Shown here piece by piece: positions 1 through 64,000 of a stretch of 64,000 nucleotides of DNA. Source of the DNA: Myxococcota bacterium. Lineage in GTDB: Bacteria > Myxococcota_A > UBA9160 > UBA6930. The stretch is taken from positions 1,056,001 to 1,120,000 of the forward strand of contig OZ245002.1 of NCBI GenBank assembly GCA_965223415.1, written 5' to 3'. The notes under the pieces are model-generated. The model did not search any database, was not told where the DNA came from, and saw only the letters and a program-made list of their open reading frames with translations. The translations under genes and the position numbers were made by a program. Every line of letters starts with the position of its first letter. Position 1 is the first letter of the stretch.

Positions 1-818
1 TTGGAGCTGGCGAACTGGGTCAGCACCCTCTTGTCGCTCGTCCAGTTGGTCCAGCGCGCCCGCAGCAGCGACGCGAACAGGGGGTTCGCGAGGATGTAGC
101 GGCCCCCCGGATCCAGCACCGCGACCGCGCCGGAGTAGGAGGCCTTCTGGACCAGGTCGAAGATCACGTCGTAGGTCTTGCCGGCCCGCGTGAAGTCGGT
201 CCTGGCGTAGTCGATCACGTGATCCGCGCCGAGCTCCCGCAGCACGTCGAGCTTCTCGCCGCTGTCGACGGCCGTCACCTCGGCTCCGTAGTGCTTGGCG
301 ATCTGTACGGCCATCACGCCGATGTTGCCGGCGGCGCCGTTGACCAGGACGCGCTCGCCGGCCCGGACCTCGGCCAGGCGCAGGAAGTGGAGCGCGTTGT
401 CGCCTCCGGTCGGGATGCTGGCCGCTTCCGCGTAGCCGAGGTTCCGGGGCATGTGCGTGACGGCGCGCCGGCTCGAGAGACAGGCGTACTCGGCGTGGGC
501 ACCGAAGCCGAAACCGACCGATGCGAAGACCCGATCGCCCGGCTGGAGGCGCGTCACGTCCTTGCCGACCGCCTCGACGTCCCCGGCCAGCTCCTGGCCG
601 AGTACGGGCCAGCGCGGCTTGCGGAGGCCCATGGCCAGCCGCAACGGCAGCCAGAACCAGAGTGGGAACGAGAAGCTGCGCGCCTCGCAGTCCCAGGTTC
701 CGACGGTCGACGCCCGAACCCGCACCAGGACCTGATGGTCCCTGGGCACGGGCTTCTCGACGTCCTCGATCCGGATCACGTCCGGGGATCCGTACTCGTG
801 GTAGACGGCGGCTCGCAT
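1..818 (-). CDS. NAD(P)-dependent alcohol dehydrogenase / quinone oxidoreductase (MDR family), runs off the left edge
   Basis: Manual translation from ATG 818 gives MRAAVYHEYGSPDVIRIEDVEKPVP..., followed by a VLVNGAAGNIG Rossmann motif. Not in the ORF track because it is partial. Confidence 0.85.
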   Translation of the reverse strand, partial: MRAAVYHEYGSPDVIRIEDVEKPVPRDHQVLVRVRASTVGTWDCEARSFSFPLWFWLPLRLAMGLRKPRWPVLGQELAGDVEAVGKDVTRLQPGDRVFASVGFGFGAHAEYACLSSRRAVTHMPRNLGYAEAASIPTGGDNALHFLRLAEVRAGERVLVNGAAGNIGVMAVQIAKHYGAEVTAVDSGEKLDVLRELGADHVIDYARTDFTRAGKTYDVIFDLVQKASYSGAVAVLDPGGRYILANPLFASLLRARWTNWTSDKRVLTQFASS

Positions 819-957
819 CGCGACCTCCCGCTCGGATTTCGAGGTGGAACCCGTCCCGGGCGAGCCCATATTGACACGAAGTCGACCCCGCCTCGGGGGA
901 GGGCCTCGCGAACCCGGCCCTCGCCCGTGAGACGGGAGACTGGGCCCTTCCCCGGAC

Positions 958-2379
958 TCAGGAGGACTCCGCAGGCGTGGTGCCCCGAAGCCCGGGCCCC
1001 TCCCGTCCCGAGGCGCCGATCCAGAGGCCGGTCAGGGTCGAGGCGGCCGCGAGGGCTGCGCCGAGGCCGAAGGCCAGGCCGAACACCGCCGGCTCGGCCA
1101 CACCGCCGTACACGATGGTGAGGGCCGCGATGCCGAAGGACGCGCCTCCCTGGCCGGCGAGTCGATTGGCAGCGGAGGCCACGCCCAGCTCGCTCTCCTC
1201 CACCGAGCGCGCGACGGCGGACGTGATCGAGGGCTGGCTCAGGCCGTGCCCCACGCCCTGCCCCACGAGCCCGATGCCGAAGACGAGAAGATCCGATGTG
1301 TAGGCCCCCCACGCGATCCCGAGGAGCGCCGCCGTCATCACCGCGCCGCCGAAGACGGACGCGGCCCGCTCGCCGAAGCGCTCGCCCATGGAGCCGCCGA
1401 AGGGCGAGGCCATCGTGAGCGACGCCGTGCGCAGCACCATCAGCAGGGAAGCCTGCGTGACCGAGAAGTCGAAGGACTCGTAGAGGAGCAGCGGCGCGAT
1501 CACGAAGGCGCCCATGTAGGCCGCGGAGTTGAAGGCATTCGTCACGAGGGTGGCCGAGAAGCTGCGATCCCGGAACAGCGCGAGCGGCAGCAGTGGGTCG
1601 GGCACCCGCTCCTCGATGCGCGCGAACGCCACCACGCCGAGCGCGCCGACCAAGGCCGCCGTGGGGATCCAGGGCGAGGTGAGGCCGAGCTCGCGCACGC
1701 CTCCGAGCGCCACCATGAAGCCGCCGACTCCCACTGCCAGGGCGAGGGCACCAAGGACGTCGAAGCGCACGCGCAGGGGGCGCGTCTCCCGGAGCACGGC
1801 GTAGGCGACGGCCAGGGCCGCGGCGCTCATCCCCGCCTGGAGCAGGAAGACGAAGCGCCAGCCCAGCCAGTCGACGAGGGGGCCGCCGAGCACGAGCCCC
1901 AGCGCCGGCGCGCCGGCGCCGACCATCGACCACCAGCCCATCGCGCGCACGCGACCGCCCTCGGGGTTGACGGCGAAGAGCAGGGCCATCGAGGTCGGCT
2001 GCGTCGCACCGCCGAGGATGGCCGCGACGGTGCGCAGGCCGATCAGGGAGAAGGCATCCCAGGCGAAGGCCGTGAGCCCGGCGACGACGGTGGCTCCGGC
2101 GAAGCCCCACAGGAAGACGCGGCGGTGGCCATGGAGATCGCCTAGCTTGCCGACCAGCGGAAAGGTCACTGCCGAGAGCAGCATCGGCGCCGTCACCACC
2201 CACGAGAGGGTGGTCTCCCTGCTGCCGAACTCCTCGGCGATCGGGCCGAGGCTGACCGCCAGGATGGTGAACGGGAAGGAGGTGGAGAACATCCCCGCCA
2301 GCACGGCGAAGAGCACCCAGCTCGGGTAGCGGCCCGACGCGTCGAGGCGCGCGAGCCAGGCGTGGCGCCACTCGTTCAC
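958..2379 (-). CDS. MFS transporter (DHA2-like)
   Basis: 473 aa with many TM segments and MFS motif A (GKLGDLHGHRR). Confidence 0.85.
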   Translation of the reverse strand: MNEWRHAWLARLDASGRYPSWVLFAVLAGMFSTSFPFTILAVSLGPIAEEFGSRETTLSWVVTAPMLLSAVTFPLVGKLGDLHGHRRVFLWGFAGATVVAGLTAFAWDAFSLIGLRTVAAILGGATQPTSMALLFAVNPEGGRVRAMGWWSMVGAGAPALGLVLGGPLVDWLGWRFVFLLQAGMSAAALAVAYAVLRETRPLRVRFDVLGALALAVGVGGFMVALGGVRELGLTSPWIPTAALVGALGVVAFARIEERVPDPLLPLALFRDRSFSATLVTNAFNSAAYMGAFVIAPLLLYESFDFSVTQASLLMVLRTASLTMASPFGGSMGERFGERAASVFGGAVMTAALLGIAWGAYTSDLLVFGIGLVGQGVGHGLSQPSITSAVARSVEESELGVASAANRLAGQGGASFGIAALTIVYGGVAEPAVFGLAFGLGAALAAASTLTGLWIGASGREGPGLRGTTPAESS

Positions 2380-2528
2380 GGGCGTTGGCGCGGCTCAGCC
2401 ATGCCAATGGCCCTCGTCCACCAGGATCCGGTGCTCCTCGGCTGGGGCCTCGCGGCGAACTCGCGAATGGCGCCCAGATCGTCGCGCAGCTCGCGGACGG
2501 GCAGGGACGCGCCGATCCGCATCGTCAT
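2376..2528 (-). pseudogene. Possible N-terminal remnant of an LLM-class oxidoreductase
   Basis: Translates as MTMRIGASLPVRELRDDLGAIREFA..., resembling LLM N-termini, then degenerates. Confidence 0.3.
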
Positions 2529-2588
2529 GCGCGGGGGTCCTCACGGCTCTCGGGTCTTGGGTTGCAGGGAGTCGTGATAGCGAATCGG

Positions 2589-3215
2589 CTACAGGCAAGC
2601 CGCCGCGTGGTGCCGCCAGGCCGCAACGAGCCAGTCCGCCGCCCGCTCTTCCATCTTGGGGCTGCGGCGCTCCGCCACCGGCGTCTCGACGAGGATCGCC
2701 GTGAGCGGGTGCACGCCTCCCACTGCCTGCTGCAGCGAGCTCGTGATCGCGCGCACGAACGGGTAGCGCACCGGCTCGTTCGCGTAGATGAACAGGTAGG
2801 CGGCCATCCGGGGAGGCGCCTGGGCGCCGTCCCGCACCACGTGGATCGGAAGCGTGACGTCGCCCACCGTCCGGAGCACGATCTCCTTCTCTTCGGGCTC
2901 CATCTCGTGCTTCATGAGCTTCGCCGGGTTCGAGTACAGGCCCGGGGCATCGAAGGAGCGGACGTACTGGAACTCCAACGCGCGGTGCGGTCCCAACGGC
3001 ACCCGCCCCTCGCTCCACTGGACGACGTCGCCGCCGAGCCGTTCGAGTCGCAGGCCGCGCGCCTCGGTCCCCGCGATGTCGCCGGTGTCGAGGAGCGCCG
3101 CCGGATCGCGACAGGTCTCCGCGCGCCGTGGCTCGAGCTCGTTCCATCCGATCGGGAGCAGCGCAGCCGCGAGGATCGCGAGCAGCGCCAGCCCATGGTT
3201 GCCGGAGATCGTCAC
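2589..3215 (-). CDS. EpsI-like exosortase-associated protein
   Basis: GTG 3215 overlaps the exosortase stop (GTGA). Has an N-terminal anchor and a soluble domain, and lies directly downstream of the exosortase. Confidence 0.65.
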   Translation of the reverse strand: MTISGNHGLALLAILAAALLPIGWNELEPRRAETCRDPAALLDTGDIAGTEARGLRLERLGGDVVQWSEGRVPLGPHRALEFQYVRSFDAPGLYSNPAKLMKHEMEPEEKEIVLRTVGDVTLPIHVVRDGAQAPPRMAAYLFIYANEPVRYPFVRAITSSLQQAVGGVHPLTAILVETPVAERRSPKMEERAADWLVAAWRHHAAACL

Positions 3216-4288
3216 GAGGGCTCGCCTCCCGGCTCGGCGACCGTCGTGCGGTGTCGGCCCCGCACGAGGCTGGACAGGCCGAACTGGCTGACGAGCACCA
3301 GCGCGAAAGTGGCGACGCCCGACCCGACGTGGAGCGGGCTGTCCACCACCCAGTTGCCCCACCAGACGGTCAGCAGCACCAGGACCGTGACCCGCAGGAC
3401 GTTGGCGGCGATGGCCAGCGGAATGGACGCCGCCAGCAGGATGAGCCGTTCGCGATGGCTTCCCGCATAGGCCGACAGGACCATCGCGACGGCGACCGAC
3501 GCGTAGGCGGTGGCGAAGCCGCTGCAGGCGTTCGCCACCACGAACACGTTCTCGGGCATGTGGAGCACTGTCAGGTCCAGGTGCACCGGATACCCGAAGA
3601 AGCGGATGATCGGCTCGACACCCTGGGCTGTGATGGTCCGGAGCGCCAGGTCGCTCGCGAACGTTCGCGGCACGGGGATCATGAGCAGCGACACCACGAA
3701 GGGAACGGCGAGGGTGCGGGTTCGCCGGGTCCCGAGGGTGACCATGCTCAAGCCGGGCAGGAGCACGAAGAGGCCGAGGAGCGAGAGATATCGGGTCCCC
3801 ACCGCCGAGTCGATGACGGCGAGGGCGAGCCCCGCGACCACCAGCACGAGCCCCTTCGCCGAGCTCTCCTCTCGCTCCGGGTGCGGATCCTTCTGGAGGG
3901 CCTGCCAGGCGAGGTACGCGGCGATCGGCGGGACGAAGATCCCGTGTTCATTGCTCCAGAGGCTTCCGGTCCAGTTCTGATACAGCCACGGGAAGATCGG
4001 CACGAAGACCGCGACCGTGCCGAGCAGCGCGAGCACGATCGTGAGCGGCAGCCGGCTCACGTCCGCCTGGACTTCCGCTGCGGGCCCCGGTTCCTGGGAT
4101 CGCCGCCACACGAAGTAGGCCGCGGCCGCGGCGACCCCGATCACCAGCGAGGGCAGCAGGTGGGTCGAGGTCAGCGGGCTCGCGCCGAGAGCGCCGCCGA
4201 TGACGGCAGCGACGACGAGGTCCTGGATCGTTCGGCGGTTCACGGCGTCGACGCCGTGCCTCCTGGTTGCTTCGGGCGGGCCGGTCAT
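3212..4288 (-). CDS. Exosortase (EpsH family)
   Basis: Multi-TM protein with the EHG motif, catalytic Cys in VANACSG, Arg in ANVLRV and His in LHVGSG. Start uncertain; ATG 4288 has an upstream GGAG. Confidence 0.85.
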   Translation of the reverse strand: MTGPPEATRRHGVDAVNRRTIQDLVVAAVIGGALGASPLTSTHLLPSLVIGVAAAAAYFVWRRSQEPGPAAEVQADVSRLPLTIVLALLGTVAVFVPIFPWLYQNWTGSLWSNEHGIFVPPIAAYLAWQALQKDPHPEREESSAKGLVLVVAGLALAVIDSAVGTRYLSLLGLFVLLPGLSMVTLGTRRTRTLAVPFVVSLLMIPVPRTFASDLALRTITAQGVEPIIRFFGYPVHLDLTVLHMPENVFVVANACSGFATAYASVAVAMVLSAYAGSHRERLILLAASIPLAIAANVLRVTVLVLLTVWWGNWVVDSPLHVGSGVATFALVLVSQFGLSSLVRGRHRTTVAEPGGEPS

Positions 4289-4421
4289 CGGCTCTCCACG
4301 TACCATCGGGCATTCCCGATACGACATTGAGGCCCGGCGGGTTTCCGCGGCAGCCCTCGATGATCGCCCGGCCCGGGAACCTCCACAACCGAGCCGGGCG
4401 AGCACAGCGCGAGCGCCGCCC

Positions 4422-5651
4422 TCACGGCTCCCCCCTGGCCCGCTCGGCCGCGCCCCAGAGCTCGAAGCGCTCTTCCAGCGGCGAGAACGAACGGAACAGC
4501 CACAGGGATGCGAGCAGCGCGTGGTTGTACTTCTCCCAGGCCTCGAAGGAGACCATCATCATGAGCGCGCAGGCCAGCAGCAGCCACGAGATGACGTCGA
4601 TGCGGGCGAAGCGCATGAGGGCCAGCCAGGCCAGGACCGAGGCGCCCACCAGGCGGATCGCGTCTCGCAGCGTTTCGCCGAGCGGGCTCAGGAGAAAGAC
4701 CGCCGCTCGGTTGATCGGACCCATCTCGCGGCTCGGGTCGAAGGGCGACAGCAGGAGGTAGGCGACGAGGGTGCCCGCCAAGGCCAGGAGCGCCCGGCGC
4801 GACTGCAGCGCCTGCAGGAAGTGCCAGCGCCGAAAGAGCAGGGTCTCGAAGACCACGAAGTAGGTGCCGATCGTCGTCGCGAAGTAGAGGGCATAGCCGG
4901 GCTTCAGGTTCGCGATCGCGTTGTTGTGCCGGGGCCATTCCTGCGTCCCGGCCTGCGGGCCCAGCCCGCCGAAGAACAGGAACCAGCCGCCGAGGGACGC
5001 GACGGAGAGCGCGACCGGCAACAGCCGTCGCCAGGGCCAGGCGCGAGCGCGCTGCACCAACAGCGGCGTCACCTCCGCCGCCAACAACGCGGCCGGGTAG
5101 GCGACCATGTACTGACGGGTCGCGATGCCCGCCGCGAAGGCCAGGGCGGCCCAGCCGGGCCGCCGATGGGCGTAGAGCCAGGAGCCCAGCATCACCGCGA
5201 GCGTCGCCGGCATGTCCGTGTACACGTGGATGGACAGCGGCAGGTAGTAGGGGAACAGCAGGAGGCCCACGACACAGAGCAGAGGCGCGCGTGATCCGCC
5301 GCGCCAGCGCAGGCCGACCAGGCCCAGGCCCGCCGCCGAGCAGGCGAGCGTGACGAGGCGGGCGCCGGCGACCCCCAGACCGAACCAGCGCTCGAAGACG
5401 CCCCAGAGCAGGAACGACAGGGGCGTCATCGGCTCCTTGTAGTTCTGGAGCTCCACGAGGCCGGGGGGCCAGCGCTCGACGAACCAGACCGTCTGCTCCC
5501 AGAAGTAGACCTCGTCCTTGTGCATCGCGAAGTCGAGCCCGCCCTGGAACGCGACGGTTCCACCGAGAGCGAGCAGGACCAGCCCGAGCAGGAGCCAGGC
5601 GTCCACCCGAATCGCGTCGGGCTCTGCAACCGCCGCCGAATCGCCGCTCAT
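4422..5651 (-). CDS. Polytopic membrane protein, probable GT-C-fold glycosyltransferase
   Basis: Has a DE motif after TM1 (HKDEVYF), YTD and RQ motifs, and about 11 TM segments. Confidence 0.55.
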   Translation of the reverse strand: MSGDSAAVAEPDAIRVDAWLLLGLVLLALGGTVAFQGGLDFAMHKDEVYFWEQTVWFVERWPPGLVELQNYKEPMTPLSFLLWGVFERWFGLGVAGARLVTLACSAAGLGLVGLRWRGGSRAPLLCVVGLLLFPYYLPLSIHVYTDMPATLAVMLGSWLYAHRRPGWAALAFAAGIATRQYMVAYPAALLAAEVTPLLVQRARAWPWRRLLPVALSVASLGGWFLFFGGLGPQAGTQEWPRHNNAIANLKPGYALYFATTIGTYFVVFETLLFRRWHFLQALQSRRALLALAGTLVAYLLLSPFDPSREMGPINRAAVFLLSPLGETLRDAIRLVGASVLAWLALMRFARIDVISWLLLACALMMMVSFEAWEKYNHALLASLWLFRSFSPLEERFELWGAAERARGEP

Positions 5652-5731
5652 GCTTCTTCGCCGATCCCGCGCGCTTGGTTGCTCCAGCCTCCCCCGTTCG
5701 CTTTCCTGTCGGTCGTTCCAGGAAGGGAGAC

Positions 5732-7114
5732 GTGGTGAGCCCGACGACGAAGCGGCTGGGATGGCCGCCTGCTGGGGACCTGGCGGAGGGCCGCGTCGCC
5801 GACCTCTACAGCGATCACCATCTGGGCGGCCTCACGCGCGTCGCGAGCCTGCTCGGCGCCAACGTGGAGGTAATCGGCGTCGACGGCCCGTGGCTGCTGC
5901 GCACCGACGGCTCCCGCCTGCTCGACTGCAACGCGAGCAACGGCGCCATCGCCTTCGGGCACGACCATCCCTCGATTCGCGCTGCGGCGCACCAGGCCGT
6001 CGACGAGTCGAGCCTCGGCTTCCCGGGCCTGCTTCCCTCGCCCGGTGTGGCAACGCTCTGTCACGACCTCGTCGCGATCGCGCCTCCCGGCCTCCAGCGC
6101 GCCGTGCTCTACAACACCGGCGCCGAGGCAATCGAGGGCGCCCTCGTGCTGTCCGCCCTCGCGCGTCCCGGCCGGCCCGTCTACGTGGGCTTCGAGGGGG
6201 GCTTCCACGGTAAGAGCGCCGCGGCACGGGCGGTCGGGGGCATTCCGAACGAGCGCCAGGGTTTCCCGCTCTGGGCCCAGGTGAAGACCCTCCCCTACGG
6301 CGATCTCGACGCCGCGACGAGCTTCCTCGAGAGAGAGGGGAAGCGCGTGGCGGCGGTGGTCGTCGAGCCGATCCAGTCCAACGCGGGCGTGCGGATCGCT
6401 CCGGACGGCTTCCTGCCCGGACTGCGCGAGGTGTGTCGCCAGACCGGCGCGCTGCTCGTGATCGACGAGGTCTCGACGGGCTTCGGCCGCACGGGCGCCA
6501 TGTTCGCCTGCGAGCGGGAATCGGTCACACCGGACCTTCTGTGCGTGGCCAAGGCCCTGAGCGGCGGACTGGTGCCGATCGGTGCGGTGCTGGTCGACGA
6601 GGGCCTCGCCAAGGTGATGGCCAACCCCACGGTCGCCTCGCACTTCTCGACCACCTTCGCCGGCGGACGGCTCGCGACCCGGGTCGCCCTCGAGGTGATC
6701 CGCCTGCTGGTCGAGGAGTCGCTCCCGGAGCGGGCGGCGCGCCTGGGCCAGCAGCTCGAGCAGGGGCTCCTGGAGCTGAAGCAGCGCCATCCGCGTCTGC
6801 TCGTCGACGTGCGCGGGCGCGGGCTGCTGTGGGGCCTGGAGCTGGCCGACCCGGCGACCCTCACCGGCAAGCTGCTCCCTCGAGGGCTGGCGGACTTCGT
6901 CACGACCAAGGTGGGCGGAAGCGTGGCCCTCGCGTTCCAGCGCTACCTGGCCCAGCACCAGGGCGTCCTGGTCGCGCCGACCGCCGCCGACCGCCGGGTC
7001 GTGCGCGTCTTCCCGCCGCTCACCGCCGAGCCCGAAGCGATCGATGCGCTCCTCGCGGGCCTCGACGGGGCGTTGCGGGCCGGACTCCCGGCCTGGGTGA
7101 AGAACCTGGCCTGA
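5732..7114 (+). CDS. Class III PLP-dependent aminotransferase
   Basis: Motifs VVVEPIQS, DEVSTGFGRTG and PLP lysine in AKALSGG. Confidence 0.9.
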   Translation: MVSPTTKRLGWPPAGDLAEGRVADLYSDHHLGGLTRVASLLGANVEVIGVDGPWLLRTDGSRLLDCNASNGAIAFGHDHPSIRAAAHQAVDESSLGFPGLLPSPGVATLCHDLVAIAPPGLQRAVLYNTGAEAIEGALVLSALARPGRPVYVGFEGGFHGKSAAARAVGGIPNERQGFPLWAQVKTLPYGDLDAATSFLEREGKRVAAVVVEPIQSNAGVRIAPDGFLPGLREVCRQTGALLVIDEVSTGFGRTGAMFACERESVTPDLLCVAKALSGGLVPIGAVLVDEGLAKVMANPTVASHFSTTFAGGRLATRVALEVIRLLVEESLPERAARLGQQLEQGLLELKQRHPRLLVDVRGRGLLWGLELADPATLTGKLLPRGLADFVTTKVGGSVALAFQRYLAQHQGVLVAPTAADRRVVRVFPPLTAEPEAIDALLAGLDGALRAGLPAWVKNLA

Positions 7115-7128
7115 CGGCACGGTGCGTC

Positions 7129-8625
7129 CTACGACCCGCCGAGCAGGCTCAGTAGATTGCGGCGGGCGACGGCCATGATCGAGCCCTGCGGGTTCACCGT
7201 CGGTGCCGTCGGGAGCAGGCTGGCGTCGGCCACGTAGAGATCGTCGACGCCGTGCACCCGACCGTCGGAGTCGACGGCGCAGGCCTCCGACTCGCCCATC
7301 GGGCACGACGAAGACAGATGGATCGTCATCAGGTTGGTCCGACCCCGCTGCAGGGTGGCGAGACGGCGGGGCACGTCCTCGACCCGCTCGATGGGCGCGC
7401 CGAGCGACGTGCTGGGATAGAGCGCGTCCGCTCCGGCCGCGAACAGCAGCTCGCAGAGCCGCTGGGTCGCCTCGGCGAGATCCTGCAGGTCCTTCGGGGA
7501 GAGGCGGTAGAGCACCAGCGGATCCGAGAAGCCGGGCACGTTCCGCACCCATCCGCGCCCGCCGGAGGTGCGCGCCGAGTAGATCGCCATGTGCTGCCAC
7601 TCGTCCCGGAGGCGATGGAAGTCGCCCTCGTACTGCAGCATCTCCATGGCCAGATGACTCGGACCGCTGGCCGCGCAGGTGAAGAAGAAGCGCGGCGCGA
7701 AGTGATCCACCGCCGAGGTGGGAACGCCCATGCTGCCGTCGTTGACGACGTCCGGGAAGCGGGCCGTCACCTTCAGCGTCGGCTGCATGGCCAGGGAGTT
7801 GCCGACGTTGCGGCGGATCCCACTGCGGCGCAGCAGGGCCGGCGTGTGGACGGCGCCGCAGGCGACGAAGACCTGCCGTGCGACGATCTCCACCGCGCGC
7901 CGGTCGGCTCCCCGGCCGTGGATGGCCAGGAGCCTCCAGCGCCCCGCCTCCCGCCGCAGGCGCAGGACGCGGGTGTCCGGCGCCAGCCGGGCGCCGTCGT
8001 CGAGGGCCCAGGCCAGGTAGGTGCGCGACATGGAGGCGCGCCGGGCCTCGCCGTCCTGGCTCACGCGATTGCCGTCGTGGAAGGAGGTCGGCGAATCGAG
8101 GGAGCGGAAGCCGAGGCGCGCCGCGCCATCCCGCATCCGCTGGCCCTGGAGCGAAGGAGTGGCCGCCTTCGCGACCCCCAGCTCCTTCTCGATCGACTCG
8201 TAGTGGGGAGCGAGGTCGTCGGGAAGCAGATTCTGGACGCGGAAGGACTCGGTCCACTCCTCGAGGACGGCGTCGGGCGTCCGGTAGATGAGACCGGCGT
8301 TGACCTCGCTCCCGCCACCGACACAGCGGCCTTCCGCGTAGGTGACGCTCGGGTTGCCGAAGGCGACCGTGACGCCGCGGTTGCGGTACTTCTCCTCCAT
8401 CTCCTCGGAGGAGTAGGGGGCGACCGGCGCACGAATGGCGTCCGGGCCCTCCTCGAGGATCAGTACGTCGTGCCCCGCGCCGGCGAGGAGCGATGCCGCA
8501 ACGGCCCCGCCGGGGCCTGAGCCCACGATCGCCGTATCGCATTGCATGCGCGCCTCGGGCCACGCCACGATGCGGGGATGGCGAGACTCCGAAGCTCCTC
8601 CGGCGGGCTGCTCAGGCCCCGGCAT
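7129..8625 (-). CDS. GMC family oxidoreductase
   Basis: Motifs IVGSGPGG, GRCVGGGSEVN and LYVADASLLPTAPTVNP. The real start may be ATG 8547. Confidence 0.88.
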   Translation of the reverse strand: MPGPEQPAGGASESRHPRIVAWPEARMQCDTAIVGSGPGGAVAASLLAGAGHDVLILEEGPDAIRAPVAPYSSEEMEEKYRNRGVTVAFGNPSVTYAEGRCVGGGSEVNAGLIYRTPDAVLEEWTESFRVQNLLPDDLAPHYESIEKELGVAKAATPSLQGQRMRDGAARLGFRSLDSPTSFHDGNRVSQDGEARRASMSRTYLAWALDDGARLAPDTRVLRLRREAGRWRLLAIHGRGADRRAVEIVARQVFVACGAVHTPALLRRSGIRRNVGNSLAMQPTLKVTARFPDVVNDGSMGVPTSAVDHFAPRFFFTCAASGPSHLAMEMLQYEGDFHRLRDEWQHMAIYSARTSGGRGWVRNVPGFSDPLVLYRLSPKDLQDLAEATQRLCELLFAAGADALYPSTSLGAPIERVEDVPRRLATLQRGRTNLMTIHLSSSCPMGESEACAVDSDGRVHGVDDLYVADASLLPTAPTVNPQGSIMAVARRNLLSLLGGS

Positions 8626-8962
8626 GCCCGTACCAGGAGTACACGGTCATGGTCTCGTAGAAGCGGATGAACTCGCGAACGATCGGCAGGCCCCGCCAGG
8701 CCGCGATCTGACGCCAGCGCGCCTCGTGGCCGGCCCGCCGGAAGGACGTGCCGGCGTGCAGCCAGCCCGTGGCGTCGAAGACCAGGGTGAGCAGGTAGAA
8801 GCCCCAGCGCACGTGGTCCGGCATGGCCCCGAGCTGCCCCAGGACGAAGCGCCGGACCTCCTCGCCACGCTCGGCGATCTGGGCCTCCGGTGCGGCGCAT
8901 CGCCCCCGGATGACGGTGTCGCACAGGGCTGCGATCGTCTGCTCCGTCCTGCTGGCTGCCAT
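8612..8962 (-). CDS. Small partner subunit of the GMC oxidoreductase (gluconate 2-dehydrogenase subunit 3-like)
   Basis: Overlaps the GMC gene; size and sequence pattern are typical of such partners. Confidence 0.5.
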   Translation of the reverse strand: MAASRTEQTIAALCDTVIRGRCAAPEAQIAERGEEVRRFVLGQLGAMPDHVRWGFYLLTLVFDATGWLHAGTSFRRAGHEARWRQIAAWRGLPIVREFIRFYETMTVYSWYGHAGA

Positions 8963-9432
8963 TGCCCTCCCCGGAGGTCCGCTGAGGTCCGATTGCAGTC
9001 CTCCCCCGGGCGCACCCGAGCCGGGACCACCGTAAGGTAGGTAGCCTACCCGCTGAGCTGGTGTCATTCGGCACTCTTCGGCGGCGGGAACAGACCCCGA
9101 CTCCCCGAGGGGACGCGAGCCGGCGAGCGGCTTCTAGGGCGAGGATCGGCGCCGTGGAGGAAGAGATCCACGACAAGCGCGGCGGGCAGCTCCGCGAGCG
9201 CGTCGGCCAGCTACGGCCGCTCCCCGATGCTGAGCGAACGCGAGCCCCTGGGAGGTCGAGGAAGGGGGGGCGAGCCGGCCGGGCTCCACGTTGCTGCGGG
9301 CCAGCGAGAAGGCGGGGCTCGTCCCTCGAGCGTTTCGGATGCGCGATTCGCGAGGCGGTCGCACCCCTGCTGCGGGGAGGGTCGCGTGCTCCCGCCGAGG
9401 AGTACTCGCCGCATGCTCTCGAGGTTCTACCG

Positions 9433-9780
9433 ATGCAGCTGTTGTGGGGCGACCTCCACGTCCACAGCTCGTTCGGCTTCGATGCGAACTCGGCGGGCAA
9501 TCTCCGCCTTGAGCCCGCGGCTGCTTGACGTTTCGCGCGCGGCGATGCCGTGGTCGCGAACAGCGGCATGACGGCACGGCTCGAGCAGCCGCTCGACTTC
9601 CTGGTCGTGCCTGATCACCCGGAGTAGTTGGGTCGTCTGCCTGCGGTGCGGTGCGACGACCCGGCGGCCCTCGCCGACCCGGACGCACTTCGACTTCGCG
9701 ATGAACGGAAGGATCCGCTGGGAGGGGGGGGTCGGCATCGTCGCGACGCTGGGCGACCGCATCTCACCGCTTGGTGTTGT
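9433..9780 (+). pseudogene. DUF3604-like (PHP-fold) protein remnant
   Basis: Reads LLWGDLHVHSSFGFDA..AA*RFARG..PLDFLVVPDHPE*LG, with in-frame stops at 9526 and 9625, and is truncated. Confidence 0.7.
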
Positions 9781-9815
9781 GTATCGACTCCGGTCGGGTC
9801 TTCGTTCGCTCGAGC

Positions 9816-10727
9816 TCATTCTTTCATATGGAAATCGACACTGTTCTTCAGGAGGAAATCGGCTTCTTTGTAGTCGGGGTAGAGCGCTTCCATTTCGGAC
9901 ATGGCCTCTGCTCTCGAACTAGCACTCGTGGTTACCCGATTGAAGTTGTCGATGTACCTGACCATGGTCGCGAACAGGCCAACATCAACATTGTCTGGGT
10001 CGCCGTGGCCTGGGTACACGGTCGGGCTGATGCTGGCATACCTGACTTGCAGTTCAACCAGTGCTTTCCGCCAATTCGCAATGTGTGCGTCAGTGACGCC
10101 GGAGCCGAACCAGAGGTGAACGTCGTGGTAGCCGAAGTCCGACGCGAACAGGCTGTTGATTTCTTCAACGTAGACGGTCGTCGGATGGTCCGATTCGGCG
10201 GGTGCATATGAAGTTTCGATCTTCAGGGTCCCGCCGCCCTCGAGTTCCAGGGTATCGCCGTCCAGCACGTTGATGTTGGCTTCATAGTCGAAACCACTCG
10301 GGTTCGTTCTGGATCTGGGTTTGAGGGCCGGTTCGGCGTCGAGCCAGCCAATGCCTTCCATGTATGTCGAGAAGGCGATGATGTCCTTCTTGATGTCTTC
10401 GGTCGGCACGACGATCTTGACCTCAGGGAACTCCTTCATCAGCCAGTTCATTCCGATGTAGTGATCGGGGTGACCGTGGCTGATCAGGATGTACTGGAGC
10501 GGCAAGTCCTTGGCGCGGATCACCTCGGCGAGCTTCTTCGCCTCGCTCGTCGCCCGCTGCACGTCCATGACGATCAGGGACTCACCGTTCGAGAAGATGT
10601 AGGAGTTCACCGTGGCCACCTCGCCGCGATAGATGTCCACTTCGATGGGCTGAGCCGCTCGTGCGTGTAGTTGGGCGAGAGAGAAAACGGCCACTACCGC
10701 CAGCACGACCCTTTTGAGTGTCCGCAT
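9816..10727 (-). CDS. Secreted MBL-fold metallo-hydrolase
   Basis: Signal peptide plus SHGHPDH and PGHG motifs. Confidence 0.88.
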   Translation of the reverse strand: MRTLKRVVLAVVAVFSLAQLHARAAQPIEVDIYRGEVATVNSYIFSNGESLIVMDVQRATSEAKKLAEVIRAKDLPLQYILISHGHPDHYIGMNWLMKEFPEVKIVVPTEDIKKDIIAFSTYMEGIGWLDAEPALKPRSRTNPSGFDYEANINVLDGDTLELEGGGTLKIETSYAPAESDHPTTVYVEEINSLFASDFGYHDVHLWFGSGVTDAHIANWRKALVELQVRYASISPTVYPGHGDPDNVDVGLFATMVRYIDNFNRVTTSASSRAEAMSEMEALYPDYKEADFLLKNSVDFHMKE

Positions 10728-10839
10728 GGTCTGATCCCTCCATTTCCGGGTTTCTTGACGCTTTCCGGACGACTCTAGACGGCGCGATTGCCCTGATCAT
10801 CACTTGATTGCGTGAGTGATAATCCGGAAACTCCGGATA

Positions 10840-11739
10840 ATGAGAATCGACGATGTCCTCCTGTTCGAACGGATCGCGGCGCTCAACTCGGTCTCCGCCG
10901 GTGGTGCCGCATGTGGCCTGTCCGCCACTGTGTCCAGTGACCGGCTGAAGCGGCTGGAAGCAGACCTTGGCTGCACCCTGCTGAATCGGACGACCCGCTC
11001 CATGTCCCTGACAGACCAGGGCTCGCGGTTCCTAGAACACGCGAAGGATCTGCTCGCCACATACGAGGCCACGCGCAATAGCGTGGGCAGGAGATCCGAA
11101 ACGCCGACGGGGCTCTTGCGGGTGGCAGCGCCGTCGCTGTTCGGCAAGAAGTTTCTGCCCGCAGTCATCCGCTCCTTCCTGACGAACTACACAGAGACAC
11201 GCCTGAATCTGAACTTGTCCGACGAGATCCTGAACTACACGGTTGAAGGCATCGATGTCGCCATTCGGATTGGCCGGCTGAAGGATTCGACGATGGTCGC
11301 ACGCAAGCTAGCCGACAATCACCGAGTACTCTGTGCCTCCCCGTCCTACATTCGACGCAATGGCATGCCCTCGGATCCGTCGGAGCTCCACCGACACGAT
11401 TGCATCATCTTCGTCGGCGAAGCCACCTGGCACATGAGCAAGGACTCGGAAGACGCGCGGGTCAGAGTATCCGGCAGGTTCGACACCAATAGCGCCGAAA
11501 TGGCCACGCAGGCGACCCTCGACGGCTTGGGCATCGCGCTGCGATCGCTGTGGGATATCGCAGATGATTTGAAGGCGGGCAGGCTCGTCCGCGTCCTGCC
11601 CGACCACGAGGTGCCCACCCAGTTCTCCATCTACGCGATCTATCCACCGGGGCGCTTCGTATCCCCGACCGCCAAGGCGTTCGTAGAACTCGTTCACAGG
11701 AATCTGCCCACGCTGGAGCTTCAACCGGCATCGCAGTGA
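10840..11739 (+). CDS. LysR family transcriptional regulator
   Basis: HTH with LLNRTTRSMSLT and a CrgA-like effector domain; divergent from the MBL gene. Confidence 0.92.
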   Translation: MRIDDVLLFERIAALNSVSAGGAACGLSATVSSDRLKRLEADLGCTLLNRTTRSMSLTDQGSRFLEHAKDLLATYEATRNSVGRRSETPTGLLRVAAPSLFGKKFLPAVIRSFLTNYTETRLNLNLSDEILNYTVEGIDVAIRIGRLKDSTMVARKLADNHRVLCASPSYIRRNGMPSDPSELHRHDCIIFVGEATWHMSKDSEDARVRVSGRFDTNSAEMATQATLDGLGIALRSLWDIADDLKAGRLVRVLPDHEVPTQFSIYAIYPPGRFVSPTAKAFVELVHRNLPTLELQPASQ

Positions 11740-11840
11740 GGTCCGCCTGTCGATTCCCGCGGGCATGACCCAGGTATTCTCACGGGGTTGACCCATGGGT
11801 CCCGGGCCGGTGGATGAGGTAGCACGCTCCTTGTTTGGCG

Positions 11841-12647
11841 TCAGCGGACGCGGGTTCGGCGGCGGCTTCGGCGCTGGGGATTGGCGGGGGTGTGGGTCGG
11901 CATTTCGCCGGGGCGCTGTTGCTTGCGGTAGCTCTCGCCCTCGATGACGAGCTGGTAGGCGTTGTGGGCGAGGCGGTCGAGGGCGCTCTGGGCCAGGATG
12001 GGGTCGTCGAAGAGGGGGATCCATTCCTCGATGGCGCGGTTGCTGGTGACGATCGTCGAAGCGCGGCGGTGGCGTTCGAGGACGACCTCGTAGAGATCGC
12101 TCGACTGCTCGGCGGAGAGGCGCCGGAGGCCGAAGTCGTCGAGGACGAGGAGGTCCGGGGCGAGGAGGCGTCGGAAGACCTTCTCGGTCGAGAGGTCGGC
12201 TCGCGACTGGTGGAGCCAGTGGAACATGCGGTCGACGCGGAGGAAGAGGACGTGGTGCCCGGCCCGGCAGGCGGCGTGTCCCAGGGCGGAGGCCAGGAAG
12301 GTCTTGCCCACGCCCACGGGGCCGAGCAGGATGACGTCCTCGTGGCGCTCGAGGAAGCCGAGGGAGAAGAGGTCCTTCACGCGATCGCGATCGAAGGTGA
12401 CGGGGGCATCCCAGTCGAAGGCCTCGAGGGTCTGCTCTTCCTCGAAGCCGGCGCGGGAAAGGCGCGTCTCGAGGTTCTTGTGGTCGCGGCGATCGACTTC
12501 GTCCTGAAGGACGAGCTCCAGGAGGTCGAGCTCAGGGAGCTTCGTCTTCCGGGTGTAGGCCACGCGATCGGGGAGCGTGGCCAGCATGCCCGAGAGCTTC
12601 AGGCGTTTGAGCAGGGTCTTGAGGGACGGGTTGATCTCGGTCGTCAT
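11841..12647 (-). CDS. istB: IS21 helper ATPase IstB
   Basis: Walker A GPVGVGKT, LLVLDDFG, TSNR and DRL motifs. Confidence 0.93.
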   Translation of the reverse strand: MTTEINPSLKTLLKRLKLSGMLATLPDRVAYTRKTKLPELDLLELVLQDEVDRRDHKNLETRLSRAGFEEEQTLEAFDWDAPVTFDRDRVKDLFSLGFLERHEDVILLGPVGVGKTFLASALGHAACRAGHHVLFLRVDRMFHWLHQSRADLSTEKVFRRLLAPDLLVLDDFGLRRLSAEQSSDLYEVVLERHRRASTIVTSNRAIEEWIPLFDDPILAQSALDRLAHNAYQLVIEGESYRKQQRPGEMPTHTPANPQRRSRRRTRVR

Positions 12648-14244
12648 GGGGGGTGGTCTCCTTGTCGGGGTTGTCGTTGGGGTGGGTGAAGTGCCCTTGC
12701 GGGCGCAGGAAACGGGGCGGCAGGAGCAGGAGCTGTCCGGGGGTGCTGGGGTCGCCGAGCGGCTGGATGCCTTCGGCCACGATGCGTTCGAGGCGCTTCG
12801 TGTTGATGAGGTCGAAGGCGAGGGCCCTGCGGCAGCCGGCGTCGACGCGCGGCAGGCCGTACTTGTGGCCGAGGCGAAGCAGCTTCTGGGCCTGGCGGAG
12901 CTTGGACCAGGGGAAGGGGCCGGCCAGGAGCTTCTCGGCGAAGCGCCCAATGTGAGGCCCCTGGTCGCGCGCCTGGCGGATCGCCGCTTCCGGGTCCCGC
13001 ATGGCGTAGGGGGCACGCTCGGGCGGATAGTCGTGGTAGTCGGTGGAGCGGCAGCCAGGGTCCACGCGCTCGTGGGTCTTGATGCACTCGCCGTCGACGT
13101 ACATGCGGATGAGCTTCGAGTCGCCGCGAACCCAGACGCGCTTGCCCACGTGGCGGGTGGGCACGGTGTAGAAGGCCTTTTGGAACTGGACGTGGTGGTC
13201 GGGGTGGACCTTCGCCTCGGCCCAGGTGGGCGGATCGAAGCGCGGGCGCACGAGGGGCTGCAGAGCCGGCTTCTCCGTGTTCTCGAAGACGGCCAGGGGC
13301 CTCTTGCGCGTCGTCCCGTGAGTGCGCTGGCCGGCGACCTCCAGGCACCAGCGCGCGGCCTCGCGCTGCACGTGGTCGCGTCCCAGCCACTGCTCGCCAC
13401 GGAAGAAGCGCTCGCGCACGTACTGCACCTGGCGCTCGACGTGGGGCTTGCCCTTGGGATGCCGAGGCACGGCGGCATCGATGACGAAGCCGCGGTAGTG
13501 GGCGTACTCGGCGAAGGTGCGCTGGAAGATCGGCTCGTAGCGGTCGGCCTTCGTGACGGCCGCCTTCAGATTGTCCAGCACCACGCGCACCGGGACCCCG
13601 CCGAAGAACGCCCAGGCGTCCTCGAGCCCCTCGAGCAGATCGGGGAGCTTCTGGCCGTAGGTCACGTGGACGTACTGGTGGCGGCTATGGACGAGGGTGA
13701 CGATCAGGGCATGAACGGTGCGGCGGCGCCCGGTCTCCGGATCCCAGACCATGCCGAGGCGGCCGAAGTCGACCTCGGCGAGCTCGCCGGGGGCCACCGC
13801 CGCCATGCGCACCGTCACCCGGCGCCGGTCTTGGAACCCGCAGTGGCGGACCGCGAAGCGGTGGAGCGAGCTGTAGGGGACGCGCACGCCCTCGCGCCCG
13901 AGCAGGTCGTAGACCTTCGTCAGCCGCAGTCCTCGGCCACCCGCCTCGGGCTGGAGCCACGCTCGGATCCGGTCGGCATGCGGCGCCAGCTGCGCCTCGC
14001 TCTCTCCCGCGTCGCGCTGCGTGGGCACAGGCCGCACCCGAGCCGCCACCCCTTGGGCCAGGGCCTCATCCGGCTCCCTCGGCCCCCTGGCGACCCAGCC
14101 CAGCTCCCCGGCGACTTGCACGTAGCGCCGGATCGTCTTGCGCGTGTGCCCCGTGGCCCGCGCCATCGCCACCTGGCTCTCGCCTCGGTGCGCCCGGCGG
14201 AGCACCTCCAGAATCTCCCACATGCCGACCTCGCGATACGCCAT
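12532..14244 (-). CDS. istA: IS21 transposase IstA
   Basis: Motifs AEVDFG, VVLDNLK and KGKPHVER (DDE). Confidence 0.93.
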   Translation of the reverse strand: MAYREVGMWEILEVLRRAHRGESQVAMARATGHTRKTIRRYVQVAGELGWVARGPREPDEALAQGVAARVRPVPTQRDAGESEAQLAPHADRIRAWLQPEAGGRGLRLTKVYDLLGREGVRVPYSSLHRFAVRHCGFQDRRRVTVRMAAVAPGELAEVDFGRLGMVWDPETGRRRTVHALIVTLVHSRHQYVHVTYGQKLPDLLEGLEDAWAFFGGVPVRVVLDNLKAAVTKADRYEPIFQRTFAEYAHYRGFVIDAAVPRHPKGKPHVERQVQYVRERFFRGEQWLGRDHVQREAARWCLEVAGQRTHGTTRKRPLAVFENTEKPALQPLVRPRFDPPTWAEAKVHPDHHVQFQKAFYTVPTRHVGKRVWVRGDSKLIRMYVDGECIKTHERVDPGCRSTDYHDYPPERAPYAMRDPEAAIRQARDQGPHIGRFAEKLLAGPFPWSKLRQAQKLLRLGHKYGLPRVDAGCRRALAFDLINTKRLERIVAEGIQPLGDPSTPGQLLLLPPRFLRPQGHFTHPNDNPDKETTPHDDRDQPVPQDPAQTPEALGHAGHAPRSRGLHPEDEAP

Positions 14245-14619
14245 CTGCCTGCGCCTCCTCTGGCGCCGCAGAATGGCCTGGGTCGGCCACGGGACCGGCC
14301 TCCTCCTGAGCCCCCCCCATCTGGGGTGGGTCATGCTCGTGAGAAAACCGCGGTCAGGCCTGGGTCATGCCCGTGAGAAAAGGTGAGTCATGCCCGTGAG
14401 AAATGACACGCCCATTGCCGCCGGCCGCGCCTCCATCGCGCGACTTCAAAGCGGTGACGCGGACTGACCCCTGCTGGCAGTGCAGGGGAGTGCACCGGGG
14501 TGCAGAGAACGGTCGTCTGGAAGGCACCAGGTCCGCGGACGGCACTGGACGGCGCCTCCGAGGGAGAAGAAGTCCTGCCCACGTTCGCCGAGCCCTATGT
14601 GGTAGTGACGAACCCAGGC

Positions 14620-15135
14620 TTCATGGGCTGGTCGGTGGCGGAGACCATCAACCAGGCGGCCTGGATCTACGCCGCGAGGAGCTTCGCCGTCGGCCTCGAC
14701 TTCTTCCTCGCAGCGTATCTGTGCAGCGCACCGATGCTCTTCATCCTGATCTTCGTTCGGTTCGTGACCGATCTCATCGACCTGCCCACGTTCTTGGTCT
14801 TCATCACTCGAATCCTGGACGCGTCATCGGGATCTTCGTCTTCCTCTACTACATCCCGGCTCTCGTAGCGCTGCGATTTCCGTGGGGCGAGATGAAGGGT
14901 GAGACGCGTCCTGGCCGGCATCGGGTTTCTGATGAATCAGCGGGTTTCCGCGGGCCCGAACGTACCGGTCGAATGGGACCAGGGTCCGGAGGCACCGAGT
15001 ATGGACGGCGACCGCCCTCCCAACGCGATCTTGGTCCTCGCCGACGACCTCGGGTGGAACGATCTCACCTTCGGGGGTGGGGGCGTCGCCGGCGGGACCG
15101 TGCCGACCCCGAACATCGATTGCGGCCGAAGGTGA
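14620..15135 (+). pseudogene. Remnants of a small membrane protein and the N-terminus of a sulfatase
   Basis: RPPNAILVLADDLGWNDL...PTPNID is a sulfatase N-terminus and is truncated; the preceding hydrophobic ORF is frameshifted. Confidence 0.6.
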
Positions 15136-15195
15136 CCTGCCCCGGGTCGATCCGGCGGTGCCGATCGAAGAGAGCGTCGCAGGAGAGTCCGCGAA

Positions 15196-15245
15196 TGTCC
15201 TTGGCGAGACATCGCTGACACCTGATTCCGGAGACATGGTCTGAT
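15196..15245 (-). mobile_element. Isolated IS481-like terminal repeat
   Basis: TGTCC end followed by two GAGACAT motifs (gagacatcgctgaca...ttccggagacatgg), resembling IS481-family ends. Confidence 0.4.
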
Positions 15246-15444
15246 CTACGAGCGCGACAAAACCTGTGGCCTGGCCGGTCTCCAAGACCGACCCCGGCGC
15301 CCCTACCGCCACGCGAGCCAACTCCCGCACCAGATCGAGCGCGATCCTCGGGATCAAGAAGGAGCACACCTCCTGGTCGAAAAGGTTGCGTCTATGGTTT
15401 CTCCATGAAATAATTGCGTTGGTCAATCTTCACCGGGAGGCCCC

Positions 15445-16038
15445 ATGTCCGACGACAGCGAGCGAACCGCAATCGTCCTGATCGACCACCAGGTCGGCAC
15501 CATGGGTTGGGTGCGGACGACTTCGGTCGAGACGATGGAAAGAAACGCTGCGGCGCTTGCGGAGACCGCGGTAGCGCTTGGAGCGCCCGTGGTGCTCACC
15601 AGCAGCATGGAGAACGCGCCCCAAGGCCCCTTGTTCCCGAAGCTCGAAGAGATCGTCCCCGATGCGTTCGCAAAGCGGGTTCAACGTGCCGGTATCGTGA
15701 ATGGCTGGGAGGATCCCGACTTCTCCGGCGCCGTTCGAGCGACTGACTGCAAGCGGCTCGTCATGGCTGGGGTTACGACCGACGTGTGCCTAGCACCGCC
15801 CGTCATCGGCGCCGTGCGCGAGGGCTACCGGGTCGACGCCGTCATAGACGCCTCGGGTTCCCCCACGCAGCTCGCAGAGGACCTGGCCCTCCGACGGATG
15901 GAACAAGCCGGTGCATCGCTTACCACCACGATCGCGGTTCTCTCGGAGCTCGCACGGGATTGGACCAGCCCCGCCGGCGACAAGCTGCTCCAACTCGTCA
16001 CTGGCAAGCTCCTCCCCGCCGAGCTCGGTACAGCCTGA
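15445..16038 (+). CDS. Isochorismatase family hydrolase (YcaC-like)
   Basis: Motifs LIDHQ and AGVTTDVC. Confidence 0.88.
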   Translation: MSDDSERTAIVLIDHQVGTMGWVRTTSVETMERNAAALAETAVALGAPVVLTSSMENAPQGPLFPKLEEIVPDAFAKRVQRAGIVNGWEDPDFSGAVRATDCKRLVMAGVTTDVCLAPPVIGAVREGYRVDAVIDASGSPTQLAEDLALRRMEQAGASLTTTIAVLSELARDWTSPAGDKLLQLVTGKLLPAELGTA

Positions 16039-16047
16039 GGACTTCCC

Positions 16048-16512
16048 TTGGCGACGCGGTTCAGCCTCCACGACAGCACGGGGCACTGGTTGGCACGTCT
16101 CTTCTCCGCCATGCGTGCCGAGTTCGACGACGCTCTTCGTGCGAAGGGTGTGACGATGGCCGAGTGGGCAGTACTCGCCGCGGCACGAGACGGCGTGCGG
16201 CTCCCCTCTGAGGTGGCCGCCTACGCCGGCGTGAGCCGTGCTGTGGTGTCCCGCTCGCTCGAACGCCTCGAGGAGCGGGGTCTGATTACGCGGGAGCCCT
16301 CCCAGCGCGACCGCCGGGCGGTCATCATCGGTTTGACGCGAACGGGTTCCCGGGTGGCCGACGCACTCGTGGCGGAAAACGAGCGCATCAATGCCGCCTT
16401 CGCTTCGGGCCTCTCGGCAGCGGAGATGAAAGCGTTTCGTCGGACCGTCCAGCGAATGCTCGCGAACCGACCTCGAGAGGCCAACAAGGAGGATCCCCCG
16501 CATGCGCCTTGA
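16048..16512 (+). CDS. MarR family regulator
   Basis: Winged HTH with DRR motif. Confidence 0.88.
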   Translation: MATRFSLHDSTGHWLARLFSAMRAEFDDALRAKGVTMAEWAVLAAARDGVRLPSEVAAYAGVSRAVVSRSLERLEERGLITREPSQRDRRAVIIGLTRTGSRVADALVAENERINAAFASGLSAAEMKAFRRTVQRMLANRPREANKEDPPHAP

Positions 16513-16921
16513 CAGCCTCATCGCTGGCATCGCCCATATCGGGGTCCGCGTGCATGACCTCCAGACGGCCCGCGCCTTCTACGAGGGCCTCGGCTTTCGC
16601 TTCGTTGCGGGTCCCGTAGGCCCGGAACCAGCCGCGATTCTCGAGCACCCCTCGGGCACGGTCGTCAACTTCATTCTCAACGCCAACTCCGGTACCTCGA
16701 AGAATGTGCTGATGGACCTCCCGGAGAAACACCCTGGCTACACGCACATCGCGCTCGCCGTTTCGGACCTACGCGCTGTGCAAGCCGAGTTGAGCGACCT
16801 CGGCGTGCGAATCACCGAGGGACCCATGAAACTCGGACCGGGGGTGCGCGCACTCTTCGTCCGCGACCCTGACGGCAACGTGATCGAGTTCAATCAGGCT
16901 CGCCAGCCTGCGGACGGCTAG
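16502..16921 (+). CDS. VOC/glyoxalase family protein
   Basis: Motifs HIGVRV, HIAL and RDPDGNVIEF. Confidence 0.9.
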   Translation: MRLDSLIAGIAHIGVRVHDLQTARAFYEGLGFRFVAGPVGPEPAAILEHPSGTVVNFILNANSGTSKNVLMDLPEKHPGYTHIALAVSDLRAVQAELSDLGVRITEGPMKLGPGVRALFVRDPDGNVIEFNQARQPADG

Positions 16922-16935
16922 TGCTTCGCGTCTAG

Positions 16936-17190
16936 GAGCACACCTCCTGGGGTGCCCCGAAGATCCGCGACGGGCGGATCCGCGACTTCCCGATGATCAA
17001 GCCGGCCGCCGTGAGCACGGTACATGCCGTGCTGGATCGCAACGGTCTCCCGAAGCTACGTAGGCGCCGCCGTCACAAGGCCAAGGGCACGGAGCTCAAG
17101 GCGGCCCTCGGTCTCGGAGCCCTCGATCTGGTGGCTCACGCCGGTTCACGGCGTCTTCCGCCACGAGCGACCGCACCAGGCCCTGGGCGG
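16936..17190 (+). pseudogene. IS481-family transposase remnant
   Basis: HTSWGAPKIR..STVHAVLDRNGL..RRRR followed by RHERPHQALG; internally deleted. Confidence 0.7.
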
Positions 17191-17274
17191 GGCCGGCGAC
17201 GTCTGTTCACCAAGCCCGCCCTGCCAAACCTGCCGAGGCAGGTGGGGTCTGCGGCGTATCGCGTCCGGATGATC

Positions 17275-17520
17275 TGAACCGAGCTGGAAGTGGGCTTCAC
17301 GCTGCTTTGCCTCGCGGACGGTCTCGACGTATCCGGCTTCGAGAAGGTCGCGCGGAAGCGCGCCGTGCCACTCTCCCTCGTGCAGCTGCGGTGCAGCAAT
17401 GCGCGCAAGGCGTACGAGCGCGATCTGATCCTGGTTCGCCCCGATCAGCACGTCTGCTGGCGAGGCAACGAATCGCCCTGGGATGCAGGTTCGGTTCTGG
17501 ACCGCGTCCGAGGAGCTTGA
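17275..17520 (+). pseudogene. C-terminal remnant of an FAD-dependent monooxygenase
   Basis: GFTLL...LILVRPDQHVCWRG matches the C-terminal thioredoxin-like domain of aromatic hydroxylases; no N-terminus is present. Confidence 0.7.
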
Positions 17521-17653
17521 GCAGGAATCCGGCTCGCAGCCGATCCGGCGCGACCCAGCTTCTGTGGCGCGCCGAGCACGGCTCGAACGTGCGACCCCAT
17601 TTCGGCAGGCGGATCCGTGTATCCTGTGCGTGGACACTTGGGGAGATCGATCC

Positions 17654-19258
17654 ATGAGCGACGACGTCGCCGACGTTCTCATCATCGGAGCCGGAGCATC
17701 CGGCGCGGCGGTCGCGTGGAGCCTGGCCGAGACGCGCATGCGCATCGTGTGCCTCGAGCAGGGGGACTGGGTCGACCCGTCGGCCTACCCAACGAACTCC
17801 GCCAACTGGGAGAGTCAGGCGTTCGGCTCCTGGAACATCGACCCGAACGTTCGCGGCCTCGAGACCGACTACCCGATCAACAACGACGACTCCGAATGCG
17901 TCGTCGTGAATTTCAACGGCGTCGGCGGGAGCACCATCCTGTACGGCGCCCACTTCCCGCGGCTCCACCCGTCCGACTTCAAGGTGAGGAGTCTCGACGG
18001 CGTCGCCGACGACTGGCCGATCGACTACGCCACACTCGAGCCCTACTTCGCCGAGAACGATCGCATGATGGGCGTCTCGGGCATCGCGGGCGATCCCATG
18101 TACCCGCCGAAGGATCCTCCGTTGCCGCCGATCGCGATGGGCCTCGTCGGCGAAACGATGGCGCGGGGCTACAACAAGCTCGGCTGGCACTGGTGGCCCT
18201 CGGACAGCGCGATCATCTCCGAGCCCTACGGAGACCGCGATCGATGCCGCTACCTCGGCCCCTGCCTCAGCGGCTGCTCTCAGGGCGGCAAGTCGAGCGC
18301 CGACATCACCTACTGGCCGAAGGCGGTGCAGCGCGGCGTCGATCTGCGCACCCGGTGTCGCGTGCGCGAGATCACCCTCGACGAGCGGGGCTTCGCGGAT
18401 GGCGTCATCTACTACGACGAAGAGGGCAAGGAGTGCCGCCAGCGTGCCGAGATCGTGATCCTGGCGTGCAACGGCGTCGGCACCCCTCGCATCCTGCTGA
18501 ACTCGAAGTCGAGCCGGTTTCCGGATGGTCTCGGGAACCGGAGCGGCTTGGTCGGCAAGAACCTGATGTTCCACGTCTTCGGCTACGTGCAGGGGTTGTT
18601 CGAGGAGCGCCTCGACAGCCACAAGGGACCGATGGCCTGCTGCATCCTGAGCAAGCAGTTCTACGAGACCGACGCCTCGCGCGGCTTTCTTCGCGGGTAC
18701 AACATGCAGATCGTCCGCGGCTCGGGCCCGCTCGGAACGGCCATGCAGGGCTTCGCCACGGGGACCATCCCGTGGGGCAAGGGCCATCACGAGGCCTTCG
18801 CGAAGCATTTCGACCACGTCGCCTCCATCGGCATCGTCGGCGAGGACCTGCCGGAGGAGCACAACCGGGTGACGCTCGACCCCAAGCTTGTCGACTCCCA
18901 CGGCATCCCAGCGCCGAAGATCACGTACAAGTACAGCGAGAACAGCCTGAGGCTCATGCAGCACGGGCTCGAGCGGGGCGAGGAGGTGATGCGCGCCGCC
19001 GGTGCCAAGGACGTCATGAGCACGGGGCCCATGCGACCCACCGGCTGGCACCTGATGGGCACGGCCCGCATGGGCGACGACCCGGAGACCTCCGTCGTGA
19101 ATAGCTGGGGGCGCAGCCACGACGTGAAGAATCTGTTCGTCGTCGACGGCAGCATCTTCGTCACCTCGGGCGGTGTGAACTGCGCGAGCACGATCCAGGC
19201 GTGCGCGCTCTACATCGCCGACTCGATCAAGAAGAACCTCACCAACCTCTTCGACTGA
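17654..19258 (+). CDS. GMC family oxidoreductase
   Basis: Motifs IIGAGASG, GVGGSTI and HLMGTARMG. Confidence 0.92.
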   Translation: MSDDVADVLIIGAGASGAAVAWSLAETRMRIVCLEQGDWVDPSAYPTNSANWESQAFGSWNIDPNVRGLETDYPINNDDSECVVVNFNGVGGSTILYGAHFPRLHPSDFKVRSLDGVADDWPIDYATLEPYFAENDRMMGVSGIAGDPMYPPKDPPLPPIAMGLVGETMARGYNKLGWHWWPSDSAIISEPYGDRDRCRYLGPCLSGCSQGGKSSADITYWPKAVQRGVDLRTRCRVREITLDERGFADGVIYYDEEGKECRQRAEIVILACNGVGTPRILLNSKSSRFPDGLGNRSGLVGKNLMFHVFGYVQGLFEERLDSHKGPMACCILSKQFYETDASRGFLRGYNMQIVRGSGPLGTAMQGFATGTIPWGKGHHEAFAKHFDHVASIGIVGEDLPEEHNRVTLDPKLVDSHGIPAPKITYKYSENSLRLMQHGLERGEEVMRAAGAKDVMSTGPMRPTGWHLMGTARMGDDPETSVVNSWGRSHDVKNLFVVDGSIFVTSGGVNCASTIQACALYIADSIKKNLTNLFD

Positions 19259-19271
19259 AGCCGGAGCCAGC

Positions 19272-19715
19272 GTGTCCAACCCCGTACTGACCGACACCCA
19301 GCGAGTCGCACTCCCTGCGCTGCTCGATACGATCGTCCCCGCGAGCGACGACGGCGAGATGCCGAGCGGGTCCGAAACGGCCTTCGACGCCTATCTCGTC
19401 ACGCAGGGACAGGGCTCCGTCCCCATCCTCCAGGCCGTGCTGGACCAGCTCGGTGCCGGCTTCACGGATCTCTCGCCGGAGGAGCGTCACGCCCGCCTGA
19501 CCGAGCTGCAGAACGAGCAGCTCGCGCTCTTCTCTGGCCTGCTGGCGTGCGTGTACGACTGCTACTACCAGGACGACCGCGTTCGCGAGAGGATCGACAT
19601 GGTTCGCGGCCCGGTGTTCCCACAAGGGAACGAGGTCGCCCAGGCCGACCTGTCGCTGCTCGATCCCGTCATCGAGAACGCGGACGCCTTCCGCTATCGC
19701 GCTCCGACCGGCTGA
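19272..19715 (+). CDS. Gluconate 2-dehydrogenase subunit 3-like protein
   Basis: LLDTIVP...MPSG and YYQDDRV motifs; adjacent to the GMC gene. Confidence 0.7.
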   Translation: MSNPVLTDTQRVALPALLDTIVPASDDGEMPSGSETAFDAYLVTQGQGSVPILQAVLDQLGAGFTDLSPEERHARLTELQNEQLALFSGLLACVYDCYYQDDRVRERIDMVRGPVFPQGNEVAQADLSLLDPVIENADAFRYRAPTG

Positions 19716-19782
19716 ACGTCGACTCTGCAGGGGGCTGCCATAGCGTGCATTGAGGTGTCGTTTCAACGGCACCGGGCGCGTT

Positions 19783-20062
19783 CTCAATTCACCCGTTCGA
19801 ATCGCCGGTCAGGGACGAGCCAAGCCAACGCGACCACGACATGGACCATGAACGCGAGAACCGGCGCGAGAAACGAGGCCCCGACGCCAAGCACATGGGC
19901 TCCCACAGATGCTGCACCTTTCCTAGACGAAGCTCAACGCGTAGCTGCCAAGAGCCGGCAACACGGGCAGAAGTGCGGCGGGGGTTGGCTCGTGAGGTAC
20001 TTTCAGTTCCAGCACCATGATCGCACCCCATCGCTGAAGGCCTCGAGGCGATTCGTACTCAC
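19783..20062 (-). pseudogene. TMEM175/DUF1211 potassium channel remnant
   Basis: Minus strand reads NRLEAFSDGV..IMVLELKVPH..SYALSFV* and ..WLVPDRRFERV; frameshifted, with the middle deleted. Confidence 0.7.
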
Positions 20063-20670
20063 GAGTCCTGGACCTCCGGCAAGCCGCCCCAGGCGCGAAG
20101 GATCGTCCCCGTCATCGTTCCGTTGATCGCCTCGATGTAGAATGCAGCGGTCTGCTCCGCAGTGACGAGGCCCTCTCTCTCTCGTCCGGGCTCAACCACC
20201 GGAGCAGGAGACACGACGTTGAGACGGATACCCCGAGGCAGAAGCGGCGCGGTGTTTGAAACGAAGGTGTCCACAGCGGCATTGAGGGGACCCGTTCCGA
20301 TGCTGTTCGGGTTCGCGTAGTGCGAGAGAAACCCGCTGGTCAGCACGAAGACCCCATCGTCTCGGATTGTTGTCGTTCCCGAACGAACCAGTCGCACTTG
20401 GGCGAGGAACTTTCGCTCGAACCCGTAGCGGAAGTCGTCGTCTTCCAGGGTCTCATACGGGCCGAAGGTGCTGTCCGATCCAGCAGCGGCAACCAAGGCG
20501 TCGAAATCACCCAAGGCCTGGAGCATCTCGGCCACCGACTCGGGGTTGGTGTAGTCGCACCGGATGTCCCCGCTCCTCGAGCCGATTCGCACAACGTCAT
20601 GCCGGCCCGAGAGCTGGTTGTCGACGGCACGTCCGATCTTTCCTGATGCTCCAACGATCGCAATCTTCAC
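20059..20670 (-). CDS. Short-chain dehydrogenase/reductase
   Basis: Motifs IVGASGKIG and IRLNVVSP. Confidence 0.88.
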   Translation of the reverse strand: MKIAIVGASGKIGRAVDNQLSGRHDVVRIGSRSGDIRCDYTNPESVAEMLQALGDFDALVAAAGSDSTFGPYETLEDDDFRYGFERKFLAQVRLVRSGTTTIRDDGVFVLTSGFLSHYANPNSIGTGPLNAAVDTFVSNTAPLLPRGIRLNVVSPAPVVEPGREREGLVTAEQTAAFYIEAINGTMTGTILRAWGGLPEVQDS

Positions 20671-20766
20671 GGCCTACTCCGCCTCTGTTTCTGGGAACCT
20701 GTTGCCATCGGCTGCGACGACGCGAGTCATTCGGGATCACTCGGCTCGCTGGTCGGCAGCGCGCCT

Positions 20767-21330
20767 CTAGTCGCTGCCAATCTGTCGATTCCAGTCAGCG
20801 TTGTCCCAGAAGAGGTATTCCTCTGCGATGCGACCCTCCTCCCAGCGCGCAATCGTCGCAATCTTGATGCGGACTGGTTTCCCCGTGGGCTCACGAACCG
20901 TCCCGTCGGGAAGCGTGAGGGGCTTGATCCATCTCCCCTCCGAGATGCTGATTCCGGCGGTCCACTCGCCGAATCCAAAGCCGACGATGTGCTCGGAGAC
21001 CTTGAAGTCGAACGTGTCGAAGAGGAACTGAAGCTCTTTGCTGTGAGGCTCGTAGGGTGAGGTCTTCGTCCCGTCAGCGTTGTGGACGATGACGTTGTCC
21101 GCATGAATCTCGGAGATTCGTTTCAGATCTCGGCTGTTGAAGGCCTCGAGGTCGAGCTCGTCGAAGGTTCTGAGATGCGCGGCGGTCTGAGCCCGCTCCG
21201 CGTTGTGGGCGTCGACCTGAGCCTGAAGCGCGGCCACCTTGGCTCTGAGTTCGCTGATCTCGCTATCCGCGGCTGCGGGGCTGCAGGCAAGCGCCAAGAT
21301 CGCGGTCGCAGCGAGGATGGTGGTTCGCAT
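20767..21330 (-). CDS. Secreted SnoaL/ester cyclase (NTF2-like) protein
   Basis: Signal peptide plus PTGK and GRIAEEYLFWD motifs. Confidence 0.8.
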   Translation of the reverse strand: MRTTILAATAILALACSPAAADSEISELRAKVAALQAQVDAHNAERAQTAAHLRTFDELDLEAFNSRDLKRISEIHADNVIVHNADGTKTSPYEPHSKELQFLFDTFDFKVSEHIVGFGFGEWTAGISISEGRWIKPLTLPDGTVREPTGKPVRIKIATIARWEEGRIAEEYLFWDNADWNRQIGSD

Positions 21331-21446
21331 GATGGTCTCCCTTTGGTTGTTGGATTCCCCGAGCACGCCGAACAACCTATGATGTGCTCAATATCGGCAC
21401 AATGGGACTATTGTAGTTTCACTATCCCGAATTCTGGAACAATGAG

Positions 21447-22373
21447 ATGGACGTTCTCAAAGGAATGACGGTCTTCGTGGCCGTGGCGAAGCAGGGGAGT
21501 TTTGCGGCAGCCGCTCGCGAGCTGCAGCTATCTCGATCCGCGGTCAGCCGGCTCGTCCTCGACCTCGAGGAGTGGCTCGGGGCACCGCTGTTCAACCGGA
21601 CGACACGCGCCCTGTCCCTAACGGATGCTGGGCGTACGCATCTCGAGCGCTGCGAACTCCTGGTGGCCGAAGCCGATGACATTAGGAAACACGCAACCGA
21701 GCAACGCTCCGAAGCGCAAGGCCCACTCCGAATCACCGCGCCGCTGTTCGTCGCCCGGTATTTCCTGCAAGACTTACTTCCCGCATATCTGAAGATGTTT
21801 CCAAAGGTCGAGCTTGACCTGGTCGCCGTCGACAGAATGGTCGACATCATCGCCGAGGGTTTCGACATCGCGATCCGGGCCGGGGTTGTTCCGGACTCGT
21901 CGCTCATTTCAAGGCGCCTGATGGATGCGCGCCTCCTCCTCGTGGCATCACCGGACTACCTGAAGCGATGGGGAAGACCTGAGTCCCCGACCGACCTCGC
22001 CAACCACAACTGCATCGTCGACACCGTCGCTGGGTACGCCAACCGCTGGCCCGTCGGAGGTGCGAAGTCGACGAAATCCGTGCCCGTTCATGGGAACGTG
22101 AAGGTCAATAGCGGTGAGATCGCGCGGAACCTTGCGCTCGCGGACGTCGGTATCACGCTCCTCCCAGAGTTCATGGTTGCCGCCGAAGTCCGAGAAGGCC
22201 GCTTGGTCTCCTTGCTCGACGATCTCGTTCGATTCGAGGGAGCTCTGTTCGCCCTATATCCTCACCGCCGGAGTCAGTCGCCGAGCGTCCGGACCTTCAT
22301 TGACCACGCGGTGGCCCACGTGACCCAGCTCGAGCGCCGCCGCGGTGAGATCGGAACTAGCGAGTCCACGTAG
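21447..22373 (+). CDS. LysR family transcriptional regulator
   Basis: HTH with LFNRTTRALSLT; divergent from the SnoaL/SDR genes. Confidence 0.92.
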   Translation: MDVLKGMTVFVAVAKQGSFAAAARELQLSRSAVSRLVLDLEEWLGAPLFNRTTRALSLTDAGRTHLERCELLVAEADDIRKHATEQRSEAQGPLRITAPLFVARYFLQDLLPAYLKMFPKVELDLVAVDRMVDIIAEGFDIAIRAGVVPDSSLISRRLMDARLLLVASPDYLKRWGRPESPTDLANHNCIVDTVAGYANRWPVGGAKSTKSVPVHGNVKVNSGEIARNLALADVGITLLPEFMVAAEVREGRLVSLLDDLVRFEGALFALYPHRRSQSPSVRTFIDHAVAHVTQLERRRGEIGTSEST

Positions 22374-22570
22374 GGCGCCGATTCGAACCGAGGAGACCAC
22401 TGCACGCTCACTTCGATGCGGGGCGACGTGGTGCCTGTCGAGGGACGTCATCTCTTGCGCGCTAAGAGGACGGCTAGTTTTGCGCACCCCCCTGGGTTGA
22501 TGTTCGGTTCTTCCTTCTTCTCTTCCGCTCTCCGAAGGAGAGCACGGCCGTCAGGCCGCCCTCTGGGGCC

Positions 22571-23371
22571 TCAACGCTGGGCGCTTTGCCCCGCGGCCTG
22601 CTCGAGCTCGCGGAGCCGGTAGCTCCGCCCCGAGATGTTGAGCACCTGGCTGTGGTGGAGGAGGCGATCGAGGATGGCGGTGGCCAGCACCTCGTCGCCC
22701 GCCAGCACCTCGGGCCAGTCGGCGATGCCCTTGTTCGTGGTGATCAGGATCGAGCCCCTCCCATAGCGGTAGGAGACGAGCCGGAAGAAGAGGCTCGCCT
22801 CCTGGCGCGTCATGGGCTCGAAGCCGACCTCGTCGATGACGAGGAGCGCCACGTTCATGTGCTTGCGCCGCCGCAGCCGTTGCGGGCTGATCTCGGCGTC
22901 GCGCTTGAGGGCCGCCAGCAGGTCCTCGAGGCGATGGAAGGCCACGGAGAAGCCGTTCTCCACGGCCCGCACCCCCAGGGCCACCGCCAGGTGGGTCTTG
23001 CCCACTCCCGGCGGACCCTGGATCAGCAGACTCTCCTTGGCCCGGATCCACGCGCAGGTGCCCAGCGTCTCGATCCGGCTCCGCTCCACACTCGGCTGGA
23101 AGGCGAAGTCGAAGTTGCCGAGGGTCTGCCCCGTGGGAAGGCCCGAGAGACGGAGCGAGGTCTTCATCCTCCGCTCCTCGCGGTGCTGCAGCTCGGCCTC
23201 GAGCAGCAGGTCGAGGAAGCGGTGGGGCACGAGGTCGTCCTTGGTCGCTCGGGCCAGCTCCTCGCCGATGTGCTCGGCCGCGTGATGGAGGCCGAGGCGC
23301 ACGAGCCGCTCGCGGGTCGGGTCGAGATCCACCTTGCCGCCCTTCTTGGGCACCGGGTTTCCCGCCGTCAT
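22571..23371 (-). CDS. istB: IS21 helper ATPase IstB
   Basis: Motifs GPPGVGKT, LLVIDEVG and AILDRLLHH. Confidence 0.93.
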   Translation of the reverse strand: MTAGNPVPKKGGKVDLDPTRERLVRLGLHHAAEHIGEELARATKDDLVPHRFLDLLLEAELQHREERRMKTSLRLSGLPTGQTLGNFDFAFQPSVERSRIETLGTCAWIRAKESLLIQGPPGVGKTHLAVALGVRAVENGFSVAFHRLEDLLAALKRDAEISPQRLRRRKHMNVALLVIDEVGFEPMTRQEASLFFRLVSYRYGRGSILITTNKGIADWPEVLAGDEVLATAILDRLLHHSQVLNISGRSYRLRELEQAAGQSAQR

Positions 23372-24654
23372 CGCGCCACCTCCGCCAGATCGGCATAGAG
23401 GTCGATCGGCCGCTGCTCCGGCTCCATCGCCCACAGCTCCTGGAGGCGTCGACCCATGCGCCCGAGCGGTACGGGCGCCTCCACCCCCTCCGTGCTCGGC
23501 CCCTCGTAGTGGCTCGGGTCCAGCAGCAGGCGGCTTCGCGTGTGGCGCGGGTGCGCGGCCACCACCGAGCCCTCGGCCCAGACCTGCACCTGCCGGGCGC
23601 AGCCGCGCACCTCGACGCTCTGCTCGACGAAGCGGAAGGGGACGCTGTAGGTACGCCCCTCGAAGCGCACCGTGGCGTCGCGCCCGACACGTCGCATCAC
23701 GGCCAGGTCGAAGGGCTCGGGAAGCCGCTCGGGCAGGGCCCCGAGATGGGGCTTCTCCGCCTCCCACGCCTGGAAGACCGTCGTGCCCGTCGCCGGGCAC
23801 TGCCGCCGGTGGCTCGAGCGCGCCACCTGGCCGTCCGTCCACGCTTGCAGCGACTCCAGGCTCTCGTGCTCCCGCCGACGCGGATCGAAGCCCCGCCGGT
23901 GCCCCAGGATCCGACGCTCCACCTTCCCCTTCTCCTGCGGCTGGCGGGGACGGGTGGCGTCCACGTGGAAGCGAAGGGCCCCGGCATAGCTCGCGTAAGC
24001 CGGGTTCACCGTCCCCCATGGCCCCGCCCCCTTCGCCACCGCTGTCTTCACGTTGTCGACCCGCAGCACCGCCGGCACCCCGCCCAGCCGCTCGAAGGCC
24101 CGGTTGTGCACGTCCAGCCACGCCAGCGTGTCCGCCCGCTCCGACCACACCACCGCTTCTCGCCGCGAGTGCGAGAGCACCAGGTGGAAGGCATGCAGGT
24201 CCACCTCCTGGCCCCCGATCCGCACGCCCGGAAACTCGCCCCAGTCCACCTGACCCTGCGCCCCGGGCGGTGTCTCCACCCGACGCCGGCTCCGCACCTT
24301 CGGTCTCGGGAACCGGGCCCGCACGTACCGCTGCACGCTCTTGGAGCTCCCCGTGTACCCGTGCTCCTCCACCAGGAACTCGTGAAGCTCCTGCAGGTTC
24401 ACGCCACGGCCTCCCGAGCTCGCCTCCAGCCACTCCGCGATCACCTCGTGGACCGCCTCGGCCAGGAAGGGCTTCCCGCTCCGGCCGTCTCGCGCCCCCT
24501 CCGCCAGCCGCTTCAGCCGGTAGCGCACCGCGCTCTCCCGGATCCCCAGCTGGCGGGCGATCTCCCGGTTCGAGCACCCCCGCTCGTGCAGCACTTCGAT
24601 CGTCATCACTTCCTCCTGCCTCAGTCGCCGCTGCCCCACGCCCCCCTCCCTCAC
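23368..24654 (-). CDS. istA: IS21 transposase IstA
   Basis: Motifs QGQVDWG, RVDNVKT and EKGKVER. Confidence 0.93.
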   Translation of the reverse strand: MREGGVGQRRLRQEEVMTIEVLHERGCSNREIARQLGIRESAVRYRLKRLAEGARDGRSGKPFLAEAVHEVIAEWLEASSGGRGVNLQELHEFLVEEHGYTGSSKSVQRYVRARFPRPKVRSRRRVETPPGAQGQVDWGEFPGVRIGGQEVDLHAFHLVLSHSRREAVVWSERADTLAWLDVHNRAFERLGGVPAVLRVDNVKTAVAKGAGPWGTVNPAYASYAGALRFHVDATRPRQPQEKGKVERRILGHRRGFDPRRREHESLESLQAWTDGQVARSSHRRQCPATGTTVFQAWEAEKPHLGALPERLPEPFDLAVMRRVGRDATVRFEGRTYSVPFRFVEQSVEVRGCARQVQVWAEGSVVAAHPRHTRSRLLLDPSHYEGPSTEGVEAPVPLGRMGRRLQELWAMEPEQRPIDLYADLAEVAR

Positions 24655-24737
24655 GGGGAACGTGCCGCGCAGCGGCTCAACAGGAGGTGCGCAAATCTAC
24701 GTGTCCTCTTAGCCCTCGAATATCACGTCCTGCGACA

Positions 24738-24843
24738 AAAGATGAGCGACGGTCCCATACTCGAGCGAGATGTAGAGCACACCCTCGTCGAGAGACTGCG
24801 GGATCTCGGTCACGAACGCATGCGAGATCTGCTCTACTCGCAC
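24738..24843 (-). pseudogene. DUF6527-like protein, 5' half (interrupted by IS21)
   Basis: GTG 24843 gives MRVEQISHAFVTEIPQSLDEGVLYISLEYGTVAHL, then the IS end. The start overlaps the ThiF gene end. Confidence 0.82.
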
Positions 24844-26015
24844 TCCTCGTCCTCGCTGACCAGGAGATTCACGTCGAGCGTATACGTCGTCGAGTGTTCG
24901 CGTTCCAGGTCTCGGTAGAACCCGAGGAGCTTCTTCCAGCGAATCACCGCCATCGCTGCGTTCAGGGCGTTCAGCTCGGCGATCTGGATGTTGCTTCGGT
25001 AGGCGTCATCCTCGACTGCAGCATCCAACGAGACCCGCTTTCGGAAGTGCTCTCGTTTTGCTGGCGTGCTCGTCGTCGTGCGGACGACACCTCCCAGCTG
25101 GCCTTCATCGAGCTCGAGGCCAATGCCGACGTCGACGAAGGCGATTTCCTGGTCCTCGAGGTAGGCCACGATCGGTGCCTTTGCAGCGCCATCGTCGATA
25201 CAGAGGAAGACGAAGTCCACACCTGCCAGCTCACCCACGTTCGACTGATCGAGCGCGATCTCGTGGGGCACTATGCGACGGTGCATGCTCGAGTAGAGGC
25301 GGTGATGGTGCGTCACCTTGGCCGGGCCCTCCCGCAGGGTCTCTAGCGATGGAGCACCTGGCGCTCGGAATGCGTTGTGGGTGAAAAAGCGGTCGGGATC
25401 GAAAATGTGAATCTCCCTAACCGGGGTCTTCGCCGCGAAGTCGAGTACGTACGCCCCGCTCCCGCCGACGCCGACGATGGCGATCCGCTGCCGCTCCAGC
25501 TTGCTCGTCACCTCGACGATCCCAGCCCGGGCGGACGCCGTTTCGGGGTAGCGAAACGGCGACTCCGCGGGGGCCTCGCTCGGACGGAACGTCTTGGGTG
25601 TGGCCGTTCGGTCGAGTGAGGCGGCCGGGCCCGAGAGGATGGTTGCATAGGTATCGAACTTCGCGAAGTAGTCCGGGTACCCGCCCGGAGGCTTGTTGGA
25701 GAAAGAGTGTCTCGCAACCAAGTCGTCGGCGATCGTCGTGCTTGCCCGACCGTGCTCGATCCCGGTGATCGGCTTGCCGGAGGCATGACACGGATGATGC
25801 TCTCCCGTGAACATCATCACGTGCGTGCTCGGTCTACCTGTTCGATCTCCGCTAAGTGTGAGCTCTGAGACGAGGGCGCCGCGTGCGACTGTCCGGTCCC
25901 GGGTCACGTACGGCACGTTGTCGACAACGATGTGGCCCGATCGGATCGAGACCTCATAGCCCTCGTCAACGAGGCGCTGCAGATCAGGGCTAAGACTTAT
26001 CAGTGCGTGTGACAT
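24834..26015 (-). CDS. ThiF/E1-like adenylyltransferase with N-terminal E2-like (DUF6791-like) domain
   Basis: Motifs IAIVGVGGSG, IFDPD, HNAFR and FLCID; the N-terminal domain carries a GEHHPC cysteine. Confidence 0.85.
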   Translation of the reverse strand: MSHALISLSPDLQRLVDEGYEVSIRSGHIVVDNVPYVTRDRTVARGALVSELTLSGDRTGRPSTHVMMFTGEHHPCHASGKPITGIEHGRASTTIADDLVARHSFSNKPPGGYPDYFAKFDTYATILSGPAASLDRTATPKTFRPSEAPAESPFRYPETASARAGIVEVTSKLERQRIAIVGVGGSGAYVLDFAAKTPVREIHIFDPDRFFTHNAFRAPGAPSLETLREGPAKVTHHHRLYSSMHRRIVPHEIALDQSNVGELAGVDFVFLCIDDGAAKAPIVAYLEDQEIAFVDVGIGLELDEGQLGGVVRTTTSTPAKREHFRKRVSLDAAVEDDAYRSNIQIAELNALNAAMAVIRWKKLLGFYRDLEREHSTTYTLDVNLLVSEDEECE

Positions 26016-26253
26016 TGAAGATCATTCCGTCCTTGACCTTCACAGCCTCGCCCTCCACGAGCGTCCCTTCGCGCTTGCCACCCGGGCCGCGCTTGAAGGT
26101 GACGGTGAAGCAGATGAAGCCGCCCTGGGTCTGCCCCGGGAAGGCGATGTCGACGACCTCGGCGAACGTCAGCTCCTCCTTCTTGGGCAGCTGGTGACGC
26201 CGTCCGTTGACGATGATGGTCACGGTCTTCTCGCAGTCGCTGTGCTTGTTCAT
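25990..26253 (-). CDS. Multiubiquitin-domain (beta-grasp) ubiquitin-like protein
   Basis: TIIVNGR..ELTFAEVVDIAF..TVTFKRG..GTLVEGEAVKVKDGMIFNVTRTDKS; RBS AAGGAG before ATG 26253. Confidence 0.82.
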   Translation of the reverse strand: MNKHSDCEKTVTIIVNGRRHQLPKKEELTFAEVVDIAFPGQTQGGFICFTVTFKRGPGGKREGTLVEGEAVKVKDGMIFNVTRTDKS

Positions 26254-26297
26254 TTCCGGCTCTCCTTTATGATCCTGCGCTCCATGAGCGCGTGCAT

Positions 26298-26325
26298 GCG
26301 TGTCAGCGTGCATGCGGACACTTTA
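26298..26325 (-). promoter_or_regulatory. Candidate operator and -10 box upstream of the Ubl operon
   Basis: Imperfect palindrome TGTCAGCGTGCATGCGGACA (26301-26320) next to a minus-strand TAAAGT; 13/15 identical to 27458-27472. Confidence 0.45.
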
Positions 26326-26346
26326 GCGAAGAAAGGACGCGGCCGC

Positions 26347-27075
26347 CTAGAGACGAGCCTGCCCCCGGGGGGAGGCGCATGCCAGGCCCTGGAGTCGGAT
26401 GCTTGCGGCCTGCTTTGACACTGTGAAGCGCCGCGCGACCTCTTCGACCAGCTTCTTGAGCCCCTCCGAATCCGGCTCGAGGGGCAGGGACAAGGTGAGC
26501 CGCTCGGACTCTTGCTCGACCACGGTCAGCATTGTGGGCTTCGGCATCAGCAAGGAGCCGATCGCCTTGTTCGCCTGGACCTCCCGCCAGTCGCTGCCGC
26601 CGCTGTAGCCGACGTCGCGCTTCAGGCACCGCATCAGCTGGGGTGTGTTCGGGCGGTGCCCCGTCTCCGAGCTGTTGAACAAGCCGCGCTGCATCTCATC
26701 GAGCTCGTAGAGAATGCGGTGCAGCAGCGCGTGGCCGATCTCGTGTGCCACGGTCGCGCGCCACCGTCCTTTCGTTCCGCCGGTAGCGTCGTCGGCATCG
26801 AAGGCCCCCGTAAGATCGCGGTTGATCTCGATGCGCGGCGGCTTGCCAGAGCAGAAGTGGGTCACGCCGAGCACGTCGGGATCGAGATCCGCGTGCTGGT
26901 CAAAGGGGAAGCGCAGATGGCGTTCGATCAGCCGCTCCAGATCGACCGTCACGTCGTTGGAGTTGGGGTCCGGCATGAGGCTCGCCTTGTCGAGCTCATC
27001 GACCATGATCTGGTCGATCTCGGAGGGCTCGTACCAGAGCTTCCGCTCCCTGCCGGGGGCTCTGTACTCTCTCAT
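26347..27075 (-). CDS. ImmA/IrrE-like Zn metallopeptidase (CapP-like)
   Basis: RWRATVAHEIGH (HExxH) and WREVQAN...LLMP; overlaps the HTH gene (ATGA). Confidence 0.85.
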   Translation of the reverse strand: MREYRAPGRERKLWYEPSEIDQIMVDELDKASLMPDPNSNDVTVDLERLIERHLRFPFDQHADLDPDVLGVTHFCSGKPPRIEINRDLTGAFDADDATGGTKGRWRATVAHEIGHALLHRILYELDEMQRGLFNSSETGHRPNTPQLMRCLKRDVGYSGGSDWREVQANKAIGSLLMPKPTMLTVVEQESERLTLSLPLEPDSEGLKKLVEEVARRFTVSKQAASIRLQGLACASPRGQARL

Positions 27076-27440
27076 TTCGACTTCTTCTCTCTATCCCTCG
27101 CGAGCTGTTCGACTTTCTTCTCGAGCTTTCCGAGCTCTTCTGGTGACAACTTGCTCTCGGAGACCTTGCGAAACAGAGTTACGGCCTGCGGGACGTTTTC
27201 CACGTACTTCTCGGTTACCTCGTAGACCTTGCCTGCTTGCACCATTAGATCATCGAAATCGAGGCGTAGGTGCTTCGCCAAGGAGCGGAGCAACTCCTCA
27301 GATGGCACGCGGCGATCGTTTTCGATGTCACTTAGGTGTGTCGGAGAGATGCTGAGCAACTTGGCCAGCTCCCGTAGACCGTAGTCGGTCGTCTCGACGC
27401 GCGCGGTGTGTAGGCGAGCGCCTAAACTTGCTTTCGGCAC
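27072..27440 (-). CDS. XRE/Cro-CI HTH regulator (CapH/ImmR-like)
   Basis: LRELAKLLSISPTHLSDIENDRRVPS. Confidence 0.9.
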   Translation of the reverse strand: MPKASLGARLHTARVETTDYGLRELAKLLSISPTHLSDIENDRRVPSEELLRSLAKHLRLDFDDLMVQAGKVYEVTEKYVENVPQAVTLFRKVSESKLSPEELGKLEKKVEQLARDREKKSK

Positions 27441-27605
27441 TGGGACCTCTTTCGTTCGCTTGTCAGCGTACAGGTGCTCGCTCAGGGTTGCAACGAACGG
27501 GCCTGGGGGCCCCAGTTCGGCTGGGCAATCTCAGCCGCAACTTCGGCGAGGCCGCCGCGACCACTGGTCTCCCCTGGGGGAATCGAGTGAGTTACGTATC
27601 CTTAC

Positions 27606-28274
27606 GTGGCTTTGGCCTACACCAAGCGAATAGTCTGTTTGGCGAAATCGAAGAAGCTGGGCGCCACTTGCGTCGCGGGGCTTGAGTGGAACGGAACTGC
27701 TCGAGGCGAGTGGATCCGGCCGGTGGGAGACCGGCCTTCCGAGGCGATCGTGGACGAGGAGATGGACTTCGAGGGTGGCGGGCAGGCTTCGCTCCTCGAC
27801 GTCGTCGAGATCGACTTCCTTGAACATCGGCCGCACGCTTGCCAGACCGAGAATCACCTGATCACCGACGATCATTGGTGGAGAAAGGTGGGTGAGCTGA
27901 GCCCGCGGAAGCTACGGCGACTCGCCGACCAGCCGCCAGACCTCTGGGGAACGGACAACCACGGCTATATCCGGGATCGAATTCCAATCGCGGAAGCAGA
28001 CGCTCTACCGTCATCGCTGCTGCTTGTTCGGCTCGAGTCGCCAAGCGTCGAGGTGCGACGATGGCCTGAGCGGACCACTGTGCGCGTGGACTTCGACTAC
28101 AACGGCGTTCACTACAATATGGCGGTGACGGATCGGGCCTTCAAGAAGCGTTTCGTAGCAAAGGGTGCCGGTGACTACCCCCTCGCGACCGAGACGTATG
28201 CCTGTCTCTCATTGGGTGAACCGAACGACGGGTACCGCTTCAAGCTGGCGGCCGCCGTTTTCGAGTTGGACTAA
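27606..28274 (+). CDS. Dual OB-fold domain protein
   Basis: KRIVCLAKSKK...CVAG, WIRPV, HACQTEN and CLSLGEP match the dual-OB family pattern seen next to DUF488/DarTG genes. Confidence 0.7.
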   Translation: MALAYTKRIVCLAKSKKLGATCVAGLEWNGTARGEWIRPVGDRPSEAIVDEEMDFEGGGQASLLDVVEIDFLEHRPHACQTENHLITDDHWWRKVGELSPRKLRRLADQPPDLWGTDNHGYIRDRIPIAEADALPSSLLLVRLESPSVEVRRWPERTTVRVDFDYNGVHYNMAVTDRAFKKRFVAKGAGDYPLATETYACLSLGEPNDGYRFKLAAAVFELD

Positions 28275-28279
28275 CGGCG

Positions 28280-28906
28280 ATGCCGAGAGATTTGTTCACG
28301 ATTGGCCACTCCTCGCACCCGTTGCCCACCTTCCTAGGGCTTCTGAAGGAACATGGCATTGAGGTGGTGTGTGATGTGCGCTCAAGTCCCTACAGCGGCC
28401 GAAATCCCCAATTCAATCGCGATGCGCTCCAGAAGGACTTGGCAGCACGGTTCGTGAAGTACGTATTTCTTGGCAATGAACTCGGAGCTCGCAGCGAAGA
28501 CCCAAGCTGTTACGTCGATGGTCAGGCTCGCTACGAGCGAATCGCCAAGACGGCGATCTTCCAGTCGGGTCTCGAGAGAGTGCTCAAGGGTGTCGAGTCC
28601 TTCCGAGTCGCACTGATGTGCGCAGAGGCTGATCCGCTCACCTGTCACCGCACGATCTTGGTTTGCCGGGAGTTGAGAAACTCACGCCTCTCGATTGCGC
28701 ATGTTCTCTCCAATGGAAAGCTCGAATCCCACGCAGACGCTGAAGACCGGTTGCTCCGCATGACCAAGCTTGAAAACGGCGACTTGTTCCGCGGGCGTTC
28801 TGAGCTTCTCGACGAGGCCTACGGTGTTCAGGGGAGAAAGATTGCCTATAGGCGTCCTACGGACGGGACGAGAGCCTCTCACCCGCGCTCCGAGGTGCTC
28901 CGGTGA
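28280..28906 (+). CDS. DUF488 family protein
   Basis: Motifs FTIGHS, DVRSSPYS, ELGAR and LMCAE..CHR. Confidence 0.88.
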   Translation: MPRDLFTIGHSSHPLPTFLGLLKEHGIEVVCDVRSSPYSGRNPQFNRDALQKDLAARFVKYVFLGNELGARSEDPSCYVDGQARYERIAKTAIFQSGLERVLKGVESFRVALMCAEADPLTCHRTILVCRELRNSRLSIAHVLSNGKLESHADAEDRLLRMTKLENGDLFRGRSELLDEAYGVQGRKIAYRRPTDGTRASHPRSEVLR

Positions 28907-29343
28907 AGGTGTTCTCGATCGGGTTCACGAAGACGACGGCAGAGAGGTTCTTCGGGCGGCTCGCCGATGCGGGTGTTCGTAGAGTGATTGACGTCAGGCT
29001 CAACAACAGGTCCCAGCTCGCGGGCTTCGCGAAGCGAGACGACCTCAAGTTCTTTCTGATGGCCTTGGGCGACATCCAGTACGTCCACGAACCGATGCTC
29101 GCTCCTACGCAGGACATCCTGGACGCGCTCAAGAAGCACAAGGGTCAATGGGAAGACTATGAGCGGGCGTTTCTTGCGCTGATGCGTGAGCGGCGGATTG
29201 AAGAGAAGCTAGAAGCGAGTCTATTCGACCGCGCGTGCCTTCTTTGCAGCGAGGACCAGCCGCACCACTGCCATCGCCGGCTCGTTCTTGAATACCTTGC
29301 TGAGGCGTGGCCTGAAGCCGACCTGGAAGTGCTCCACCTCTAG
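28903..29343 (+). CDS. DUF488 family protein (second, shorter type)
   Basis: Motifs FSIGFT, DVRLNNRSQLAGFAK and LLCSE..CHRRL. Confidence 0.88.
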   Translation: MKVFSIGFTKTTAERFFGRLADAGVRRVIDVRLNNRSQLAGFAKRDDLKFFLMALGDIQYVHEPMLAPTQDILDALKKHKGQWEDYERAFLALMRERRIEEKLEASLFDRACLLCSEDQPHHCHRRLVLEYLAEAWPEADLEVLHL

Positions 29344-29425
29344 GTGCTCTTGTTCGGCACGCCGGCGCGGACCTTCTCTCCGTGCGCCAATCGGGACGCG
29401 GGTCTACCTCTGTTGGACGCATCAA

Positions 29426-29760
29426 GTGGGTGAGCCGAAGCTGCACCACTACGTGCCCCGCTTCTATCTTCGGCGGTTCGCTGATCCCTCGGGACGTCTG
29501 TGGCTATGGGACCGACATGAGGACCGCATCTTCGCCGCTAGTCCAAACAACGTCGCAGCAGAAAGGCACTTCTATCGTCTAACAGAATTGGTTCAGCAAG
29601 GTCTCGACCCGCTCACGATGGAGAAACAGTTCTCCGATCTCGAGGGCGAGGTTGCGCGAATCTCGAATCAGTGGTTGGACTGGCTGCGGCACATGGAGCC
29701 GAGAGAGAAGATCGAGATCCCCTCAGCGAATCGGGAAATCCTCTCGCTGTACATCGCCCT
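29426..29760 (+). pseudogene. DUF4238-like protein truncated by an IS
   Basis: HHYVPRFYLRRF..AERHFY..EKQFSDLE, ending at an IS21-type end. Confidence 0.75.
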
Positions 29761-30604
29761 CGGTGATCACCTCAAAGCCGGCCATATGTGAACGTCTCAA
29801 AGCCGGCCATAGGTGACTGCCCAGGAGGTGTTCTTCTACCGCGCCGCGGGCTCCTTCTGCAAGGCCGTTCCCTTTCGTGTGCGCCAGCTCCGGGGTCCGC
29901 ATTTGAGGATGTGTCCGTGGTGGAGGAGTCGATCGAGCATCGCGGTCACGGCCGCCGTGTCGCCGAGGAGGCGGCCCCAGTCGTCCACGGGCCGGTTCGA
30001 GGTGACGAGGGTGCTGGCGCGCTCGTAGCGGCGCATGATGAGCTCGAGGAGATCCTCGGCGGCCGTGGTGGGGAGCTTTCTCATGCCGAGGTCGTCGAGG
30101 AGGAGCAGCGGCACGCTGGCCATCTCGGTGAGGTAGCTCTTGCGCTCGCCGTCGAGCGTGGCATCGGCGAGCTCTTCGAGCAGCACGTGCACCTCGCGGT
30201 AGGCGGCGCGGTGGCCCTGGTGGATCGCAGCGAGGCCAATGGCCTGGGCCAGGTGGCTCTTGCCGCTGCCCGGCGGGCCAAGAAGGACCGCGTCCTCCGC
30301 GCGCGTGACGAAGCGTCCGGTGGCGAGCTCGAAGACGAGGGCGCGATCGATCTTCGGGTTGAAGGCGAAGTCGAAGCCGTCGAGGGTCTTGTGGGCATCG
30401 CGGAAGCGGGCCTGTTTGATGCGGCGCGCGAGCAGGCGATCCTGGCGCCGCTGGAGCTCGTCCTGGACCAGGGCGGAGAGGAGATCGATCGGGGGCCACT
30501 GGCTCTTCTGGGCCTCGAGCAGACGCATCTCCAGATGCTCGGCCATGCCCGAGAGGCGAAGCTTGCGGAGCGCCGGGTCGAGCTCGGTCATCTTCACGAG
30601 GGGT
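29760..30604 (-). mobile_element. Truncated third IS21-type element (one end plus istB only)
   Basis: The end carries tandem TCAAAGCCGGCCATA motifs; istA is missing where IS copy 2 begins. Confidence 0.8.
29836..30591 (-). CDS. istB: IS21 helper ATPase IstB (orphan)
   Basis: Motifs GPPGSGKS, LLLLDDLG and AMLDRLLHH. Confidence 0.88.
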   Translation of the reverse strand: MTELDPALRKLRLSGMAEHLEMRLLEAQKSQWPPIDLLSALVQDELQRRQDRLLARRIKQARFRDAHKTLDGFDFAFNPKIDRALVFELATGRFVTRAEDAVLLGPPGSGKSHLAQAIGLAAIHQGHRAAYREVHVLLEELADATLDGERKSYLTEMASVPLLLLDDLGMRKLPTTAAEDLLELIMRRYERASTLVTSNRPVDDWGRLLGDTAAVTAMLDRLLHHGHILKCGPRSWRTRKGTALQKEPAAR

Positions 30605-30687
30605 TGTCGCAGGACGTGATATTCGAGGGCTAAGAGGACACGTAGATTTGCGCACCTCCTGTTGAGCCGCTGCGCGGCACGTTCCCC

Positions 30688-31974
30688 GTGAGGGAGGGGG
30701 GCGTGGGGCAGCGGCGACTGAGGCAGGAGGAAGTGATGACGATCGAAGTGCTGCACGAGCGGGGGTGCTCGAACCGGGAGATCGCCCGCCAGCTGGGGAT
30801 CCGGGAGAGCGCGGTGCGCTACCGGCTGAAGCGGCTGGCGGAGGGGGCGCGAGACGGCCGGAGCGGGAAGCCCTTCCTGGCCGAGGCGGTCCACGAGGTG
30901 ATCGCGGAGTGGCTGGAGGCGAGCTCGGGAGGCCGTGGCGTGAACCTGCAGGAGCTTCACGAGTTCCTGGTGGAGGAGCACGGGTACACGGGGAGCTCCA
31001 AGAGCGTGCAGCGGTACGTGCGGGCCCGGTTCCCGAGACCGAAGGTGCGGAGCCGGCGTCGGGTGGAGACACCGCCCGGGGCGCAGGGTCAGGTGGACTG
31101 GGGCGAGTTTCCGGGCGTGCGGATCGGGGGCCAGGAGGTGGACCTGCATGCCTTCCACCTGGTGCTCTCGCACTCGCGGCGAGAAGCGGTGGTGTGGTCG
31201 GAGCGGGCGGACACGCTGGCGTGGCTGGACGTGCACAACCGGGCCTTCGAGCGGCTGGGCGGGGTGCCGGCGGTGCTGCGGGTCGACAACGTGAAGACAG
31301 CGGTGGCGAAGGGGGCGGGGCCATGGGGGACGGTGAACCCGGCTTACGCGAGCTATGCCGGGGCCCTTCGCTTCCACGTGGACGCCACCCGTCCCCGCCA
31401 GCCGCAGGAGAAGGGGAAGGTGGAGCGTCGGATCCTGGGGCACCGGCGGGGCTTCGATCCGCGTCGGCGGGAGCACGAGAGCCTGGAGTCGCTGCAAGCG
31501 TGGACGGACGGCCAGGTGGCGCGCTCGAGCCACCGGCGGCAGTGCCCGGCGACGGGCACGACGGTCTTCCAGGCGTGGGAGGCGGAGAAGCCCCATCTCG
31601 GGGCCCTGCCCGAGCGGCTTCCCGAGCCCTTCGACCTGGCCGTGATGCGACGTGTCGGGCGCGACGCCACGGTGCGCTTCGAGGGGCGTACCTACAGCGT
31701 CCCCTTCCGCTTCGTCGAGCAGAGCGTCGAGGTGCGCGGCTGCGCCCGGCAGGTGCAGGTCTGGGCCGAGGGCTCGGTGGTGGCCGCGCACCCGCGCCAC
31801 ACGCGAAGCCGCCTGCTGCTGGACCCGAGCCACTACGAGGGGCCGAGCACGGAGGGGGTGGAGGCGCCCGTACCGCTCGGGCGCATGGGTCGACGCCTCC
31901 AGGAGCTGTGGGCGATGGAGCCGGAGCAGCGGCCGATCGACCTCTATGCCGATCTGGCGGAGGTGGCGCGATGA
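30688..31974 (+). CDS. istA: IS21 transposase IstA
   Basis: Translation identical to 23368-24654. Confidence 0.93.
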   Translation: MREGGVGQRRLRQEEVMTIEVLHERGCSNREIARQLGIRESAVRYRLKRLAEGARDGRSGKPFLAEAVHEVIAEWLEASSGGRGVNLQELHEFLVEEHGYTGSSKSVQRYVRARFPRPKVRSRRRVETPPGAQGQVDWGEFPGVRIGGQEVDLHAFHLVLSHSRREAVVWSERADTLAWLDVHNRAFERLGGVPAVLRVDNVKTAVAKGAGPWGTVNPAYASYAGALRFHVDATRPRQPQEKGKVERRILGHRRGFDPRRREHESLESLQAWTDGQVARSSHRRQCPATGTTVFQAWEAEKPHLGALPERLPEPFDLAVMRRVGRDATVRFEGRTYSVPFRFVEQSVEVRGCARQVQVWAEGSVVAAHPRHTRSRLLLDPSHYEGPSTEGVEAPVPLGRMGRRLQELWAMEPEQRPIDLYADLAEVAR

Positions 31975-32771
31975 CGGCGGGAAACCCGGTGCCCAAGAAG
32001 GGCGGCAAGGTGGATCTCGACCCGACCCGCGAGCGGCTCGTGCGCCTCGGCCTCCATCACGCGGCCGAGCACATCGGCGAGGAGCTGGCCCGAGCGACCA
32101 AGGACGACCTCGTGCCCCACCGCTTCCTCGACCTGCTGCTCGAGGCCGAGCTGCAGCACCGCGAGGAGCGGAGGATGAAGACCTCGCTCCGTCTCTCGGG
32201 CCTTCCCACGGGGCAGACCCTCGGCAACTTCGACTTCGCCTTCCAGCCGAGTGTGGAGCGGAGCCGGATCGAGACGCTGGGCACCTGCGCGTGGATCCGG
32301 GCCAAGGAGAGTCTGCTGATCCAGGGTCCGCCGGGAGTGGGCAAGACCCACCTGGCGGTGGCCCTGGGGGTGCGGGCCGTGGAGAACGGCTTCTCCGTGG
32401 CCTTCCATCGCCTCGAGGACCTGCTGGCGGCCCTCAAGCGCGACGCCGAGATCAGCCCGCAACGGCTGCGGCGGCGCAAGCACATGAACGTGGCGCTCCT
32501 CGTCATCGACGAGGTCGGCTTCGAGCCCATGACGCGCCAGGAGGCGAGCCTCTTCTTCCGGCTCGTCTCCTACCGCTATGGGAGGGGCTCGATCCTGATC
32601 ACCACGAACAAGGGCATCGCCGACTGGCCCGAGGTGCTGGCGGGCGACGAGGTGCTGGCCACCGCCATCCTCGATCGCCTCCTCCACCACAGCCAGGTGC
32701 TCAACATCTCGGGGCGGAGCTACCGGCTCCGCGAGCTCGAGCAGGCCGCGGGGCAAAGCGCCCAGCGTTGA
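31971..32771 (+). CDS. istB: IS21 helper ATPase IstB
   Basis: Translation identical to 22571-23371. Confidence 0.93.
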   Translation: MTAGNPVPKKGGKVDLDPTRERLVRLGLHHAAEHIGEELARATKDDLVPHRFLDLLLEAELQHREERRMKTSLRLSGLPTGQTLGNFDFAFQPSVERSRIETLGTCAWIRAKESLLIQGPPGVGKTHLAVALGVRAVENGFSVAFHRLEDLLAALKRDAEISPQRLRRRKHMNVALLVIDEVGFEPMTRQEASLFFRLVSYRYGRGSILITTNKGIADWPEVLAGDEVLATAILDRLLHHSQVLNISGRSYRLRELEQAAGQSAQR

Positions 32772-32906
32772 GGCCCCAGAGGGCGGCCTGACGGCCGTGC
32801 TCTCCTTCGGAGAGCGGAAGAGAAGAAGGAAGAACCGAACATCAACCCAGGGGGGTGCGCAAAACTAGCCGTCCTCTTAGCGCGCAAGAGATGACGTCCC
32901 TCGACA

Positions 32907-33177
32907 TCTTTGTTGCTGCGGGTGCGGCAACGAGGTCACTACGCCCCTAACGCCAGTCGACTGGAGCTTGATCTACGACGGGGAGACCGTTTCCCTCGAT
33001 CCTTCGATCGGTAGCTGGGGGCTTGCGTGTCGATCTCACTACTGGATCACGCGGGGCCGCGTGCGATGGGCTCCCGCGTGGTCAGAGGAAGAGATCGCCG
33101 AGAATCGCGAACGAGACCGTGCTGAGAAGCGGCGGTTCTTCGGAGGTCGAGGCGGCTGGCTCAACCGAGACTCCTAG
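32907..33177 (+). pseudogene. DUF6527-like protein, 3' half
   Basis: LCCCGCGNEVTTPLTPVDWSLIYDGETVSLDPSIGSWGLACRSHYWI...; joins in frame to 24843-24738 after one TCTTT is removed. Confidence 0.85.
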
Positions 33178-33249
33178 TCCGTGAAGGGAATCTCCCGGGC
33201 AGCTTGCCCGTAAGCCACTCGTCTTCACCAGAGCAGGCTGAGAGGGCGG

Positions 33250-34287
33250 CTAGCGGGCCTTCCCCAGAACGAAGTCCTGGAGCACGCGCCTCGATAGCTG
33301 ATCAGCCTTGGCTTTGGTTAGCCCGGAGGAGGAAAGAGCGGTCACGCGTCGAAGGGCCTTCTTTGAAGCCCCCTTTCGGACGTCTACGCTCCACTTCCCG
33401 TCAGGCTGCAGTGATCGTGTCACGCGGTAGACCTTCTTGTTCCACCCACAGGTCCACTCAGTACCGTTCTGACGTGTCGTCTCGGACCAGTTCTTCTCGA
33501 TCGCCACCTGCTCAAGCGCGTGACGCATCTGTTCAGCACTCTGGAAGCGCTTTTTCGGGTCGACGCCAATAGCCTTGTTGATGACCATACGGAGTGGCCG
33601 CGGAACGAAGTCCCGGTAGTAACTGCGATTCGGGAACTTCCCCTGAAGGGCGAGTGTCCGAGCCTGGAGCGGTGCGATTGCGGGAAGTAGCGAATCGCCG
33701 TTGACCAGGCGGTAGAGCGTAACTCCACACGCATAGATGTCGGTCAGTTCGTTGTAATCGTTCGGCCCTGCTACCTCCGGGGCAAGATGGAGCGTGTATG
33801 CATAGTCCTTTACACCGAGCGCCTTGAGGTTCAACCCGGTCGTGATCGCCAGGCCGAAGTCCGACAACTTGCCCTCGTTGGACTTACCCACGAGGATGTT
33901 GGCGGGCTTGATGTCACGATGAATGACACCCTTCGAGTGGGCGTACTCGAGGCCGCGAAGCACATCGATGATCATCCGCTTCGCCCTGGTCAGAGGGACG
34001 TACGAACCCTTCGCCTCGTCTTCCAGGCTCCCCTTGGGCAGGTACTCCATGGCCACGTACAGGCGACCATCACTCATCTTCCCGGTCTCGTGGACACGGA
34101 CGATATTCGGGTGCTCGACTGACTTCAGCAGTTGGGCTTCGTGGAAGAAGTTCTGAGGATTGAGCACCTTGTCCGGCGGAATGAGCTTGAGAGCGCGTTC
34201 AGCGTCTAGTCCGGTATCGGTGACCAACCAGACTTCGCCGAAGTTCCCGGAGCCCAGTCGCTGACGAAAGTCGAAGCCCGCCGCCAT
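33250..34287 (-). CDS. Hanks-type Ser/Thr protein kinase with small C-terminal domain
   Basis: Motifs LGSGNFG, ALK, HRDIKPAN, DFG and APE; no TM segment. Confidence 0.92.
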   Translation of the reverse strand: MAAGFDFRQRLGSGNFGEVWLVTDTGLDAERALKLIPPDKVLNPQNFFHEAQLLKSVEHPNIVRVHETGKMSDGRLYVAMEYLPKGSLEDEAKGSYVPLTRAKRMIIDVLRGLEYAHSKGVIHRDIKPANILVGKSNEGKLSDFGLAITTGLNLKALGVKDYAYTLHLAPEVAGPNDYNELTDIYACGVTLYRLVNGDSLLPAIAPLQARTLALQGKFPNRSYYRDFVPRPLRMVINKAIGVDPKKRFQSAEQMRHALEQVAIEKNWSETTRQNGTEWTCGWNKKVYRVTRSLQPDGKWSVDVRKGASKKALRRVTALSSSGLTKAKADQLSRRVLQDFVLGKAR

Positions 34288-34742
34288 CAGCCCAGTTCGC
34301 TCCACGCGGCCTGTAGCGCCTCCCGCTGCTTGTCGCTGAGGTCCGCGTACCCGGGGAAATGAGAGGTATCCAGTGTCGCCAGATAGCGGGCGCGGCCCTT
34401 CTTGCCCAAGTCCTTAGCGATTGTGCTCTTGACCTTCTTGAAAACGGCTGTCATGCCCTTCGACGCGGCAGCCAGCATCACGGCTGCTTCGTGCTCGACG
34501 CGGGTCTCGAACGTCGCGCCGCGAGTCCTACCTTCGAATCGCTTGATGACGACCTTGTCGATTGCGTGCTTCTCGAGCAGATCCGAGACTTCCTGATTCA
34601 GCCAGTGCAGGCTTTGCGCGGCCTTGAAGCCCTTGGGGAAGGGGAGGGTCTTGAGCTCCACCTGCTGGGGAGCGCCCTTCGTGCCATCGAGCACCGCGTA
34701 CGCGAAGTCCTTGTTGCTGCACCGAACGCCAAGAATGGGCAA
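34287..34742 (-). CDS. Hypothetical protein, possible RNase H-like (RuvC/YqgF-type) fold
   Basis: ILGVR..FAYAVL strand pair and DKVVIK; translationally coupled to the kinase (TGATG). Confidence 0.5.
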   Translation of the reverse strand: MPILGVRCSNKDFAYAVLDGTKGAPQQVELKTLPFPKGFKAAQSLHWLNQEVSDLLEKHAIDKVVIKRFEGRTRGATFETRVEHEAAVMLAAASKGMTAVFKKVKSTIAKDLGKKGRARYLATLDTSHFPGYADLSDKQREALQAAWSELG

Positions 34743-34929
34743 CTTAACCTCCCCAAGGGAACGGCCCCGCCGAGCTGGAATGGCCGCGTCAGCGCGGGCC
34801 TCGTTCCTTGCTCGGCCGGTCAGGCGGCGAAGGGACTCGCGTTCTTACCTGACCATAGTCGCGCTGGATTACGGCCCTCCTCCTGCTTACCCCGTGCTTA
34901 CCTGGCGATATCCCGAATCCCGTAAGTCC

Positions 34930-35006
34930 TGGCGCCCCGGGGAGGACTCGAACCCCCGACCCGCTGCTTAGAAGGCAGCCGCTCTATCCGACTGAGCTAC
35001 CGGGGC
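34930..35006 (-). tRNA. tRNA-Arg(TCT)
   Basis: GCCCCGG acceptor stem, anticodon arm GCTGC-CTTCTAA-GCAGC, GTTCGA T-loop and encoded CCA. Confidence 0.95.
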
Positions 35007-35020
35007 ACCGTCCGGAGAGG

Positions 35021-36112
35021 TTAGCGGGCGCCGCTGGCCAGGTAGGCCGCCGTCCGCGCCTCGGCATTCGCCCTCACGTTCATCGTGAAGAGCGCATAGT
35101 CGTACACGTGGTAGTCCCCGCCCCGGACCAGCACCTCCCAGCCCTTCCCTTCCGGTGCCGGATCGATCCGCAGCCAGCCGCCCTGGCAGCGGGCGCCGAG
35201 CATGCCGACCGTGAGGGGAGGCAGGGAGATCCGGTCGTTCTGGCGGAGCGGGAGCGCACCGAGGTGCGCACTCGCGGGGGCCGGCTCGCCGCCGCGGGTC
35301 CACGAGAGCGGGTTCGTGCACAGATTCGTCTGGCCCGCCTCCAGCTGGTTCGGGCCTGGGCGCGGCGTGGCCCCCGCCGCCATCGTGCGCCAACCGATTA
35401 GGCAGCCGGTATCGGTCGAGCCTTCGCAGGCAGGAAGGGACAGAGATGCACTGAGCTCCTGCTCCGGGACCCAGCCGCCGACGAGGTAGGCGGCAACGAG
35501 CCGCTCCCGCAGCGCCCTGCCCTCCTCGCCCGCGAAACGCGTGCGCAGCAGGGTCTGCGCGTGACGGGTGCCCTGGCTGTGGCTCGCCAGGATGAACGGG
35601 CGGCCGTCGTTCCACTCGGTGAGCCAGTGGTCGAAGGCGCGCTCCACGTCGGTGAAGGCGAGGGCGAGGCCCTTCTCCTTGTCGTCGGTGAAGTAGCCGC
35701 CGAGTGCGATCTGGCGGTAGTAGGGCGCGTAGATCTTCCCCGCGCCGTTGAAGGCGCTGGCCTGGAGCGCCATCACGCCGGTGTCGGTGACGTCCTTGGC
35801 GCTCGGGTCGTCCCATGGGCCGTTGAAGTGCTCGGACTTGTAGTAGGTGGTGGGGTGGATGAAGAAGATGTCGACCTGGCTCTCGGCCTGGCGGTCGACG
35901 GCGCCGGAATCCGGCGGCACGAGGTCAGCCGGGTCGGCCTTCTCCGGGTGAGCGGCCCAGGTGGCGAGCTCAGCGTAGTCGGGAGCTTCGGTCGGGGTGT
36001 GCTCGGCGAAGGGCGCAGGGGTCAGGGCCCAACGGACGATCCGGGCGCAGCCCGTCGACGCGGCAAGGGCCAGCAGGAGGAGCCCGGCGAGGATCGAGAC
36101 GCGGTGTGTCAT
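35021..36112 (-). CDS. DUF3089-like alpha/beta hydrolase lipoprotein
   Basis: Lipobox-like TGC plus FFIHPTTY, APYYRQ, ASHSQG and YHVYDY motifs. Confidence 0.8.
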   Translation of the reverse strand: MTHRVSILAGLLLLALAASTGCARIVRWALTPAPFAEHTPTEAPDYAELATWAAHPEKADPADLVPPDSGAVDRQAESQVDIFFIHPTTYYKSEHFNGPWDDPSAKDVTDTGVMALQASAFNGAGKIYAPYYRQIALGGYFTDDKEKGLALAFTDVERAFDHWLTEWNDGRPFILASHSQGTRHAQTLLRTRFAGEEGRALRERLVAAYLVGGWVPEQELSASLSLPACEGSTDTGCLIGWRTMAAGATPRPGPNQLEAGQTNLCTNPLSWTRGGEPAPASAHLGALPLRQNDRISLPPLTVGMLGARCQGGWLRIDPAPEGKGWEVLVRGGDYHVYDYALFTMNVRANAEARTAAYLASGAR

Positions 36113-36189
36113 GGCGGGAACCTACCTCGAATGGGCTTTCCTGCCGCCGCGGCGCCAGAGTAGGATGCGCGAGACGCGAAGGAGGTTGC

Positions 36190-38634
36190 ATGGAGAGCGG
36201 CGGCTACCGGGTCCTGGACCTCTCGGACGATCGCGGCCAGCTGTGCGGCATGGTTCTGGCCGATCTGGGCGCGGAGGTGCTGTGCATCGAGCCGCCCGGC
36301 GGGAGCCCGGCACGGCGGGTCGGGCCGTTTGCCGACGACGAGCCGGGGCGGAATCGCTCGCTCTTCTGGTGGTCCTACGCCCGCGGCAAGCAGAGCCTGG
36401 TGCTCGACCGCGAGAGCGAGGAGGGACGGGCGGCGCTGCTCGAGCTGGCGGCGGCCGCGGACGTCCTGATCGAATCCGAGACGCCGGGCAGCCTCGCTGG
36501 CCAGGGGCTGGGTTACGAGGAGCTAGCGGCCGTGAATCCCCGGCTCGTCTACGTCTCGATCACGCCCTTCGGGCAGGACGGGCCCAAGGCGCACTGGCCG
36601 GCGACGGATCTGACGGTGATGGCGGCGGGCGGGCCGCTCTGGCTCACCGGCGACGACGACCGGGCGCCGGTGCGGGTTCGCGTGCCCCAGGCCTTCGCCC
36701 ACGCCAGCGCCGAGGCAGCGGTGGCGGCGCTCGTCGCGCTCCACGAGCGCGAGCACTCGGGGCTCGGGCAACACGTGGACGTGTCGGCCCAGCAGGCGGC
36801 GACCATCGCGACCCAGTCCGATGCGGTGGCGGAGCAGGTCGGTGAAGCGGGCGGCATCCGCTGCGCCGGCGGCCTCAAGACGGGGCCCCTGGTCGTGCGG
36901 CTGGTCTACCCGGCGGCGGACGGCCACGTCTCGATCACCCACGTGTTCGGCTCGTCGATCGGACCCGCCACGGCGCGGCTCATGGCCTGCGTCCACGCCG
37001 ACGGCTTCTGCGACGAGGCGACCCGGGACAAGGACTGGGTGGGCTACGCCGAGCTCCTGATGTCGGGCGCCGAGACCTTCGACGACTTCGAGCGCGCCAA
37101 GCAGCAGGTCGCCGCGTGGACGGCGTCGAAGACCAAGCAGGAGCTCTTCGAGCTGGCCCTCGATCGCAACCTGCTGATCGCACCGGTGAGCACGCCCCGG
37201 GACGTGGTGGAGAGCGAGCAGCTCGCCGCGCGCGACTACTTCACGACCACGGAACGTCCGGACGGCCAGGGCGAGACACGTCTGTGTGGGCCGTGGGCGA
37301 AGCTCTCGCGGACGCCCCTCGCGACCGGGCGGCGGGCGCCGCGGCTCGGCGAGCACGACGCCGAAGCCCTCGCCCGTTGGCGATCGGAAGCGAGGACGAG
37401 CGGCTCCAGGCCTTCGCGCTCCTCCTCCGGCGGCCTGCCCCTGGAAGGCGTGAAGATCCTCGACTTCATGTGGGCCATCGCCGGCCCGATGGCCACGCGC
37501 ATCCTCTCGGACTACGGCGCCACGGTGATCCGGGTCGAGTCGAGCTCGCGCCTCGACGCCTGCCGCACCATGCGCCCGTTCGCGGGCCCGCCCGGCGCCG
37601 AGACCTGCGCCCTCTTCCACACCTGCAACACGGGCAAGCGCATGCTCACCCTCGACGTCACGGCGCCGGAGGCGCGACCGATGATCCTCGATCTGGTGCG
37701 CTGGGCCGATGTGGTGTGCGAGTCCTTCGCGCCGGGCACGATGAAGAAGCTCGGCTTCGACTACGAGACGCTCTGCGAGGAGAAGCCCGAGCTGGTGATG
37801 CTCTCCACCTGCCTGATGGGCCAGACGGGCCCGGTCGCCCGCTATGCCGGCTACGGCAACCTCTCCGCCGCCATCAGCGGCTTCTTCGAGCTGACCGGCT
37901 GGCGGGATCGCGATCCGGCCGGCCCCTTCGGCGCCTACACGGACTACATCGCGCCCAAGCTCAACGCGTCCGCCATCCTCACGGCCCTCGAGCACCAGCG
38001 ACGCACCGGGGAGGGCCAGCACATCGACCTCTCTCAGGCCGAGGCCGCTCTCCACTGGCTGGCGCCGGCGATCGCCGCGTGCACGACGAACGGCAGCTCG
38101 TGGAGCCGGGACGGCAACCGCGACCACGGCGTCGCGCCCCACGGCTGCTACCCGGTGGCCGGCGAGGACCGCTGGATCGCGCTCGCCGCGCGCGATGACA
38201 CGGAGTGGCGGGCCCTCTGCGAGGCCCTCGGTGCGGACAGCCTGCGGGACGACGGGCGCTTCGCATCCCCGGCGTCACGCCTGACCCACGCCGAGGCGCT
38301 CGACCGGGCCCTCGAGGAGTGCACGGGCCATCGCGACGGCGCCGAGCTGGAAGCCGCCCTCACAGCCCGCGGCGTCCCCGCCCACCGGGTCCTCGACAGC
38401 CAGGGCCTCGCCGAGGATCCCCAGCTCCGCCATCGCGGCCACTTCGTGCCCATCGAGGGGCCGAACGGTCCGACCGTGGTGGAGGCCTCGCGCTCCCGGC
38501 TCTCCCGCACGCCGGCCCGCGTGCCCACGGCCTTCCCGAGCCTGGGGGCCGACAACTTCGAGATCCTGGGCGAGGTGCTGGGCTACGACGACGAGCGCAT
38601 CGCCGAGCTGGTGATCGCCGGCGTGCTGGAATAG
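36190..38634 (+). CDS. Tandem CaiB/BaiF family III CoA transferase
   Basis: Two repeats: RVLDL..LADLGAEV and LEGVKILDF..SDYGATVI. Confidence 0.9.
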   Translation: MESGGYRVLDLSDDRGQLCGMVLADLGAEVLCIEPPGGSPARRVGPFADDEPGRNRSLFWWSYARGKQSLVLDRESEEGRAALLELAAAADVLIESETPGSLAGQGLGYEELAAVNPRLVYVSITPFGQDGPKAHWPATDLTVMAAGGPLWLTGDDDRAPVRVRVPQAFAHASAEAAVAALVALHEREHSGLGQHVDVSAQQAATIATQSDAVAEQVGEAGGIRCAGGLKTGPLVVRLVYPAADGHVSITHVFGSSIGPATARLMACVHADGFCDEATRDKDWVGYAELLMSGAETFDDFERAKQQVAAWTASKTKQELFELALDRNLLIAPVSTPRDVVESEQLAARDYFTTTERPDGQGETRLCGPWAKLSRTPLATGRRAPRLGEHDAEALARWRSEARTSGSRPSRSSSGGLPLEGVKILDFMWAIAGPMATRILSDYGATVIRVESSSRLDACRTMRPFAGPPGAETCALFHTCNTGKRMLTLDVTAPEARPMILDLVRWADVVCESFAPGTMKKLGFDYETLCEEKPELVMLSTCLMGQTGPVARYAGYGNLSAAISGFFELTGWRDRDPAGPFGAYTDYIAPKLNASAILTALEHQRRTGEGQHIDLSQAEAALHWLAPAIAACTTNGSSWSRDGNRDHGVAPHGCYPVAGEDRWIALAARDDTEWRALCEALGADSLRDDGRFASPASRLTHAEALDRALEECTGHRDGAELEAALTARGVPAHRVLDSQGLAEDPQLRHRGHFVPIEGPNGPTVVEASRSRLSRTPARVPTAFPSLGADNFEILGEVLGYDDERIAELVIAGVLE

Positions 38635-38643
38635 GAGCAGAAG

Positions 38644-39066
38644 ATGAAGACGCTCGGAGGAAGTTGCCTGTGCGGCGACGTCCGGTTCGAGGTCCAGGGC
38701 CCGCTCCGCGGCATCGGCCAGTGCTGCTGCTCGCTCTGCCGCAAGGCCAGCGGTGTGAGCGGCTCGATGGTCTTCCTGGTCCCTGGCGAGCGCTTCCGCT
38801 GGCTCCAGGGCGAAGAGCACGTCAAGACGTGGAAGCTCCGCGCGACCTACTCCTCCGTGCGCTGCGAGCGCTGCGGCAGCCCCGCACCGGCCAGCTTCGA
38901 CGGCAAGCACTACTGGGTCCCGCCGGGCCTGATGGACGACGACCTCGAGACCCGCGTCTTGCTCCACCACCACGTGGCCTCGAAGGCGGACTGGGTCGAG
39001 CTACCCGATCACGTCCCCCACTTCGACGCCTACCCGCCGAACGACGTGGTGTTCGGCGACGAATGA
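38644..39066 (+). CDS. GFA family protein
   Basis: Motifs GSCLCG, CCCSLCRK and CERCGS. Confidence 0.88.
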   Translation: MKTLGGSCLCGDVRFEVQGPLRGIGQCCCSLCRKASGVSGSMVFLVPGERFRWLQGEEHVKTWKLRATYSSVRCERCGSPAPASFDGKHYWVPPGLMDDDLETRVLLHHHVASKADWVELPDHVPHFDAYPPNDVVFGDE

Positions 39067-39073
39067 GCGGGGC

Positions 39074-40339
39074 TCACCCGGCCTGAGGCAGGGGCTCCCA
39101 GAGATCGACGACGCGGCCCCCCCGCACGGCCGCGATCGGCCCGAACTGCAGCATCACGAACTCGCTCTGGGTCGGACGGAAGAACACCATGTCGTCGACG
39201 GCCAGCTCGACCTCCCGCGAGCCGTTCAGCATCTCCTGGTTGGTGCTGCGGCCGTAGATGGGATGGGGGGAGAGCCCGGGGGGCGAGATCGGCTCCGCCT
39301 TCCAGTAGCCCCCGTACACGAAGAAGGTACGCGCGCGGTTCGGATCCCAGAGCTGGTGGAGTGGGCCCACGTCGATGGCGGGAATCTCGACGCCGTCTCC
39401 GGTCTTCAGCACCGGCGTCCCGATGAATAGCGCCGGCACGTGCTCGGCCAGCGTGTCGATGTCGAAGTTCAGCGGCTTCACCAGACCGGAGCCCACCGCG
39501 AGCTCGTTGGCGAGCCCGTCGACGTCGTCCCACAGTCGGTAGGTCGGGCTGCCGGCCGCGTTCAACACCAGGGCGTCCTCTCCGCTTCCGCCACTGTGCG
39601 TGCGCCAGGCCTCCAGGAACCCGCGATAGCGGGCCTCGACCCGGGTGAACTCTCGAGAGCGGATGCCGAAGGCCGTCGGGAGCGCCGCATGAGCGTCGTA
39701 GCCCATCAGTCCGCCGAAGCCGAGGCGCGGGTCTTCGTCGATCGCGGTGAGCAGGTGCGCCAGATCGGCCGGTGTCTTCATCCCCCCGCGCCGAAGGCCC
39801 ACGTCGATCTCGACGTTGACCGTGAGCGACAGCCGACGGCCTTGGGCCAGCTCCCGGTACTGCCGCAAGCGCTCTGGGGTGTCGATCAGCCATTGGACCT
39901 GGCGCGCCGGATCGAACGCACCCGGCTGGCGGTGGGCGTAGAAGCGGTCCGCCGCGACCGCCGGCATCGGCTTGCCGAGCAGCAGGTCGGCGCGCGGGTG
40001 GGCCGCCGCCACGGCGTTCAAGAAGGGCTGGTGGAAGACCATGAGGCGCCGGGTCTCCGCCTTCGCCATCACGTAGTCGAGCAATCGGGCGGAAGGCAGG
40101 GACTTCGCAACGACGCGGAAGGCCCGCGGACGCATCGCCTGGCGGGTCGCCTCGATGTTGGCATCGAGCCGGTCGAGGTCCACGATCAGGGTGGGCCGGG
40201 CCAGCCCCTCCCGCATCACCGCGTCCTGGAGCTGGGAGAAGTAGGCGTCGTGCCCGCCCCGGCCGCGGCTCTCCGGGCGCAGCCACCAGGCGCCGGCGGC
40301 GACACCGGCCATCGCGAGGAGGAAGCCGCGTCGTTTCAT
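39074..40339 (-). CDS. PLP-dependent alanine racemase/DSD1-fold enzyme with Tat signal (SphD-like)
   Basis: MKRRGFL Tat motif plus RVVAKSLP and GLMGYDAH. Confidence 0.8.
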   Translation of the reverse strand: MKRRGFLLAMAGVAAGAWWLRPESRGRGGHDAYFSQLQDAVMREGLARPTLIVDLDRLDANIEATRQAMRPRAFRVVAKSLPSARLLDYVMAKAETRRLMVFHQPFLNAVAAAHPRADLLLGKPMPAVAADRFYAHRQPGAFDPARQVQWLIDTPERLRQYRELAQGRRLSLTVNVEIDVGLRRGGMKTPADLAHLLTAIDEDPRLGFGGLMGYDAHAALPTAFGIRSREFTRVEARYRGFLEAWRTHSGGSGEDALVLNAAGSPTYRLWDDVDGLANELAVGSGLVKPLNFDIDTLAEHVPALFIGTPVLKTGDGVEIPAIDVGPLHQLWDPNRARTFFVYGGYWKAEPISPPGLSPHPIYGRSTNQEMLNGSREVELAVDDMVFFRPTQSEFVMLQFGPIAAVRGGRVVDLWEPLPQAG

Positions 40340-40349
40340 CGATGCACCC

Positions 40350-41774
40350 CTATGCCGTTCCCTCGTTCACGCCGAACACCTCACGAAGATGCGGATTGAG
40401 CATGCGTCCCGTGGGGTCGAGGTGCTCGCGCACTTCCAGGAAGTCCTTCCAGCGGGGGTAGATCCCGCGCAGATCCTCCGCGACGAGGCCGTGGAGCTTG
40501 CCCCAGTGGGGCCGCCCCTCGTACCGGCGGCAGATCTCCTCCACGACGTCGAAGTAGGCCCGATGGTCCTCGTCGGCGAACTGGTGGAGCGAGATGCTGC
40601 AGCCGTCGCGCCCATGGAACATGCTGAGCCAGACATCGTCGCTCCGCACGTAGCGGACCTCGATCGGGAACACGACGGGGATCGCCCGACGTCGGATGGC
40701 CGCCAGGATCTCGCGCAGGCAGGCGGGCCCGGCGTCGGCGGGCACCGTGTACTCCATCTCCCGGAAGCGGGCGATGCGGGGATGGGTCAGCACCTCGTAG
40801 GAAGGCCCGCTGCGGACGGTCGGTGGCGCATCGGCGACTCCACGGACCACGCGCTCGTAGAGGAGGCTCCCGAGAAACGGGACGCGGCCCACCTGCCGAT
40901 AGGCCTCGCGCATGGCTTCGAGGGGATCGCGCTCGAACTCGGCCTCCGGCGTCGGATCCCGGCGCCCCTCGTCGGTGGCGATGCTGATGGCGAGCTCGGT
41001 GTGGGGAACGGCGTAGAACTCGAAGTGCCGGTGCCGGCGACACCGGGCTTCGACGTCGTCGAGGAGATCGCCGAGCGGCTCGAAGGCGGTCGTCTCGGTG
41101 AGCTCGAAGGGCGCCTGGTTGCCCAGCGTCATGCGGCTCACGACGCCGAGGGCCCCGAGCGAGCAACGGGCGGCGTGGAACACCTCCGGGTTCGACTCGG
41201 GCGTGCAATCGAGGACTTCGCCTGCCGGGGTGACGAGGGCGAGGCCTGCGACGTAGCTCGAGAGGGAGCCGAACGCGCGTCCCGTTCCATGGGTGGACGT
41301 CGCGACCGCTCCGCCCAGGGTCTGGTAGTCGATGTCCGGCAGGTTCGGCATCGCTTGACCGTGCGCTCTCAAGGCGGGGCCGAGCTGGTGGAGCCGCGTT
41401 CCCGCCCAGGCCTCCGCCTCGAGGCGTTCCGGATCCGTGCGAAGGACTCCACTCATCTGGTCGCACGCCACCAGCGTGCCGTCGCTGGGGACGAGCGCGC
41501 TGAACGAGTGGCCGGTCCCGACCGGGCGGATCACCCCCGCACCCTTCCGGAAGAGCTCGGCCAGCGCCGATTCGTCGGGCGGCGCGTGGCGTGCCGCCGG
41601 CCGGCACCCCTGGTTCCCTGCCCAGTTCCGCCACGGGAGTGGCTCGCCAGGATGGTAGGCGGGCAGCTGCTCGCTCGGGGGTCCGAGGCTGGTTTCGCGA
41701 CAACCGGGCACGAAGCCTGTGGCCGCCGCGACGAGCGCCGCTCGAAGGACCTCGCGGCGCGTGGCGCTCCTCAC
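40350..41774 (-). CDS. FAD-linked D-arabinono-1,4-lactone oxidase family protein with Tat signal (SphC-like)
   Basis: TRREVL, WRNWAG, GTGHSFS, THGTG and GRPHWGK motifs. Confidence 0.85.
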   Translation of the reverse strand: MRSATRREVLRAALVAAATGFVPGCRETSLGPPSEQLPAYHPGEPLPWRNWAGNQGCRPAARHAPPDESALAELFRKGAGVIRPVGTGHSFSALVPSDGTLVACDQMSGVLRTDPERLEAEAWAGTRLHQLGPALRAHGQAMPNLPDIDYQTLGGAVATSTHGTGRAFGSLSSYVAGLALVTPAGEVLDCTPESNPEVFHAARCSLGALGVVSRMTLGNQAPFELTETTAFEPLGDLLDDVEARCRRHRHFEFYAVPHTELAISIATDEGRRDPTPEAEFERDPLEAMREAYRQVGRVPFLGSLLYERVVRGVADAPPTVRSGPSYEVLTHPRIARFREMEYTVPADAGPACLREILAAIRRRAIPVVFPIEVRYVRSDDVWLSMFHGRDGCSISLHQFADEDHRAYFDVVEEICRRYEGRPHWGKLHGLVAEDLRGIYPRWKDFLEVREHLDPTGRMLNPHLREVFGVNEGTA

Positions 41775-42124
41775 GGCGCGTCGTCCAGCGGGAGACCGGC
41801 GATGAATGCGACGAGGCGACGCAGCTCGGCCTCCGAACAGAAGCTGCACGTGCCGAGGGGCGGCATGTTCCCCCAGCCCTCGACGGTGTGGGTCAGGAGC
41901 AAGGCCGGCCCCTTCGAGCGGCGGCGCTGCCACTCGGCTTCGTCACCGATCACCGGGACGCCGATCCCCGCGTGCGCGTGGCACGTCGCGCAGATCTCCT
42001 GGAACACCCGGGTTTCTCGAGGGGTGAGCCCGCCTGCGGACGGCGCGATCGCCGAGCCCGAGAGGGCGATCCCCATCACGCCCAGACCGAGGATCCCGGG
42101 CCTCAGCCACGAGGTCGGAAACAT
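41771..42124 (-). CDS. Cytochrome c5-like protein (SphB-like)
   Basis: CATCH heme motif and MPPLGTCSFC. Confidence 0.85.
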   Translation of the reverse strand: MFPTSWLRPGILGLGVMGIALSGSAIAPSAGGLTPRETRVFQEICATCHAHAGIGVPVIGDEAEWQRRRSKGPALLLTHTVEGWGNMPPLGTCSFCSEAELRRLVAFIAGLPLDDAP

Positions 42125-42136
42125 GTGGGAGGGAGT

Positions 42137-42706
42137 CTAGCGCGCTCCGAGGTCCCGACCGTGCGAAGCGATCAGACGCTCGAGCCGCGCGAGGCGCAGG
42201 CCCTCGGGCGCGTCGATGCGACCGAGCCAGGTCCGCACGTAGTCGAGGTCGAGGGGCCGATCGCAGGCGACCAGGATGCCGGCCACGTCCTGCCAGTCCT
42301 TCTCCCGGTCGAAGGTCACCTTGTAGACGATCAGGTCCTCGGCGCTCAGGATGTGGATCGGCTCTCCGTAGAAGTCGACCCTGCGGCGGCGCTCCATAGA
42401 GCTCATGTGCAGCGCGTCGTAGGCGAAGAAGAGATCGATCGGCGTCTCGTCCCAGAGCACACGCACCTGCTCGTCGCGGGCGACGAGGCGCCGCAGCCCC
42501 GGGTTGCTCGCATCGGCCCCGAGCGACCCGAGCGCGGCGAAGACGCGCTCGGCCTCGTCGACACCGAGGAACACGTTCACGTCGATGTCGTGGGTCGCCC
42601 GGATGGTGCCGTAGTAGCCGAGGGCCTGTGCGCCGCCGAAGGCGTGCGGGATTCCCCGGGCGGGAAAGGAGTGCTCGATGGCGAGGATCTGCTCGTCGAG
42701 GAGCAC
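42137..42706 (-). CDS. Pol-beta-superfamily nucleotidyltransferase (DUF6036/AbiEii-like)
   Basis: FGGAQALGYYG..RATHDIDV and EDLIVYK..REKDWQDV. Confidence 0.75.
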   Translation of the reverse strand: MLLDEQILAIEHSFPARGIPHAFGGAQALGYYGTIRATHDIDVNVFLGVDEAERVFAALGSLGADASNPGLRRLVARDEQVRVLWDETPIDLFFAYDALHMSSMERRRRVDFYGEPIHILSAEDLIVYKVTFDREKDWQDVAGILVACDRPLDLDYVRTWLGRIDAPEGLRLARLERLIASHGRDLGAR

Positions 42707-42708
42707 GC

Positions 42709-43218
42709 CTAACCTCGCCCGAACGCCGGCTCCCCGGAGCTGAAGCGCGGGAAGCGCTCTTCGGGCGGGTCTCGTCGTGAGCCGTGGGAGCGGGCGACCC
42801 GGCTGGCCGTGCGCAGCAGGCCGCGCAGGGCCTTCCCCCGTGCGGCCTCGGAGCGGCCGATCCACTCGGCCGCCTCGACCAGATGCTCGGGCAGCTCCCG
42901 AGCGGGGAGCGCCGCGAGCGCGTCTCGCAGCAGGCCCACGAGCCCAGGCTCGAGGGCGACCCCGCGGCGCAGCTCGGCCAGGAGCCTCCGCGCGGCCTCG
43001 TGCCGGCGCTCGGGGGTCACGGGAATGCCGCGCTCCCGCGCCGCGCTGCGCAGCTGCTCGCGATCGAAGGGCTGGCGGGCCGCGGCGGCGGCTTCGTCCA
43101 GGACCTCCGGCGTCAGGACACCCCGGAAGCGGGCCAGGGTGAACTGTCGCGGCCCCCGGGGGGTCGATCGGCACTCCCGGATCTCGTAGAGATCTCGCTG
43201 GCGGCGGATGGATGCCAT
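42709..43218 (-). CDS. Hypothetical protein upstream of the nucleotidyltransferase (candidate antitoxin)
   Basis: Arg-rich ORF of about 170 aa ending 2 bp before the NTase start. Confidence 0.55.
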   Translation of the reverse strand: MASIRRQRDLYEIRECRSTPRGPRQFTLARFRGVLTPEVLDEAAAAARQPFDREQLRSAARERGIPVTPERRHEAARRLLAELRRGVALEPGLVGLLRDALAALPARELPEHLVEAAEWIGRSEAARGKALRGLLRTASRVARSHGSRRDPPEERFPRFSSGEPAFGRG

Positions 43219-43285
43219 GGCAGTCCTCGTGAGCACCCATTCTAGTACTCACGAGGACTGCGTCAAGGCTCCGGCCGGCGAGCGC

Positions 43286-44050
43286 TCAGGCCTTCTTCGG
43301 GCCCCCGTTCTGCCCCGGCCAGCGCGAGCCGCTGATCGTGTCCACGTGGGGCCAGAAGGCGTCCGGGTCGAGGGCCCCTTCCAGGGTGATGTCCCGGGCC
43401 GTGGGCATGGCCGTCTGGAGCTTGGCGGTGAGGGCGCCGCGCTGGGGGAGCAGCGTCGCGATCGGATCCCACGGGCTCTCCCGCAGCGCCAGCTCGCCCT
43501 CCACCTTCTCCTGGAAGAAGGTCTGGTAGGTGGTCGCCACCTTCACCACGTGGGGCGGGAAGTCGTAGGACTTCTCGGCGCCGCCGACGGCGCGGGAGAC
43601 CTTCACCCACCACTCGTTCTCGAGGTAGGGATCCGGGTTCTCGAGGACGCCGGTCGTCTTTCCCTCGAACTCGAGGAAGGTGTAGCGCTGGTGGGTGCCG
43701 CGGGCGTGGACCCGCTCGCCGAGCCGGAAGTACTCGATCTCCGCCGGGTACTTCGGCTGGCCGTTCATGTCGCGGCTGATGAACACCGCGGACTCCTGGT
43801 CGATGGCGTAGCCCAGGGTGTAGATGCCCTTCTGCCCGCGGTAGTCCGCGTCCACGCTGATCACGATGCCGTACTCCGGCTCGTCGGGAACCGGGAAGTT
43901 GTAGATCGAGAGGTGGGCGTTGGCGCTGTCGCTCGGGTCGATGCCCGGCGGCAGCAGGGCCGCGATCTGGTCGGCGTCAGTGGGGTAGTCGATCTTGAGG
44001 AACGGCCAGCCCAGGATGTCGCCGGGGTTCGTCTTCGGGCCATCGGTCAT
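43286..44050 (-). CDS. Acetoacetate decarboxylase family protein
   Basis: ALLPPG motif and Schiff-base lysine region SRDMNGQPKY. Confidence 0.78.
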   Translation of the reverse strand: MTDGPKTNPGDILGWPFLKIDYPTDADQIAALLPPGIDPSDSANAHLSIYNFPVPDEPEYGIVISVDADYRGQKGIYTLGYAIDQESAVFISRDMNGQPKYPAEIEYFRLGERVHARGTHQRYTFLEFEGKTTGVLENPDPYLENEWWVKVSRAVGGAEKSYDFPPHVVKVATTYQTFFQEKVEGELALRESPWDPIATLLPQRGALTAKLQTAMPTARDITLEGALDPDAFWPHVDTISGSRWPGQNGGPKKA

Positions 44051-45300
44051 CGTCGGTTCTCCTTGGGCGTCTCGCCCTTGAACAGGCTGCGCTCGGGACC
44101 GATCCGTTCGGCGAGCGGCAGGAGCTTCTCCAGGTCGAAGCCGTAGAAACGGGCGGCGTTGCCGCCAATCATGGCCTCGATGTCGTCTTCCGGCAGACCA
44201 TGGAAGGTCTCCACCATCATCTTGCGGGTCTCGGGCCAGGTGCCCTCGGGATGCGGGTAGTCGGTGCCCCACATGATGTTGCCGACCCCGATGTCGTGGC
44301 GCATCTCGGCCTCACGCCGCGGCATGCAGGAGCTGCCGATGCGGATGTTGCGGCCGAAGTACTCGCTGGGCTTCCTCCCGAGATGGCTCTTGTAGCCGGT
44401 TCCCAGCTTCGCGGTGAAGTGGTGATCGCCGTAGCGGTGATCCATGAGCTTCATCAGCTCCGGCGCCCAGATGGAGGTGCCCTCGGTCACCACCGCCTTG
44501 AGCTGCCCGAAGCGCTCGAAGACGCCACCCCAGATCATGAACACGAGCGGACGCGCGAGCCACCAGGCGACCTCGGTCACGTAGATGCCGAGCCCCCCGG
44601 GCAGCTCCACCGGCTCCTCGCCGTCGGGCTGGGCGCCGAAGAGCGCCATGCCGAAGTACTCGTGCATCGGTGCCGCGCCCGAGTGGAAGTGGATCACCAT
44701 GCCCTCGTCCTGACAGACCGCCCAGATGGGGTCGTACTTCGGATGGTGGTAGGGATCCTGGTTCATCCACATGTGCGGCAGCATGATGCCACGCAGCCCG
44801 CCGGCCCGGGCGGAGCGGATCTCGTCCACCGCCTTGTCCACGCCCCAGAAGGGCGGGATCAGCGCCAGGCCGTAGCGCCGCTCGGGGCACTGGGAGACGA
44901 ACTCCTGGAGCCAGCGGTTGTGGGCGCGGGCGCCGGCCCACTGGAGATCCGGGTCGACGCCCATGGCGGCCAGCGAGAGGTCGCCGCCGAAGGGCGGCGA
45001 GTTGCGCTCGGTGAGCCCGTCGACGAAGAGGATCTCGGCGGCGACGCCGTCCGCGTCGAGGATCTCGTTGCGGCGGTCCGAGTCCCAGGCGCCGGCCAGG
45101 CCGTGCTCCTTCCCCTCTGCCCACTTGGCGCTCTCCTGCGCCATCTCCAGGCGCTCGCCGGCCTGCTCGAGCATGGCCATACGCGCCGCGTGCTGGCGAT
45201 CGAACTCCTCCCGGTACGGGGGGTCGAGGTAGTCGCGGTAGCGCTCGGGCTGGAGCCCGGCGTGGCCGTCCGAAGAGATGACGAGATAGCGATCCATCAC
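44047..45300 (-). CDS. Amidohydrolase_2 family protein
   Basis: Motifs ISSDGH, HFH and MWGTDYPHPE. Confidence 0.88.
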   Translation of the reverse strand: MMDRYLVISSDGHAGLQPERYRDYLDPPYREEFDRQHAARMAMLEQAGERLEMAQESAKWAEGKEHGLAGAWDSDRRNEILDADGVAAEILFVDGLTERNSPPFGGDLSLAAMGVDPDLQWAGARAHNRWLQEFVSQCPERRYGLALIPPFWGVDKAVDEIRSARAGGLRGIMLPHMWMNQDPYHHPKYDPIWAVCQDEGMVIHFHSGAAPMHEYFGMALFGAQPDGEEPVELPGGLGIYVTEVAWWLARPLVFMIWGGVFERFGQLKAVVTEGTSIWAPELMKLMDHRYGDHHFTAKLGTGYKSHLGRKPSEYFGRNIRIGSSCMPRREAEMRHDIGVGNIMWGTDYPHPEGTWPETRKMMVETFHGLPEDDIEAMIGGNAARFYGFDLEKLLPLAERIGPERSLFKGETPKENRR

Positions 45301-45319
45301 GGAGTCCTCCGAGCCGATC

Positions 45320-45369
45320 TTGTACCTCAGTCAAAGGTTGATTGCAATCTCTTAATGATTCGGGTACAA
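45320..45369. promoter_or_regulatory. 50-bp imperfect palindrome in the divergent promoter (candidate TetR operator)
   Basis: TTGTACC...GATTGCAATC...GGTACAA, all centred on 45344/45345. Confidence 0.5.
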
Positions 45370-45376
45370 AAAATCC

Positions 45377-45967
45377 ATGCCGACGCGCCGCGATCGCCGC
45401 AGGCTCGAGATCCAGGCCCGCATCCTCGAGGCCGCCGAGGCCCTCTTCGAGGCCCAGGGCTACGAGGAGACCAAGGTCGCCGAGATCTGCGAGCGGGCCG
45501 ATGTGGCCTACGGGACCTTCTTCAACCACTTCCCGGAGAAGAAGGACGTGCTCCGGGTGCTGGCGGAGCGCTCGGTCGCGGAGGTGGCCCTTGGGCTGGA
45601 GGGGTTGGCCAAGCAGGCCGGCTCGATCGAGGACCTGCTGATCGATCTCTTCGAGGGCGCCGCCCTTGCCTACCGGGAGCTCGGACCTCGGCGCCGCGAC
45701 CTGGTGGGGCGCATCCAGACCATCGCCTACGCGGAGGCCGGCGCCGAGAGCGACCGGCGCTACCACGCCGCCTTCGAGCGGTTCCTCGAGGAGGGTCTCG
45801 CCCAAGGCAAGGTGCGGGACGACGTGCCCGTCGCCACCCTGGCGGACGTGCTGGCCAGCACCTTCGCCTCACTCTCGCTCTCGGTGATCCACTTCGACGA
45901 CTTCCCGATCCACGAGCGCTCGGCGGCGGCGGCACGCTTTCTCGCGGGCACGCTCGCGCCCCGGTGA
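45377..45967 (+). CDS. TetR/AcrR family regulator
   Basis: EICERADVAYGTFFNHFPEK. Confidence 0.92.
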   Translation: MPTRRDRRRLEIQARILEAAEALFEAQGYEETKVAEICERADVAYGTFFNHFPEKKDVLRVLAERSVAEVALGLEGLAKQAGSIEDLLIDLFEGAALAYRELGPRRRDLVGRIQTIAYAEAGAESDRRYHAAFERFLEEGLAQGKVRDDVPVATLADVLASTFASLSLSVIHFDDFPIHERSAAAARFLAGTLAPR

Positions 45968-47394
45968 CCGACACCGGCCTGTGTGACCGCAGCGCGGTCG
46001 AGCTGGCGGGGCTGGTTCGCCGGGGTGAGGTCTCGAGCCGCGAGCTCCTGGCCGCGCACCTGGCGCGCATCGAGGCGGTCGACCCGGTGCTGAACGCCGT
46101 CGTCACCCTGGTGCCGGAGCGGGCGGAGGCCCAGGCGGACGAGGCGGACGAGCGCCAGGCCCGCGGCGAGGCCCTGGGCCCGCTCCACGGGCTCCCCATC
46201 GTCCACAAGGACCTGACGATGACGGAGGGCATCCGCTCGACCATGGGCTCGCCGCTCCTGGCCGAGCACGTGCCGAGCGCGGACGACCTGATGATCTCGC
46301 GGCTTCGCAGGGCCGGCGCGATCCAGCTCGGCAAGACGAACGTCCCCGAGTTCGGTGCGGGCTCCCAGACCTTCAACCCGGTCTTCGGCGCGACACGCAA
46401 CCCCTGGGACCCGTCGAAGACCTGCGGCGGGAGCAGCGGCGGCGCGGCGGTGGCGCTGGCGACGGGCATGGTGCCGATCGCCGACGGCAGCGACCTGGGC
46501 GGCTCGCTGCGCAACCCGGGCAACTTCTGCAACGTGGTCGGCTTCCGCCCGTCACCCGGACGGGTGCCGCAGGTGCCCGCGGCGATGGGGTGGGAAACGC
46601 TGTCCGTACTGGGCCCGATGGGCCGCACCGTCGAGGACACCGCGCTCCTGCTCTCGGCCATGGCCGGGCCCGATCCGCGTTGCCCGATGTCGCTCTCCAC
46701 GCCGGGTGCCCGCTTCGCCGAGCCGTTGGGGCGCGACTTCGCGGGGGTGCGTGTCGCCTTCGATCCGGACCTGGGCGGCCTGCCCGTCGATCCGCGGGTG
46801 CGCGACGTGCTCGAGAAGGGGCTGGCGGGCTTCACGACGATCGGGTGTGAAGTCGAGCGGGCGGGCCTCGACTGGGAGGGGGCCGACGAGGCCTTCCAGA
46901 CGCTCCGCGCCTGGACCTTCGCGAGCGCGCTCGGAGGCCTTCCGGAGGAGCGGCTCGCGATGCTGAAGGAGACGATCCGCTGGAACCTCGCCAAGGGCCG
47001 ACAGCTCTCCGGCGACGCCGTGAGCCGGGCCGAGCGTCTGCGCTCCGCCCTCTTCCAGCGGCTGCACGCCTTCCTGCAGGACTTCGAGTTCCTGGTCCTG
47101 CCGGTGAACCAGGTGCCGCCCTTCGACGTCGAGAGCCCGTACCCGGAAGAGATCGACGGCGTGGGGATGGAGACCTACATCGACTGGATGAAGTCCGCCT
47201 ACTACGTGTCGGTGACCGGCCACCCGGCCATCTCGGTGCCGTGTGGCTTCACGCCGGAGGGCCTTCCGGTGGGCGTGCAGATCGTCGGCCGATACCGGGA
47301 CGATTTCGGCGTGCTGCAGCTCGCCCACGCCTACCAGGAAGCGACGCGCCTGTGCGACCGGAGGGCGCCGATCCTTTCGGAGCCGCCTCGCTAG
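45964..47394 (+). CDS. Amidase (amidase signature family)
   Basis: Motifs HKD, GGSSGG and GSDLGGSLRNP. Confidence 0.92.
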   Translation: MTDTGLCDRSAVELAGLVRRGEVSSRELLAAHLARIEAVDPVLNAVVTLVPERAEAQADEADERQARGEALGPLHGLPIVHKDLTMTEGIRSTMGSPLLAEHVPSADDLMISRLRRAGAIQLGKTNVPEFGAGSQTFNPVFGATRNPWDPSKTCGGSSGGAAVALATGMVPIADGSDLGGSLRNPGNFCNVVGFRPSPGRVPQVPAAMGWETLSVLGPMGRTVEDTALLLSAMAGPDPRCPMSLSTPGARFAEPLGRDFAGVRVAFDPDLGGLPVDPRVRDVLEKGLAGFTTIGCEVERAGLDWEGADEAFQTLRAWTFASALGGLPEERLAMLKETIRWNLAKGRQLSGDAVSRAERLRSALFQRLHAFLQDFEFLVLPVNQVPPFDVESPYPEEIDGVGMETYIDWMKSAYYVSVTGHPAISVPCGFTPEGLPVGVQIVGRYRDDFGVLQLAHAYQEATRLCDRRAPILSEPPR

Positions 47395-48227
47395 GCGAAG
47401 GTCATCACCCCCTGGTCGAAGACCACGTCGCCAGCCTGGTCCTTCGTCTGGAACCTGCACTCGCCGCCGTCGACCCACATGGAGACCGTCAGCGAGTCGC
47501 CGGGCATGACCGGCTTCGAGAAGCGGCCGTCCATGCTCTTGAATCGGGCAGGGTCGCCGCCGCAGAGGGTGTGCAGGAGCGCGCGGCCGGTGAAGCCGTA
47601 GGTGCACAGACCGTGGAGGATCGGCCGGTCGAAACCACCCATCTTGGCGAAGGCGGGATCCGAGTGGAGCGGATTGCGATCCCCGGAGAGGCGGTAGAGG
47701 AGCGCCTGATCCACGCGGGTGGCATAGGTGACCTCGTGATCGGGCTTGCGGTCGGGCAGCTCGAAGGTGGTGGCCGGGCCGCGATCGCCGCCCCAGCCGC
47801 CCTCGCCTCGGAAGAACGCGACCATCTTGGTGCGGAAGAGCGGCTTGCCGGTGGCCACGTCGACCGAATCCGACACCAGCTCCACCGAGGCCGCCTTGCC
47901 CTTGTCCCAGATCGCAGCGACGCGACCGGTGCTCTCGATCTCGCCCTCCGGCGGGATCTCGTCGAAGAGCTCGATGCCCTGCCCGCCGTGCAGCATCATC
48001 GCCGGGTTGAACGTGCCAATCTTGTCGAAGGGCACGCCACCCCCGCCCAGCACCACGGCCATGGTCGGAAGCACGCGCTGGGGCAGGTCCTTGGTGTTCT
48101 CGGTCGTGAACGCGAGCTCGTCGGTGGCGGCCCCCACGCCGAGGGCGTAGAGCAGCGCATCCTTCGAGGTCCAGGAGCGGCGAACCGGGCCGCCCTCGAG
48201 GCCGACCGCGTCGGGGTTGATGGGCAT
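47391..48227 (-). CDS. MaoC-like double hot-dog enoyl-CoA hydratase 2
   Basis: Motifs YRLSGDRNPLHSDP and ILHGLCT. Confidence 0.9.
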   Translation of the reverse strand: MPINPDAVGLEGGPVRRSWTSKDALLYALGVGAATDELAFTTENTKDLPQRVLPTMAVVLGGGGVPFDKIGTFNPAMMLHGGQGIELFDEIPPEGEIESTGRVAAIWDKGKAASVELVSDSVDVATGKPLFRTKMVAFFRGEGGWGGDRGPATTFELPDRKPDHEVTYATRVDQALLYRLSGDRNPLHSDPAFAKMGGFDRPILHGLCTYGFTGRALLHTLCGGDPARFKSMDGRFSKPVMPGDSLTVSMWVDGGECRFQTKDQAGDVVFDQGVMTFA

Positions 48228-48270
48228 GGGATCTCCTCCGTGTCGGGGAGACCACGGTACCGCAGCCCGG

Positions 48271-49536
48271 CTACGAGACGAGCCCGTGCATGAAGGGCAC
48301 CACGACCCGGACCAGGAGGGCGCTGACGGCGCCGACGCCGAGGGCGGCGACGAGGCCGACGGCGACGGGGCGCAGGCCGAGGGTGCGCAGGCGCTTCAGA
48401 TTGGTGCCGAGGCCGACGGCGGCCATGGCGATCGTCAGGCACCAGGCGGAGACGGTGGACAGGACGGCGATGGCCTCCTGCCAGAGCCCGGCGGAGACGA
48501 GGCCGCCGAAGGGCGCATCGCCCACGTCTCCGAGAGTGCGCAGCAGCGCCATGGCGACGAAGCCGAACACGAAGGTCGGAACCATGGAGCGGATCGGCGG
48601 CCGCTCGCCGGTGGCCCGGCCGTCCTCGCCGTTGGCGTGGTAGAAGAAGGCCATCAGCGGGATGACGGCGATCATGAAGAGGTTGCGGACGAGCTTCGTG
48701 ACCGTGGCGGTGTCGAGGGCTTCCGGCGCCCCGTACTGCTGCATGTAGAGGAGACCGGCGCCTGCGACCTGGGCGGTGTCGTGGATGGCCGTGCCGAGGA
48801 AGGTGCCCGCCAGGGCGGCCTCGCCGCCGAACAGCGCGTGGGAGAGGAACGGATAGGTGACCAGCGCGAGCAGCCCGAAGAGCGTGATGGTCCCGACCGC
48901 GTAGCTGGTCTCGTCCTCGTCGGCGCCGATCACCGGCGCCGTCGCGACGATCGCCGTGTTGCCGCAGATCGACGTGCCCACCGCGATCAGCGTGCCGAGC
49001 CGCCGCGGCAGACCGAGGGCGCGGGTGATCCCGCTCACCAGGAGCAGCGCGGTCGCGATGCACGCCACGACCACCGGGAGCGCCGCCAGACCGATCGCGC
49101 CCACCGCGCCCAGGGACAGCCGGATGCCGAGCAGCGCCACACCGATGCGGAGCACCCGCTGCAGACCGAAGCGCAGGCCCGCTTCGTACACCGAAGGCAG
49201 GCCGATCGTGTTGCGGATCGCGAGGCCCAGCAGGATGGCGATCAGGATCGGGCTGACGGGGCTCTTCTCGAGCCCGAGCCACTCCCGGCCGATTCCCTCG
49301 GAGGCGAGCCGACCGATCCAGGCCAGGGCGAAGGCAATGGTAAGGCCCGGCAGGAGCGCTCCCAGCAGGGCGAAGCGCTCGTGCCCCCCTTCCTGCCACC
49401 GGAGGCGCGCCTCGCGCTCCTCGACCGTCTCGCTGGGGTCGACCCACTCGGGGACGCCCTCCATCCCGCCGGCCCAACGCCAGAGCTCCGGGTTCTCGTA
49501 CGGGTTGACCCGAGCGGCGGGCGAGTGGCCGACCAC
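48271..49536 (-). CDS. YeiH / putative sulfate exporter family membrane protein
   Basis: Motifs GTSICGNTAI, GTAIHDTAQV and TKLVRN. Confidence 0.85.
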   Translation of the reverse strand: MVGHSPAARVNPYENPELWRWAGGMEGVPEWVDPSETVEEREARLRWQEGGHERFALLGALLPGLTIAFALAWIGRLASEGIGREWLGLEKSPVSPILIAILLGLAIRNTIGLPSVYEAGLRFGLQRVLRIGVALLGIRLSLGAVGAIGLAALPVVVACIATALLLVSGITRALGLPRRLGTLIAVGTSICGNTAIVATAPVIGADEDETSYAVGTITLFGLLALVTYPFLSHALFGGEAALAGTFLGTAIHDTAQVAGAGLLYMQQYGAPEALDTATVTKLVRNLFMIAVIPLMAFFYHANGEDGRATGERPPIRSMVPTFVFGFVAMALLRTLGDVGDAPFGGLVSAGLWQEAIAVLSTVSAWCLTIAMAAVGLGTNLKRLRTLGLRPVAVGLVAALGVGAVSALLVRVVVPFMHGLVS

Positions 49537-50322
49537 CTAGATCCCCATCCCGAGGTAGGCGGGCTCCGCGTCCTGGCGACCGAGGCTCTGCATCACCGCG
49601 GCGACCGGCCCGTCCTCCTGCTCGGCGTCGGCGAGCAGGCCGCTCCGCAGGTTCGCAGGGACGGCCACGTCGATCTTCTTCGGATAGGCCAGGTCGAGCC
49701 CGTCCATGATCTCGACGAAGGCCGGCTCGTCGATGTCGTCGGCGAGCCGCGGGCTGAAACGGCGCTCCTCCGCCACGGTGGTGACGGTGCGCCCGCGGTA
49801 GTCGTGGCCCGGGTAGAGCAGCGTGTCCGCGGGCAGGCTGAAGATCTTCCCGTGGATCGAGCGGTAGAGGGCGTGAGCGTCGCCCTGCTGGAAGTCGGTG
49901 CGACCGCAGCCGCGCACGAGGAGCGCGTCGCCGGTGAAGGCCATGCCCGCCGCGTGGCACACGTAGGTGATGCAGCCGTCGGTGTGGCCGGGGGTGTGGC
50001 GCGCCTCGAGCTCCAGGGCGCCGGCGCGGACCGCCTCGCCGTCGGCGAGCTCGACGTCGGCGTTCGTCACGCCCGCGGCGGCGCTGACGGCTACGCGGGC
50101 GCCCAGGACCTCCCGCAGGAGGCCCGAAGCGGTGACGTGGTCGGCATGGACGTGGGTCTCCAGGGCGAGGACGAGCCGCAGGTCGAGCTCGCGGATCAGG
50201 GCGACGTCGCGCTCCTGCTGCTCCCGCACGCTGTCGATCAGCACCGCCTCCCGGGAGACCTCGTCGCCCAGCAGATAGGACCAGGTGGAGGTCTCGGGGT
50301 CGAGGAGCTGCCGGAAGATCAT
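49537..50322 (-). CDS. Persulfide dioxygenase (ETHE1-like MBL)
   Basis: Motifs ETHVHADH, TPGHT, GCGRTDFQ and PGHDY. Confidence 0.88.
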   Translation of the reverse strand: MIFRQLLDPETSTWSYLLGDEVSREAVLIDSVREQQERDVALIRELDLRLVLALETHVHADHVTASGLLREVLGARVAVSAAAGVTNADVELADGEAVRAGALELEARHTPGHTDGCITYVCHAAGMAFTGDALLVRGCGRTDFQQGDAHALYRSIHGKIFSLPADTLLYPGHDYRGRTVTTVAEERRFSPRLADDIDEPAFVEIMDGLDLAYPKKIDVAVPANLRSGLLADAEQEDGPVAAVMQSLGRQDAEPAYLGMGI

Positions 50323-50324
50323 AT

Positions 50325-50334
50325 GTATATATAC
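50325..50334. promoter_or_regulatory. AT-rich palindrome, candidate ArsR operator
   Basis: GTATATATAC within an AT island just upstream of the dioxygenase ATG. Confidence 0.45.
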
Positions 50335-50374
50335 GAATATTGCGATTCTCGGCATACGTCAATAGCATGCGACC

Positions 50375-50746
50375 ATGCCCCGCCGCCGACCGCAGCCCCC
50401 GACCCTCTCCGACGAGGCCCTCCAGCTCGTGGCCACGCGCTTCCGCGTGCTGGCCGATCCCGCCCGCCTGCGGATCCTGAACTGCCTGATGCGGGGCGAG
50501 TGCTCCGTCGGCGAGCTGGTCGACGCCACGGGCCAGGAGCAGCCCACCACCTCCCGACACCTGGCGGCGCTGCGGCGGGAAGGCATCGTGAGCCGCCGAG
50601 CCGAGGGCAATCGAGGCTTCTATCGCATCGCGGATCCGACCGTCACGAAGCTGTGCGCAATCGCCTGCGGCGGCCTGGCGGAGCAGCTCGCGGGCGGCCT
50701 CGATGCCCTGCCCGAGCCCAAGGCTTGGCGGGGATCGGGGATCTAG
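50375..50746 (+). CDS. ArsR/SmtB family regulator (BigR/SqrR-like)
   Basis: LADPARLRILNCL, SRHLAALR and a C-terminal LCAIAC. Confidence 0.85.
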   Translation: MPRRRPQPPTLSDEALQLVATRFRVLADPARLRILNCLMRGECSVGELVDATGQEQPTTSRHLAALRREGIVSRRAEGNRGFYRIADPTVTKLCAIACGGLAEQLAGGLDALPEPKAWRGSGI

Positions 50747-50833
50747 CCGATCCTCCCCTGAGTCCGCGGACAACTTAACAAACGGAACCGGCCCCTAACT
50801 TAACGGCCGGCCCCCAACTTGACGGGAGTGGGT

Positions 50834-51862
50834 ATGAAGCTTGGGTTGATGTTGGGGTATTCGGGGGCGGAGCTCTCGATTCCGATCGAGCGGGTGCGGC
50901 GGGCGGAGGCGCTCGGGTACGACTCGGTGTGGACGGCGGAGGCCTACGGCTCCGATGCGGTCACGCCGCTCGGGTGGATCGCGGCGCATACGGAGCGCAT
51001 CCGGCTGGGCACGGCGGTGATCCAGCTCGCGGGGCGGACACCGGCGATGGCGGCCATGCAGATCGGGACCCTGGACGCGCTGGCGCCGGGGCGCGCGATC
51101 GTGGGGCTCGGCGTCTCGGGCCCGCAGATCGTCGAGGGATGGTACGGCCAGCCCTGGGGCAAGCCCTATTGGCGCATCCGGGACTACGTCCAGATCATGA
51201 AGAAGGTGTTCCGCCGCGAGGCGCCCGTCGCCCACGAGGGGCGGGAGATCTCCCTGCCCTTCACGGGCCCGGGCGCGATGGGGATCGGCAAGCCCCTGCG
51301 ATCGATCCTGCACATGAATCCGAACATCCCGGTCTTCCTCGGCACCGGTACCGAGACCAACGTGCGGCTCACCGCCGAGATCGCGGACGGTTGGCTCCCC
51401 TTGAACTTCGTCCCGGGAACCCTCGGCCACTATCGGGACACGATCGAGGAAGGCTTTCGCCGCGCCGGTGGGGGCAAGGGTTGGAAGGACTTCGAGATCC
51501 AGGCGATGACGTCGGTGATCCTCACCGACGACGTGCGTGGCGCCCTGCAGGCGCCGAAGCCGAACATCGCCCTCTACGTCGGCGGCATGGGCCACCGGAA
51601 CAAGAACTTCCACAACGACATGATGGTGCGCCGCGGCTTTGGCGAGGCGGCGGCCCGCATCCAGGAGCTCTACCTCGCGGGCCGCAAGGCCGAAGCGGCG
51701 GAGGAGGTACCGGACGAGTACGTCGACGAGGGCGCCCTGATCGGTCCCGCCGAGCGCATCCGCGAGCGCTTCGGAGCGTGGGCGGACAGCGGCGTCACCG
51801 GGCTCACCGTCGCGACGAGGCAGGACGAGGCCCTCGAGCTGATGGCGAAGCTCGCCGGGTGA
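50834..51862 (+). CDS. LLM class F420-dependent oxidoreductase
   Basis: Motifs WTAEAYGSDA and GLGVSGPQIVEGWYG. Confidence 0.9.
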   Translation: MKLGLMLGYSGAELSIPIERVRRAEALGYDSVWTAEAYGSDAVTPLGWIAAHTERIRLGTAVIQLAGRTPAMAAMQIGTLDALAPGRAIVGLGVSGPQIVEGWYGQPWGKPYWRIRDYVQIMKKVFRREAPVAHEGREISLPFTGPGAMGIGKPLRSILHMNPNIPVFLGTGTETNVRLTAEIADGWLPLNFVPGTLGHYRDTIEEGFRRAGGGKGWKDFEIQAMTSVILTDDVRGALQAPKPNIALYVGGMGHRNKNFHNDMMVRRGFGEAAARIQELYLAGRKAEAAEEVPDEYVDEGALIGPAERIRERFGAWADSGVTGLTVATRQDEALELMAKLAG

Positions 51863-51868
51863 GCGTGC

Positions 51869-52606
51869 TCAGCGGGCAGCGTGCTCGGTGATCCAGCGCT
51901 CGTAGGCTCGGGGCGGCGTGAGCGCCAGGAAGTAGACGACCCCGATCGGCATCCCGAGCACACCGCTGATCACCTGCAGCACCGGATCCTGGAGCGGATC
52001 GATGCCCCAGGCCACCGAGGGCACCACCCCGCTCGTCAGCAGAAGCGCGCTCAGGCTGCTCCCGATCGCGTAGAGGAACATGCGGTTCACGAGCACCGGC
52101 TCGGCCAGTCCGAGTGCCGCCTGACGCTGGAGCCGCCCCCAGCACAGGAGTGCCTCCACTGCGACCCACGCCAGGATGGTCCCGAGCAGCGCATTCGGAA
52201 GGAGCATCGCCACGCCCGCCTCCCGGAGGGTCTCGATCGGTGCCGTCGCCGCGTGGTGCATCATCCACGCGCCCAGTGCGACCGCCGCCCCGCCGAGAAT
52301 CGTCGCGCCCACTCTCCCGACCCAGCCGTCCGGGCGAAAGACCAGCCGCAGGAAGCAAAGCACCGCGCCCCCGGCCACGAGCAGTGCGACGGAGCCGAGG
52401 GCCGCCAGCCACCGCACGGCGGTCTCCTGCACCTCCGGGACGAGGGCGGCGAACGACGCCAGGATGCCGACGCTCGAAGACAGGAACGAGAGACCGACGA
52501 AGGCCTCCGGGCCCCGGCCTTCCCCGCGGAATCGGCGCACCAATCGCACACCGAGCACCGAGCTCAGCACGACGAAGAGCAGCGCGGAAGCGGTCGCGAA
52601 CGCCAT
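51869..52606 (-). CDS. Hypothetical 7-TM membrane protein
   Basis: 245-aa hydrophobic ORF. Confidence 0.65.
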   Translation of the reverse strand: MAFATASALLFVVLSSVLGVRLVRRFRGEGRGPEAFVGLSFLSSSVGILASFAALVPEVQETAVRWLAALGSVALLVAGGAVLCFLRLVFRPDGWVGRVGATILGGAAVALGAWMMHHAATAPIETLREAGVAMLLPNALLGTILAWVAVEALLCWGRLQRQAALGLAEPVLVNRMFLYAIGSSLSALLLTSGVVPSVAWGIDPLQDPVLQVISGVLGMPIGVVYFLALTPPRAYERWITEHAAR

Positions 52607-52790
52607 GGCTAGCCATCCTTTCGGAGGCGACGGCGGGGGCTTTGAGGTCGCCGGCGACGATTCACCATGGCGCCGGGCCCGGGCGCGGGCCTTTCCCCGA
52701 CCCGGGCCTCGGCGAACCCGCCCAGCGCACTGGGGCCCAGGCCCGAGGAGGCCCCCTCAAGCCATCGGCGGATCGGTCGAAGACGAGGAC

Positions 52791-53465
52791 ATGCCGCCTC
52801 GAGGCACGTCCCACCGCCGGCCCCCCCGCGCGATCCCGGTCGCCCTGGCCGCCGCGGCGATCGCCTGCGCCACGCCGCCGCCCTCCCGGGAGCCCGGCAT
52901 CGACGCGGAGATCTACCGCCGGGCCGAGACCCACCGCGCCGAGCTCCTCGAGCGGGAGCTGACGCGGCTCCGCGCCGACCTGCGCCGCGCGGAGGAGACG
53001 CTGGTGGCCGTGGAGTCCGGCCTGCGCAGTCGCCAGGGTCGTGCAGACGCGGTGTCGGCCCTGGCCCAGGCGCACATCGAGGTCGAGCGCGCCGCGCAGC
53101 AGGGCCCCTGGCGCGGGGCGGAGATCGCCGAGGCCCGGAGCAAGCTGGACGAAGCGGACGCCCAGATCCGCGAGGGCCACTTCGGCGCGGGCCTGTTCTT
53201 CGTCTATCGGGCGAGCCGCCTCGCGGCGCTCGTCTCCGAAGAGGCACGCCAGGTCCGAGAGCTGCCGGGGGCCTCGTTCGTCGACGGAAGCCGCGTCAAC
53301 CTGCGCGCGGGCCCCTCGACGAACGACCAGGTCGTCGCCGTGCTGACCCGGGGAACCCCGGTCTTCGCGGAGGCCGAGGAGGCCGGGTGGGTGCTGGTGC
53401 GCACCACCGCCGGCCCGGTCGGCTGGATCCACAGGGATCTGCTCCGGCCGCCCGAGCCGCCCTAG
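52791..53465 (+). CDS. SH3b-domain lipoprotein with coiled coil
   Basis: IAC lipobox-like motif and VNLRAGPST..GWI. Confidence 0.78.
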   Translation: MPPRGTSHRRPPRAIPVALAAAAIACATPPPSREPGIDAEIYRRAETHRAELLERELTRLRADLRRAEETLVAVESGLRSRQGRADAVSALAQAHIEVERAAQQGPWRGAEIAEARSKLDEADAQIREGHFGAGLFFVYRASRLAALVSEEARQVRELPGASFVDGSRVNLRAGPSTNDQVVAVLTRGTPVFAEAEEAGWVLVRTTAGPVGWIHRDLLRPPEPP

Positions 53466-53485
53466 CCGCGCCCGGCGCGGAGGCG

Positions 53486-55108
53486 TCAGCCGTCCGCGGC
53501 GACCACGACGCAGTCCCGTCCGTCTTCCTTCGCCGCATAGAGCGCCCGGTCCGCATCGCGGAAGAGCCGTTCGGGGCAGCCGTCGTAGACGGCCACCCCG
53601 AACGAAGCCGTGAGGTCCCGCTCGTGGCGATGGGCCGCCTCGCGCACGGCGCCGCGCATCCGCTCGGCCAGCACCTGGGCATCGTCCCGGCCGGTCTCCG
53701 GCGCGAGCACCGCGAACTCCTCGCCGCCGTAGCGGGCCAGCAGGTCCGCGTCGCGGGTCTGCGCCGACATCGAGCCCGCCACGAGCGCCAGGATCTCGTC
53801 GCCGACCGCGTGACCCAGCTCGTCGTTCCAGGCTTTGAAGTGGTCGATGTCCGCGAGGATGAGGGCCAGGGGACGGCCGGTGCGCTCGGCCCGGCGCACC
53901 TCCTTCACCAGCTGGTCCTGGAAGTAGCGGTGGTTGTGCAGCTTGGTGAGGCCGTCGGTGATCGAGAGCTGCTCGAGCACCTCGTTGGCGCGCTGCAGCT
54001 CGTCGTTCTTGGCGACCAGCTCCTGGTTCGTGCTCGCCAGGCTGACGGTCATCGCGCGGAATGCCCGGGTGAGCACACCGACCTCGTCTTCGCTCCGCTC
54101 CTCCGGCAGCTCGTCCGGGTCCCCGCCCTCGGAGATGCGCTGGGCCGCCTGGGACAACGCTTCGATCGGGCGGGTGATCGAGCTGACGAGCCGGAAGGCC
54201 GCGAGCGCCAGTGCGCCGACAACCAGCAGGTCGATGGCCAGGATGCGCCGGATCGTCGAGGCCACCGGGGCGAAGGCCTCGGCGTAGGGCACCTGGATCA
54301 TCAGGGTCCAGTCGAGGCGGTCGAGGGTGCGCAGGCTGCCCACCTGGCGCACGCCCGCCGCGTCCACCTGGTCGGTCACTGCCTCGTCGCGCGCCAGCTC
54401 GGGCAACCCCTCCTCGAGCTCCCGACCGACCGCGTCCGGCCGGGTCGACGAGACCACGCGTTCCCGCGCGTCGAGCACGTCGAGGTGACCGGCCGCGGCC
54501 AGCTCGATCTGCGCGAGCTCGGCGTCGAGCGCGTCCAGGCTCAGCAGGGCGTGCAGGCTGCCGACCCGGCGGCCCTGGAGATCCTCGAGCGACGCCGACA
54601 CCACCTGGAAGCGCCGGCCCTCGGCCCAGGCCAGGCCACCGACGCGGACCTCGGCCGCAGGGACAGGGCCCGTTAGCGCGCCGGCCGGGAGAGCGACGTC
54701 GTCTCCGACCCAACGCAGCGTCGCGCCCTCTGGATCCCGCAGGAACAGCGCACGGAACTGGGGGAATCCGTCGAGGACGTAGCGAAGGTACTGGTCGATC
54801 TCCGCCGCCGCGCGCTGGGCAGCACCGGATCCGGCGCCGAGGCGCCCGGTGTTGGCGCGAAGGATGTCACTGCGCGCGAACACACCCACGTCCATCTCGC
54901 GCTGCTGGTACCAGAGGTCGATGCGCTTGGTCGCGGCGGCTAGCACCGACGGGAACGATTGCTCGATCTCGCTGCGCAGGAAGGCGTCGAGCGAGCGCAC
55001 GGAGATGGCCGTCACCGTGACGGAGGTGAGCACCGTCGCGCCCAGCACCAACAGCGAGATCCGCGCGGGTAGGCTTCGCGACGGATGGAGCCATCGGGCT
55101 GCCGACAC
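53486..55108 (-). CDS. Diguanylate cyclase with Cache-like and HAMP domains
   Basis: Two TM segments, HAMP (DEVGVL), DGLTKLHN and RYGGEEF. Confidence 0.9.
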   Translation of the reverse strand: MSAARWLHPSRSLPARISLLVLGATVLTSVTVTAISVRSLDAFLRSEIEQSFPSVLAAATKRIDLWYQQREMDVGVFARSDILRANTGRLGAGSGAAQRAAAEIDQYLRYVLDGFPQFRALFLRDPEGATLRWVGDDVALPAGALTGPVPAAEVRVGGLAWAEGRRFQVVSASLEDLQGRRVGSLHALLSLDALDAELAQIELAAAGHLDVLDARERVVSSTRPDAVGRELEEGLPELARDEAVTDQVDAAGVRQVGSLRTLDRLDWTLMIQVPYAEAFAPVASTIRRILAIDLLVVGALALAAFRLVSSITRPIEALSQAAQRISEGGDPDELPEERSEDEVGVLTRAFRAMTVSLASTNQELVAKNDELQRANEVLEQLSITDGLTKLHNHRYFQDQLVKEVRRAERTGRPLALILADIDHFKAWNDELGHAVGDEILALVAGSMSAQTRDADLLARYGGEEFAVLAPETGRDDAQVLAERMRGAVREAAHRHERDLTASFGVAVYDGCPERLFRDADRALYAAKEDGRDCVVVAADG

Positions 55109-55194
55109 GTTCTTCCCCTCCGGACGCCGCCCGGTCTTCGGCGGACCCTGGAGGGGACGGATCGGCTCGGTGGGCCCGGCCCTTGAGTCGAACT

Positions 55195-55234
55195 CCCCCC
55201 CCCCCCCCCCCCCGGGGGGGGGGGGGGGGGGGGG
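55195..55234. repeat. Adjacent C19/G21 homopolymer tracts
   Basis: C run 55195-55213 directly followed by G run 55214-55234. Confidence 0.8.
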
Positions 55235-55335
55235 CGGCCTTCGAGCGGCCCCCTCAGCGAACGCCCCAGGTGGGAGGCCGACCTTCTGCCCTGGGGCCGG
55301 CCGCGCGACCTGCCGATGAGGGAACGAGGCCCCGT

Positions 55336-56442
55336 ATGCCCGCCTCCGACACGCTTCCGGAAGAGCAGCTCGCGTTGCTGGGCGAGAACAGTCGCCTGCA
55401 ACTCCGTCGCCGCCTGACCTCGGCCACGGCCGCGGCCGCCTGCGCCTTGAGCACCGCGCTGTGGGCGTTCGAGCTCTACAAGGGCCGGCCAGATCCCTTC
55501 GAGCTCTTCGCGCTGCCCGCCCTCGCCGTGGCGAGCGGCGCCCTCGCCCTGCTCCTGCGCACCCGCCTGGCCGCGTCGGCGGAGGTGCTCATGGTGCTCA
55601 TGGGGGCCTGCGCCCTCCTCGAGCGCTTCCACTTCACCCTCCAGGGCGGCGATCCCCTGCTCGAGCGGGTCGTGAACGCCTACGAGATCCTGGCCTGGTT
55701 CCCGACCGTCTACCTGTTCGCCTTCGTGGTGATGCCGAAGCGCCGGGCGGTGGTGTTGAGCTGCGGCCTCCTCTTCGCCAGTGCGGCCCTCCTCGGGACG
55801 GGCGGCGACGGCCCCGCGGCCCGGCTCGCCCGTCTCGACGTGGCCGAGGTCTACCTGGCGAACCTCGCGTGCATCGGCTTCGTCTTCCTGCTCTCCTCGC
55901 TCCGCGAACGTTACGCGGAGACCCACGACGCCGCCGTGGCCCTGCGCCGCTTCGCCGAGACGGACTACCTGACGGGCCTGGCCAACCGCCGCCACCTCTC
56001 CCACGAGCTGGAGCAGGCCATCGCCCACGCGGAGCGCGTCGGCGAGCCACTGTGCGTGATCCTGTTCGACATCGACCGCTTCAAGCGGATCAACGACCGC
56101 TTCGGCCACGAGGCGGGCGATCGCGTCCTGCAGCGCGTCTCCAAGATCGCGGAGGCTTCGCTGCGCGGACGCGATCTGCTGGGGCGCTGGGGGGGCGAGG
56201 AGTTCCTGATCGTCCTGCCCGGCATGGAGACCGAGCCCGCCGTCGGTGTCGCCGAACGGATCCGCCGCGTGCTGGACGCCCAGGCGACCGTCGGTACGCC
56301 CCGGGCCACGGCCAGCTTCGGCGTCAGCCGCCTCCGGGAGGGCGACGACCCGGATTCGCTGGTGCGGCGCGCCGACGAGGCCCTGCTCGACGCCAAGATC
56401 GGGGGCCGGAACCAGGTCCTGACCGTCGAGACCGCGGTCTGA
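55336..56442 (+). CDS. Membrane-bound diguanylate cyclase
   Basis: About 6 TM segments, DYLTGLANRR and RWGGEEF. Confidence 0.9.
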   Translation: MPASDTLPEEQLALLGENSRLQLRRRLTSATAAAACALSTALWAFELYKGRPDPFELFALPALAVASGALALLLRTRLAASAEVLMVLMGACALLERFHFTLQGGDPLLERVVNAYEILAWFPTVYLFAFVVMPKRRAVVLSCGLLFASAALLGTGGDGPAARLARLDVAEVYLANLACIGFVFLLSSLRERYAETHDAAVALRRFAETDYLTGLANRRHLSHELEQAIAHAERVGEPLCVILFDIDRFKRINDRFGHEAGDRVLQRVSKIAEASLRGRDLLGRWGGEEFLIVLPGMETEPAVGVAERIRRVLDAQATVGTPRATASFGVSRLREGDDPDSLVRRADEALLDAKIGGRNQVLTVETAV

Positions 56443-56471
56443 TTGACACCCCCCGAGGGCGTGTCTAGCCT
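56443..56471 (+). promoter_or_regulatory. Sigma70 promoter of tRNA-His
   Basis: TTGACA-N17-TAGCCT. Confidence 0.7.
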
Positions 56472-56483
56472 CGCTCCTCCGGC

Positions 56484-56561
56484 GGTGGGCGTAGCTCAGT
56501 TGGTTAGAGCGCCAGGTTGTGGCCCTGGAGGTCGGGGGTTCGATTCCCCTCGCTCACCCCA
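56484..56561 (+). tRNA. tRNA-His(GTG)
   Basis: G-1, anticodon arm CCAGG-TTGTGGC-CCTGG, GTTCGA and CCA. Confidence 0.95.
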
Positions 56562-56581
56562 CCCCGCCCCTCATCCCGCGC

Positions 56582-56872
56582 CTAGAACACGACGTCGAGC
56601 ACGACGCCCAGGATCCGGAACGGCAACGCGATCACCTGCCCCACCGCTCCGAAGCCGCAGCTGACGATGCCGCCGCAGCCGTGCGAGTCCGGCTTCTCCT
56701 TGCGGGTCTCCCGGCTGACGAGCTCGCAGTCCCGCTCGCCGGTGGCGTCGGCGGGCGCGCACTCGTAGGTCTCGGTGGTCGTCACGGTGCGGGTGGGCGT
56801 GCTGCAGGCCGTCCCGACGAGCAGGCAGGCTGCGAGCAGGGCAAGGGCGATGCGGCGGCTTCGATGGCGCAT
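56582..56872 (-). CDS. Small Cys-containing lipoprotein
   Basis: Signal peptide with TAC lipobox. Confidence 0.55.
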   Translation of the reverse strand: MRHRSRRIALALLAACLLVGTACSTPTRTVTTTETYECAPADATGERDCELVSRETRKEKPDSHGCGGIVSCGFGAVGQVIALPFRILGVVLDVVF

Positions 56873-57090
56873 GTCGGTCCTCCCGGTGGCGTGGCCCGGA
56901 AGAGAGCAACCTGCGTGCCGGCCGGTACGACCCCTGGCGGCCTCACGCCCGCCGGAGCTGCAAGCGCAGCGCTTCACGTGCAGCGTGATGGCTGCAGTCG
57001 CGCCCCAGCCGTGAAACGTTTCCACCCGCTGCCGTGTCCTATCGAGGGGTGGGGGCAGGAAGAGCTGTCACTGTGCCGGTTCCGTGTTGG

Positions 57091-58385
57091 ATGCGCTGTT
57101 TCCTGGCCGTGTCTCTGCTCCTTGCAGTGCCGGTGACCGGGTCGGCCTCGCCCCCGAAGCTTCGACCCGTCTCCCTGGAGCTCTACGACGAGCCCTTTGC
57201 CGTCGGCCCGGACGATCCCCGGCTGAGCGTCACGCAGATGAACCGGGCCGCCATGGGGTTTCCCCTCCACGGGTTCCTGGCGCATCGCTTGTGCCGCGGC
57301 GACGCTTCGCTTCGAGAAGACCTGCTGGCATCGCTGCGCCGCCTCCCGGAGAAGCCCGGGAGCGGGGCCCGGTGGTGGTCTCCGATCGCCTGGCGACAAC
57401 GACGCCCACGTCGCGCTGCTCCAGGCGTGCAGCGACCCCCTGGCGCTCTGCGACTGGCTCCGCCGGGCGATCCCACGGGAGCGTGCGCATCCGGGCCTCC
57501 CGCTCCTCTGGTCGAGACTCGCCTCTTGCGGCGACCCTCCTTCGCTACGCGACCGTGGTCGGCCCCGACGGTCTTCCTTCGGCTCGTGTGGAGCGGATCC
57601 TGCGGGAGCGTCTCACCCGGAGAGACCCGGCGAGCGTCGGCGAGGCGGTCACGGCCCTGGCCGCGCTGGATCGTCCGGAGACGGTCCTCACGCTGGCCGA
57701 GCTCCTGGCGAACCCGCCGGACCCGTCTCACCGCACCACCATCGCCCACGCCCTGATGAGATCCCGCCATTCCATGGGCGTCGAGATCGGTGTCGCTGCG
57801 TGCGGCCGGCTCCTGGCGGACCGGATCGCGGCTTGGCAGAAACGGGGCGCACCGCTGCGCGGAGCCCCGACTCGCTGGGGCGATCCCTGCTCCCTGGGAC
57901 AGAACGAACTGTTCCCCAGATCCGAGTGGCGGGCCCAACGCCCCGAGCGCGGTCCGCGGGGCACACACGACGCGATCTGGCCCAGGGGCCTCGCCACGGC
58001 GCTGCGGAATCTCACGCTCCGGGTCCGGCCTGATCTCGACGCCGCGATCGTCGTCGAGCGGTTCCCGGCGCTGGACGCACTCACCCCGCCCGAAGGACAT
58101 CGTCCCTATCAGCTGTTCGTGAACGGAGATGCCTACGTCGTCCCCATCGCAGGGCCCGGCAGCGAACCGGCACCGGAGGAGATCGCCCGACTCTCGGCCC
58201 GGATCGAGGAGGCGCTCGAGCAGCCGCGCACCCTGGAGGTGTACCTGGACGGGCGCCGCCACTCCCTGGAGTACGTGCCGGGCGAGCCAGTGGATCTCGC
58301 GGGCTTCCTGAACCGCGTGCTGGTCGCCTCCGGGAGCTCCCGACAGCTGCTCCCGGGCGCGGGGCTCCACACCCTTCACCGCTGA
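57091..58385 (+). pseudogene. Secreted hypothetical protein with HEAT-like segment, apparently frameshifted
   Basis: Signal peptide in one frame; plausible coding continues through two other frames near 57390-57545. Confidence 0.4.
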
Positions 58386-58398
58386 CGGCCGCCCCCGC

Positions 58399-59508
58399 TC
58401 AGTCCTGGTCGAGCTCTGGAATCACGTACTTCCCAAGGTGCTCGATCGAGCTCATCACCTGCTCGTGGGTCATGTTGTAGGGGTTCAGGAGGCAGAAGAG
58501 CAGATCGCAGCCGGCCGCTTCGTAGCGCTTGGCGATCTCGATGCAGCGGTCCGGGTCTCCGACCATCGCCGCGCCCACTTCCTTGATGTAGTCCATCGTG
58601 ATCAGGTCGGAGGCGCCGCTCTTCACGACCTCCTTGGACTGCTCGGTGTAGTGGTAGGTGCCGAGGTCCTCCTGGAACTGGCGGGCGTAATCGGCGGTCT
58701 CGCTGATGATCCGGACACCGTGCTTCGGATACCAGACCATCGACTCCTCCGCGTCGGCGCAGGCCTGCTCGGTGGTCGCGGCGCAGTGGGCCATGGTGAA
58801 GGTCACGACGCGTTCGTTGCGCAGCTTGCCCTTCGGCTTCGTGCACTCGGCCTGGCCCTTGCGGTAGGCGGCGATGCGCGGGATCAGGTCCTCCGGCGGC
58901 ACGCCCACGGCGAAGGAGAGCAGCCCCGCGCCCATCTTGCCCACCTCGAAGTGGCCGTCCTCGCTGGTCGTCGCGGACCAGATCGGCGGGTGCGGGTCCT
59001 GCACCGGCTTCGGGTGAACGCGGCGCCTCGGCATCGACCAGTACTTGCCTTCGAACTCCGCCTCGTCCTCGGTCCAGCACTGCACGATGTGGTCGATGGC
59101 CTCGCCTAGCATCTCCCGGGTCTCGTGAGGGTTGATGCCGAAGCCCTCGAGCTCGAGGCGGGTGGCGGACCGGCCGGTGCCGAACTCGACCCGCCCGCCC
59201 GAGAGGTTGTCGAGCATCGCCACGCTCTCGGCGGTGCGCACCGGATGGTTGTAGGGCTTCGGCGTGAGGCGCACGCCGTAGCCGATGCGCAGGGTCGAGG
59301 TGCGTGCGGCGACCGCGCCGTAGAGGATCTCTGGGTTCGAGCAGTGGGAGAACTCGTCGAGGAAGTGGTGCTCCACGGTCCAGAAGGAATGGAAGCCCAT
59401 CTGCTCGGCGAACACGGCCTGGTCCACCGTGTTCTGGATGGCGGCCTGCTCCTTGCCCGGCGTCCAGGGGCGGGGAACGGGGATCTCGTAGAAGACGGCG
59501 AACTTCAT
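58399..59508 (-). CDS. LLM class flavin-dependent oxidoreductase
   Basis: Motifs WTVEHHF and GRVEFGTGRS. Confidence 0.9.
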   Translation of the reverse strand: MKFAVFYEIPVPRPWTPGKEQAAIQNTVDQAVFAEQMGFHSFWTVEHHFLDEFSHCSNPEILYGAVAARTSTLRIGYGVRLTPKPYNHPVRTAESVAMLDNLSGGRVEFGTGRSATRLELEGFGINPHETREMLGEAIDHIVQCWTEDEAEFEGKYWSMPRRRVHPKPVQDPHPPIWSATTSEDGHFEVGKMGAGLLSFAVGVPPEDLIPRIAAYRKGQAECTKPKGKLRNERVVTFTMAHCAATTEQACADAEESMVWYPKHGVRIISETADYARQFQEDLGTYHYTEQSKEVVKSGASDLITMDYIKEVGAAMVGDPDRCIEIAKRYEAAGCDLLFCLLNPYNMTHEQVMSSIEHLGKYVIPELDQD

Positions 59509-60332
59509 TTCGGATCCTCGAACTTCGGCTCACGCTTCTCCATGTTGGACTTCACGGCCTCGATCTGGTTCGAGGAGCCGATCAGGCCCTTCTGGATCTC
59601 GGACTCGAGCTTCAGGCTGTCTCGGACCGAGCCGGACAGGGCCTCGTTCCAGAGGCGCTTGGCGGCGCGCACCGCGTCCGGGCTGCGCACGGCGATCTCG
59701 CGCGCGAGCTGCAAGGCGGCGGCGTGGGGATCGTCTGCCACGTGGGTGGCGATCCGCAGCTCCTTCGCCTCCGTGCCGGACAGCTCCCGTGCGGTGAAGG
59801 TCAGCTCCTTCAGCACGTCCAGCGGGACCACGTTGCGGGCCGTCGCCGTGATGGCGACGTCGGGAATCAGTCCCCAGTGGCTCTCGCGAAGGGAGAGCCG
59901 TGCGTCGGGGGCGACGAAGCGGATGTCGGCGCCCATCGCGAGCTGGAAGCCGGCGCCGAAGGCGACACCGTGCACGGCCGCGATCACGGGCACCGGCACC
60001 TCCTGCCACACCCACGCGCAGCGCTGGGCGAAGTTGGCGGGGCTGTCGGGGGCGCGGTCGAGCAGGCCCGGGCCCTTCTGCTCGGAGCGCGCCCCGCCTC
60101 CCCCGCCGCCGAGGGCAGCCATGCTGGCCATGTCGAGTCCGGCGCTGAACGCCCGCCCCTCGCCGGACAGCACGACGGCCCGGACCCTGCGGTCGTCGGC
60201 GAGCTCGAGACCGGCGTCGATCAACGCCGCGAACATGTCCGGGTCGAGGGCGTTCATCTTGTCGACCCGCACCATACGGACGTCGGCGACACCGTCCTTC
60301 CGTTCGATGCGGACGCGCTCTTCCTTCGACAT
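59505..60332 (-). CDS. Crotonase/enoyl-CoA hydratase
   Basis: Motifs AFSAGLD, GAGFQL and ESHWGLIPD. Confidence 0.9.
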   Translation of the reverse strand: MSKEERVRIERKDGVADVRMVRVDKMNALDPDMFAALIDAGLELADDRRVRAVVLSGEGRAFSAGLDMASMAALGGGGGGARSEQKGPGLLDRAPDSPANFAQRCAWVWQEVPVPVIAAVHGVAFGAGFQLAMGADIRFVAPDARLSLRESHWGLIPDVAITATARNVVPLDVLKELTFTARELSGTEAKELRIATHVADDPHAAALQLAREIAVRSPDAVRAAKRLWNEALSGSVRDSLKLESEIQKGLIGSSNQIEAVKSNMEKREPKFEDPK

Positions 60333-60386
60333 GGGGCAGCTCTCCTGGAAATGACACCGGGCCTGCCAGTATGGCACACTCCCTTC

Positions 60387-61838
60387 GTGCCGGATCCGTC
60401 CCAAGCCCCGCTTCCCGACGGCCTCGTCGTGTTCGTCAAGCGCGAGTGCCCGACCTGCGAGCTGGTCGTCCCGGTGCTGGGCGAGATCGCCGCCCGGGCG
60501 CCGCTCACCGTCTACACCCAGGACGATCCGAGCTTCCCGGAAGGCGCGGGCGCCGTGGACGAGACCGACCTCGCCCGCTCCTGGCACCACGCGATCGAAG
60601 CCGTGCCGACGCTGCTGCGCATCGAGAACGGCAAGGAGACCGCCCGCGCCCTCGGCTGGCATCGGGGAGATTGGGAGGAGCTGGCCGGCCTGTCCGGTCT
60701 CGGCGCGGGGCTGCCGGAGTGGCGGCCCGGCTGCGGTTCCCTCTCCGTCGACCCGACCCGGGAGCCGGAGCTCCGCCTGCGCTTCGAAGGCGGCGTGCTG
60801 CGCGCCCGCCGCGTCGAGCTGGCAGAGCTCGAGGACGAGCAGGAGGCGATGCACGCGCGGGGCTGGACGGACGGCCACCCCGTCGTCCCGCCCACCTGTG
60901 CCCGGGTGATGGCGATGCTGGAGGGAACGACCCGCGCGCCGGACGAGCTCGTCGCCGTCGTGCCTCCGGACCTGGCGGAGGGCACCGTCGAGAAGATCGC
61001 GATCAACGCCGCGATGGCCGGCTGCAAGCCCGAGTACCTGCCGGTCGTCCTCGCCGCGGTCGAGGCCGTGTGCAACGACACCTTCAACCTCCACGGCGTG
61101 CAGGCCACGACCATGGGCTGCACGCCGCTCATGGTCGTGAACGGCCCGATCCGCAAGGCCCTGGGAATGAACTCCGGCGTCGGCGTCTTCTCCCCGGGCA
61201 ATCGGGCCAACGCGACGATCGGCCGCGCCCTCACCCTCGTCGTCCGCAACATCGGCGGCAGCAAGGCCGGCGGCATCGACCGCTCCACCTACGGCCACCC
61301 GGGGAAGATCGGCATGTGCTTCCCGGAGGCGGAGGAAGATTCGCCGTGGGAGCCGTTCTCGGCAGATTTCGGCGTCGCCACGGGCACGAACACCGTGACG
61401 GTCTTCGCCTCCGAGGGCCCGCGGTTGGTCATCGACCAGATGTCCCGCGACCCCGATTCCCTCACGAAGAGCCTGGCCGCCTGTCTGAAGGCGGTGCACC
61501 ACCCGAAGATGGGTGTCGCCCTGTCGGCGCTGCTGGTGATCGGGCCCGAGCACGGGCGGGTGTACCGCGAGGCCGGCTGGAGCAAGCGGCAGGTGAAGGA
61601 CGCCCTCCACGAGGCGCTCCTGCTGCGCGGCGCCGACGTGATGCGCGGCGCCGGCGGCATCGCCGAGGGCCTGCCGCTGCCGGCGGGCGCCGAGGATGCG
61701 ATGATCCCGAAGTTCCGGCCCGGCCACCTGCACGTCGTCTTCGCGGGAAGCGGCGCCGGCCTCTTCTCGACCGTCTTCGGCGGCTGGATCACCGGCGCCG
61801 AGGGCAGCCTTCCCGTCTGTCAGGAGATCCGAACATGA
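60387..61838 (+). CDS. Thioredoxin-fold (CPTC) protein fused to a UGSC-associated domain
   Basis: Motifs KRECPTC, PGCGS, WTDGHPVVPPT and NRANATIGRA; overlaps the next gene (ATGA). Confidence 0.78.
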   Translation: MPDPSQAPLPDGLVVFVKRECPTCELVVPVLGEIAARAPLTVYTQDDPSFPEGAGAVDETDLARSWHHAIEAVPTLLRIENGKETARALGWHRGDWEELAGLSGLGAGLPEWRPGCGSLSVDPTREPELRLRFEGGVLRARRVELAELEDEQEAMHARGWTDGHPVVPPTCARVMAMLEGTTRAPDELVAVVPPDLAEGTVEKIAINAAMAGCKPEYLPVVLAAVEAVCNDTFNLHGVQATTMGCTPLMVVNGPIRKALGMNSGVGVFSPGNRANATIGRALTLVVRNIGGSKAGGIDRSTYGHPGKIGMCFPEAEEDSPWEPFSADFGVATGTNTVTVFASEGPRLVIDQMSRDPDSLTKSLAACLKAVHHPKMGVALSALLVIGPEHGRVYREAGWSKRQVKDALHEALLLRGADVMRGAGGIAEGLPLPAGAEDAMIPKFRPGHLHVVFAGSGAGLFSTVFGGWITGAEGSLPVCQEIRT

Positions 61839-62362
61839 GCGAACCGCGCATCCTGCTGGATCCCACCGACGAGCGCTCGCCCGCGATTCGCGAGCGGGCG
61901 CCGCGTCTCGACGCCCTGGACGGCCGCACGATCGGCCTGCTCGACATCTCGAAGGCGCGTGGAGACGTATTCCTCGACCGTCTGGAGGAGGGGCTGCTGA
62001 AACGCGGCGCGTCGGTGGAGCGCTACAAGAAGCCCACCTTCACCAAGCCCGCTCCCGTCGACCTGCGCCACGAGATCGCGGTGAAGTGCGACGCCGCCGT
62101 CGAGGCGCTCGCCGATTGAGGCAGCTGCACGACGTGCAGTTTGCACGACACCATCGATCTCGAGACCCGCGGCCTGCCGGCGGTCTTCATCGCCACCACC
62201 GAGTTCACCGACGCAGCGGAGGCCCAGGCGAAGGCCCTGGGCGCCGATCCGGTCGGCGTGTTCGTCGCCCACCCGATCCAGGACCGGACCGACGACGAGC
62301 TCCGCGCCCTGGCCGACGAGGCCCTCGAACGCATCGTCACGGGCCTCACCGAAGAGGGCTAG
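61835..62362 (+). CDS. UGSC-family selenoprotein (Sec at TGA 62117-62119)
   Basis: Continuous frame ..EALAD[U]GSCTTCSLHD.. to TAG 62362, with a SECIS-like hairpin downstream of the UGA. Confidence 0.85.
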
Positions 62363-62375
62363 GAGAGGCGAACCC

Positions 62376-63470
62376 CTAGATCCGCGACTCCGCCACGGGC
62401 GGGGCACCGAACACGCCGACCTCGCAGAGGAAGGCCTCGAATGTGTCGGCGGCGAGACGGTGGCCCGCCGCATTCCAGTGCGGGTCGCTCTGGAAGTGGT
62501 GCTGCTCGCGGGGGAAGCCCCGGAAGGTGTCGCCGAGGGGCTGGTGGGGGACGTCGAGCTCTTCCAGCGTCTCCGCGAGGAAGCGCCGCAGGTGCGGGAC
62601 CATGCGCACCGAGCCCACCACGAGCCGCGCGCCGTCGGCCTCCACCTCCGCCTTCAACGCCCCGAGCAGCCGGTAGGTAATCTCCAGGTGCTCGTCGGCC
62701 AGATGCCACTTGGCGCGGCCGGTGCGAGCCGGGACGGCCACCTCTTCCACGGGCTGGAACCAGGGCAGCGCGGCCTCGCTGATCAGGTCCGGAAGCGCCA
62801 CGAGGTGGGGATACAGCGCGACGTTGTTGTAGACCCAGCGCTCGACCTGACGCCTGCGCCGCTTCTGGGGCACGGGCACGTTGCCGAGCTCGAGGCCCTC
62901 GCCGGCCAGCTCGAAGGCGGGCTTGGCGTAGCCGTACCGGCTGGGCTGGTGGTTGTCGAGGAAGTCGTTGGGGTGCAGCAGGAGGAAGACGACGTCGGGT
63001 TGGAACTGGCGCCCCTCCGTCTGGTACCAGAGCAGCTGCTGATCGGTGCCGTAGCCGCTCACCGACGCGTTCAGGATCTCCCAGTCGTCGGCCCGTGCCG
63101 GCTCGCTCTGCTCGAGCAGCTCGACGACGCCCTCGTGCCGCTCGACGCCGAAGCCCCAGCCGAAGGAGTCGCCCAGGAACAGCATGCGCGGCCGAGCGGG
63201 CTCCCGCTCCACCTGGGCGGGCGCATCGCGCATGCCGTGCTCGTTGATGGCGACGCGAACCTGGAAGTCCGCGTGGCGGTGCATCCCCTCCTGGTTGGGC
63301 CGGTGACTCCAGCCGAGCTGCGCGTCGTAGCGCCAGAACCGGCGGTCGCCGGCGGCCGGCGCCCACTCGGGCAGGGCGAACCGCACGACGACCTCGAAGG
63401 CCCCTACGGTGAGCAGGACGGCGAAGAGCGCGAGGGGGACGTTGACCAGCAGCGAGCCGAGGCGATCCAT
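62376..63470 (-). CDS. SGNH/GDSL hydrolase family protein
   Basis: Motifs FLGDSF, NASVSGYG and DPHWN. Confidence 0.85.
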   Translation of the reverse strand: MDRLGSLLVNVPLALFAVLLTVGAFEVVVRFALPEWAPAAGDRRFWRYDAQLGWSHRPNQEGMHRHADFQVRVAINEHGMRDAPAQVEREPARPRMLFLGDSFGWGFGVERHEGVVELLEQSEPARADDWEILNASVSGYGTDQQLLWYQTEGRQFQPDVVFLLLHPNDFLDNHQPSRYGYAKPAFELAGEGLELGNVPVPQKRRRRQVERWVYNNVALYPHLVALPDLISEAALPWFQPVEEVAVPARTGRAKWHLADEHLEITYRLLGALKAEVEADGARLVVGSVRMVPHLRRFLAETLEELDVPHQPLGDTFRGFPREQHHFQSDPHWNAAGHRLAADTFEAFLCEVGVFGAPPVAESRI

Positions 63471-63532
63471 GGCGGCAAGCTAGCGGGACGCGCCTGAGGG
63501 CCGGATGAAGCGACCGGGCCGATTCCGGGGGT

Positions 63533-64000
63533 TTATCCCCTCGGCGTGATACGATACCGGAGCGGCAGGTGCTTGAGGCCGACCACGAAGCTCGAGCGGA
63601 TCCACTCGGGCTCGCCGGCCAGCTCCACGTGCTCGAGGCGCGACGTCAGCTCGCGGAAGAGCGCCCGGGCCGAGCGGCGCGCCAGGTTCGCCCCGAGGCA
63701 GAAGTGCTCGCCGATGCCGAAGCCCAGGTGCGGGTTCGGGTGCCGGTCGATGCGGAACGAGAACGGCTCGTCGAACACGGCCGCGTCCCGGTTGGCGGAG
63801 GCGTAGAAGAGCACCAGCCGGTCGCCCTTCCGAATCTGCTTGTCCCCCAGGCGGACGTCACGGGCGGCGGTGCGCTTCATGTAGTTCACCGGTGTGGTCC
63901 AGCGCACGATCTCCTCGAAGAGGGGATTCACCAGCTCCGGGTTCACCCGCACCTTCTCGAGCTCGTGCGGGTTCTCGACCAGCGCTCGCATCCCTCCGGC
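63533..64000 (-). CDS. Cytochrome P450, C-terminal part (runs off the right edge)
   Basis: Motifs EEIVRW, SANRD and FGIGEHFCLG. Confidence 0.92.
   Translation of the reverse strand, partial: AGGMRALVENPHELEKVRVNPELVNPLFEEIVRWTTPVNYMKRTAARDVRLGDKQIRKGDRLVLFYASANRDAAVFDEPFSFRIDRHPNPHLGFGIGEHFCLGANLARRSARALFRELTSRLEHVELAGEPEWIRSSFVVGLKHLPLRYRITPRG

Follow-up and report, generated by a model that had tools for sequence, protein, structure and literature searches.

Type II Bub operons (formerly 6E.2 or DUF6527) encode, in this order, BubA, BubBD and BubE, lack a JAB peptidase, and may be preceded by the regulator pair CapH and CapP, which stands in front of 168 of 544 operons (bioRxiv 10.1101/2024.11.21.623953). 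According to the same preprint, BubA and BubBD conjugate in vitro without BubE, and BubE is a deconjugating enzyme, which removes conjugates and does not make them. The operon described here has the same gene order, with CapH and CapP in front, and differs in that its bubE is cut by an insertion sequence (IS), with the halves on opposite strands and 8 kb apart. BubA and BubBD are present, a JAB peptidase is absent and an intact BubE is missing; the operon is a disrupted member of the type.

The insertion sequence, here called IS-X, belongs to the IS21 family, members of which generate a 5-bp target duplication (PMC11208146, PMC10122671). In IS21, IS5376 and IS100, as in IS-X, istA is followed by an overlapping istB, the inverted-repeat ends have the form TG...CA and the duplication is 5 bp long. 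Inversions flanked by family members are also known, those flanked by IS100 being documented (PMC1940323), and the combination of insertion and inversion is a well-known, ordinary rearrangement; nothing at this locus is new in kind. A second precedent is transposition 'in trans' of IS26 and Tn4401 (PMC4471558), in which inverted copies, an inverted segment and a duplication with one copy per element are found together, as they are here. IS-X belongs to a different IS family, however, and for IS21 no replicative cointegrate route has been established.

The window is the whole 64-kb stretch of DNA that was analysed. It contains two complete IS-X copies of 2302 bp each, 100% identical and in inverted orientation, at 22436-24737 (copy 1, genes on the minus strand) and 30605-32906 (copy 2, plus strand), which bracket a segment of 5867 bp (24738-30604). 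This inverted repeat is the sole repeat of at least 60 nt within the window. Its arms (22436-24738 and 30604-32906) comprise 2303 nt and are 100% complementary, and the initial annotation, which correctly recognized an IS21 element, gave its size as 2303 bp. The 2303rd matching base is a coincidence (the first A of AAAGA), and IS-X proper, with the ends TGTCG...CGACA, measures 2302 bp. The terminal inverted repeats are imperfect, extending over about 55 bp and including mismatches as well as small gaps, and both begin with TGTCG; the IRL and IRR ends lie at 24737 and 22436 in copy 1 and at 30605 and 32906 in copy 2.

In copy 1, istA (23368-24654, minus strand; longest ORF 428 aa, database copy 412 aa) encodes a DDE transposase with the Pfam domains rve, Mu-transpos_C_2 and HTH, and scores 227.9 bits against NCBIfam NF033546 (IS21 family transposase; cut-off 160). 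The gene istB (22571-23380, minus strand) encodes the AAA+ helper ATPase (Pfam IstB_IS21, 1.5e-71; NCBIfam NF038214, 250.1 bits, cut-off 200); it follows istA directly, its frame, which starts from 23380, overlapping the istA end at 23368. Both proteins thus exceed the curated family cut-offs. The corresponding genes of copy 2 are located at 30688-31974 (istA) and 31962-32771 (istB) on the plus strand. Judged on a collection of 5.8 billion protein sequences and on plasmid records, IS-X would be a family member not described before, because no protein outside its own cluster of 100% identical sequences (P0121) exceeds 77% identity to its IstA, and megablast against the plasmid records gave no match.

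Copy 1 is preceded by GTGCC and followed by AAAGA (24738-24742, at its IRL end), after which the reverse complement of the bubE start is read. Copy 2 is preceded by GGGGT and followed by TCTTT (32907-32911, at its IRR end), after which the remainder of bubE is read. AAAGA is the reverse complement of TCTTT, the target duplication, and when 24738-30604 was flipped in silico, a check that the initial annotation had proposed, copy 2 was flanked by direct repeats of TCTTT. The 64 kb contain 10 occurrences of TCTTT and 8 of AAAGA (approximately 2e-4 per site). These junctions, with the NCBIfam scores, bear out the IS21 insertion with a 5-bp duplication that the initial annotation had read. The remaining junction pair, GTGCC and ACCCC, shares no duplication at any of the lengths compared (4 to 8); accordingly, the ancestral IS-X copy cannot be a simple insertion, and only part of the history of the locus is reconstructed.

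The N-terminal piece of bubE (24739-24843, minus strand) comprises 35 codons (plus one base) from a GTG start at 24843 and tiles onto residues 1-35 of its homologues. The C-terminal piece (32911-33177, plus strand) comprises 88 codons and the stop codon (33175-33177), and matches Pfam DUF6527 (1e-22) over profile positions 7-63 of 63; 703 homologues were found with it. The pieces lie 8 kb apart on opposite strands, each adjoining one IS-X copy. Joined with one TCTTT removed, they give 372 nt with an open frame of 123 codons, the clean ORF that had been predicted, whereas with both TCTTT copies kept the frame is broken. The pieces tile exactly, with neither gap nor overlap, onto all ten intact homologues compared. 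Chance is ruled out as the origin of the split-gene pattern by the identical repeats, the rare 5-mer, the exact frame and the tiling onto homologues. The claim of one gene in two pieces on opposite strands thus stands, and the gene is bubE, which encodes the Type II Bub serine protease.

IS-X entered bubE at TCTTT, directly before the codons of the zinc-binding CxCxC cluster. The N-terminal piece reads through into IS-X, with a predicted product of 44 aa. The C-terminal piece holds all four conserved cysteines as well as the conserved Ser and His and has no usable start codon: stop codons occur 10 codons upstream, inside IS-X, and the first in-frame starts (TTG at 32968 and GTG at 33061) fall after the Cys cluster (three cysteines). 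Given the upstream stops and the late starts, stand-alone expression of this piece is unlikely. Because neither piece can yield a folded protease, bubE is dead in either orientation. A reversible switch that restores bubE was rejected, as the gene still carries IS-X in the other orientation.

In all 35 related loci that were fetched, bubE is whole and directly follows bubBD on the same strand. The matches of the N- and C-terminal pieces abut in 31 of these loci, the N-terminal piece matching the start of the gene, and the gene upstream of bubBD is homologous to bubA in 33, the other two loci being cut by a contig end. This gene order, the tiling and the in-silico flip together support an inversion of the 5867-bp segment between the inverted IS copies. 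The comparison with related genomes, which had also been suggested, was productive with respect to gene order and gave no close relative with the ancestral arrangement: the uninverted form was not found among the 35 loci, none of which exceeds 70% identity (best BubBD relative 70% over a partial match, the rest 43-54%). The uninverted ancestor was thus never observed, because no near-identical genome was found.

The genes that precede bubE lie within the inverted segment on the minus strand. They are, in the direction of transcription, a capH-like HTH regulator gene, the first of the operon (27072-27440; Pfam HTH_31 and HTH_3, PADLOC capH 1.9e-13), a capP-like M78 peptidase regulator gene (26347-27075; Pfam Peptidase_M78, PADLOC capP 5.9e-10), bubA, encoding a ubiquitin-like protein of 107 aa (25990-26313; Pfam Multi_ubiq, 4.9e-16), and bubBD, encoding the E2-E1 fusion (24834-26015; Pfam DUF6791 6.8e-55 and ThiF; NCBIfam NF004805, 522.5 bits, cut-off 352). 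In an alignment of 33 sequences, the BubBD residues S106, R217 and Y339 and the stretch G182-G187 are invariant, and all are kept in the window. From their near-equal numbering, S106, R217 and Y339 probably correspond to S106, R219 and Y342, the residues named for E. coli BubBD (bioRxiv 10.1101/2024.11.21.623953); proteins of this type have a catalytic Ser in the E2 part and a catalytic Tyr in the E1 crossover loop. The final residue of BubA is a conserved serine, shared by the window and all 33 homologues and followed immediately by the stop codon, and K or R precedes it in 32. A need for BubE in the maturation of BubA is not supported, BubA being made with its mature C-terminal serine and conjugation in vitro by BubA and BubBD proceeding in the absence of BubE. 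No JAB/JAMM domain was detected among the 43 ORFs scanned between 17.3 and 38.6 kb.

BubA, BubBD, CapH and CapP appear whole and remain together on the inverted segment. The expected effect of the rearrangement is a loss of the deconjugating protease and not of conjugation, because the remaining genes are still united with the operon's own regulators and show no sign of damage. The initial annotation considered the system probably inactivated; this is correct for bubE, which is broken either way, but goes too far for the other four genes, which look whole, and for a protease published as deconjugating. Its label 'defence cargo' for the segment is reasonable but unproven.

The segment also carries three genes (DuOB, DUF488 and DUF488; 27606-29343, plus strand; identified by Pfam) that match PDC-M45, a candidate defence system (PADLOC PDC-M45A 3.2e-65, B 4.8e-80, C 7.3e-69). 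They are followed by a DUF4238 gene fragment (29426-29764, plus strand), which encodes the first approximately 112 residues of an expected length of about 295 and matches positions 2-102 of the 281 of the Pfam DUF4238 profile; the alignment of five full-length homologues is confined to their N-terminal 112-113 residues and reaches no further than 29761. The gene is truncated by the remnant of a different IS21-family element, IS-Y (29765-30604, minus strand; the end at 29765 is putative). IS-Y lacks istA and retains its right end, in which a 16-nt motif occurs at both 29771 and 29796, together with a complete istB at 29836-30591. The IS-Y IstB (Pfam IstB_IS21 3.7e-62; NCBIfam NF038214, 254.5 bits) is weakly similar to that of IS-X (1e-39). 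An istA of IS-Y is absent from the 64-kb window; apart from IS-X, an istA-like gene occurs there only in a third, diverged element (12.5-14.3 kb), and the window thus holds three different IS21-family elements. The missing DUF4238 C-terminus (about 180 codons) gave nothing at E<0.1 in the window when 5 of the 45 homologues found were used as queries. An att-like repeat of the tRNA-Arg 3' end was sought at the far side of the island, and none of at least 12 nt was present.

In our preferred reading, to which we assign a probability of about 0.5, IS-X inserted into bubE and the inversion followed by homologous recombination between the copies. At first, a low-GC island would have carried a complete IS-X beside the IS-Y remnant at one of its ends. 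Another, identical IS-X in opposite orientation would have entered bubE, the last gene of capH-capP-bubA-bubBD-bubE, at TCTTT, duplicating these 5 bp, and homologous recombination between the 2.3-kb inverted copies would then have flipped the intervening 5867 bp. The flip would have moved capH-capP-bubA-bubBD, the 35 codons of bubE, the PDC-M45-like cluster, the DUF4238 fragment and IS-Y to the opposite strand. We infer both the sequence in which the events took place and the involvement of recombination. The copy-out/paste-in route proposed for IS21 (PMC11208146) would give a simple insertion first, so that recombination would be needed for the flip. If IstB confers target immunity, as it may according to early work (PMC11208146), IS-X should rarely insert a second time as close as 5.9 kb to a resident copy, which counts against the two steps. 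The final structure is equally that of a one-step event, and no sequence feature favours two steps.

An account limited to one insertion and one inversion, as given in the initial annotation, did not hold, given the missing duplication at the other junctions and the truncation of the DUF4238 gene by the IS-Y remnant. A minimum of one additional deletion or rearrangement associated with an IS took place at the left IS-X copy, because the other junctions carry no duplication and both the istA of IS-Y and the DUF4238 C-terminus are missing.

It is possible, if somewhat unlikely, that everything happened in one step, a resident IS-X attacking TCTTT in bubE on the same chromosome and giving rise at once to the second copy, the inversion and the inverted duplication, either by a replicative 'in trans' route or from a tandem IS21 pair by way of its abutted ends. 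An inverted IS pair with an inverted segment and an inverted duplication split between the copies is the published signature of such an event (PMC4471558), the two IS-X copies are 100% identical, and one event fewer is needed than on the two-step route. As to mechanism, IS21 has been proposed to transpose replicatively (PMC11208146), and IstA acts on single as well as tandem IS21 elements (PMC10122671). Copy-out/paste-in transposition, on the other hand, would be expected to give simple insertions and not inversions, and the openly accessible literature that was searched yielded no IS21-family inversion by intramolecular transposition. The published 'in trans' cases, moreover, show matching ancestral duplications at the other two junctions (PMC4471558), where GTGCC and ACCCC stand here. 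The initial annotation had named both recombination and intramolecular transposition, and both are retained, since from the letters alone recombination between the copies would look the same as one-step intramolecular transposition.

A longer history, with at least three IS-X copies, some outside the window, and the local inversion as part of a larger reshuffling, is improbable. It would fit the IS-rich region with its three IS21-family elements, the lack of a shared duplication between the outer junction of the left copy and the inner junction of the right copy, and the fact that the IS-Y istA and some 180 DUF4238 codons are nowhere in the 64 kb. Only two IS-X copies are present in the window, however, and a deletion adjacent to one of them is the simpler explanation of these observations. 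Very improbable is an assembly artefact, in which the IS-X insertion in bubE is real, the cell holds the simple insertion allele and the segment was misoriented. Identical repeats of 2.3 kb are a setting in which assemblers can do this, but the window's IstA lies on a single contig of 5,833,097 bp, which points to a chromosome-scale assembly; assembling such a contig would be difficult unless reads exceeded 2.3 kb, and a read across one IS copy would fix the orientation.

Insertion of the whole unit as a composite transposon was rejected on its differing outer flanks (GTGCC and TCTTT), and an IS21 cointegrate or replicon fusion on the orientation of the IS-X copies, as it would leave direct and not inverted ones. 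The initial annotation called the pair composite-transposon-like; the layout agrees, whereas the flanks do not match and nothing shows that the unit ever moved. In principle, a product of 'in trans' transposition would be able to behave as a composite transposon (PMC4471558).

For annotation, the two small orphan ORFs, which lie on opposite strands and are separated by 8 kb, should be treated as one pseudogene, bubE, and the Bub operon should be recorded as being without its protease. As a natural bubE null with bubA and bubBD intact, the strain could inform on the role of BubE in the Type II system. A more far-reaching interpretation is doubtful, namely that the locus is the footprint of a one-step transposition-inversion of an IS21-family element and that the hit on bubE was perhaps not neutral and left Bub conjugation unrestrained. 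Were the one-step route true, it would be undocumented for the IS21 family in the literature searched; were the second part true, loss of BubE with BubA and BubBD intact could leave conjugation without restraint.

With three IS21-family elements and a truncated DUF4238 gene, the region resembles a defence-type island being eroded by insertion sequences. A separate IS21-family insertion is present in the bubBD of a Bub operon in Arthrobacter sp. EPSL27 (locus L035). Taken together, the two loci hint that IS elements may repeatedly knock out Bub operons.

The bubE gene, which encodes a DUF6527 protease, is present in two pieces on opposite strands, each adjoining one copy of an IS21-family element, here named IS-X (copy 1, 22436-24737, minus strand; copy 2, 30605-32906, plus strand). 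A minus-strand GTG at 24843 starts 35 codons that end ...CAT CTT T at copy 1, which is flanked by GTGCC on one side and, on the other, by AAAGA and then the short ORF start in reverse complement. Copy 2 is flanked by GGGGT and by TCTTT, after which the ORF continues to a stop codon at 33175-33177. Joining the N-terminal piece to the sequence following copy 2, with one TCTTT removed, yields 372 nt with an open frame of 123 codons; if both are kept, the joined frame is lost. TCTTT is rare in the window (10 occurrences, 8 of its complement, at 68.6% G+C; approximately 2e-4 per site). The 88-codon piece matches Pfam DUF6527 (1e-22, profile positions 7-63 of 63) and finds homologues at E ≤ 1e-5 in 703 of 704 candidates (48-154 aa long); PF20137 was found in all of the best 120 of these 703. 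When aligned with 10 intact homologues, the 35-aa piece covers their first 35 residues and the 88-aa piece begins at the next column with the conserved CCCGCG, without gap or overlap. Using the neighbouring E2-E1 protein (BubBD) as query, 35 genomic loci were fetched; a bubE homologue lies directly downstream of the E2-E1 gene on the same strand in all of them, and matches to the two pieces abut to the base in 31/35 (the short N-terminal piece scored below threshold in L018, L021, L028 and L034). Junctions, joined frame and homologue tiling thus agree with the initial annotation that this is one gene in two pieces. The entry point of IS-X lies immediately before the three N-terminal zinc cysteines. 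Because the N-terminal piece reads through nine IS-encoded codons to a 44-aa product, and the C-terminal piece is preceded by stops 10 codons upstream and lacks an in-frame start ahead of the cysteines, bubE is, judged from its reading frames, dead in either orientation.

The ends of IS-X read TGTCG...CGACA, giving an element of 2302 bp, and form imperfect inverted repeats aligning over about 55 bp. Both genes of copy 1 are read from the minus strand. In istA (23368-24654), Pfam matches are rve, Mu-transpos_C_2 and HTH, and the NCBIfam model 'IS21 family transposase' scores 227.9 bits (cut-off 160); in istB (22571-23380), Pfam IstB_IS21 matches at 1.5e-71 and the NCBIfam model 'IS21-like element helper ATPase IstB' scores 250.1 bits (cut-off 200). 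The database cluster of IstA itself is 100% identical and located on a single contig of 5,833,097 bp. Since the next best protein (from a Gemmatimonadales MAG) is only 77% identical, with Planctomycetota and Myxococcales MAGs next at 74%, and megablast of IS-X against plasmid records gave no match, IS-X is, on sequence grounds, a complete IS21-family element not described before. It adds a new member to a family already known, and rearrangements of this type are well known.

The IS-X pair is the one large repeat in the window. A base-for-base script check found the arms (22436-24738 and 30604-32906) to be 2303 nt each, 100% complementary and spaced by 5865 nt, the 2303rd matching base being the first A of AAAGA, outside IS-X. 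A 5-bp duplication is produced by 'numerous IS21 members' (excerpts of PMC11208146 and PMC10122671), and once 24738-30604 is reverse-complemented in silico, copy 2 has TCTTT on either side in direct orientation. The core reading, IS21 insertion plus inversion, was right. By our own derivation, three routes lead to exactly this end product. In all three, the two 5-bp duplicates come to lie in opposite orientation, next to the IRL of copy 1 and the IRR of copy 2, which is the placement observed. In the route ranked first (probability about 0.5), an inverted second copy would have inserted simply into bubE, and homologous recombination between the copies would then have flipped the segment. This ranking rests on the quality of 2.3-kb perfect inverted repeats as recombination substrates, on known inversions flanked by the IS21-family element IS100 (excerpt of PMC1940323), and on the simple insertions that the proposed copy-out/paste-in mechanism of IS21 yields (excerpt of PMC11208146). 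A live rival, less likely than this, is intramolecular transposition generating second copy and inversion in one step, either replicatively 'in trans' (excerpt of PMC4471558) or with the abutted ends of a tandem IS21 pair integrating into the same molecule. The orientation is taken from the assembly; misorientation of the segment by the assembler is made very improbable by the 5.83-Mb contig. The ancestral gene order was not seen, because a search of genome contigs found no close relative (best match 70% over a partial hit, others 43-54%).

Insertion followed by inversion is too simple as a full history. The remaining two IS-X junctions (GTGCC vs ACCCC) share no duplication at lengths of 4 to 8. 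Just inside copy 2 is a remnant of a different IS21-family element, IS-Y (29765-30604, minus strand), with a full istB distinct from that of IS-X (29836-30591, minus strand; Pfam 3.7e-62; NCBIfam 254.5 bits), whose start codon is separated by 13 bp from the end of IS-X; past this istB comes an IS right end in which a 16-nt motif is present twice. A DUF4238 gene (29426-29764) is truncated by the remnant, leaving about 112 residues. Of the 45 homologues found, five full-length ones (294-318 aa) were compared with the window, and only their N-terminal 112-113 residues matched, the match stopping at 29761. The remaining part of these five had no other match in the window at E < 0.1, and IS-Y istA is absent from the window. 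Because of these absences and the junctions lacking a duplication, we infer that IS-Y would have hit the DUF4238 gene first, that IS-X would next have entered at the very end of IS-Y istA, and that the left half of IS-Y and the rest of DUF4238 would have been lost later, most simply via a deletion adjoining IS-X, either before or after the inversion.

Minus-strand genes of the inverted segment encode a CapH-like HTH protein (27072-27440), a CapP-like M78 peptidase (26347-27075), the Multi_ubiq protein BubA (25990-26313) and a DUF6791-ThiF fusion, BubBD (24834-26015); the start of bubE comes last. This is the Type II Bub architecture described in bioRxiv 10.1101/2024.11.21.623953: BubA, a BubBD E2-E1 fusion and BubE (DUF6527), as a rule with no JAB peptidase; 168 of 544 Bub operons there also have a CapH and CapP pair. 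According to the same text, BubE, a serine protease, combines a Ser-His dyad with a C4 zinc site; it cleaves a BubA-GFP fusion and, when co-expressed, strips BubA-target conjugates. Conjugates form in vitro from E. coli BubA and BubBD without BubE. BubBD of the window retains S106, R217, Y339 and the GxGGxG motif, all invariant across 33 aligned sequences. BubA ends in a serine directly before the stop codon, as do 33/33 Type II BubA homologues (loci L002-L033 and L035; mostly ...T-D-K-S, not glycine), and therefore needs no processing. The parts of the Bub papers seen do not mention this serine. The bubA 3' end and bubBD start overlap by about 23-26 nt in the window and in these 33 loci. Apart from bubE, the operon remains together with its regulators. 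With the BubBD residues kept, the BubA end mature and BubE removing conjugates in the published work, the earlier verdict that the system is probably inactivated is too simple; the likely effect is that deconjugation, rather than conjugation, would be lost.

The operon lies in a low-GC stretch (19800-35006; G+C about 0.58-0.64, vs about 0.70) broken up by the IS copies, which are GC-rich. The low values apply to 19.8-22.4 kb, 24.7-29.8 kb and 33.0-34.6 kb; IS-X and the sequence past 35 kb have about 0.69-0.74. A tRNA-Arg(TCT) gene closes the stretch at 34930-35006 (minus strand), with its 3' end towards it. The layout is that of a genomic island, but no integrase was found, and no att-like repeat of the tRNA of at least 12 nt on the other side. 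Divergent from the Bub operon and inverted along with it is a DuOB, DUF488 and DUF488 trio (27606-29343) matching all three models of the candidate defence system PDC-M45 in PADLOC (A, 3.2e-65; B, 4.8e-80; C, 7.3e-69). Right after bubE, a Ser/Thr protein kinase (33250-34305, minus strand; PADLOC mad6, 1.2e-57; PD-T4-6, 6.3e-54) is possibly a further defence gene of the island.

A third, diverged IS21-family element (11841-14334, minus strand; IstB-like part 11883-12671, IstA-like part 13006-14142) brings the different members of this family in the 64 kb to three. Its neighbours are a protein with a metallo-beta-lactamase fold and a second regulator of the LysR type (9816-10727 and 10816-11739); the fold is generic, with no sign of a resistance function.

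In Arthrobacter sp. EPSL27 (NZ_LNUT01000004.1; positions 5567-10654 of locus L035), an independent IS21-family element (IstB 7352-8110, IstA 8644-9840) lies inside bubBD of a Type II Bub operon, with BubBD residues 1-178 before and 176-390 after it.

Follow-up and report, generated by a model that had tools for sequence, protein, structure and literature searches.

On the minus strand of a 64-kb window (the whole stretch of DNA analysed here), an XRE-type repressor gene is followed by an HExxH peptidase gene and then by genes encoding a ubiquitin-like protein of 87 aa, an E2-E1 fusion protein and a member of the DUF6527 family. The locus raises the question of whether these genes form a complete, stress-inducible protein conjugation operon, as the original prediction held for five genes within positions 24738..27440, and to which known system they belong. 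The operon is a Type II Bub operon (formerly "6E.2/DUF6527"), BubA-BubBD-BubE, with a CapH/CapP-like regulator pair in front. Four of the five genes are whole. The fifth, bubE, is present between these positions only as a 35-codon stump that runs up against the terminus of an IS21-family element (Table 1). We conclude that the locus is very probably a damaged Type II Bub operon with a CapH/CapP-like switch, horizontally acquired and situated in a defence-gene island near tRNA-Arg. It adds no new kind of Bub system. Expression and activity of the operon are predictions from its sequence.

The operon block has a GC content of 0.59-0.64, compared with 0.70-0.73 in the adjoining IS copies and 0.65-0.73 in the flanks, in agreement with the less GC-rich island noticed earlier. 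The start of the capP-like gene overlaps the stop of the capH-like gene within ATGA. No sigma-70-like promoter was found between 24600 and 27800 (0.3 expected), a search that is uninformative for a high-GC host. A Hanks-type kinase gene (33250-34290) was considered as CapK, a Bub-associated regulator in which a GHKL kinase is combined with HTH and STAS domains. It was rejected; the product is a Pkinase protein, PD-T4-6/mad6-like, and the gene is convergent and not part of the operon.

Table 1. Positions of the operon genes, gene fragments, IS copies and candidate operators in the window.
Feature	Position	Strand	Details
capH-like XRE-family HTH repressor gene, 122 aa	27072..27440	-	GTG start after AAGAGG
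Short CapP-like ImmA/IrrE-family Zn metallopeptidase gene, 242 aa	26347..27075	-	H111-E112-x-x-H115
bubA, single beta-grasp ubiquitin-like protein, 87 aa	25990..26253	-	C-terminus ...NVTRTDKS
bubBD, E2-E1 fusion, 393 aa	24834..26015	-	DUF6791 E2-like (~1-160, S106) + ThiF (R217, Y339)
bubE 5' fragment, 35 codons	24739..24843	-	GTG start, 10-nt overlap with the end of bubBD; cut by IS
bubE 3' fragment, 88 codons + stop	32911..33177	+	CCCGC zinc-site Cys, conserved Ser / Cys-x-Ser-His
IS21-family copy A	22436..24737	-	istA 23368-24654, istB 22571-23371; ends TGTCG...CGACA
IS21-family copy B	30605..32906	+	inverted relative to copy A
Target-site duplication TCTTT, 5 bp	24738..24742; partner 32907-32911 (+)		first copy read on minus strand
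Candidate repressor operator ACGCTGACA	27461..27469	-	inside palindrome CGCT-GACA-AGCG, ~20 nt upstream of capH
Second copy of candidate operator 9-mer	26301-26309	-	between capP and bubA

The conjugating genes bubA and bubBD

Type II Bub operons are described as consisting of BubA, BubBD and BubE, usually without a JAB peptidase (Ye et al., bioRxiv 10.1101/2024.11.21.623953). The 87-aa protein matches Pfam Multi_ubiq (PF14452, 4.9e-16), as expected for the beta-grasp protein it had been taken for, and PDB entry 9cd2, the E. coli ZDHYS365 multi-ubiquitin protein, with E 1.9e-9. It aligns with 9cd2's third beta-grasp domain, and a C-terminal TDKS is common to both. The C-terminal Ser is invariant in the family. 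The ATG at 26253, giving the 87-aa form, has AAGGAG 8 nt upstream. The bubBD gene overlaps the 3' end of bubA by 26 nt, and a single 393-aa frame encodes both DUF6791 (6.8e-55) and ThiF (3.6e-10). A Pfam scan found no JAB/JAMM (Prok-JAB) domain in any of the operon proteins, and when the operon was scanned together with its neighbours against Pfam and PADLOC, neither a JAB peptidase nor a CD-NTase was found. With these matches, the earlier reading as a bacterial E1/E2/ubiquitin-like conjugation operon without JAB stands. The PADLOC 'E1-E2' profiles gave a weak match to the adenylation domain (best 1.3e-9), and BubA and BubE had no match in PADLOC v2. The source annotation of BubBD is 327 aa long and lacks 66 residues at the start of the E2-like domain.

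A search of the PDB with the BubBD sequence matched only the ThiF-like part of a tRNA-modification enzyme fusion and did not find a Bub E1. The model of the N-terminal, E2-like domain (pLDDT 85.5) gave no Foldseek match at E <= 0.001. In the VIA comparison its top match is Citrobacter BubB (9eae_C), with a Z of 9.1, barely above the tool's 'middling' range, an rmsd of 3.6 and 120 of 128 residues aligned. The remaining matches listed are all E2, UEV, UFC1 or Atg3 folds (Z 4.3-5.8).

The N-terminal domain does contain the Cys noted in the original prediction; it is C76, conserved in 21 of the 22 proteins aligned. A catalytic role for this Cys does not fit the published chemistry, which proceeds by Ser/Tyr oxyesters and not Cys thioesters, E. 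coli BubBD requiring R219, Y342 and S106 (Ye et al.). Here S106, R217 and Y339 are invariant in 22/22 aligned sequences. From this invariance and the numbering we infer that they correspond to the E. coli catalytic residues, E. coli BubBD itself lying outside the alignment. BubBD is predicted to conjugate BubA via oxyesters.

The DUF6527 gene, bubE, is next after bubBD in 80/80 related genome loci, and at 73 of these a bubA gene was also detected. Because the DUF6527 gene follows the fusion in every locus, the gene order is not due to chance, and the synteny expected of homologous operons is found. We did not find BubBD in any of the 40 relatives searched, which suggests that the operon is accessory. 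The nearest BubBD relatives are labelled Myxococcota, and the host genome is high-GC.

The split bubE gene and the IS21-family copies

The CCCGC and Cys-x-Ser-His part of the DUF6527 protein, placed by the original prediction together with the other four genes, is found beyond the second IS copy. The 5' fragment of bubE aligns to residues 2-36 of intact BubE and the 3' fragment starts exactly there. The latter matches Pfam DUF6527 (1e-22, profile positions 7-63 of 63), has no internal stop and keeps the covered conserved columns except the Asn of G-N-W, which is Ser here. Both pieces are without a stop or frameshift of their own. At the related loci, the stretch equivalent to the 5' fragment is joined to the rest of the gene in 79 of 80 cases (tblastn). 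We did not find a second DUF6527 (PF20137) gene in the 5.83-Mb genome, in which the fragment at 32911-33177 is the sole match. This fragment belongs to the operon 8 kb away.

IS21-family copies A and B form an inverted repeat, are 2302 bp long and are 100% identical; the element matches Pfam rve, Mu-transpos_C_2 and IstB_IS21. The genome contains 18 full copies, all 100% identical, indicating that the insertion is recent. A comparison of the flanks of the 18 copies showed that TCTTT is found on the istA side of copy A and again on the istB side of copy B. An IS21-family insertion interrupted bubE and, with the segment flanked by the two identical IS copies inverted, the halves of the gene lie at a distance from each other on opposite strands.

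Ordinary 5-6-bp duplications are present at nine of the 18 copies. The other nine are without a target duplication of their own, and their flanks pair mutually in a chain. No target duplication links the outer junctions of the two copies (22435/IS and IS/30604), and the flank of copy A on the lysR side has its partner at an IS copy 1.46 Mb distant. A single inversion is therefore insufficient to account for everything. It should also be said that misassembly across the identical 2.3-kb repeats could have produced the inversion, though not the insertion; bubE is interrupted with or without the inversion. The genome assembly is one contig of 5.83 Mb with 97% completeness. The island surrounding the operon is heavily IS-ridden, with an adjacent truncated DUF4238 gene and a second IS21-like istB that is itself cut. 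The original prediction was silent on the IS-broken operon, as it was on the GAF-less peptidase treated below.

These observations bear on other explanations of the locus. An intact, working five-gene stress-inducible defence operon would agree with four whole genes and with bubE pieces free of stops and frameshifts, but the 2302-bp IS after codon 35 of bubE, the remainder lying 8 kb off on the other strand and the lack of a second DUF6527 gene in the genome make it very improbable. Alternatively, the IS may simply have inserted in bubE, the inversion and the mismatched chain of IS flanks being assembly errors. The identity of the 18 copies, nine of them without their own duplication and with chained flanks, makes a misjoined repeat graph possible. 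Against this, a single 5.83-Mb contig, 97% complete, suggests reads that span 2.3 kb, and IS-mediated inversions are common in IS-rich genomes; we regard the explanation as unlikely. Quite unlikely is that the entire cluster is a functionless, decaying remnant with the IS insertion as the first step of its loss. Such decay would be in keeping with an IS-ridden island containing a truncated DUF4238 gene, a cut second istB and a broken bubE. However, capH, capP, bubA and bubBD are full-length frames with all family-invariant residues, the identical IS copies point to a recent insertion, and BubA and BubBD alone suffice for conjugation in vitro (Ye et al.).

The remaining alternative concerns function. 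The ThiF-family adenylation domain, together with the tRNA-modification enzyme fusion as top PDB sequence match of the E1 part, could suggest a sulfur-carrier pair of the ThiS/MoaD-ThiF/MoeB type, acting in cofactor synthesis instead of conjugation. This is exceedingly improbable given that the E1 shares its chain with an E2-fold domain that has BubB as its top match, that the DUF6527 gene is always next, and that BubA falls in Multi_ubiq and matches BubA of E. coli, a component of a pathway that conjugates protein in vitro. In addition, no thi/moa genes lie near the operon and the gene is absent from the 40 searched relatives.

The regulator pair and its candidate operator

The two genes in front of bubA encode the XRE HTH protein and HExxH peptidase of the original prediction, and their assignment to the CapH/CapP kind of pair is borne out by profile searches. 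The HTH protein matches Pfam HTH_31 (4.6e-11) and HTH_3 (1.2e-10) and PADLOC capH (1.9e-13, profile positions 2-101 of 103). The peptidase matches Pfam Peptidase_M78 (2.6e-6) and PADLOC capP (5.9e-10), the latter at profile positions 63-151 of 242 only, which is the catalytic core. E165 is invariant, and C150 is kept in 26 of 29 relatives.

A fold comparison was needed for the peptidase because a sequence search of the PDB found the solved CapP at E 0.34 only. The AF2 model (pLDDT 86.3) has no strand beyond residue 152 and contains only helices from there on (163-176, 179-192, 204-217 and 221-230). Its top structural match in Foldseek is Thauera CapP, 7t5t (E 4.8e-4; VIA Z 13.3, rmsd 3.7, 167 aligned), and IrrE/PprI are the next structural matches (VIA Z 11.1-11.4). 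According to the model, the C-terminal GAF domain of CapP is absent from the 242-aa peptidase, the 7t5t chain having 278 residues. In CapP and IrrE, ssDNA is sensed via the groove between peptidase and GAF. With no GAF domain, a core-only match to the capP profile and a sequence E of 0.34, ssDNA sensing may therefore not apply here. Cleavage of the repressor by the peptidase, ssDNA-stimulated or not, is predicted.

CapH and CapP occur in 168 of 544 catalogued Bub operons, or 31% (Ye et al.), and CapP genes mostly lie upstream of the operon and on the other strand (Lau et al., bioRxiv 10.1101/2022.04.27.489752). Here the regulator pair is co-oriented with the Bub operon. Among 71 related Bub loci, 25 have a capP-like gene at most 3.5 kb upstream, 22 of these being divergent and three co-oriented.

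The short peptidase was found once among 400 genomes of the phylum, and metagenome contigs were then searched. Sixty-eight metagenome loci extend 450 nt or more upstream of the peptidase gene, and in all 68 the gene directly upstream is a co-oriented relative of the repressor gene. The short pair in metagenomes is followed by SMODS and patatin, SMODS and TIR-SAVED, PLD-HerA and BrxA/B, a KAP NTPase, TIR, RmuC and Cas_GSU0053, DUF3892, DUF2188, and both Type I-like and Type II Bub, so that the cargo classes include CBASS, BREX-like, TIR and Type I-like Bub systems. There is evidence that the short GAF-less peptidase and its repressor form a modular switch that is found in front of defence operons of many kinds.

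A 9-mer inside a palindrome upstream of capH, with a second copy between capP and bubA, is a candidate operator of the repressor (Table 1). This motif, found post hoc, occurs twice in the window where 0.50 occurrences are expected, and two were reached in 7 of 100 shuffles. Palindromes resembling CGCT-N4-AGCG lie upstream of capH in loci L050 and L063, and a related word lies downstream of capP in L018, L050 and L063. We infer from this an operator function for the 9-mer. It is doubtful, taken as a whole, that the pair represents a distinct portable regulator class with two operators and a signal other than groove-bound ssDNA, and that the genome is in addition a natural bubE-null in which BubA conjugates would be irremovable.

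Proposed mechanism and comparison with known systems

We suggest a mechanism in which the steps up to the stripping of conjugates by BubE follow the characterised E. coli and Citrobacter systems, and the splitting of bubE is read from the sequence. The HTH repressor would bind palindromes lying upstream of both bubA and the repressor gene itself. Upon a stress signal the M78 peptidase would cleave the repressor and the operon would be expressed. The ThiF domain of BubBD would then adenylate the C-terminal Ser of BubA, and the BubA oxyester would pass from Tyr339 in the crossover loop to Ser106 in the E2-like domain and on to a lysine of the target protein. BubE, presumably a zinc-containing Ser-His peptidase, would normally strip BubA conjugates. 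With bubE split after codon 35 by the IS21-family insertion and its halves 8 kb apart on opposite strands, the deconjugase is lost, while bubA, bubBD and the switch look intact.

The original prediction considered a peptidase role for the DUF6527-like protein, which agrees with the description of BubE (DUF6527) as a Ser-His protease removing BubA conjugates (Ye et al.). Its view that this operon type is functionally uncharacterised is superseded, the biochemistry of Type II Bub being described in the same work. In the literature on Bub, phage protection has been demonstrated for no Bub operon, and for this reason the term 'defence' rests on context for this operon.

Bub pathways are mechanistically unusual in that they carry out ubiquitin-like conjugation without cysteine. 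The present genome is a natural deconjugase knockout with apparently intact conjugating genes. If true, such a natural bubE-null would be a handle for finding Bub targets and the role of the pathway. The locus also offers a single-domain BubA with the invariant C-terminal Ser of the family. For annotation, the lesson is that the bubBD call is too short and that the DUF6527 fragment at 32911-33177 is to be assigned to an operon 8 kb away.

The operon shares bacterial E1/E2-based conjugation with Bil (BilABCD) and with Cap2/Cap3 of Type II CBASS, but it has no JAB peptidase or CD-NTase, and its E2 is a DUF6791 domain with Ser, not Cys-based. With Type I Bub it has in common the DUF6527 deconjugase, the oxyester logic and an E2 fold nearest to Citrobacter BubB. 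Type I Bub has Ubl-E2 and JAB-E1 fusions, whereas here E2 is fused to E1 and there is no JAB; the Ubl C-terminus is Gly after processing in Type I Bub and Ser as translated here.

The regulator pair resembles CapH and CapP of E. coli MS115-1 and Thauera sp. K11, and DdrO and IrrE/PprI of Deinococcus, in that an HTH repressor is paired with a peptidase of the HExxH M78 kind. Like CapP, the peptidase has a conserved cysteine, C150, between HExxH and the Glu ligand, the site of the CapP cysteine switch, and like CapH and CapP the pair is found ahead of many kinds of defence operon. It differs from CapP in lacking the GAF domain (242 aa compared with the solved chain of 278 residues) and in being co-oriented, not divergent. 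By description it can be likened to ImmR/ImmA of ICEBs1 and prophages, also a repressor with an adjacent, short, GAF-less M78 peptidase; ImmA governs the excision of mobile elements, whereas the pair here precedes a conjugation operon.

The Type II Bub operon of E. coli ZDHYS365 agrees with this one in its three core genes and their order, in the lack of JAB, in a Multi_ubiq Ubl that ends in TDKS, and in the conserved Ser, Arg and Tyr. BubA has three beta-grasp domains in E. coli and one here, where bubE is split by an IS and the regulator peptidase is short, GAF-less and co-oriented with the operon.

Identity of the operon

The gene block starting at 27440 on the minus strand comprises five co-oriented genes, the fifth of which amounts to 35 codons only. 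In brief, these encode an XRE-type HTH protein, an HExxH peptidase whose ATG overlaps the stop of the HTH gene, the small Multi_ubiq protein BubA, the E2-E1 fusion BubBD and the beginning of the DUF6527 protein BubE. The GC content of the block, 0.59-0.64, is lower than in the neighbouring insertion sequences (0.70-0.73) and in the sequence beyond them (0.65-0.73). The most likely start of bubA, judged from an AAGGAG 8 nt upstream, would give a protein of 87 aa, in agreement with the original prediction. The BubBD product on record in the source collection (P0001) has 327 aa, 83% of our query. Its start is placed 66 residues late, so that part of the E2-like domain is missing; homologues align from residue 1.

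Features of the operon and its surroundings (window positions)
Feature	Position	Strand	Evidence or remark
Mu-transposase-like ORF, 600 aa	12532-14334	minus	Mu-transposase C-terminal domain 2.4e-16
IS21-family copy A, 2302 bp	22436-24737	inverted relative to copy B	istA and istB by Pfam
bubE 5' part, 35 codons	GTG 24843 onward	minus	downstream of bubBD; ends in insertion sequence
bubBD, 393 aa	24834-26015	minus	DUF6791 6.8e-55, then ThiF 3.6e-10
bubA	ATG 26253	minus	Multi_ubiq 4.9e-16
HExxH peptidase (capP-like)	26347-27075	minus	Peptidase_M78 2.6e-6
XRE-type HTH (capH-like)	27072-27440	minus	HTH_31 4.6e-11
DuOB (dual OB) protein and two DUF488 proteins	27606-29343	plus, divergent from capH	PADLOC candidate system PDC-M45 A/B/C 3.2e-65, 4.8e-80, 7.3e-69
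Lone istB from another IS21-like element	29836-30591	minus	
IS21-family copy B, 2302 bp	30605-32906	inverted relative to copy A	istA and istB by Pfam
bubE 3' part, cysteine-rich (CCCGCG..., ...C-R-S-H...)	32911-33177	plus	DUF6527 1e-22, profile positions 7-63 of 63
Hanks-type Ser/Thr kinase	33250-34290	minus, convergent with bubE 3' part	PD-T4-6 1.4e-57, mad6 2.8e-53
tRNA-Arg(TCT)	34930-35006	minus	beyond the kinase

Operons formerly called "6E" or "DUF6527" have been renamed Bub (Ye, Gong, Chambers, Corbett, bioRxiv 10.1101/2024.11.21.623953), and the window operon fits the Bub definition on each feature. The original prediction was largely right in its observations and right in outline in its interpretation, but the operon type, which it took to be functionally uncharacterised, has already been described and biochemically characterised, and the window copy is damaged. 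According to the preprint, E. coli BubA and BubBD are active in conjugation in vitro, a reaction that depends on R219 (adenylation), Y342 (crossover loop) and S106 (E2) and is taken as oxyester chemistry. BubE is described there as a weak Zn-dependent Ser-His protease that strips BubA conjugates in cells.

We found at least 3957 BubBD relatives at E <= 1e-10. In an alignment of 22 sequences S106, R217 and Y339 are invariant; the cysteine predicted for the N-terminal domain is present as C76, but is kept in 21 of the 22. An AlphaFold2 model of BubBD residues 1-160 (pLDDT 85.5) gave no Foldseek match at E <= 0.001. Its best VIA match is Citrobacter BubB (Z 9.1, rmsd 3.6 Å, 120/128 residues), and the remaining VIA matches listed are all E2, UEV, UFC1 or Atg3 folds (Z 4.3-5.8).

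In a tblastn search of the window proteins against 80 genome loci that contain a BubBD relative (L001-L080), the bubE 3' part came directly downstream of bubBD in every locus, 79 had the 5' part contiguous with it, and 73 had bubA. L001-L006 are not independent of each other, as their tblastn scores and coordinates are identical across the six for bubA, for bubBD and for bubE. These matching values suggest a recently shared mobile segment. The hosts of L001-L006 belong to different alphaproteobacterial genera (Xanthobacter, Bosea, Bradyrhizobium, MAGs). In most loci, as in the window, bubA ends 23 nt into bubBD.

BubA matches the solved E. coli ZDHYS365 BubA (PDB 9cd2; E 1.9e-9) over the latter's third beta-grasp domain, and both have the C-terminal TDKS. 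The 69 distinct Type II BubA sequences found beside bubBD in L001-L080 all end in serine (...NVT-x-T-[DV]-[KQ]-S), and the E. coli chain of known structure does so too. None has a C-terminal glycine, and no processing is needed. The preprint text mentions a C-terminal glycine for Type I Bub; the phrase "C-terminal serine" does not occur in its main text (Ye et al.).

The interrupted bubE gene and its surroundings

The 5' frame of bubE reads into an insertion-sequence end. The Zn protein predicted as fifth gene does exist as a DUF6527 sequence, but most of it lies outside the block, on the opposite strand. In an alignment with 21 intact BubE proteins the two fragments meet exactly, leaving neither gap nor overlap. 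They retain the near-invariant Cys, Ser and His columns, and one conserved Asn (G-N-W) is changed to Ser. A genome search found no further DUF6527 match in the source genome.

Between the two bubE pieces lie IS copies A and B, which are 100% identical, inverted and spaced 5.9 kb apart. The 5-bp word TCTTT is found both in the flank adjoining copy A's istA end and in the flank adjoining copy B's istB end. From this shared sequence, the abutting fragments and the inverted identical copies, we infer that bubE took one IS insertion, followed by inversion of the segment between two IS copies. A comparison of the flanks revealed no duplication common to the two outer junctions; on its other side, copy A has a flank that pairs with an IS copy 1.46 Mb away. 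The genome holds 18 full copies of the 2302-bp element, 100% identical, plus fragments. Nine of the 18 have ordinary 5-6-bp target duplications; the other nine lack one of their own, and their flanks pair among themselves as a chain. This pattern suggests either several IS-mediated rearrangements or assembly misjoins, and bubE is interrupted under either account.

The surroundings of the operon are a defence-type accessory island. A search of 40 relatives, 5 from the genus, 19 from the family and 16 from the order, found BubBD in none. The tRNA-Arg(TCT) is a possible attachment site of the island; a 151-aa ORF without family match separates it from the Hanks-type kinase. Beyond the DuOB and DUF488 genes, a DUF4238 gene (region 29288-30591) is shortened to profile positions 2-102 of 281. 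It is followed by the lone istB, the upstream part of whose element has given way to copy B, at a point 12 nt ahead of where istB starts. Judging by its domain match, the 600-aa ORF probably represents an istA belonging to a further IS21-like element.

Proposed mode of action and the upstream switch

Gene content, conserved residues, folds, synteny and the break were observed for the window operon; from the characterised systems, we propose the following mechanism. The HTH protein would repress the operon, and cleavage by the peptidase would relieve repression. The C-terminal Ser of BubA would be adenylated, BubA would be handed on to a target lysine via Tyr339 and Ser106, and BubE would remove it. 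Since bubE comes last in the operon and conjugation by the E. coli pair BubA and BubBD works without BubE, the remaining genes, if expressed, could still tag proteins, now without a deconjugase. According to a 2026 paper from the Corbett laboratory, no protection against phage has been demonstrated for Bub operons.

Two copies of the 9-mer ACGCTGACA are present in the window (0.50 expected; 7 of 100 shuffles reach two), just upstream of capH (27461-27469) and between capP and bubA (26301-26309). The upstream copy lies within the palindrome CGCT-GACA-AGCG, and similar palindromes precede capH in two Bub loci, L050 (ACGCTGATTAGCGA) and L063 (CGCTAATCAGCG), words of which reappear downstream of capP in L018, L050 and L063. 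The motif is a possible operator, a lead rather than a result since it was found by comparing the two regions.

PADLOC assigns the HTH protein to capH (1.9e-13) and the peptidase to capP (5.9e-10, covering only profile positions 63-151 of 242). Sequence similarity of the peptidase to solved CapP is negligible (E 0.34). A model built from 29 relatives (pLDDT 86.3) matches Thauera CapP best (Foldseek E 4.8e-4; VIA Z 13.3, 167 residues), followed by IrrE/PprI (Z 11.1-11.4).

Ye et al. report a CapH and CapP pair in 168 of 544 Bub operons. Of the related Bub loci, 71 had 1500 nt or more upstream, and we screened 43 HExxH-bearing ORFs of 120-450 aa in them; capP was the best PADLOC match in 25 of the 71 loci (22 divergent, 3 co-oriented), and ranked below another profile in 2 more. 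In 80 metagenome loci with the short peptidase (L084-L163), a co-oriented HTH gene lies directly upstream in all 68 with room. A BubBD-like match was found in 9 of the 38 with at least 2 kb downstream, 5 being Type II and 4 Type I-like (Prok-E2_E, JAB-ThiF, DUF6527). Other cargo behind the pair comprises CBASS-like operons (SMODS with patatin, SMODS with TIR-SAVED), PLD-HerA with BrxA/BrxB, KAP NTPase, TIR, RmuC with Cas_GSU0053, DUF3892 with DyP peroxidase, DUF2188 or unassigned genes. The pairing being constant and the cargo varied, the two genes act like a portable switch serving cargo of the defence type.

In the canonical arrangement capH and capP are encoded on the strand opposite to their operon (Lau et al., bioRxiv 10.1101/2022.04.27.489752), whereas the window pair is co-oriented with it. 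Past residue 152 the peptidase model has four helices only, and at 242 aa the protein is shorter than the solved CapP chain (278 residues); it is therefore predicted to consist of a peptidase domain and a helical linker domain, without a GAF domain. CapP and IrrE are described as binding ssDNA in a groove between peptidase and GAF domains, so that the trigger of the short peptidase may be a different one. The C150 of the short peptidase, kept in 26 of the 29 relatives, falls between HExxH and the invariant E165, on a predicted strand, a position that recalls the cysteine switch described for CapP by Lau et al.
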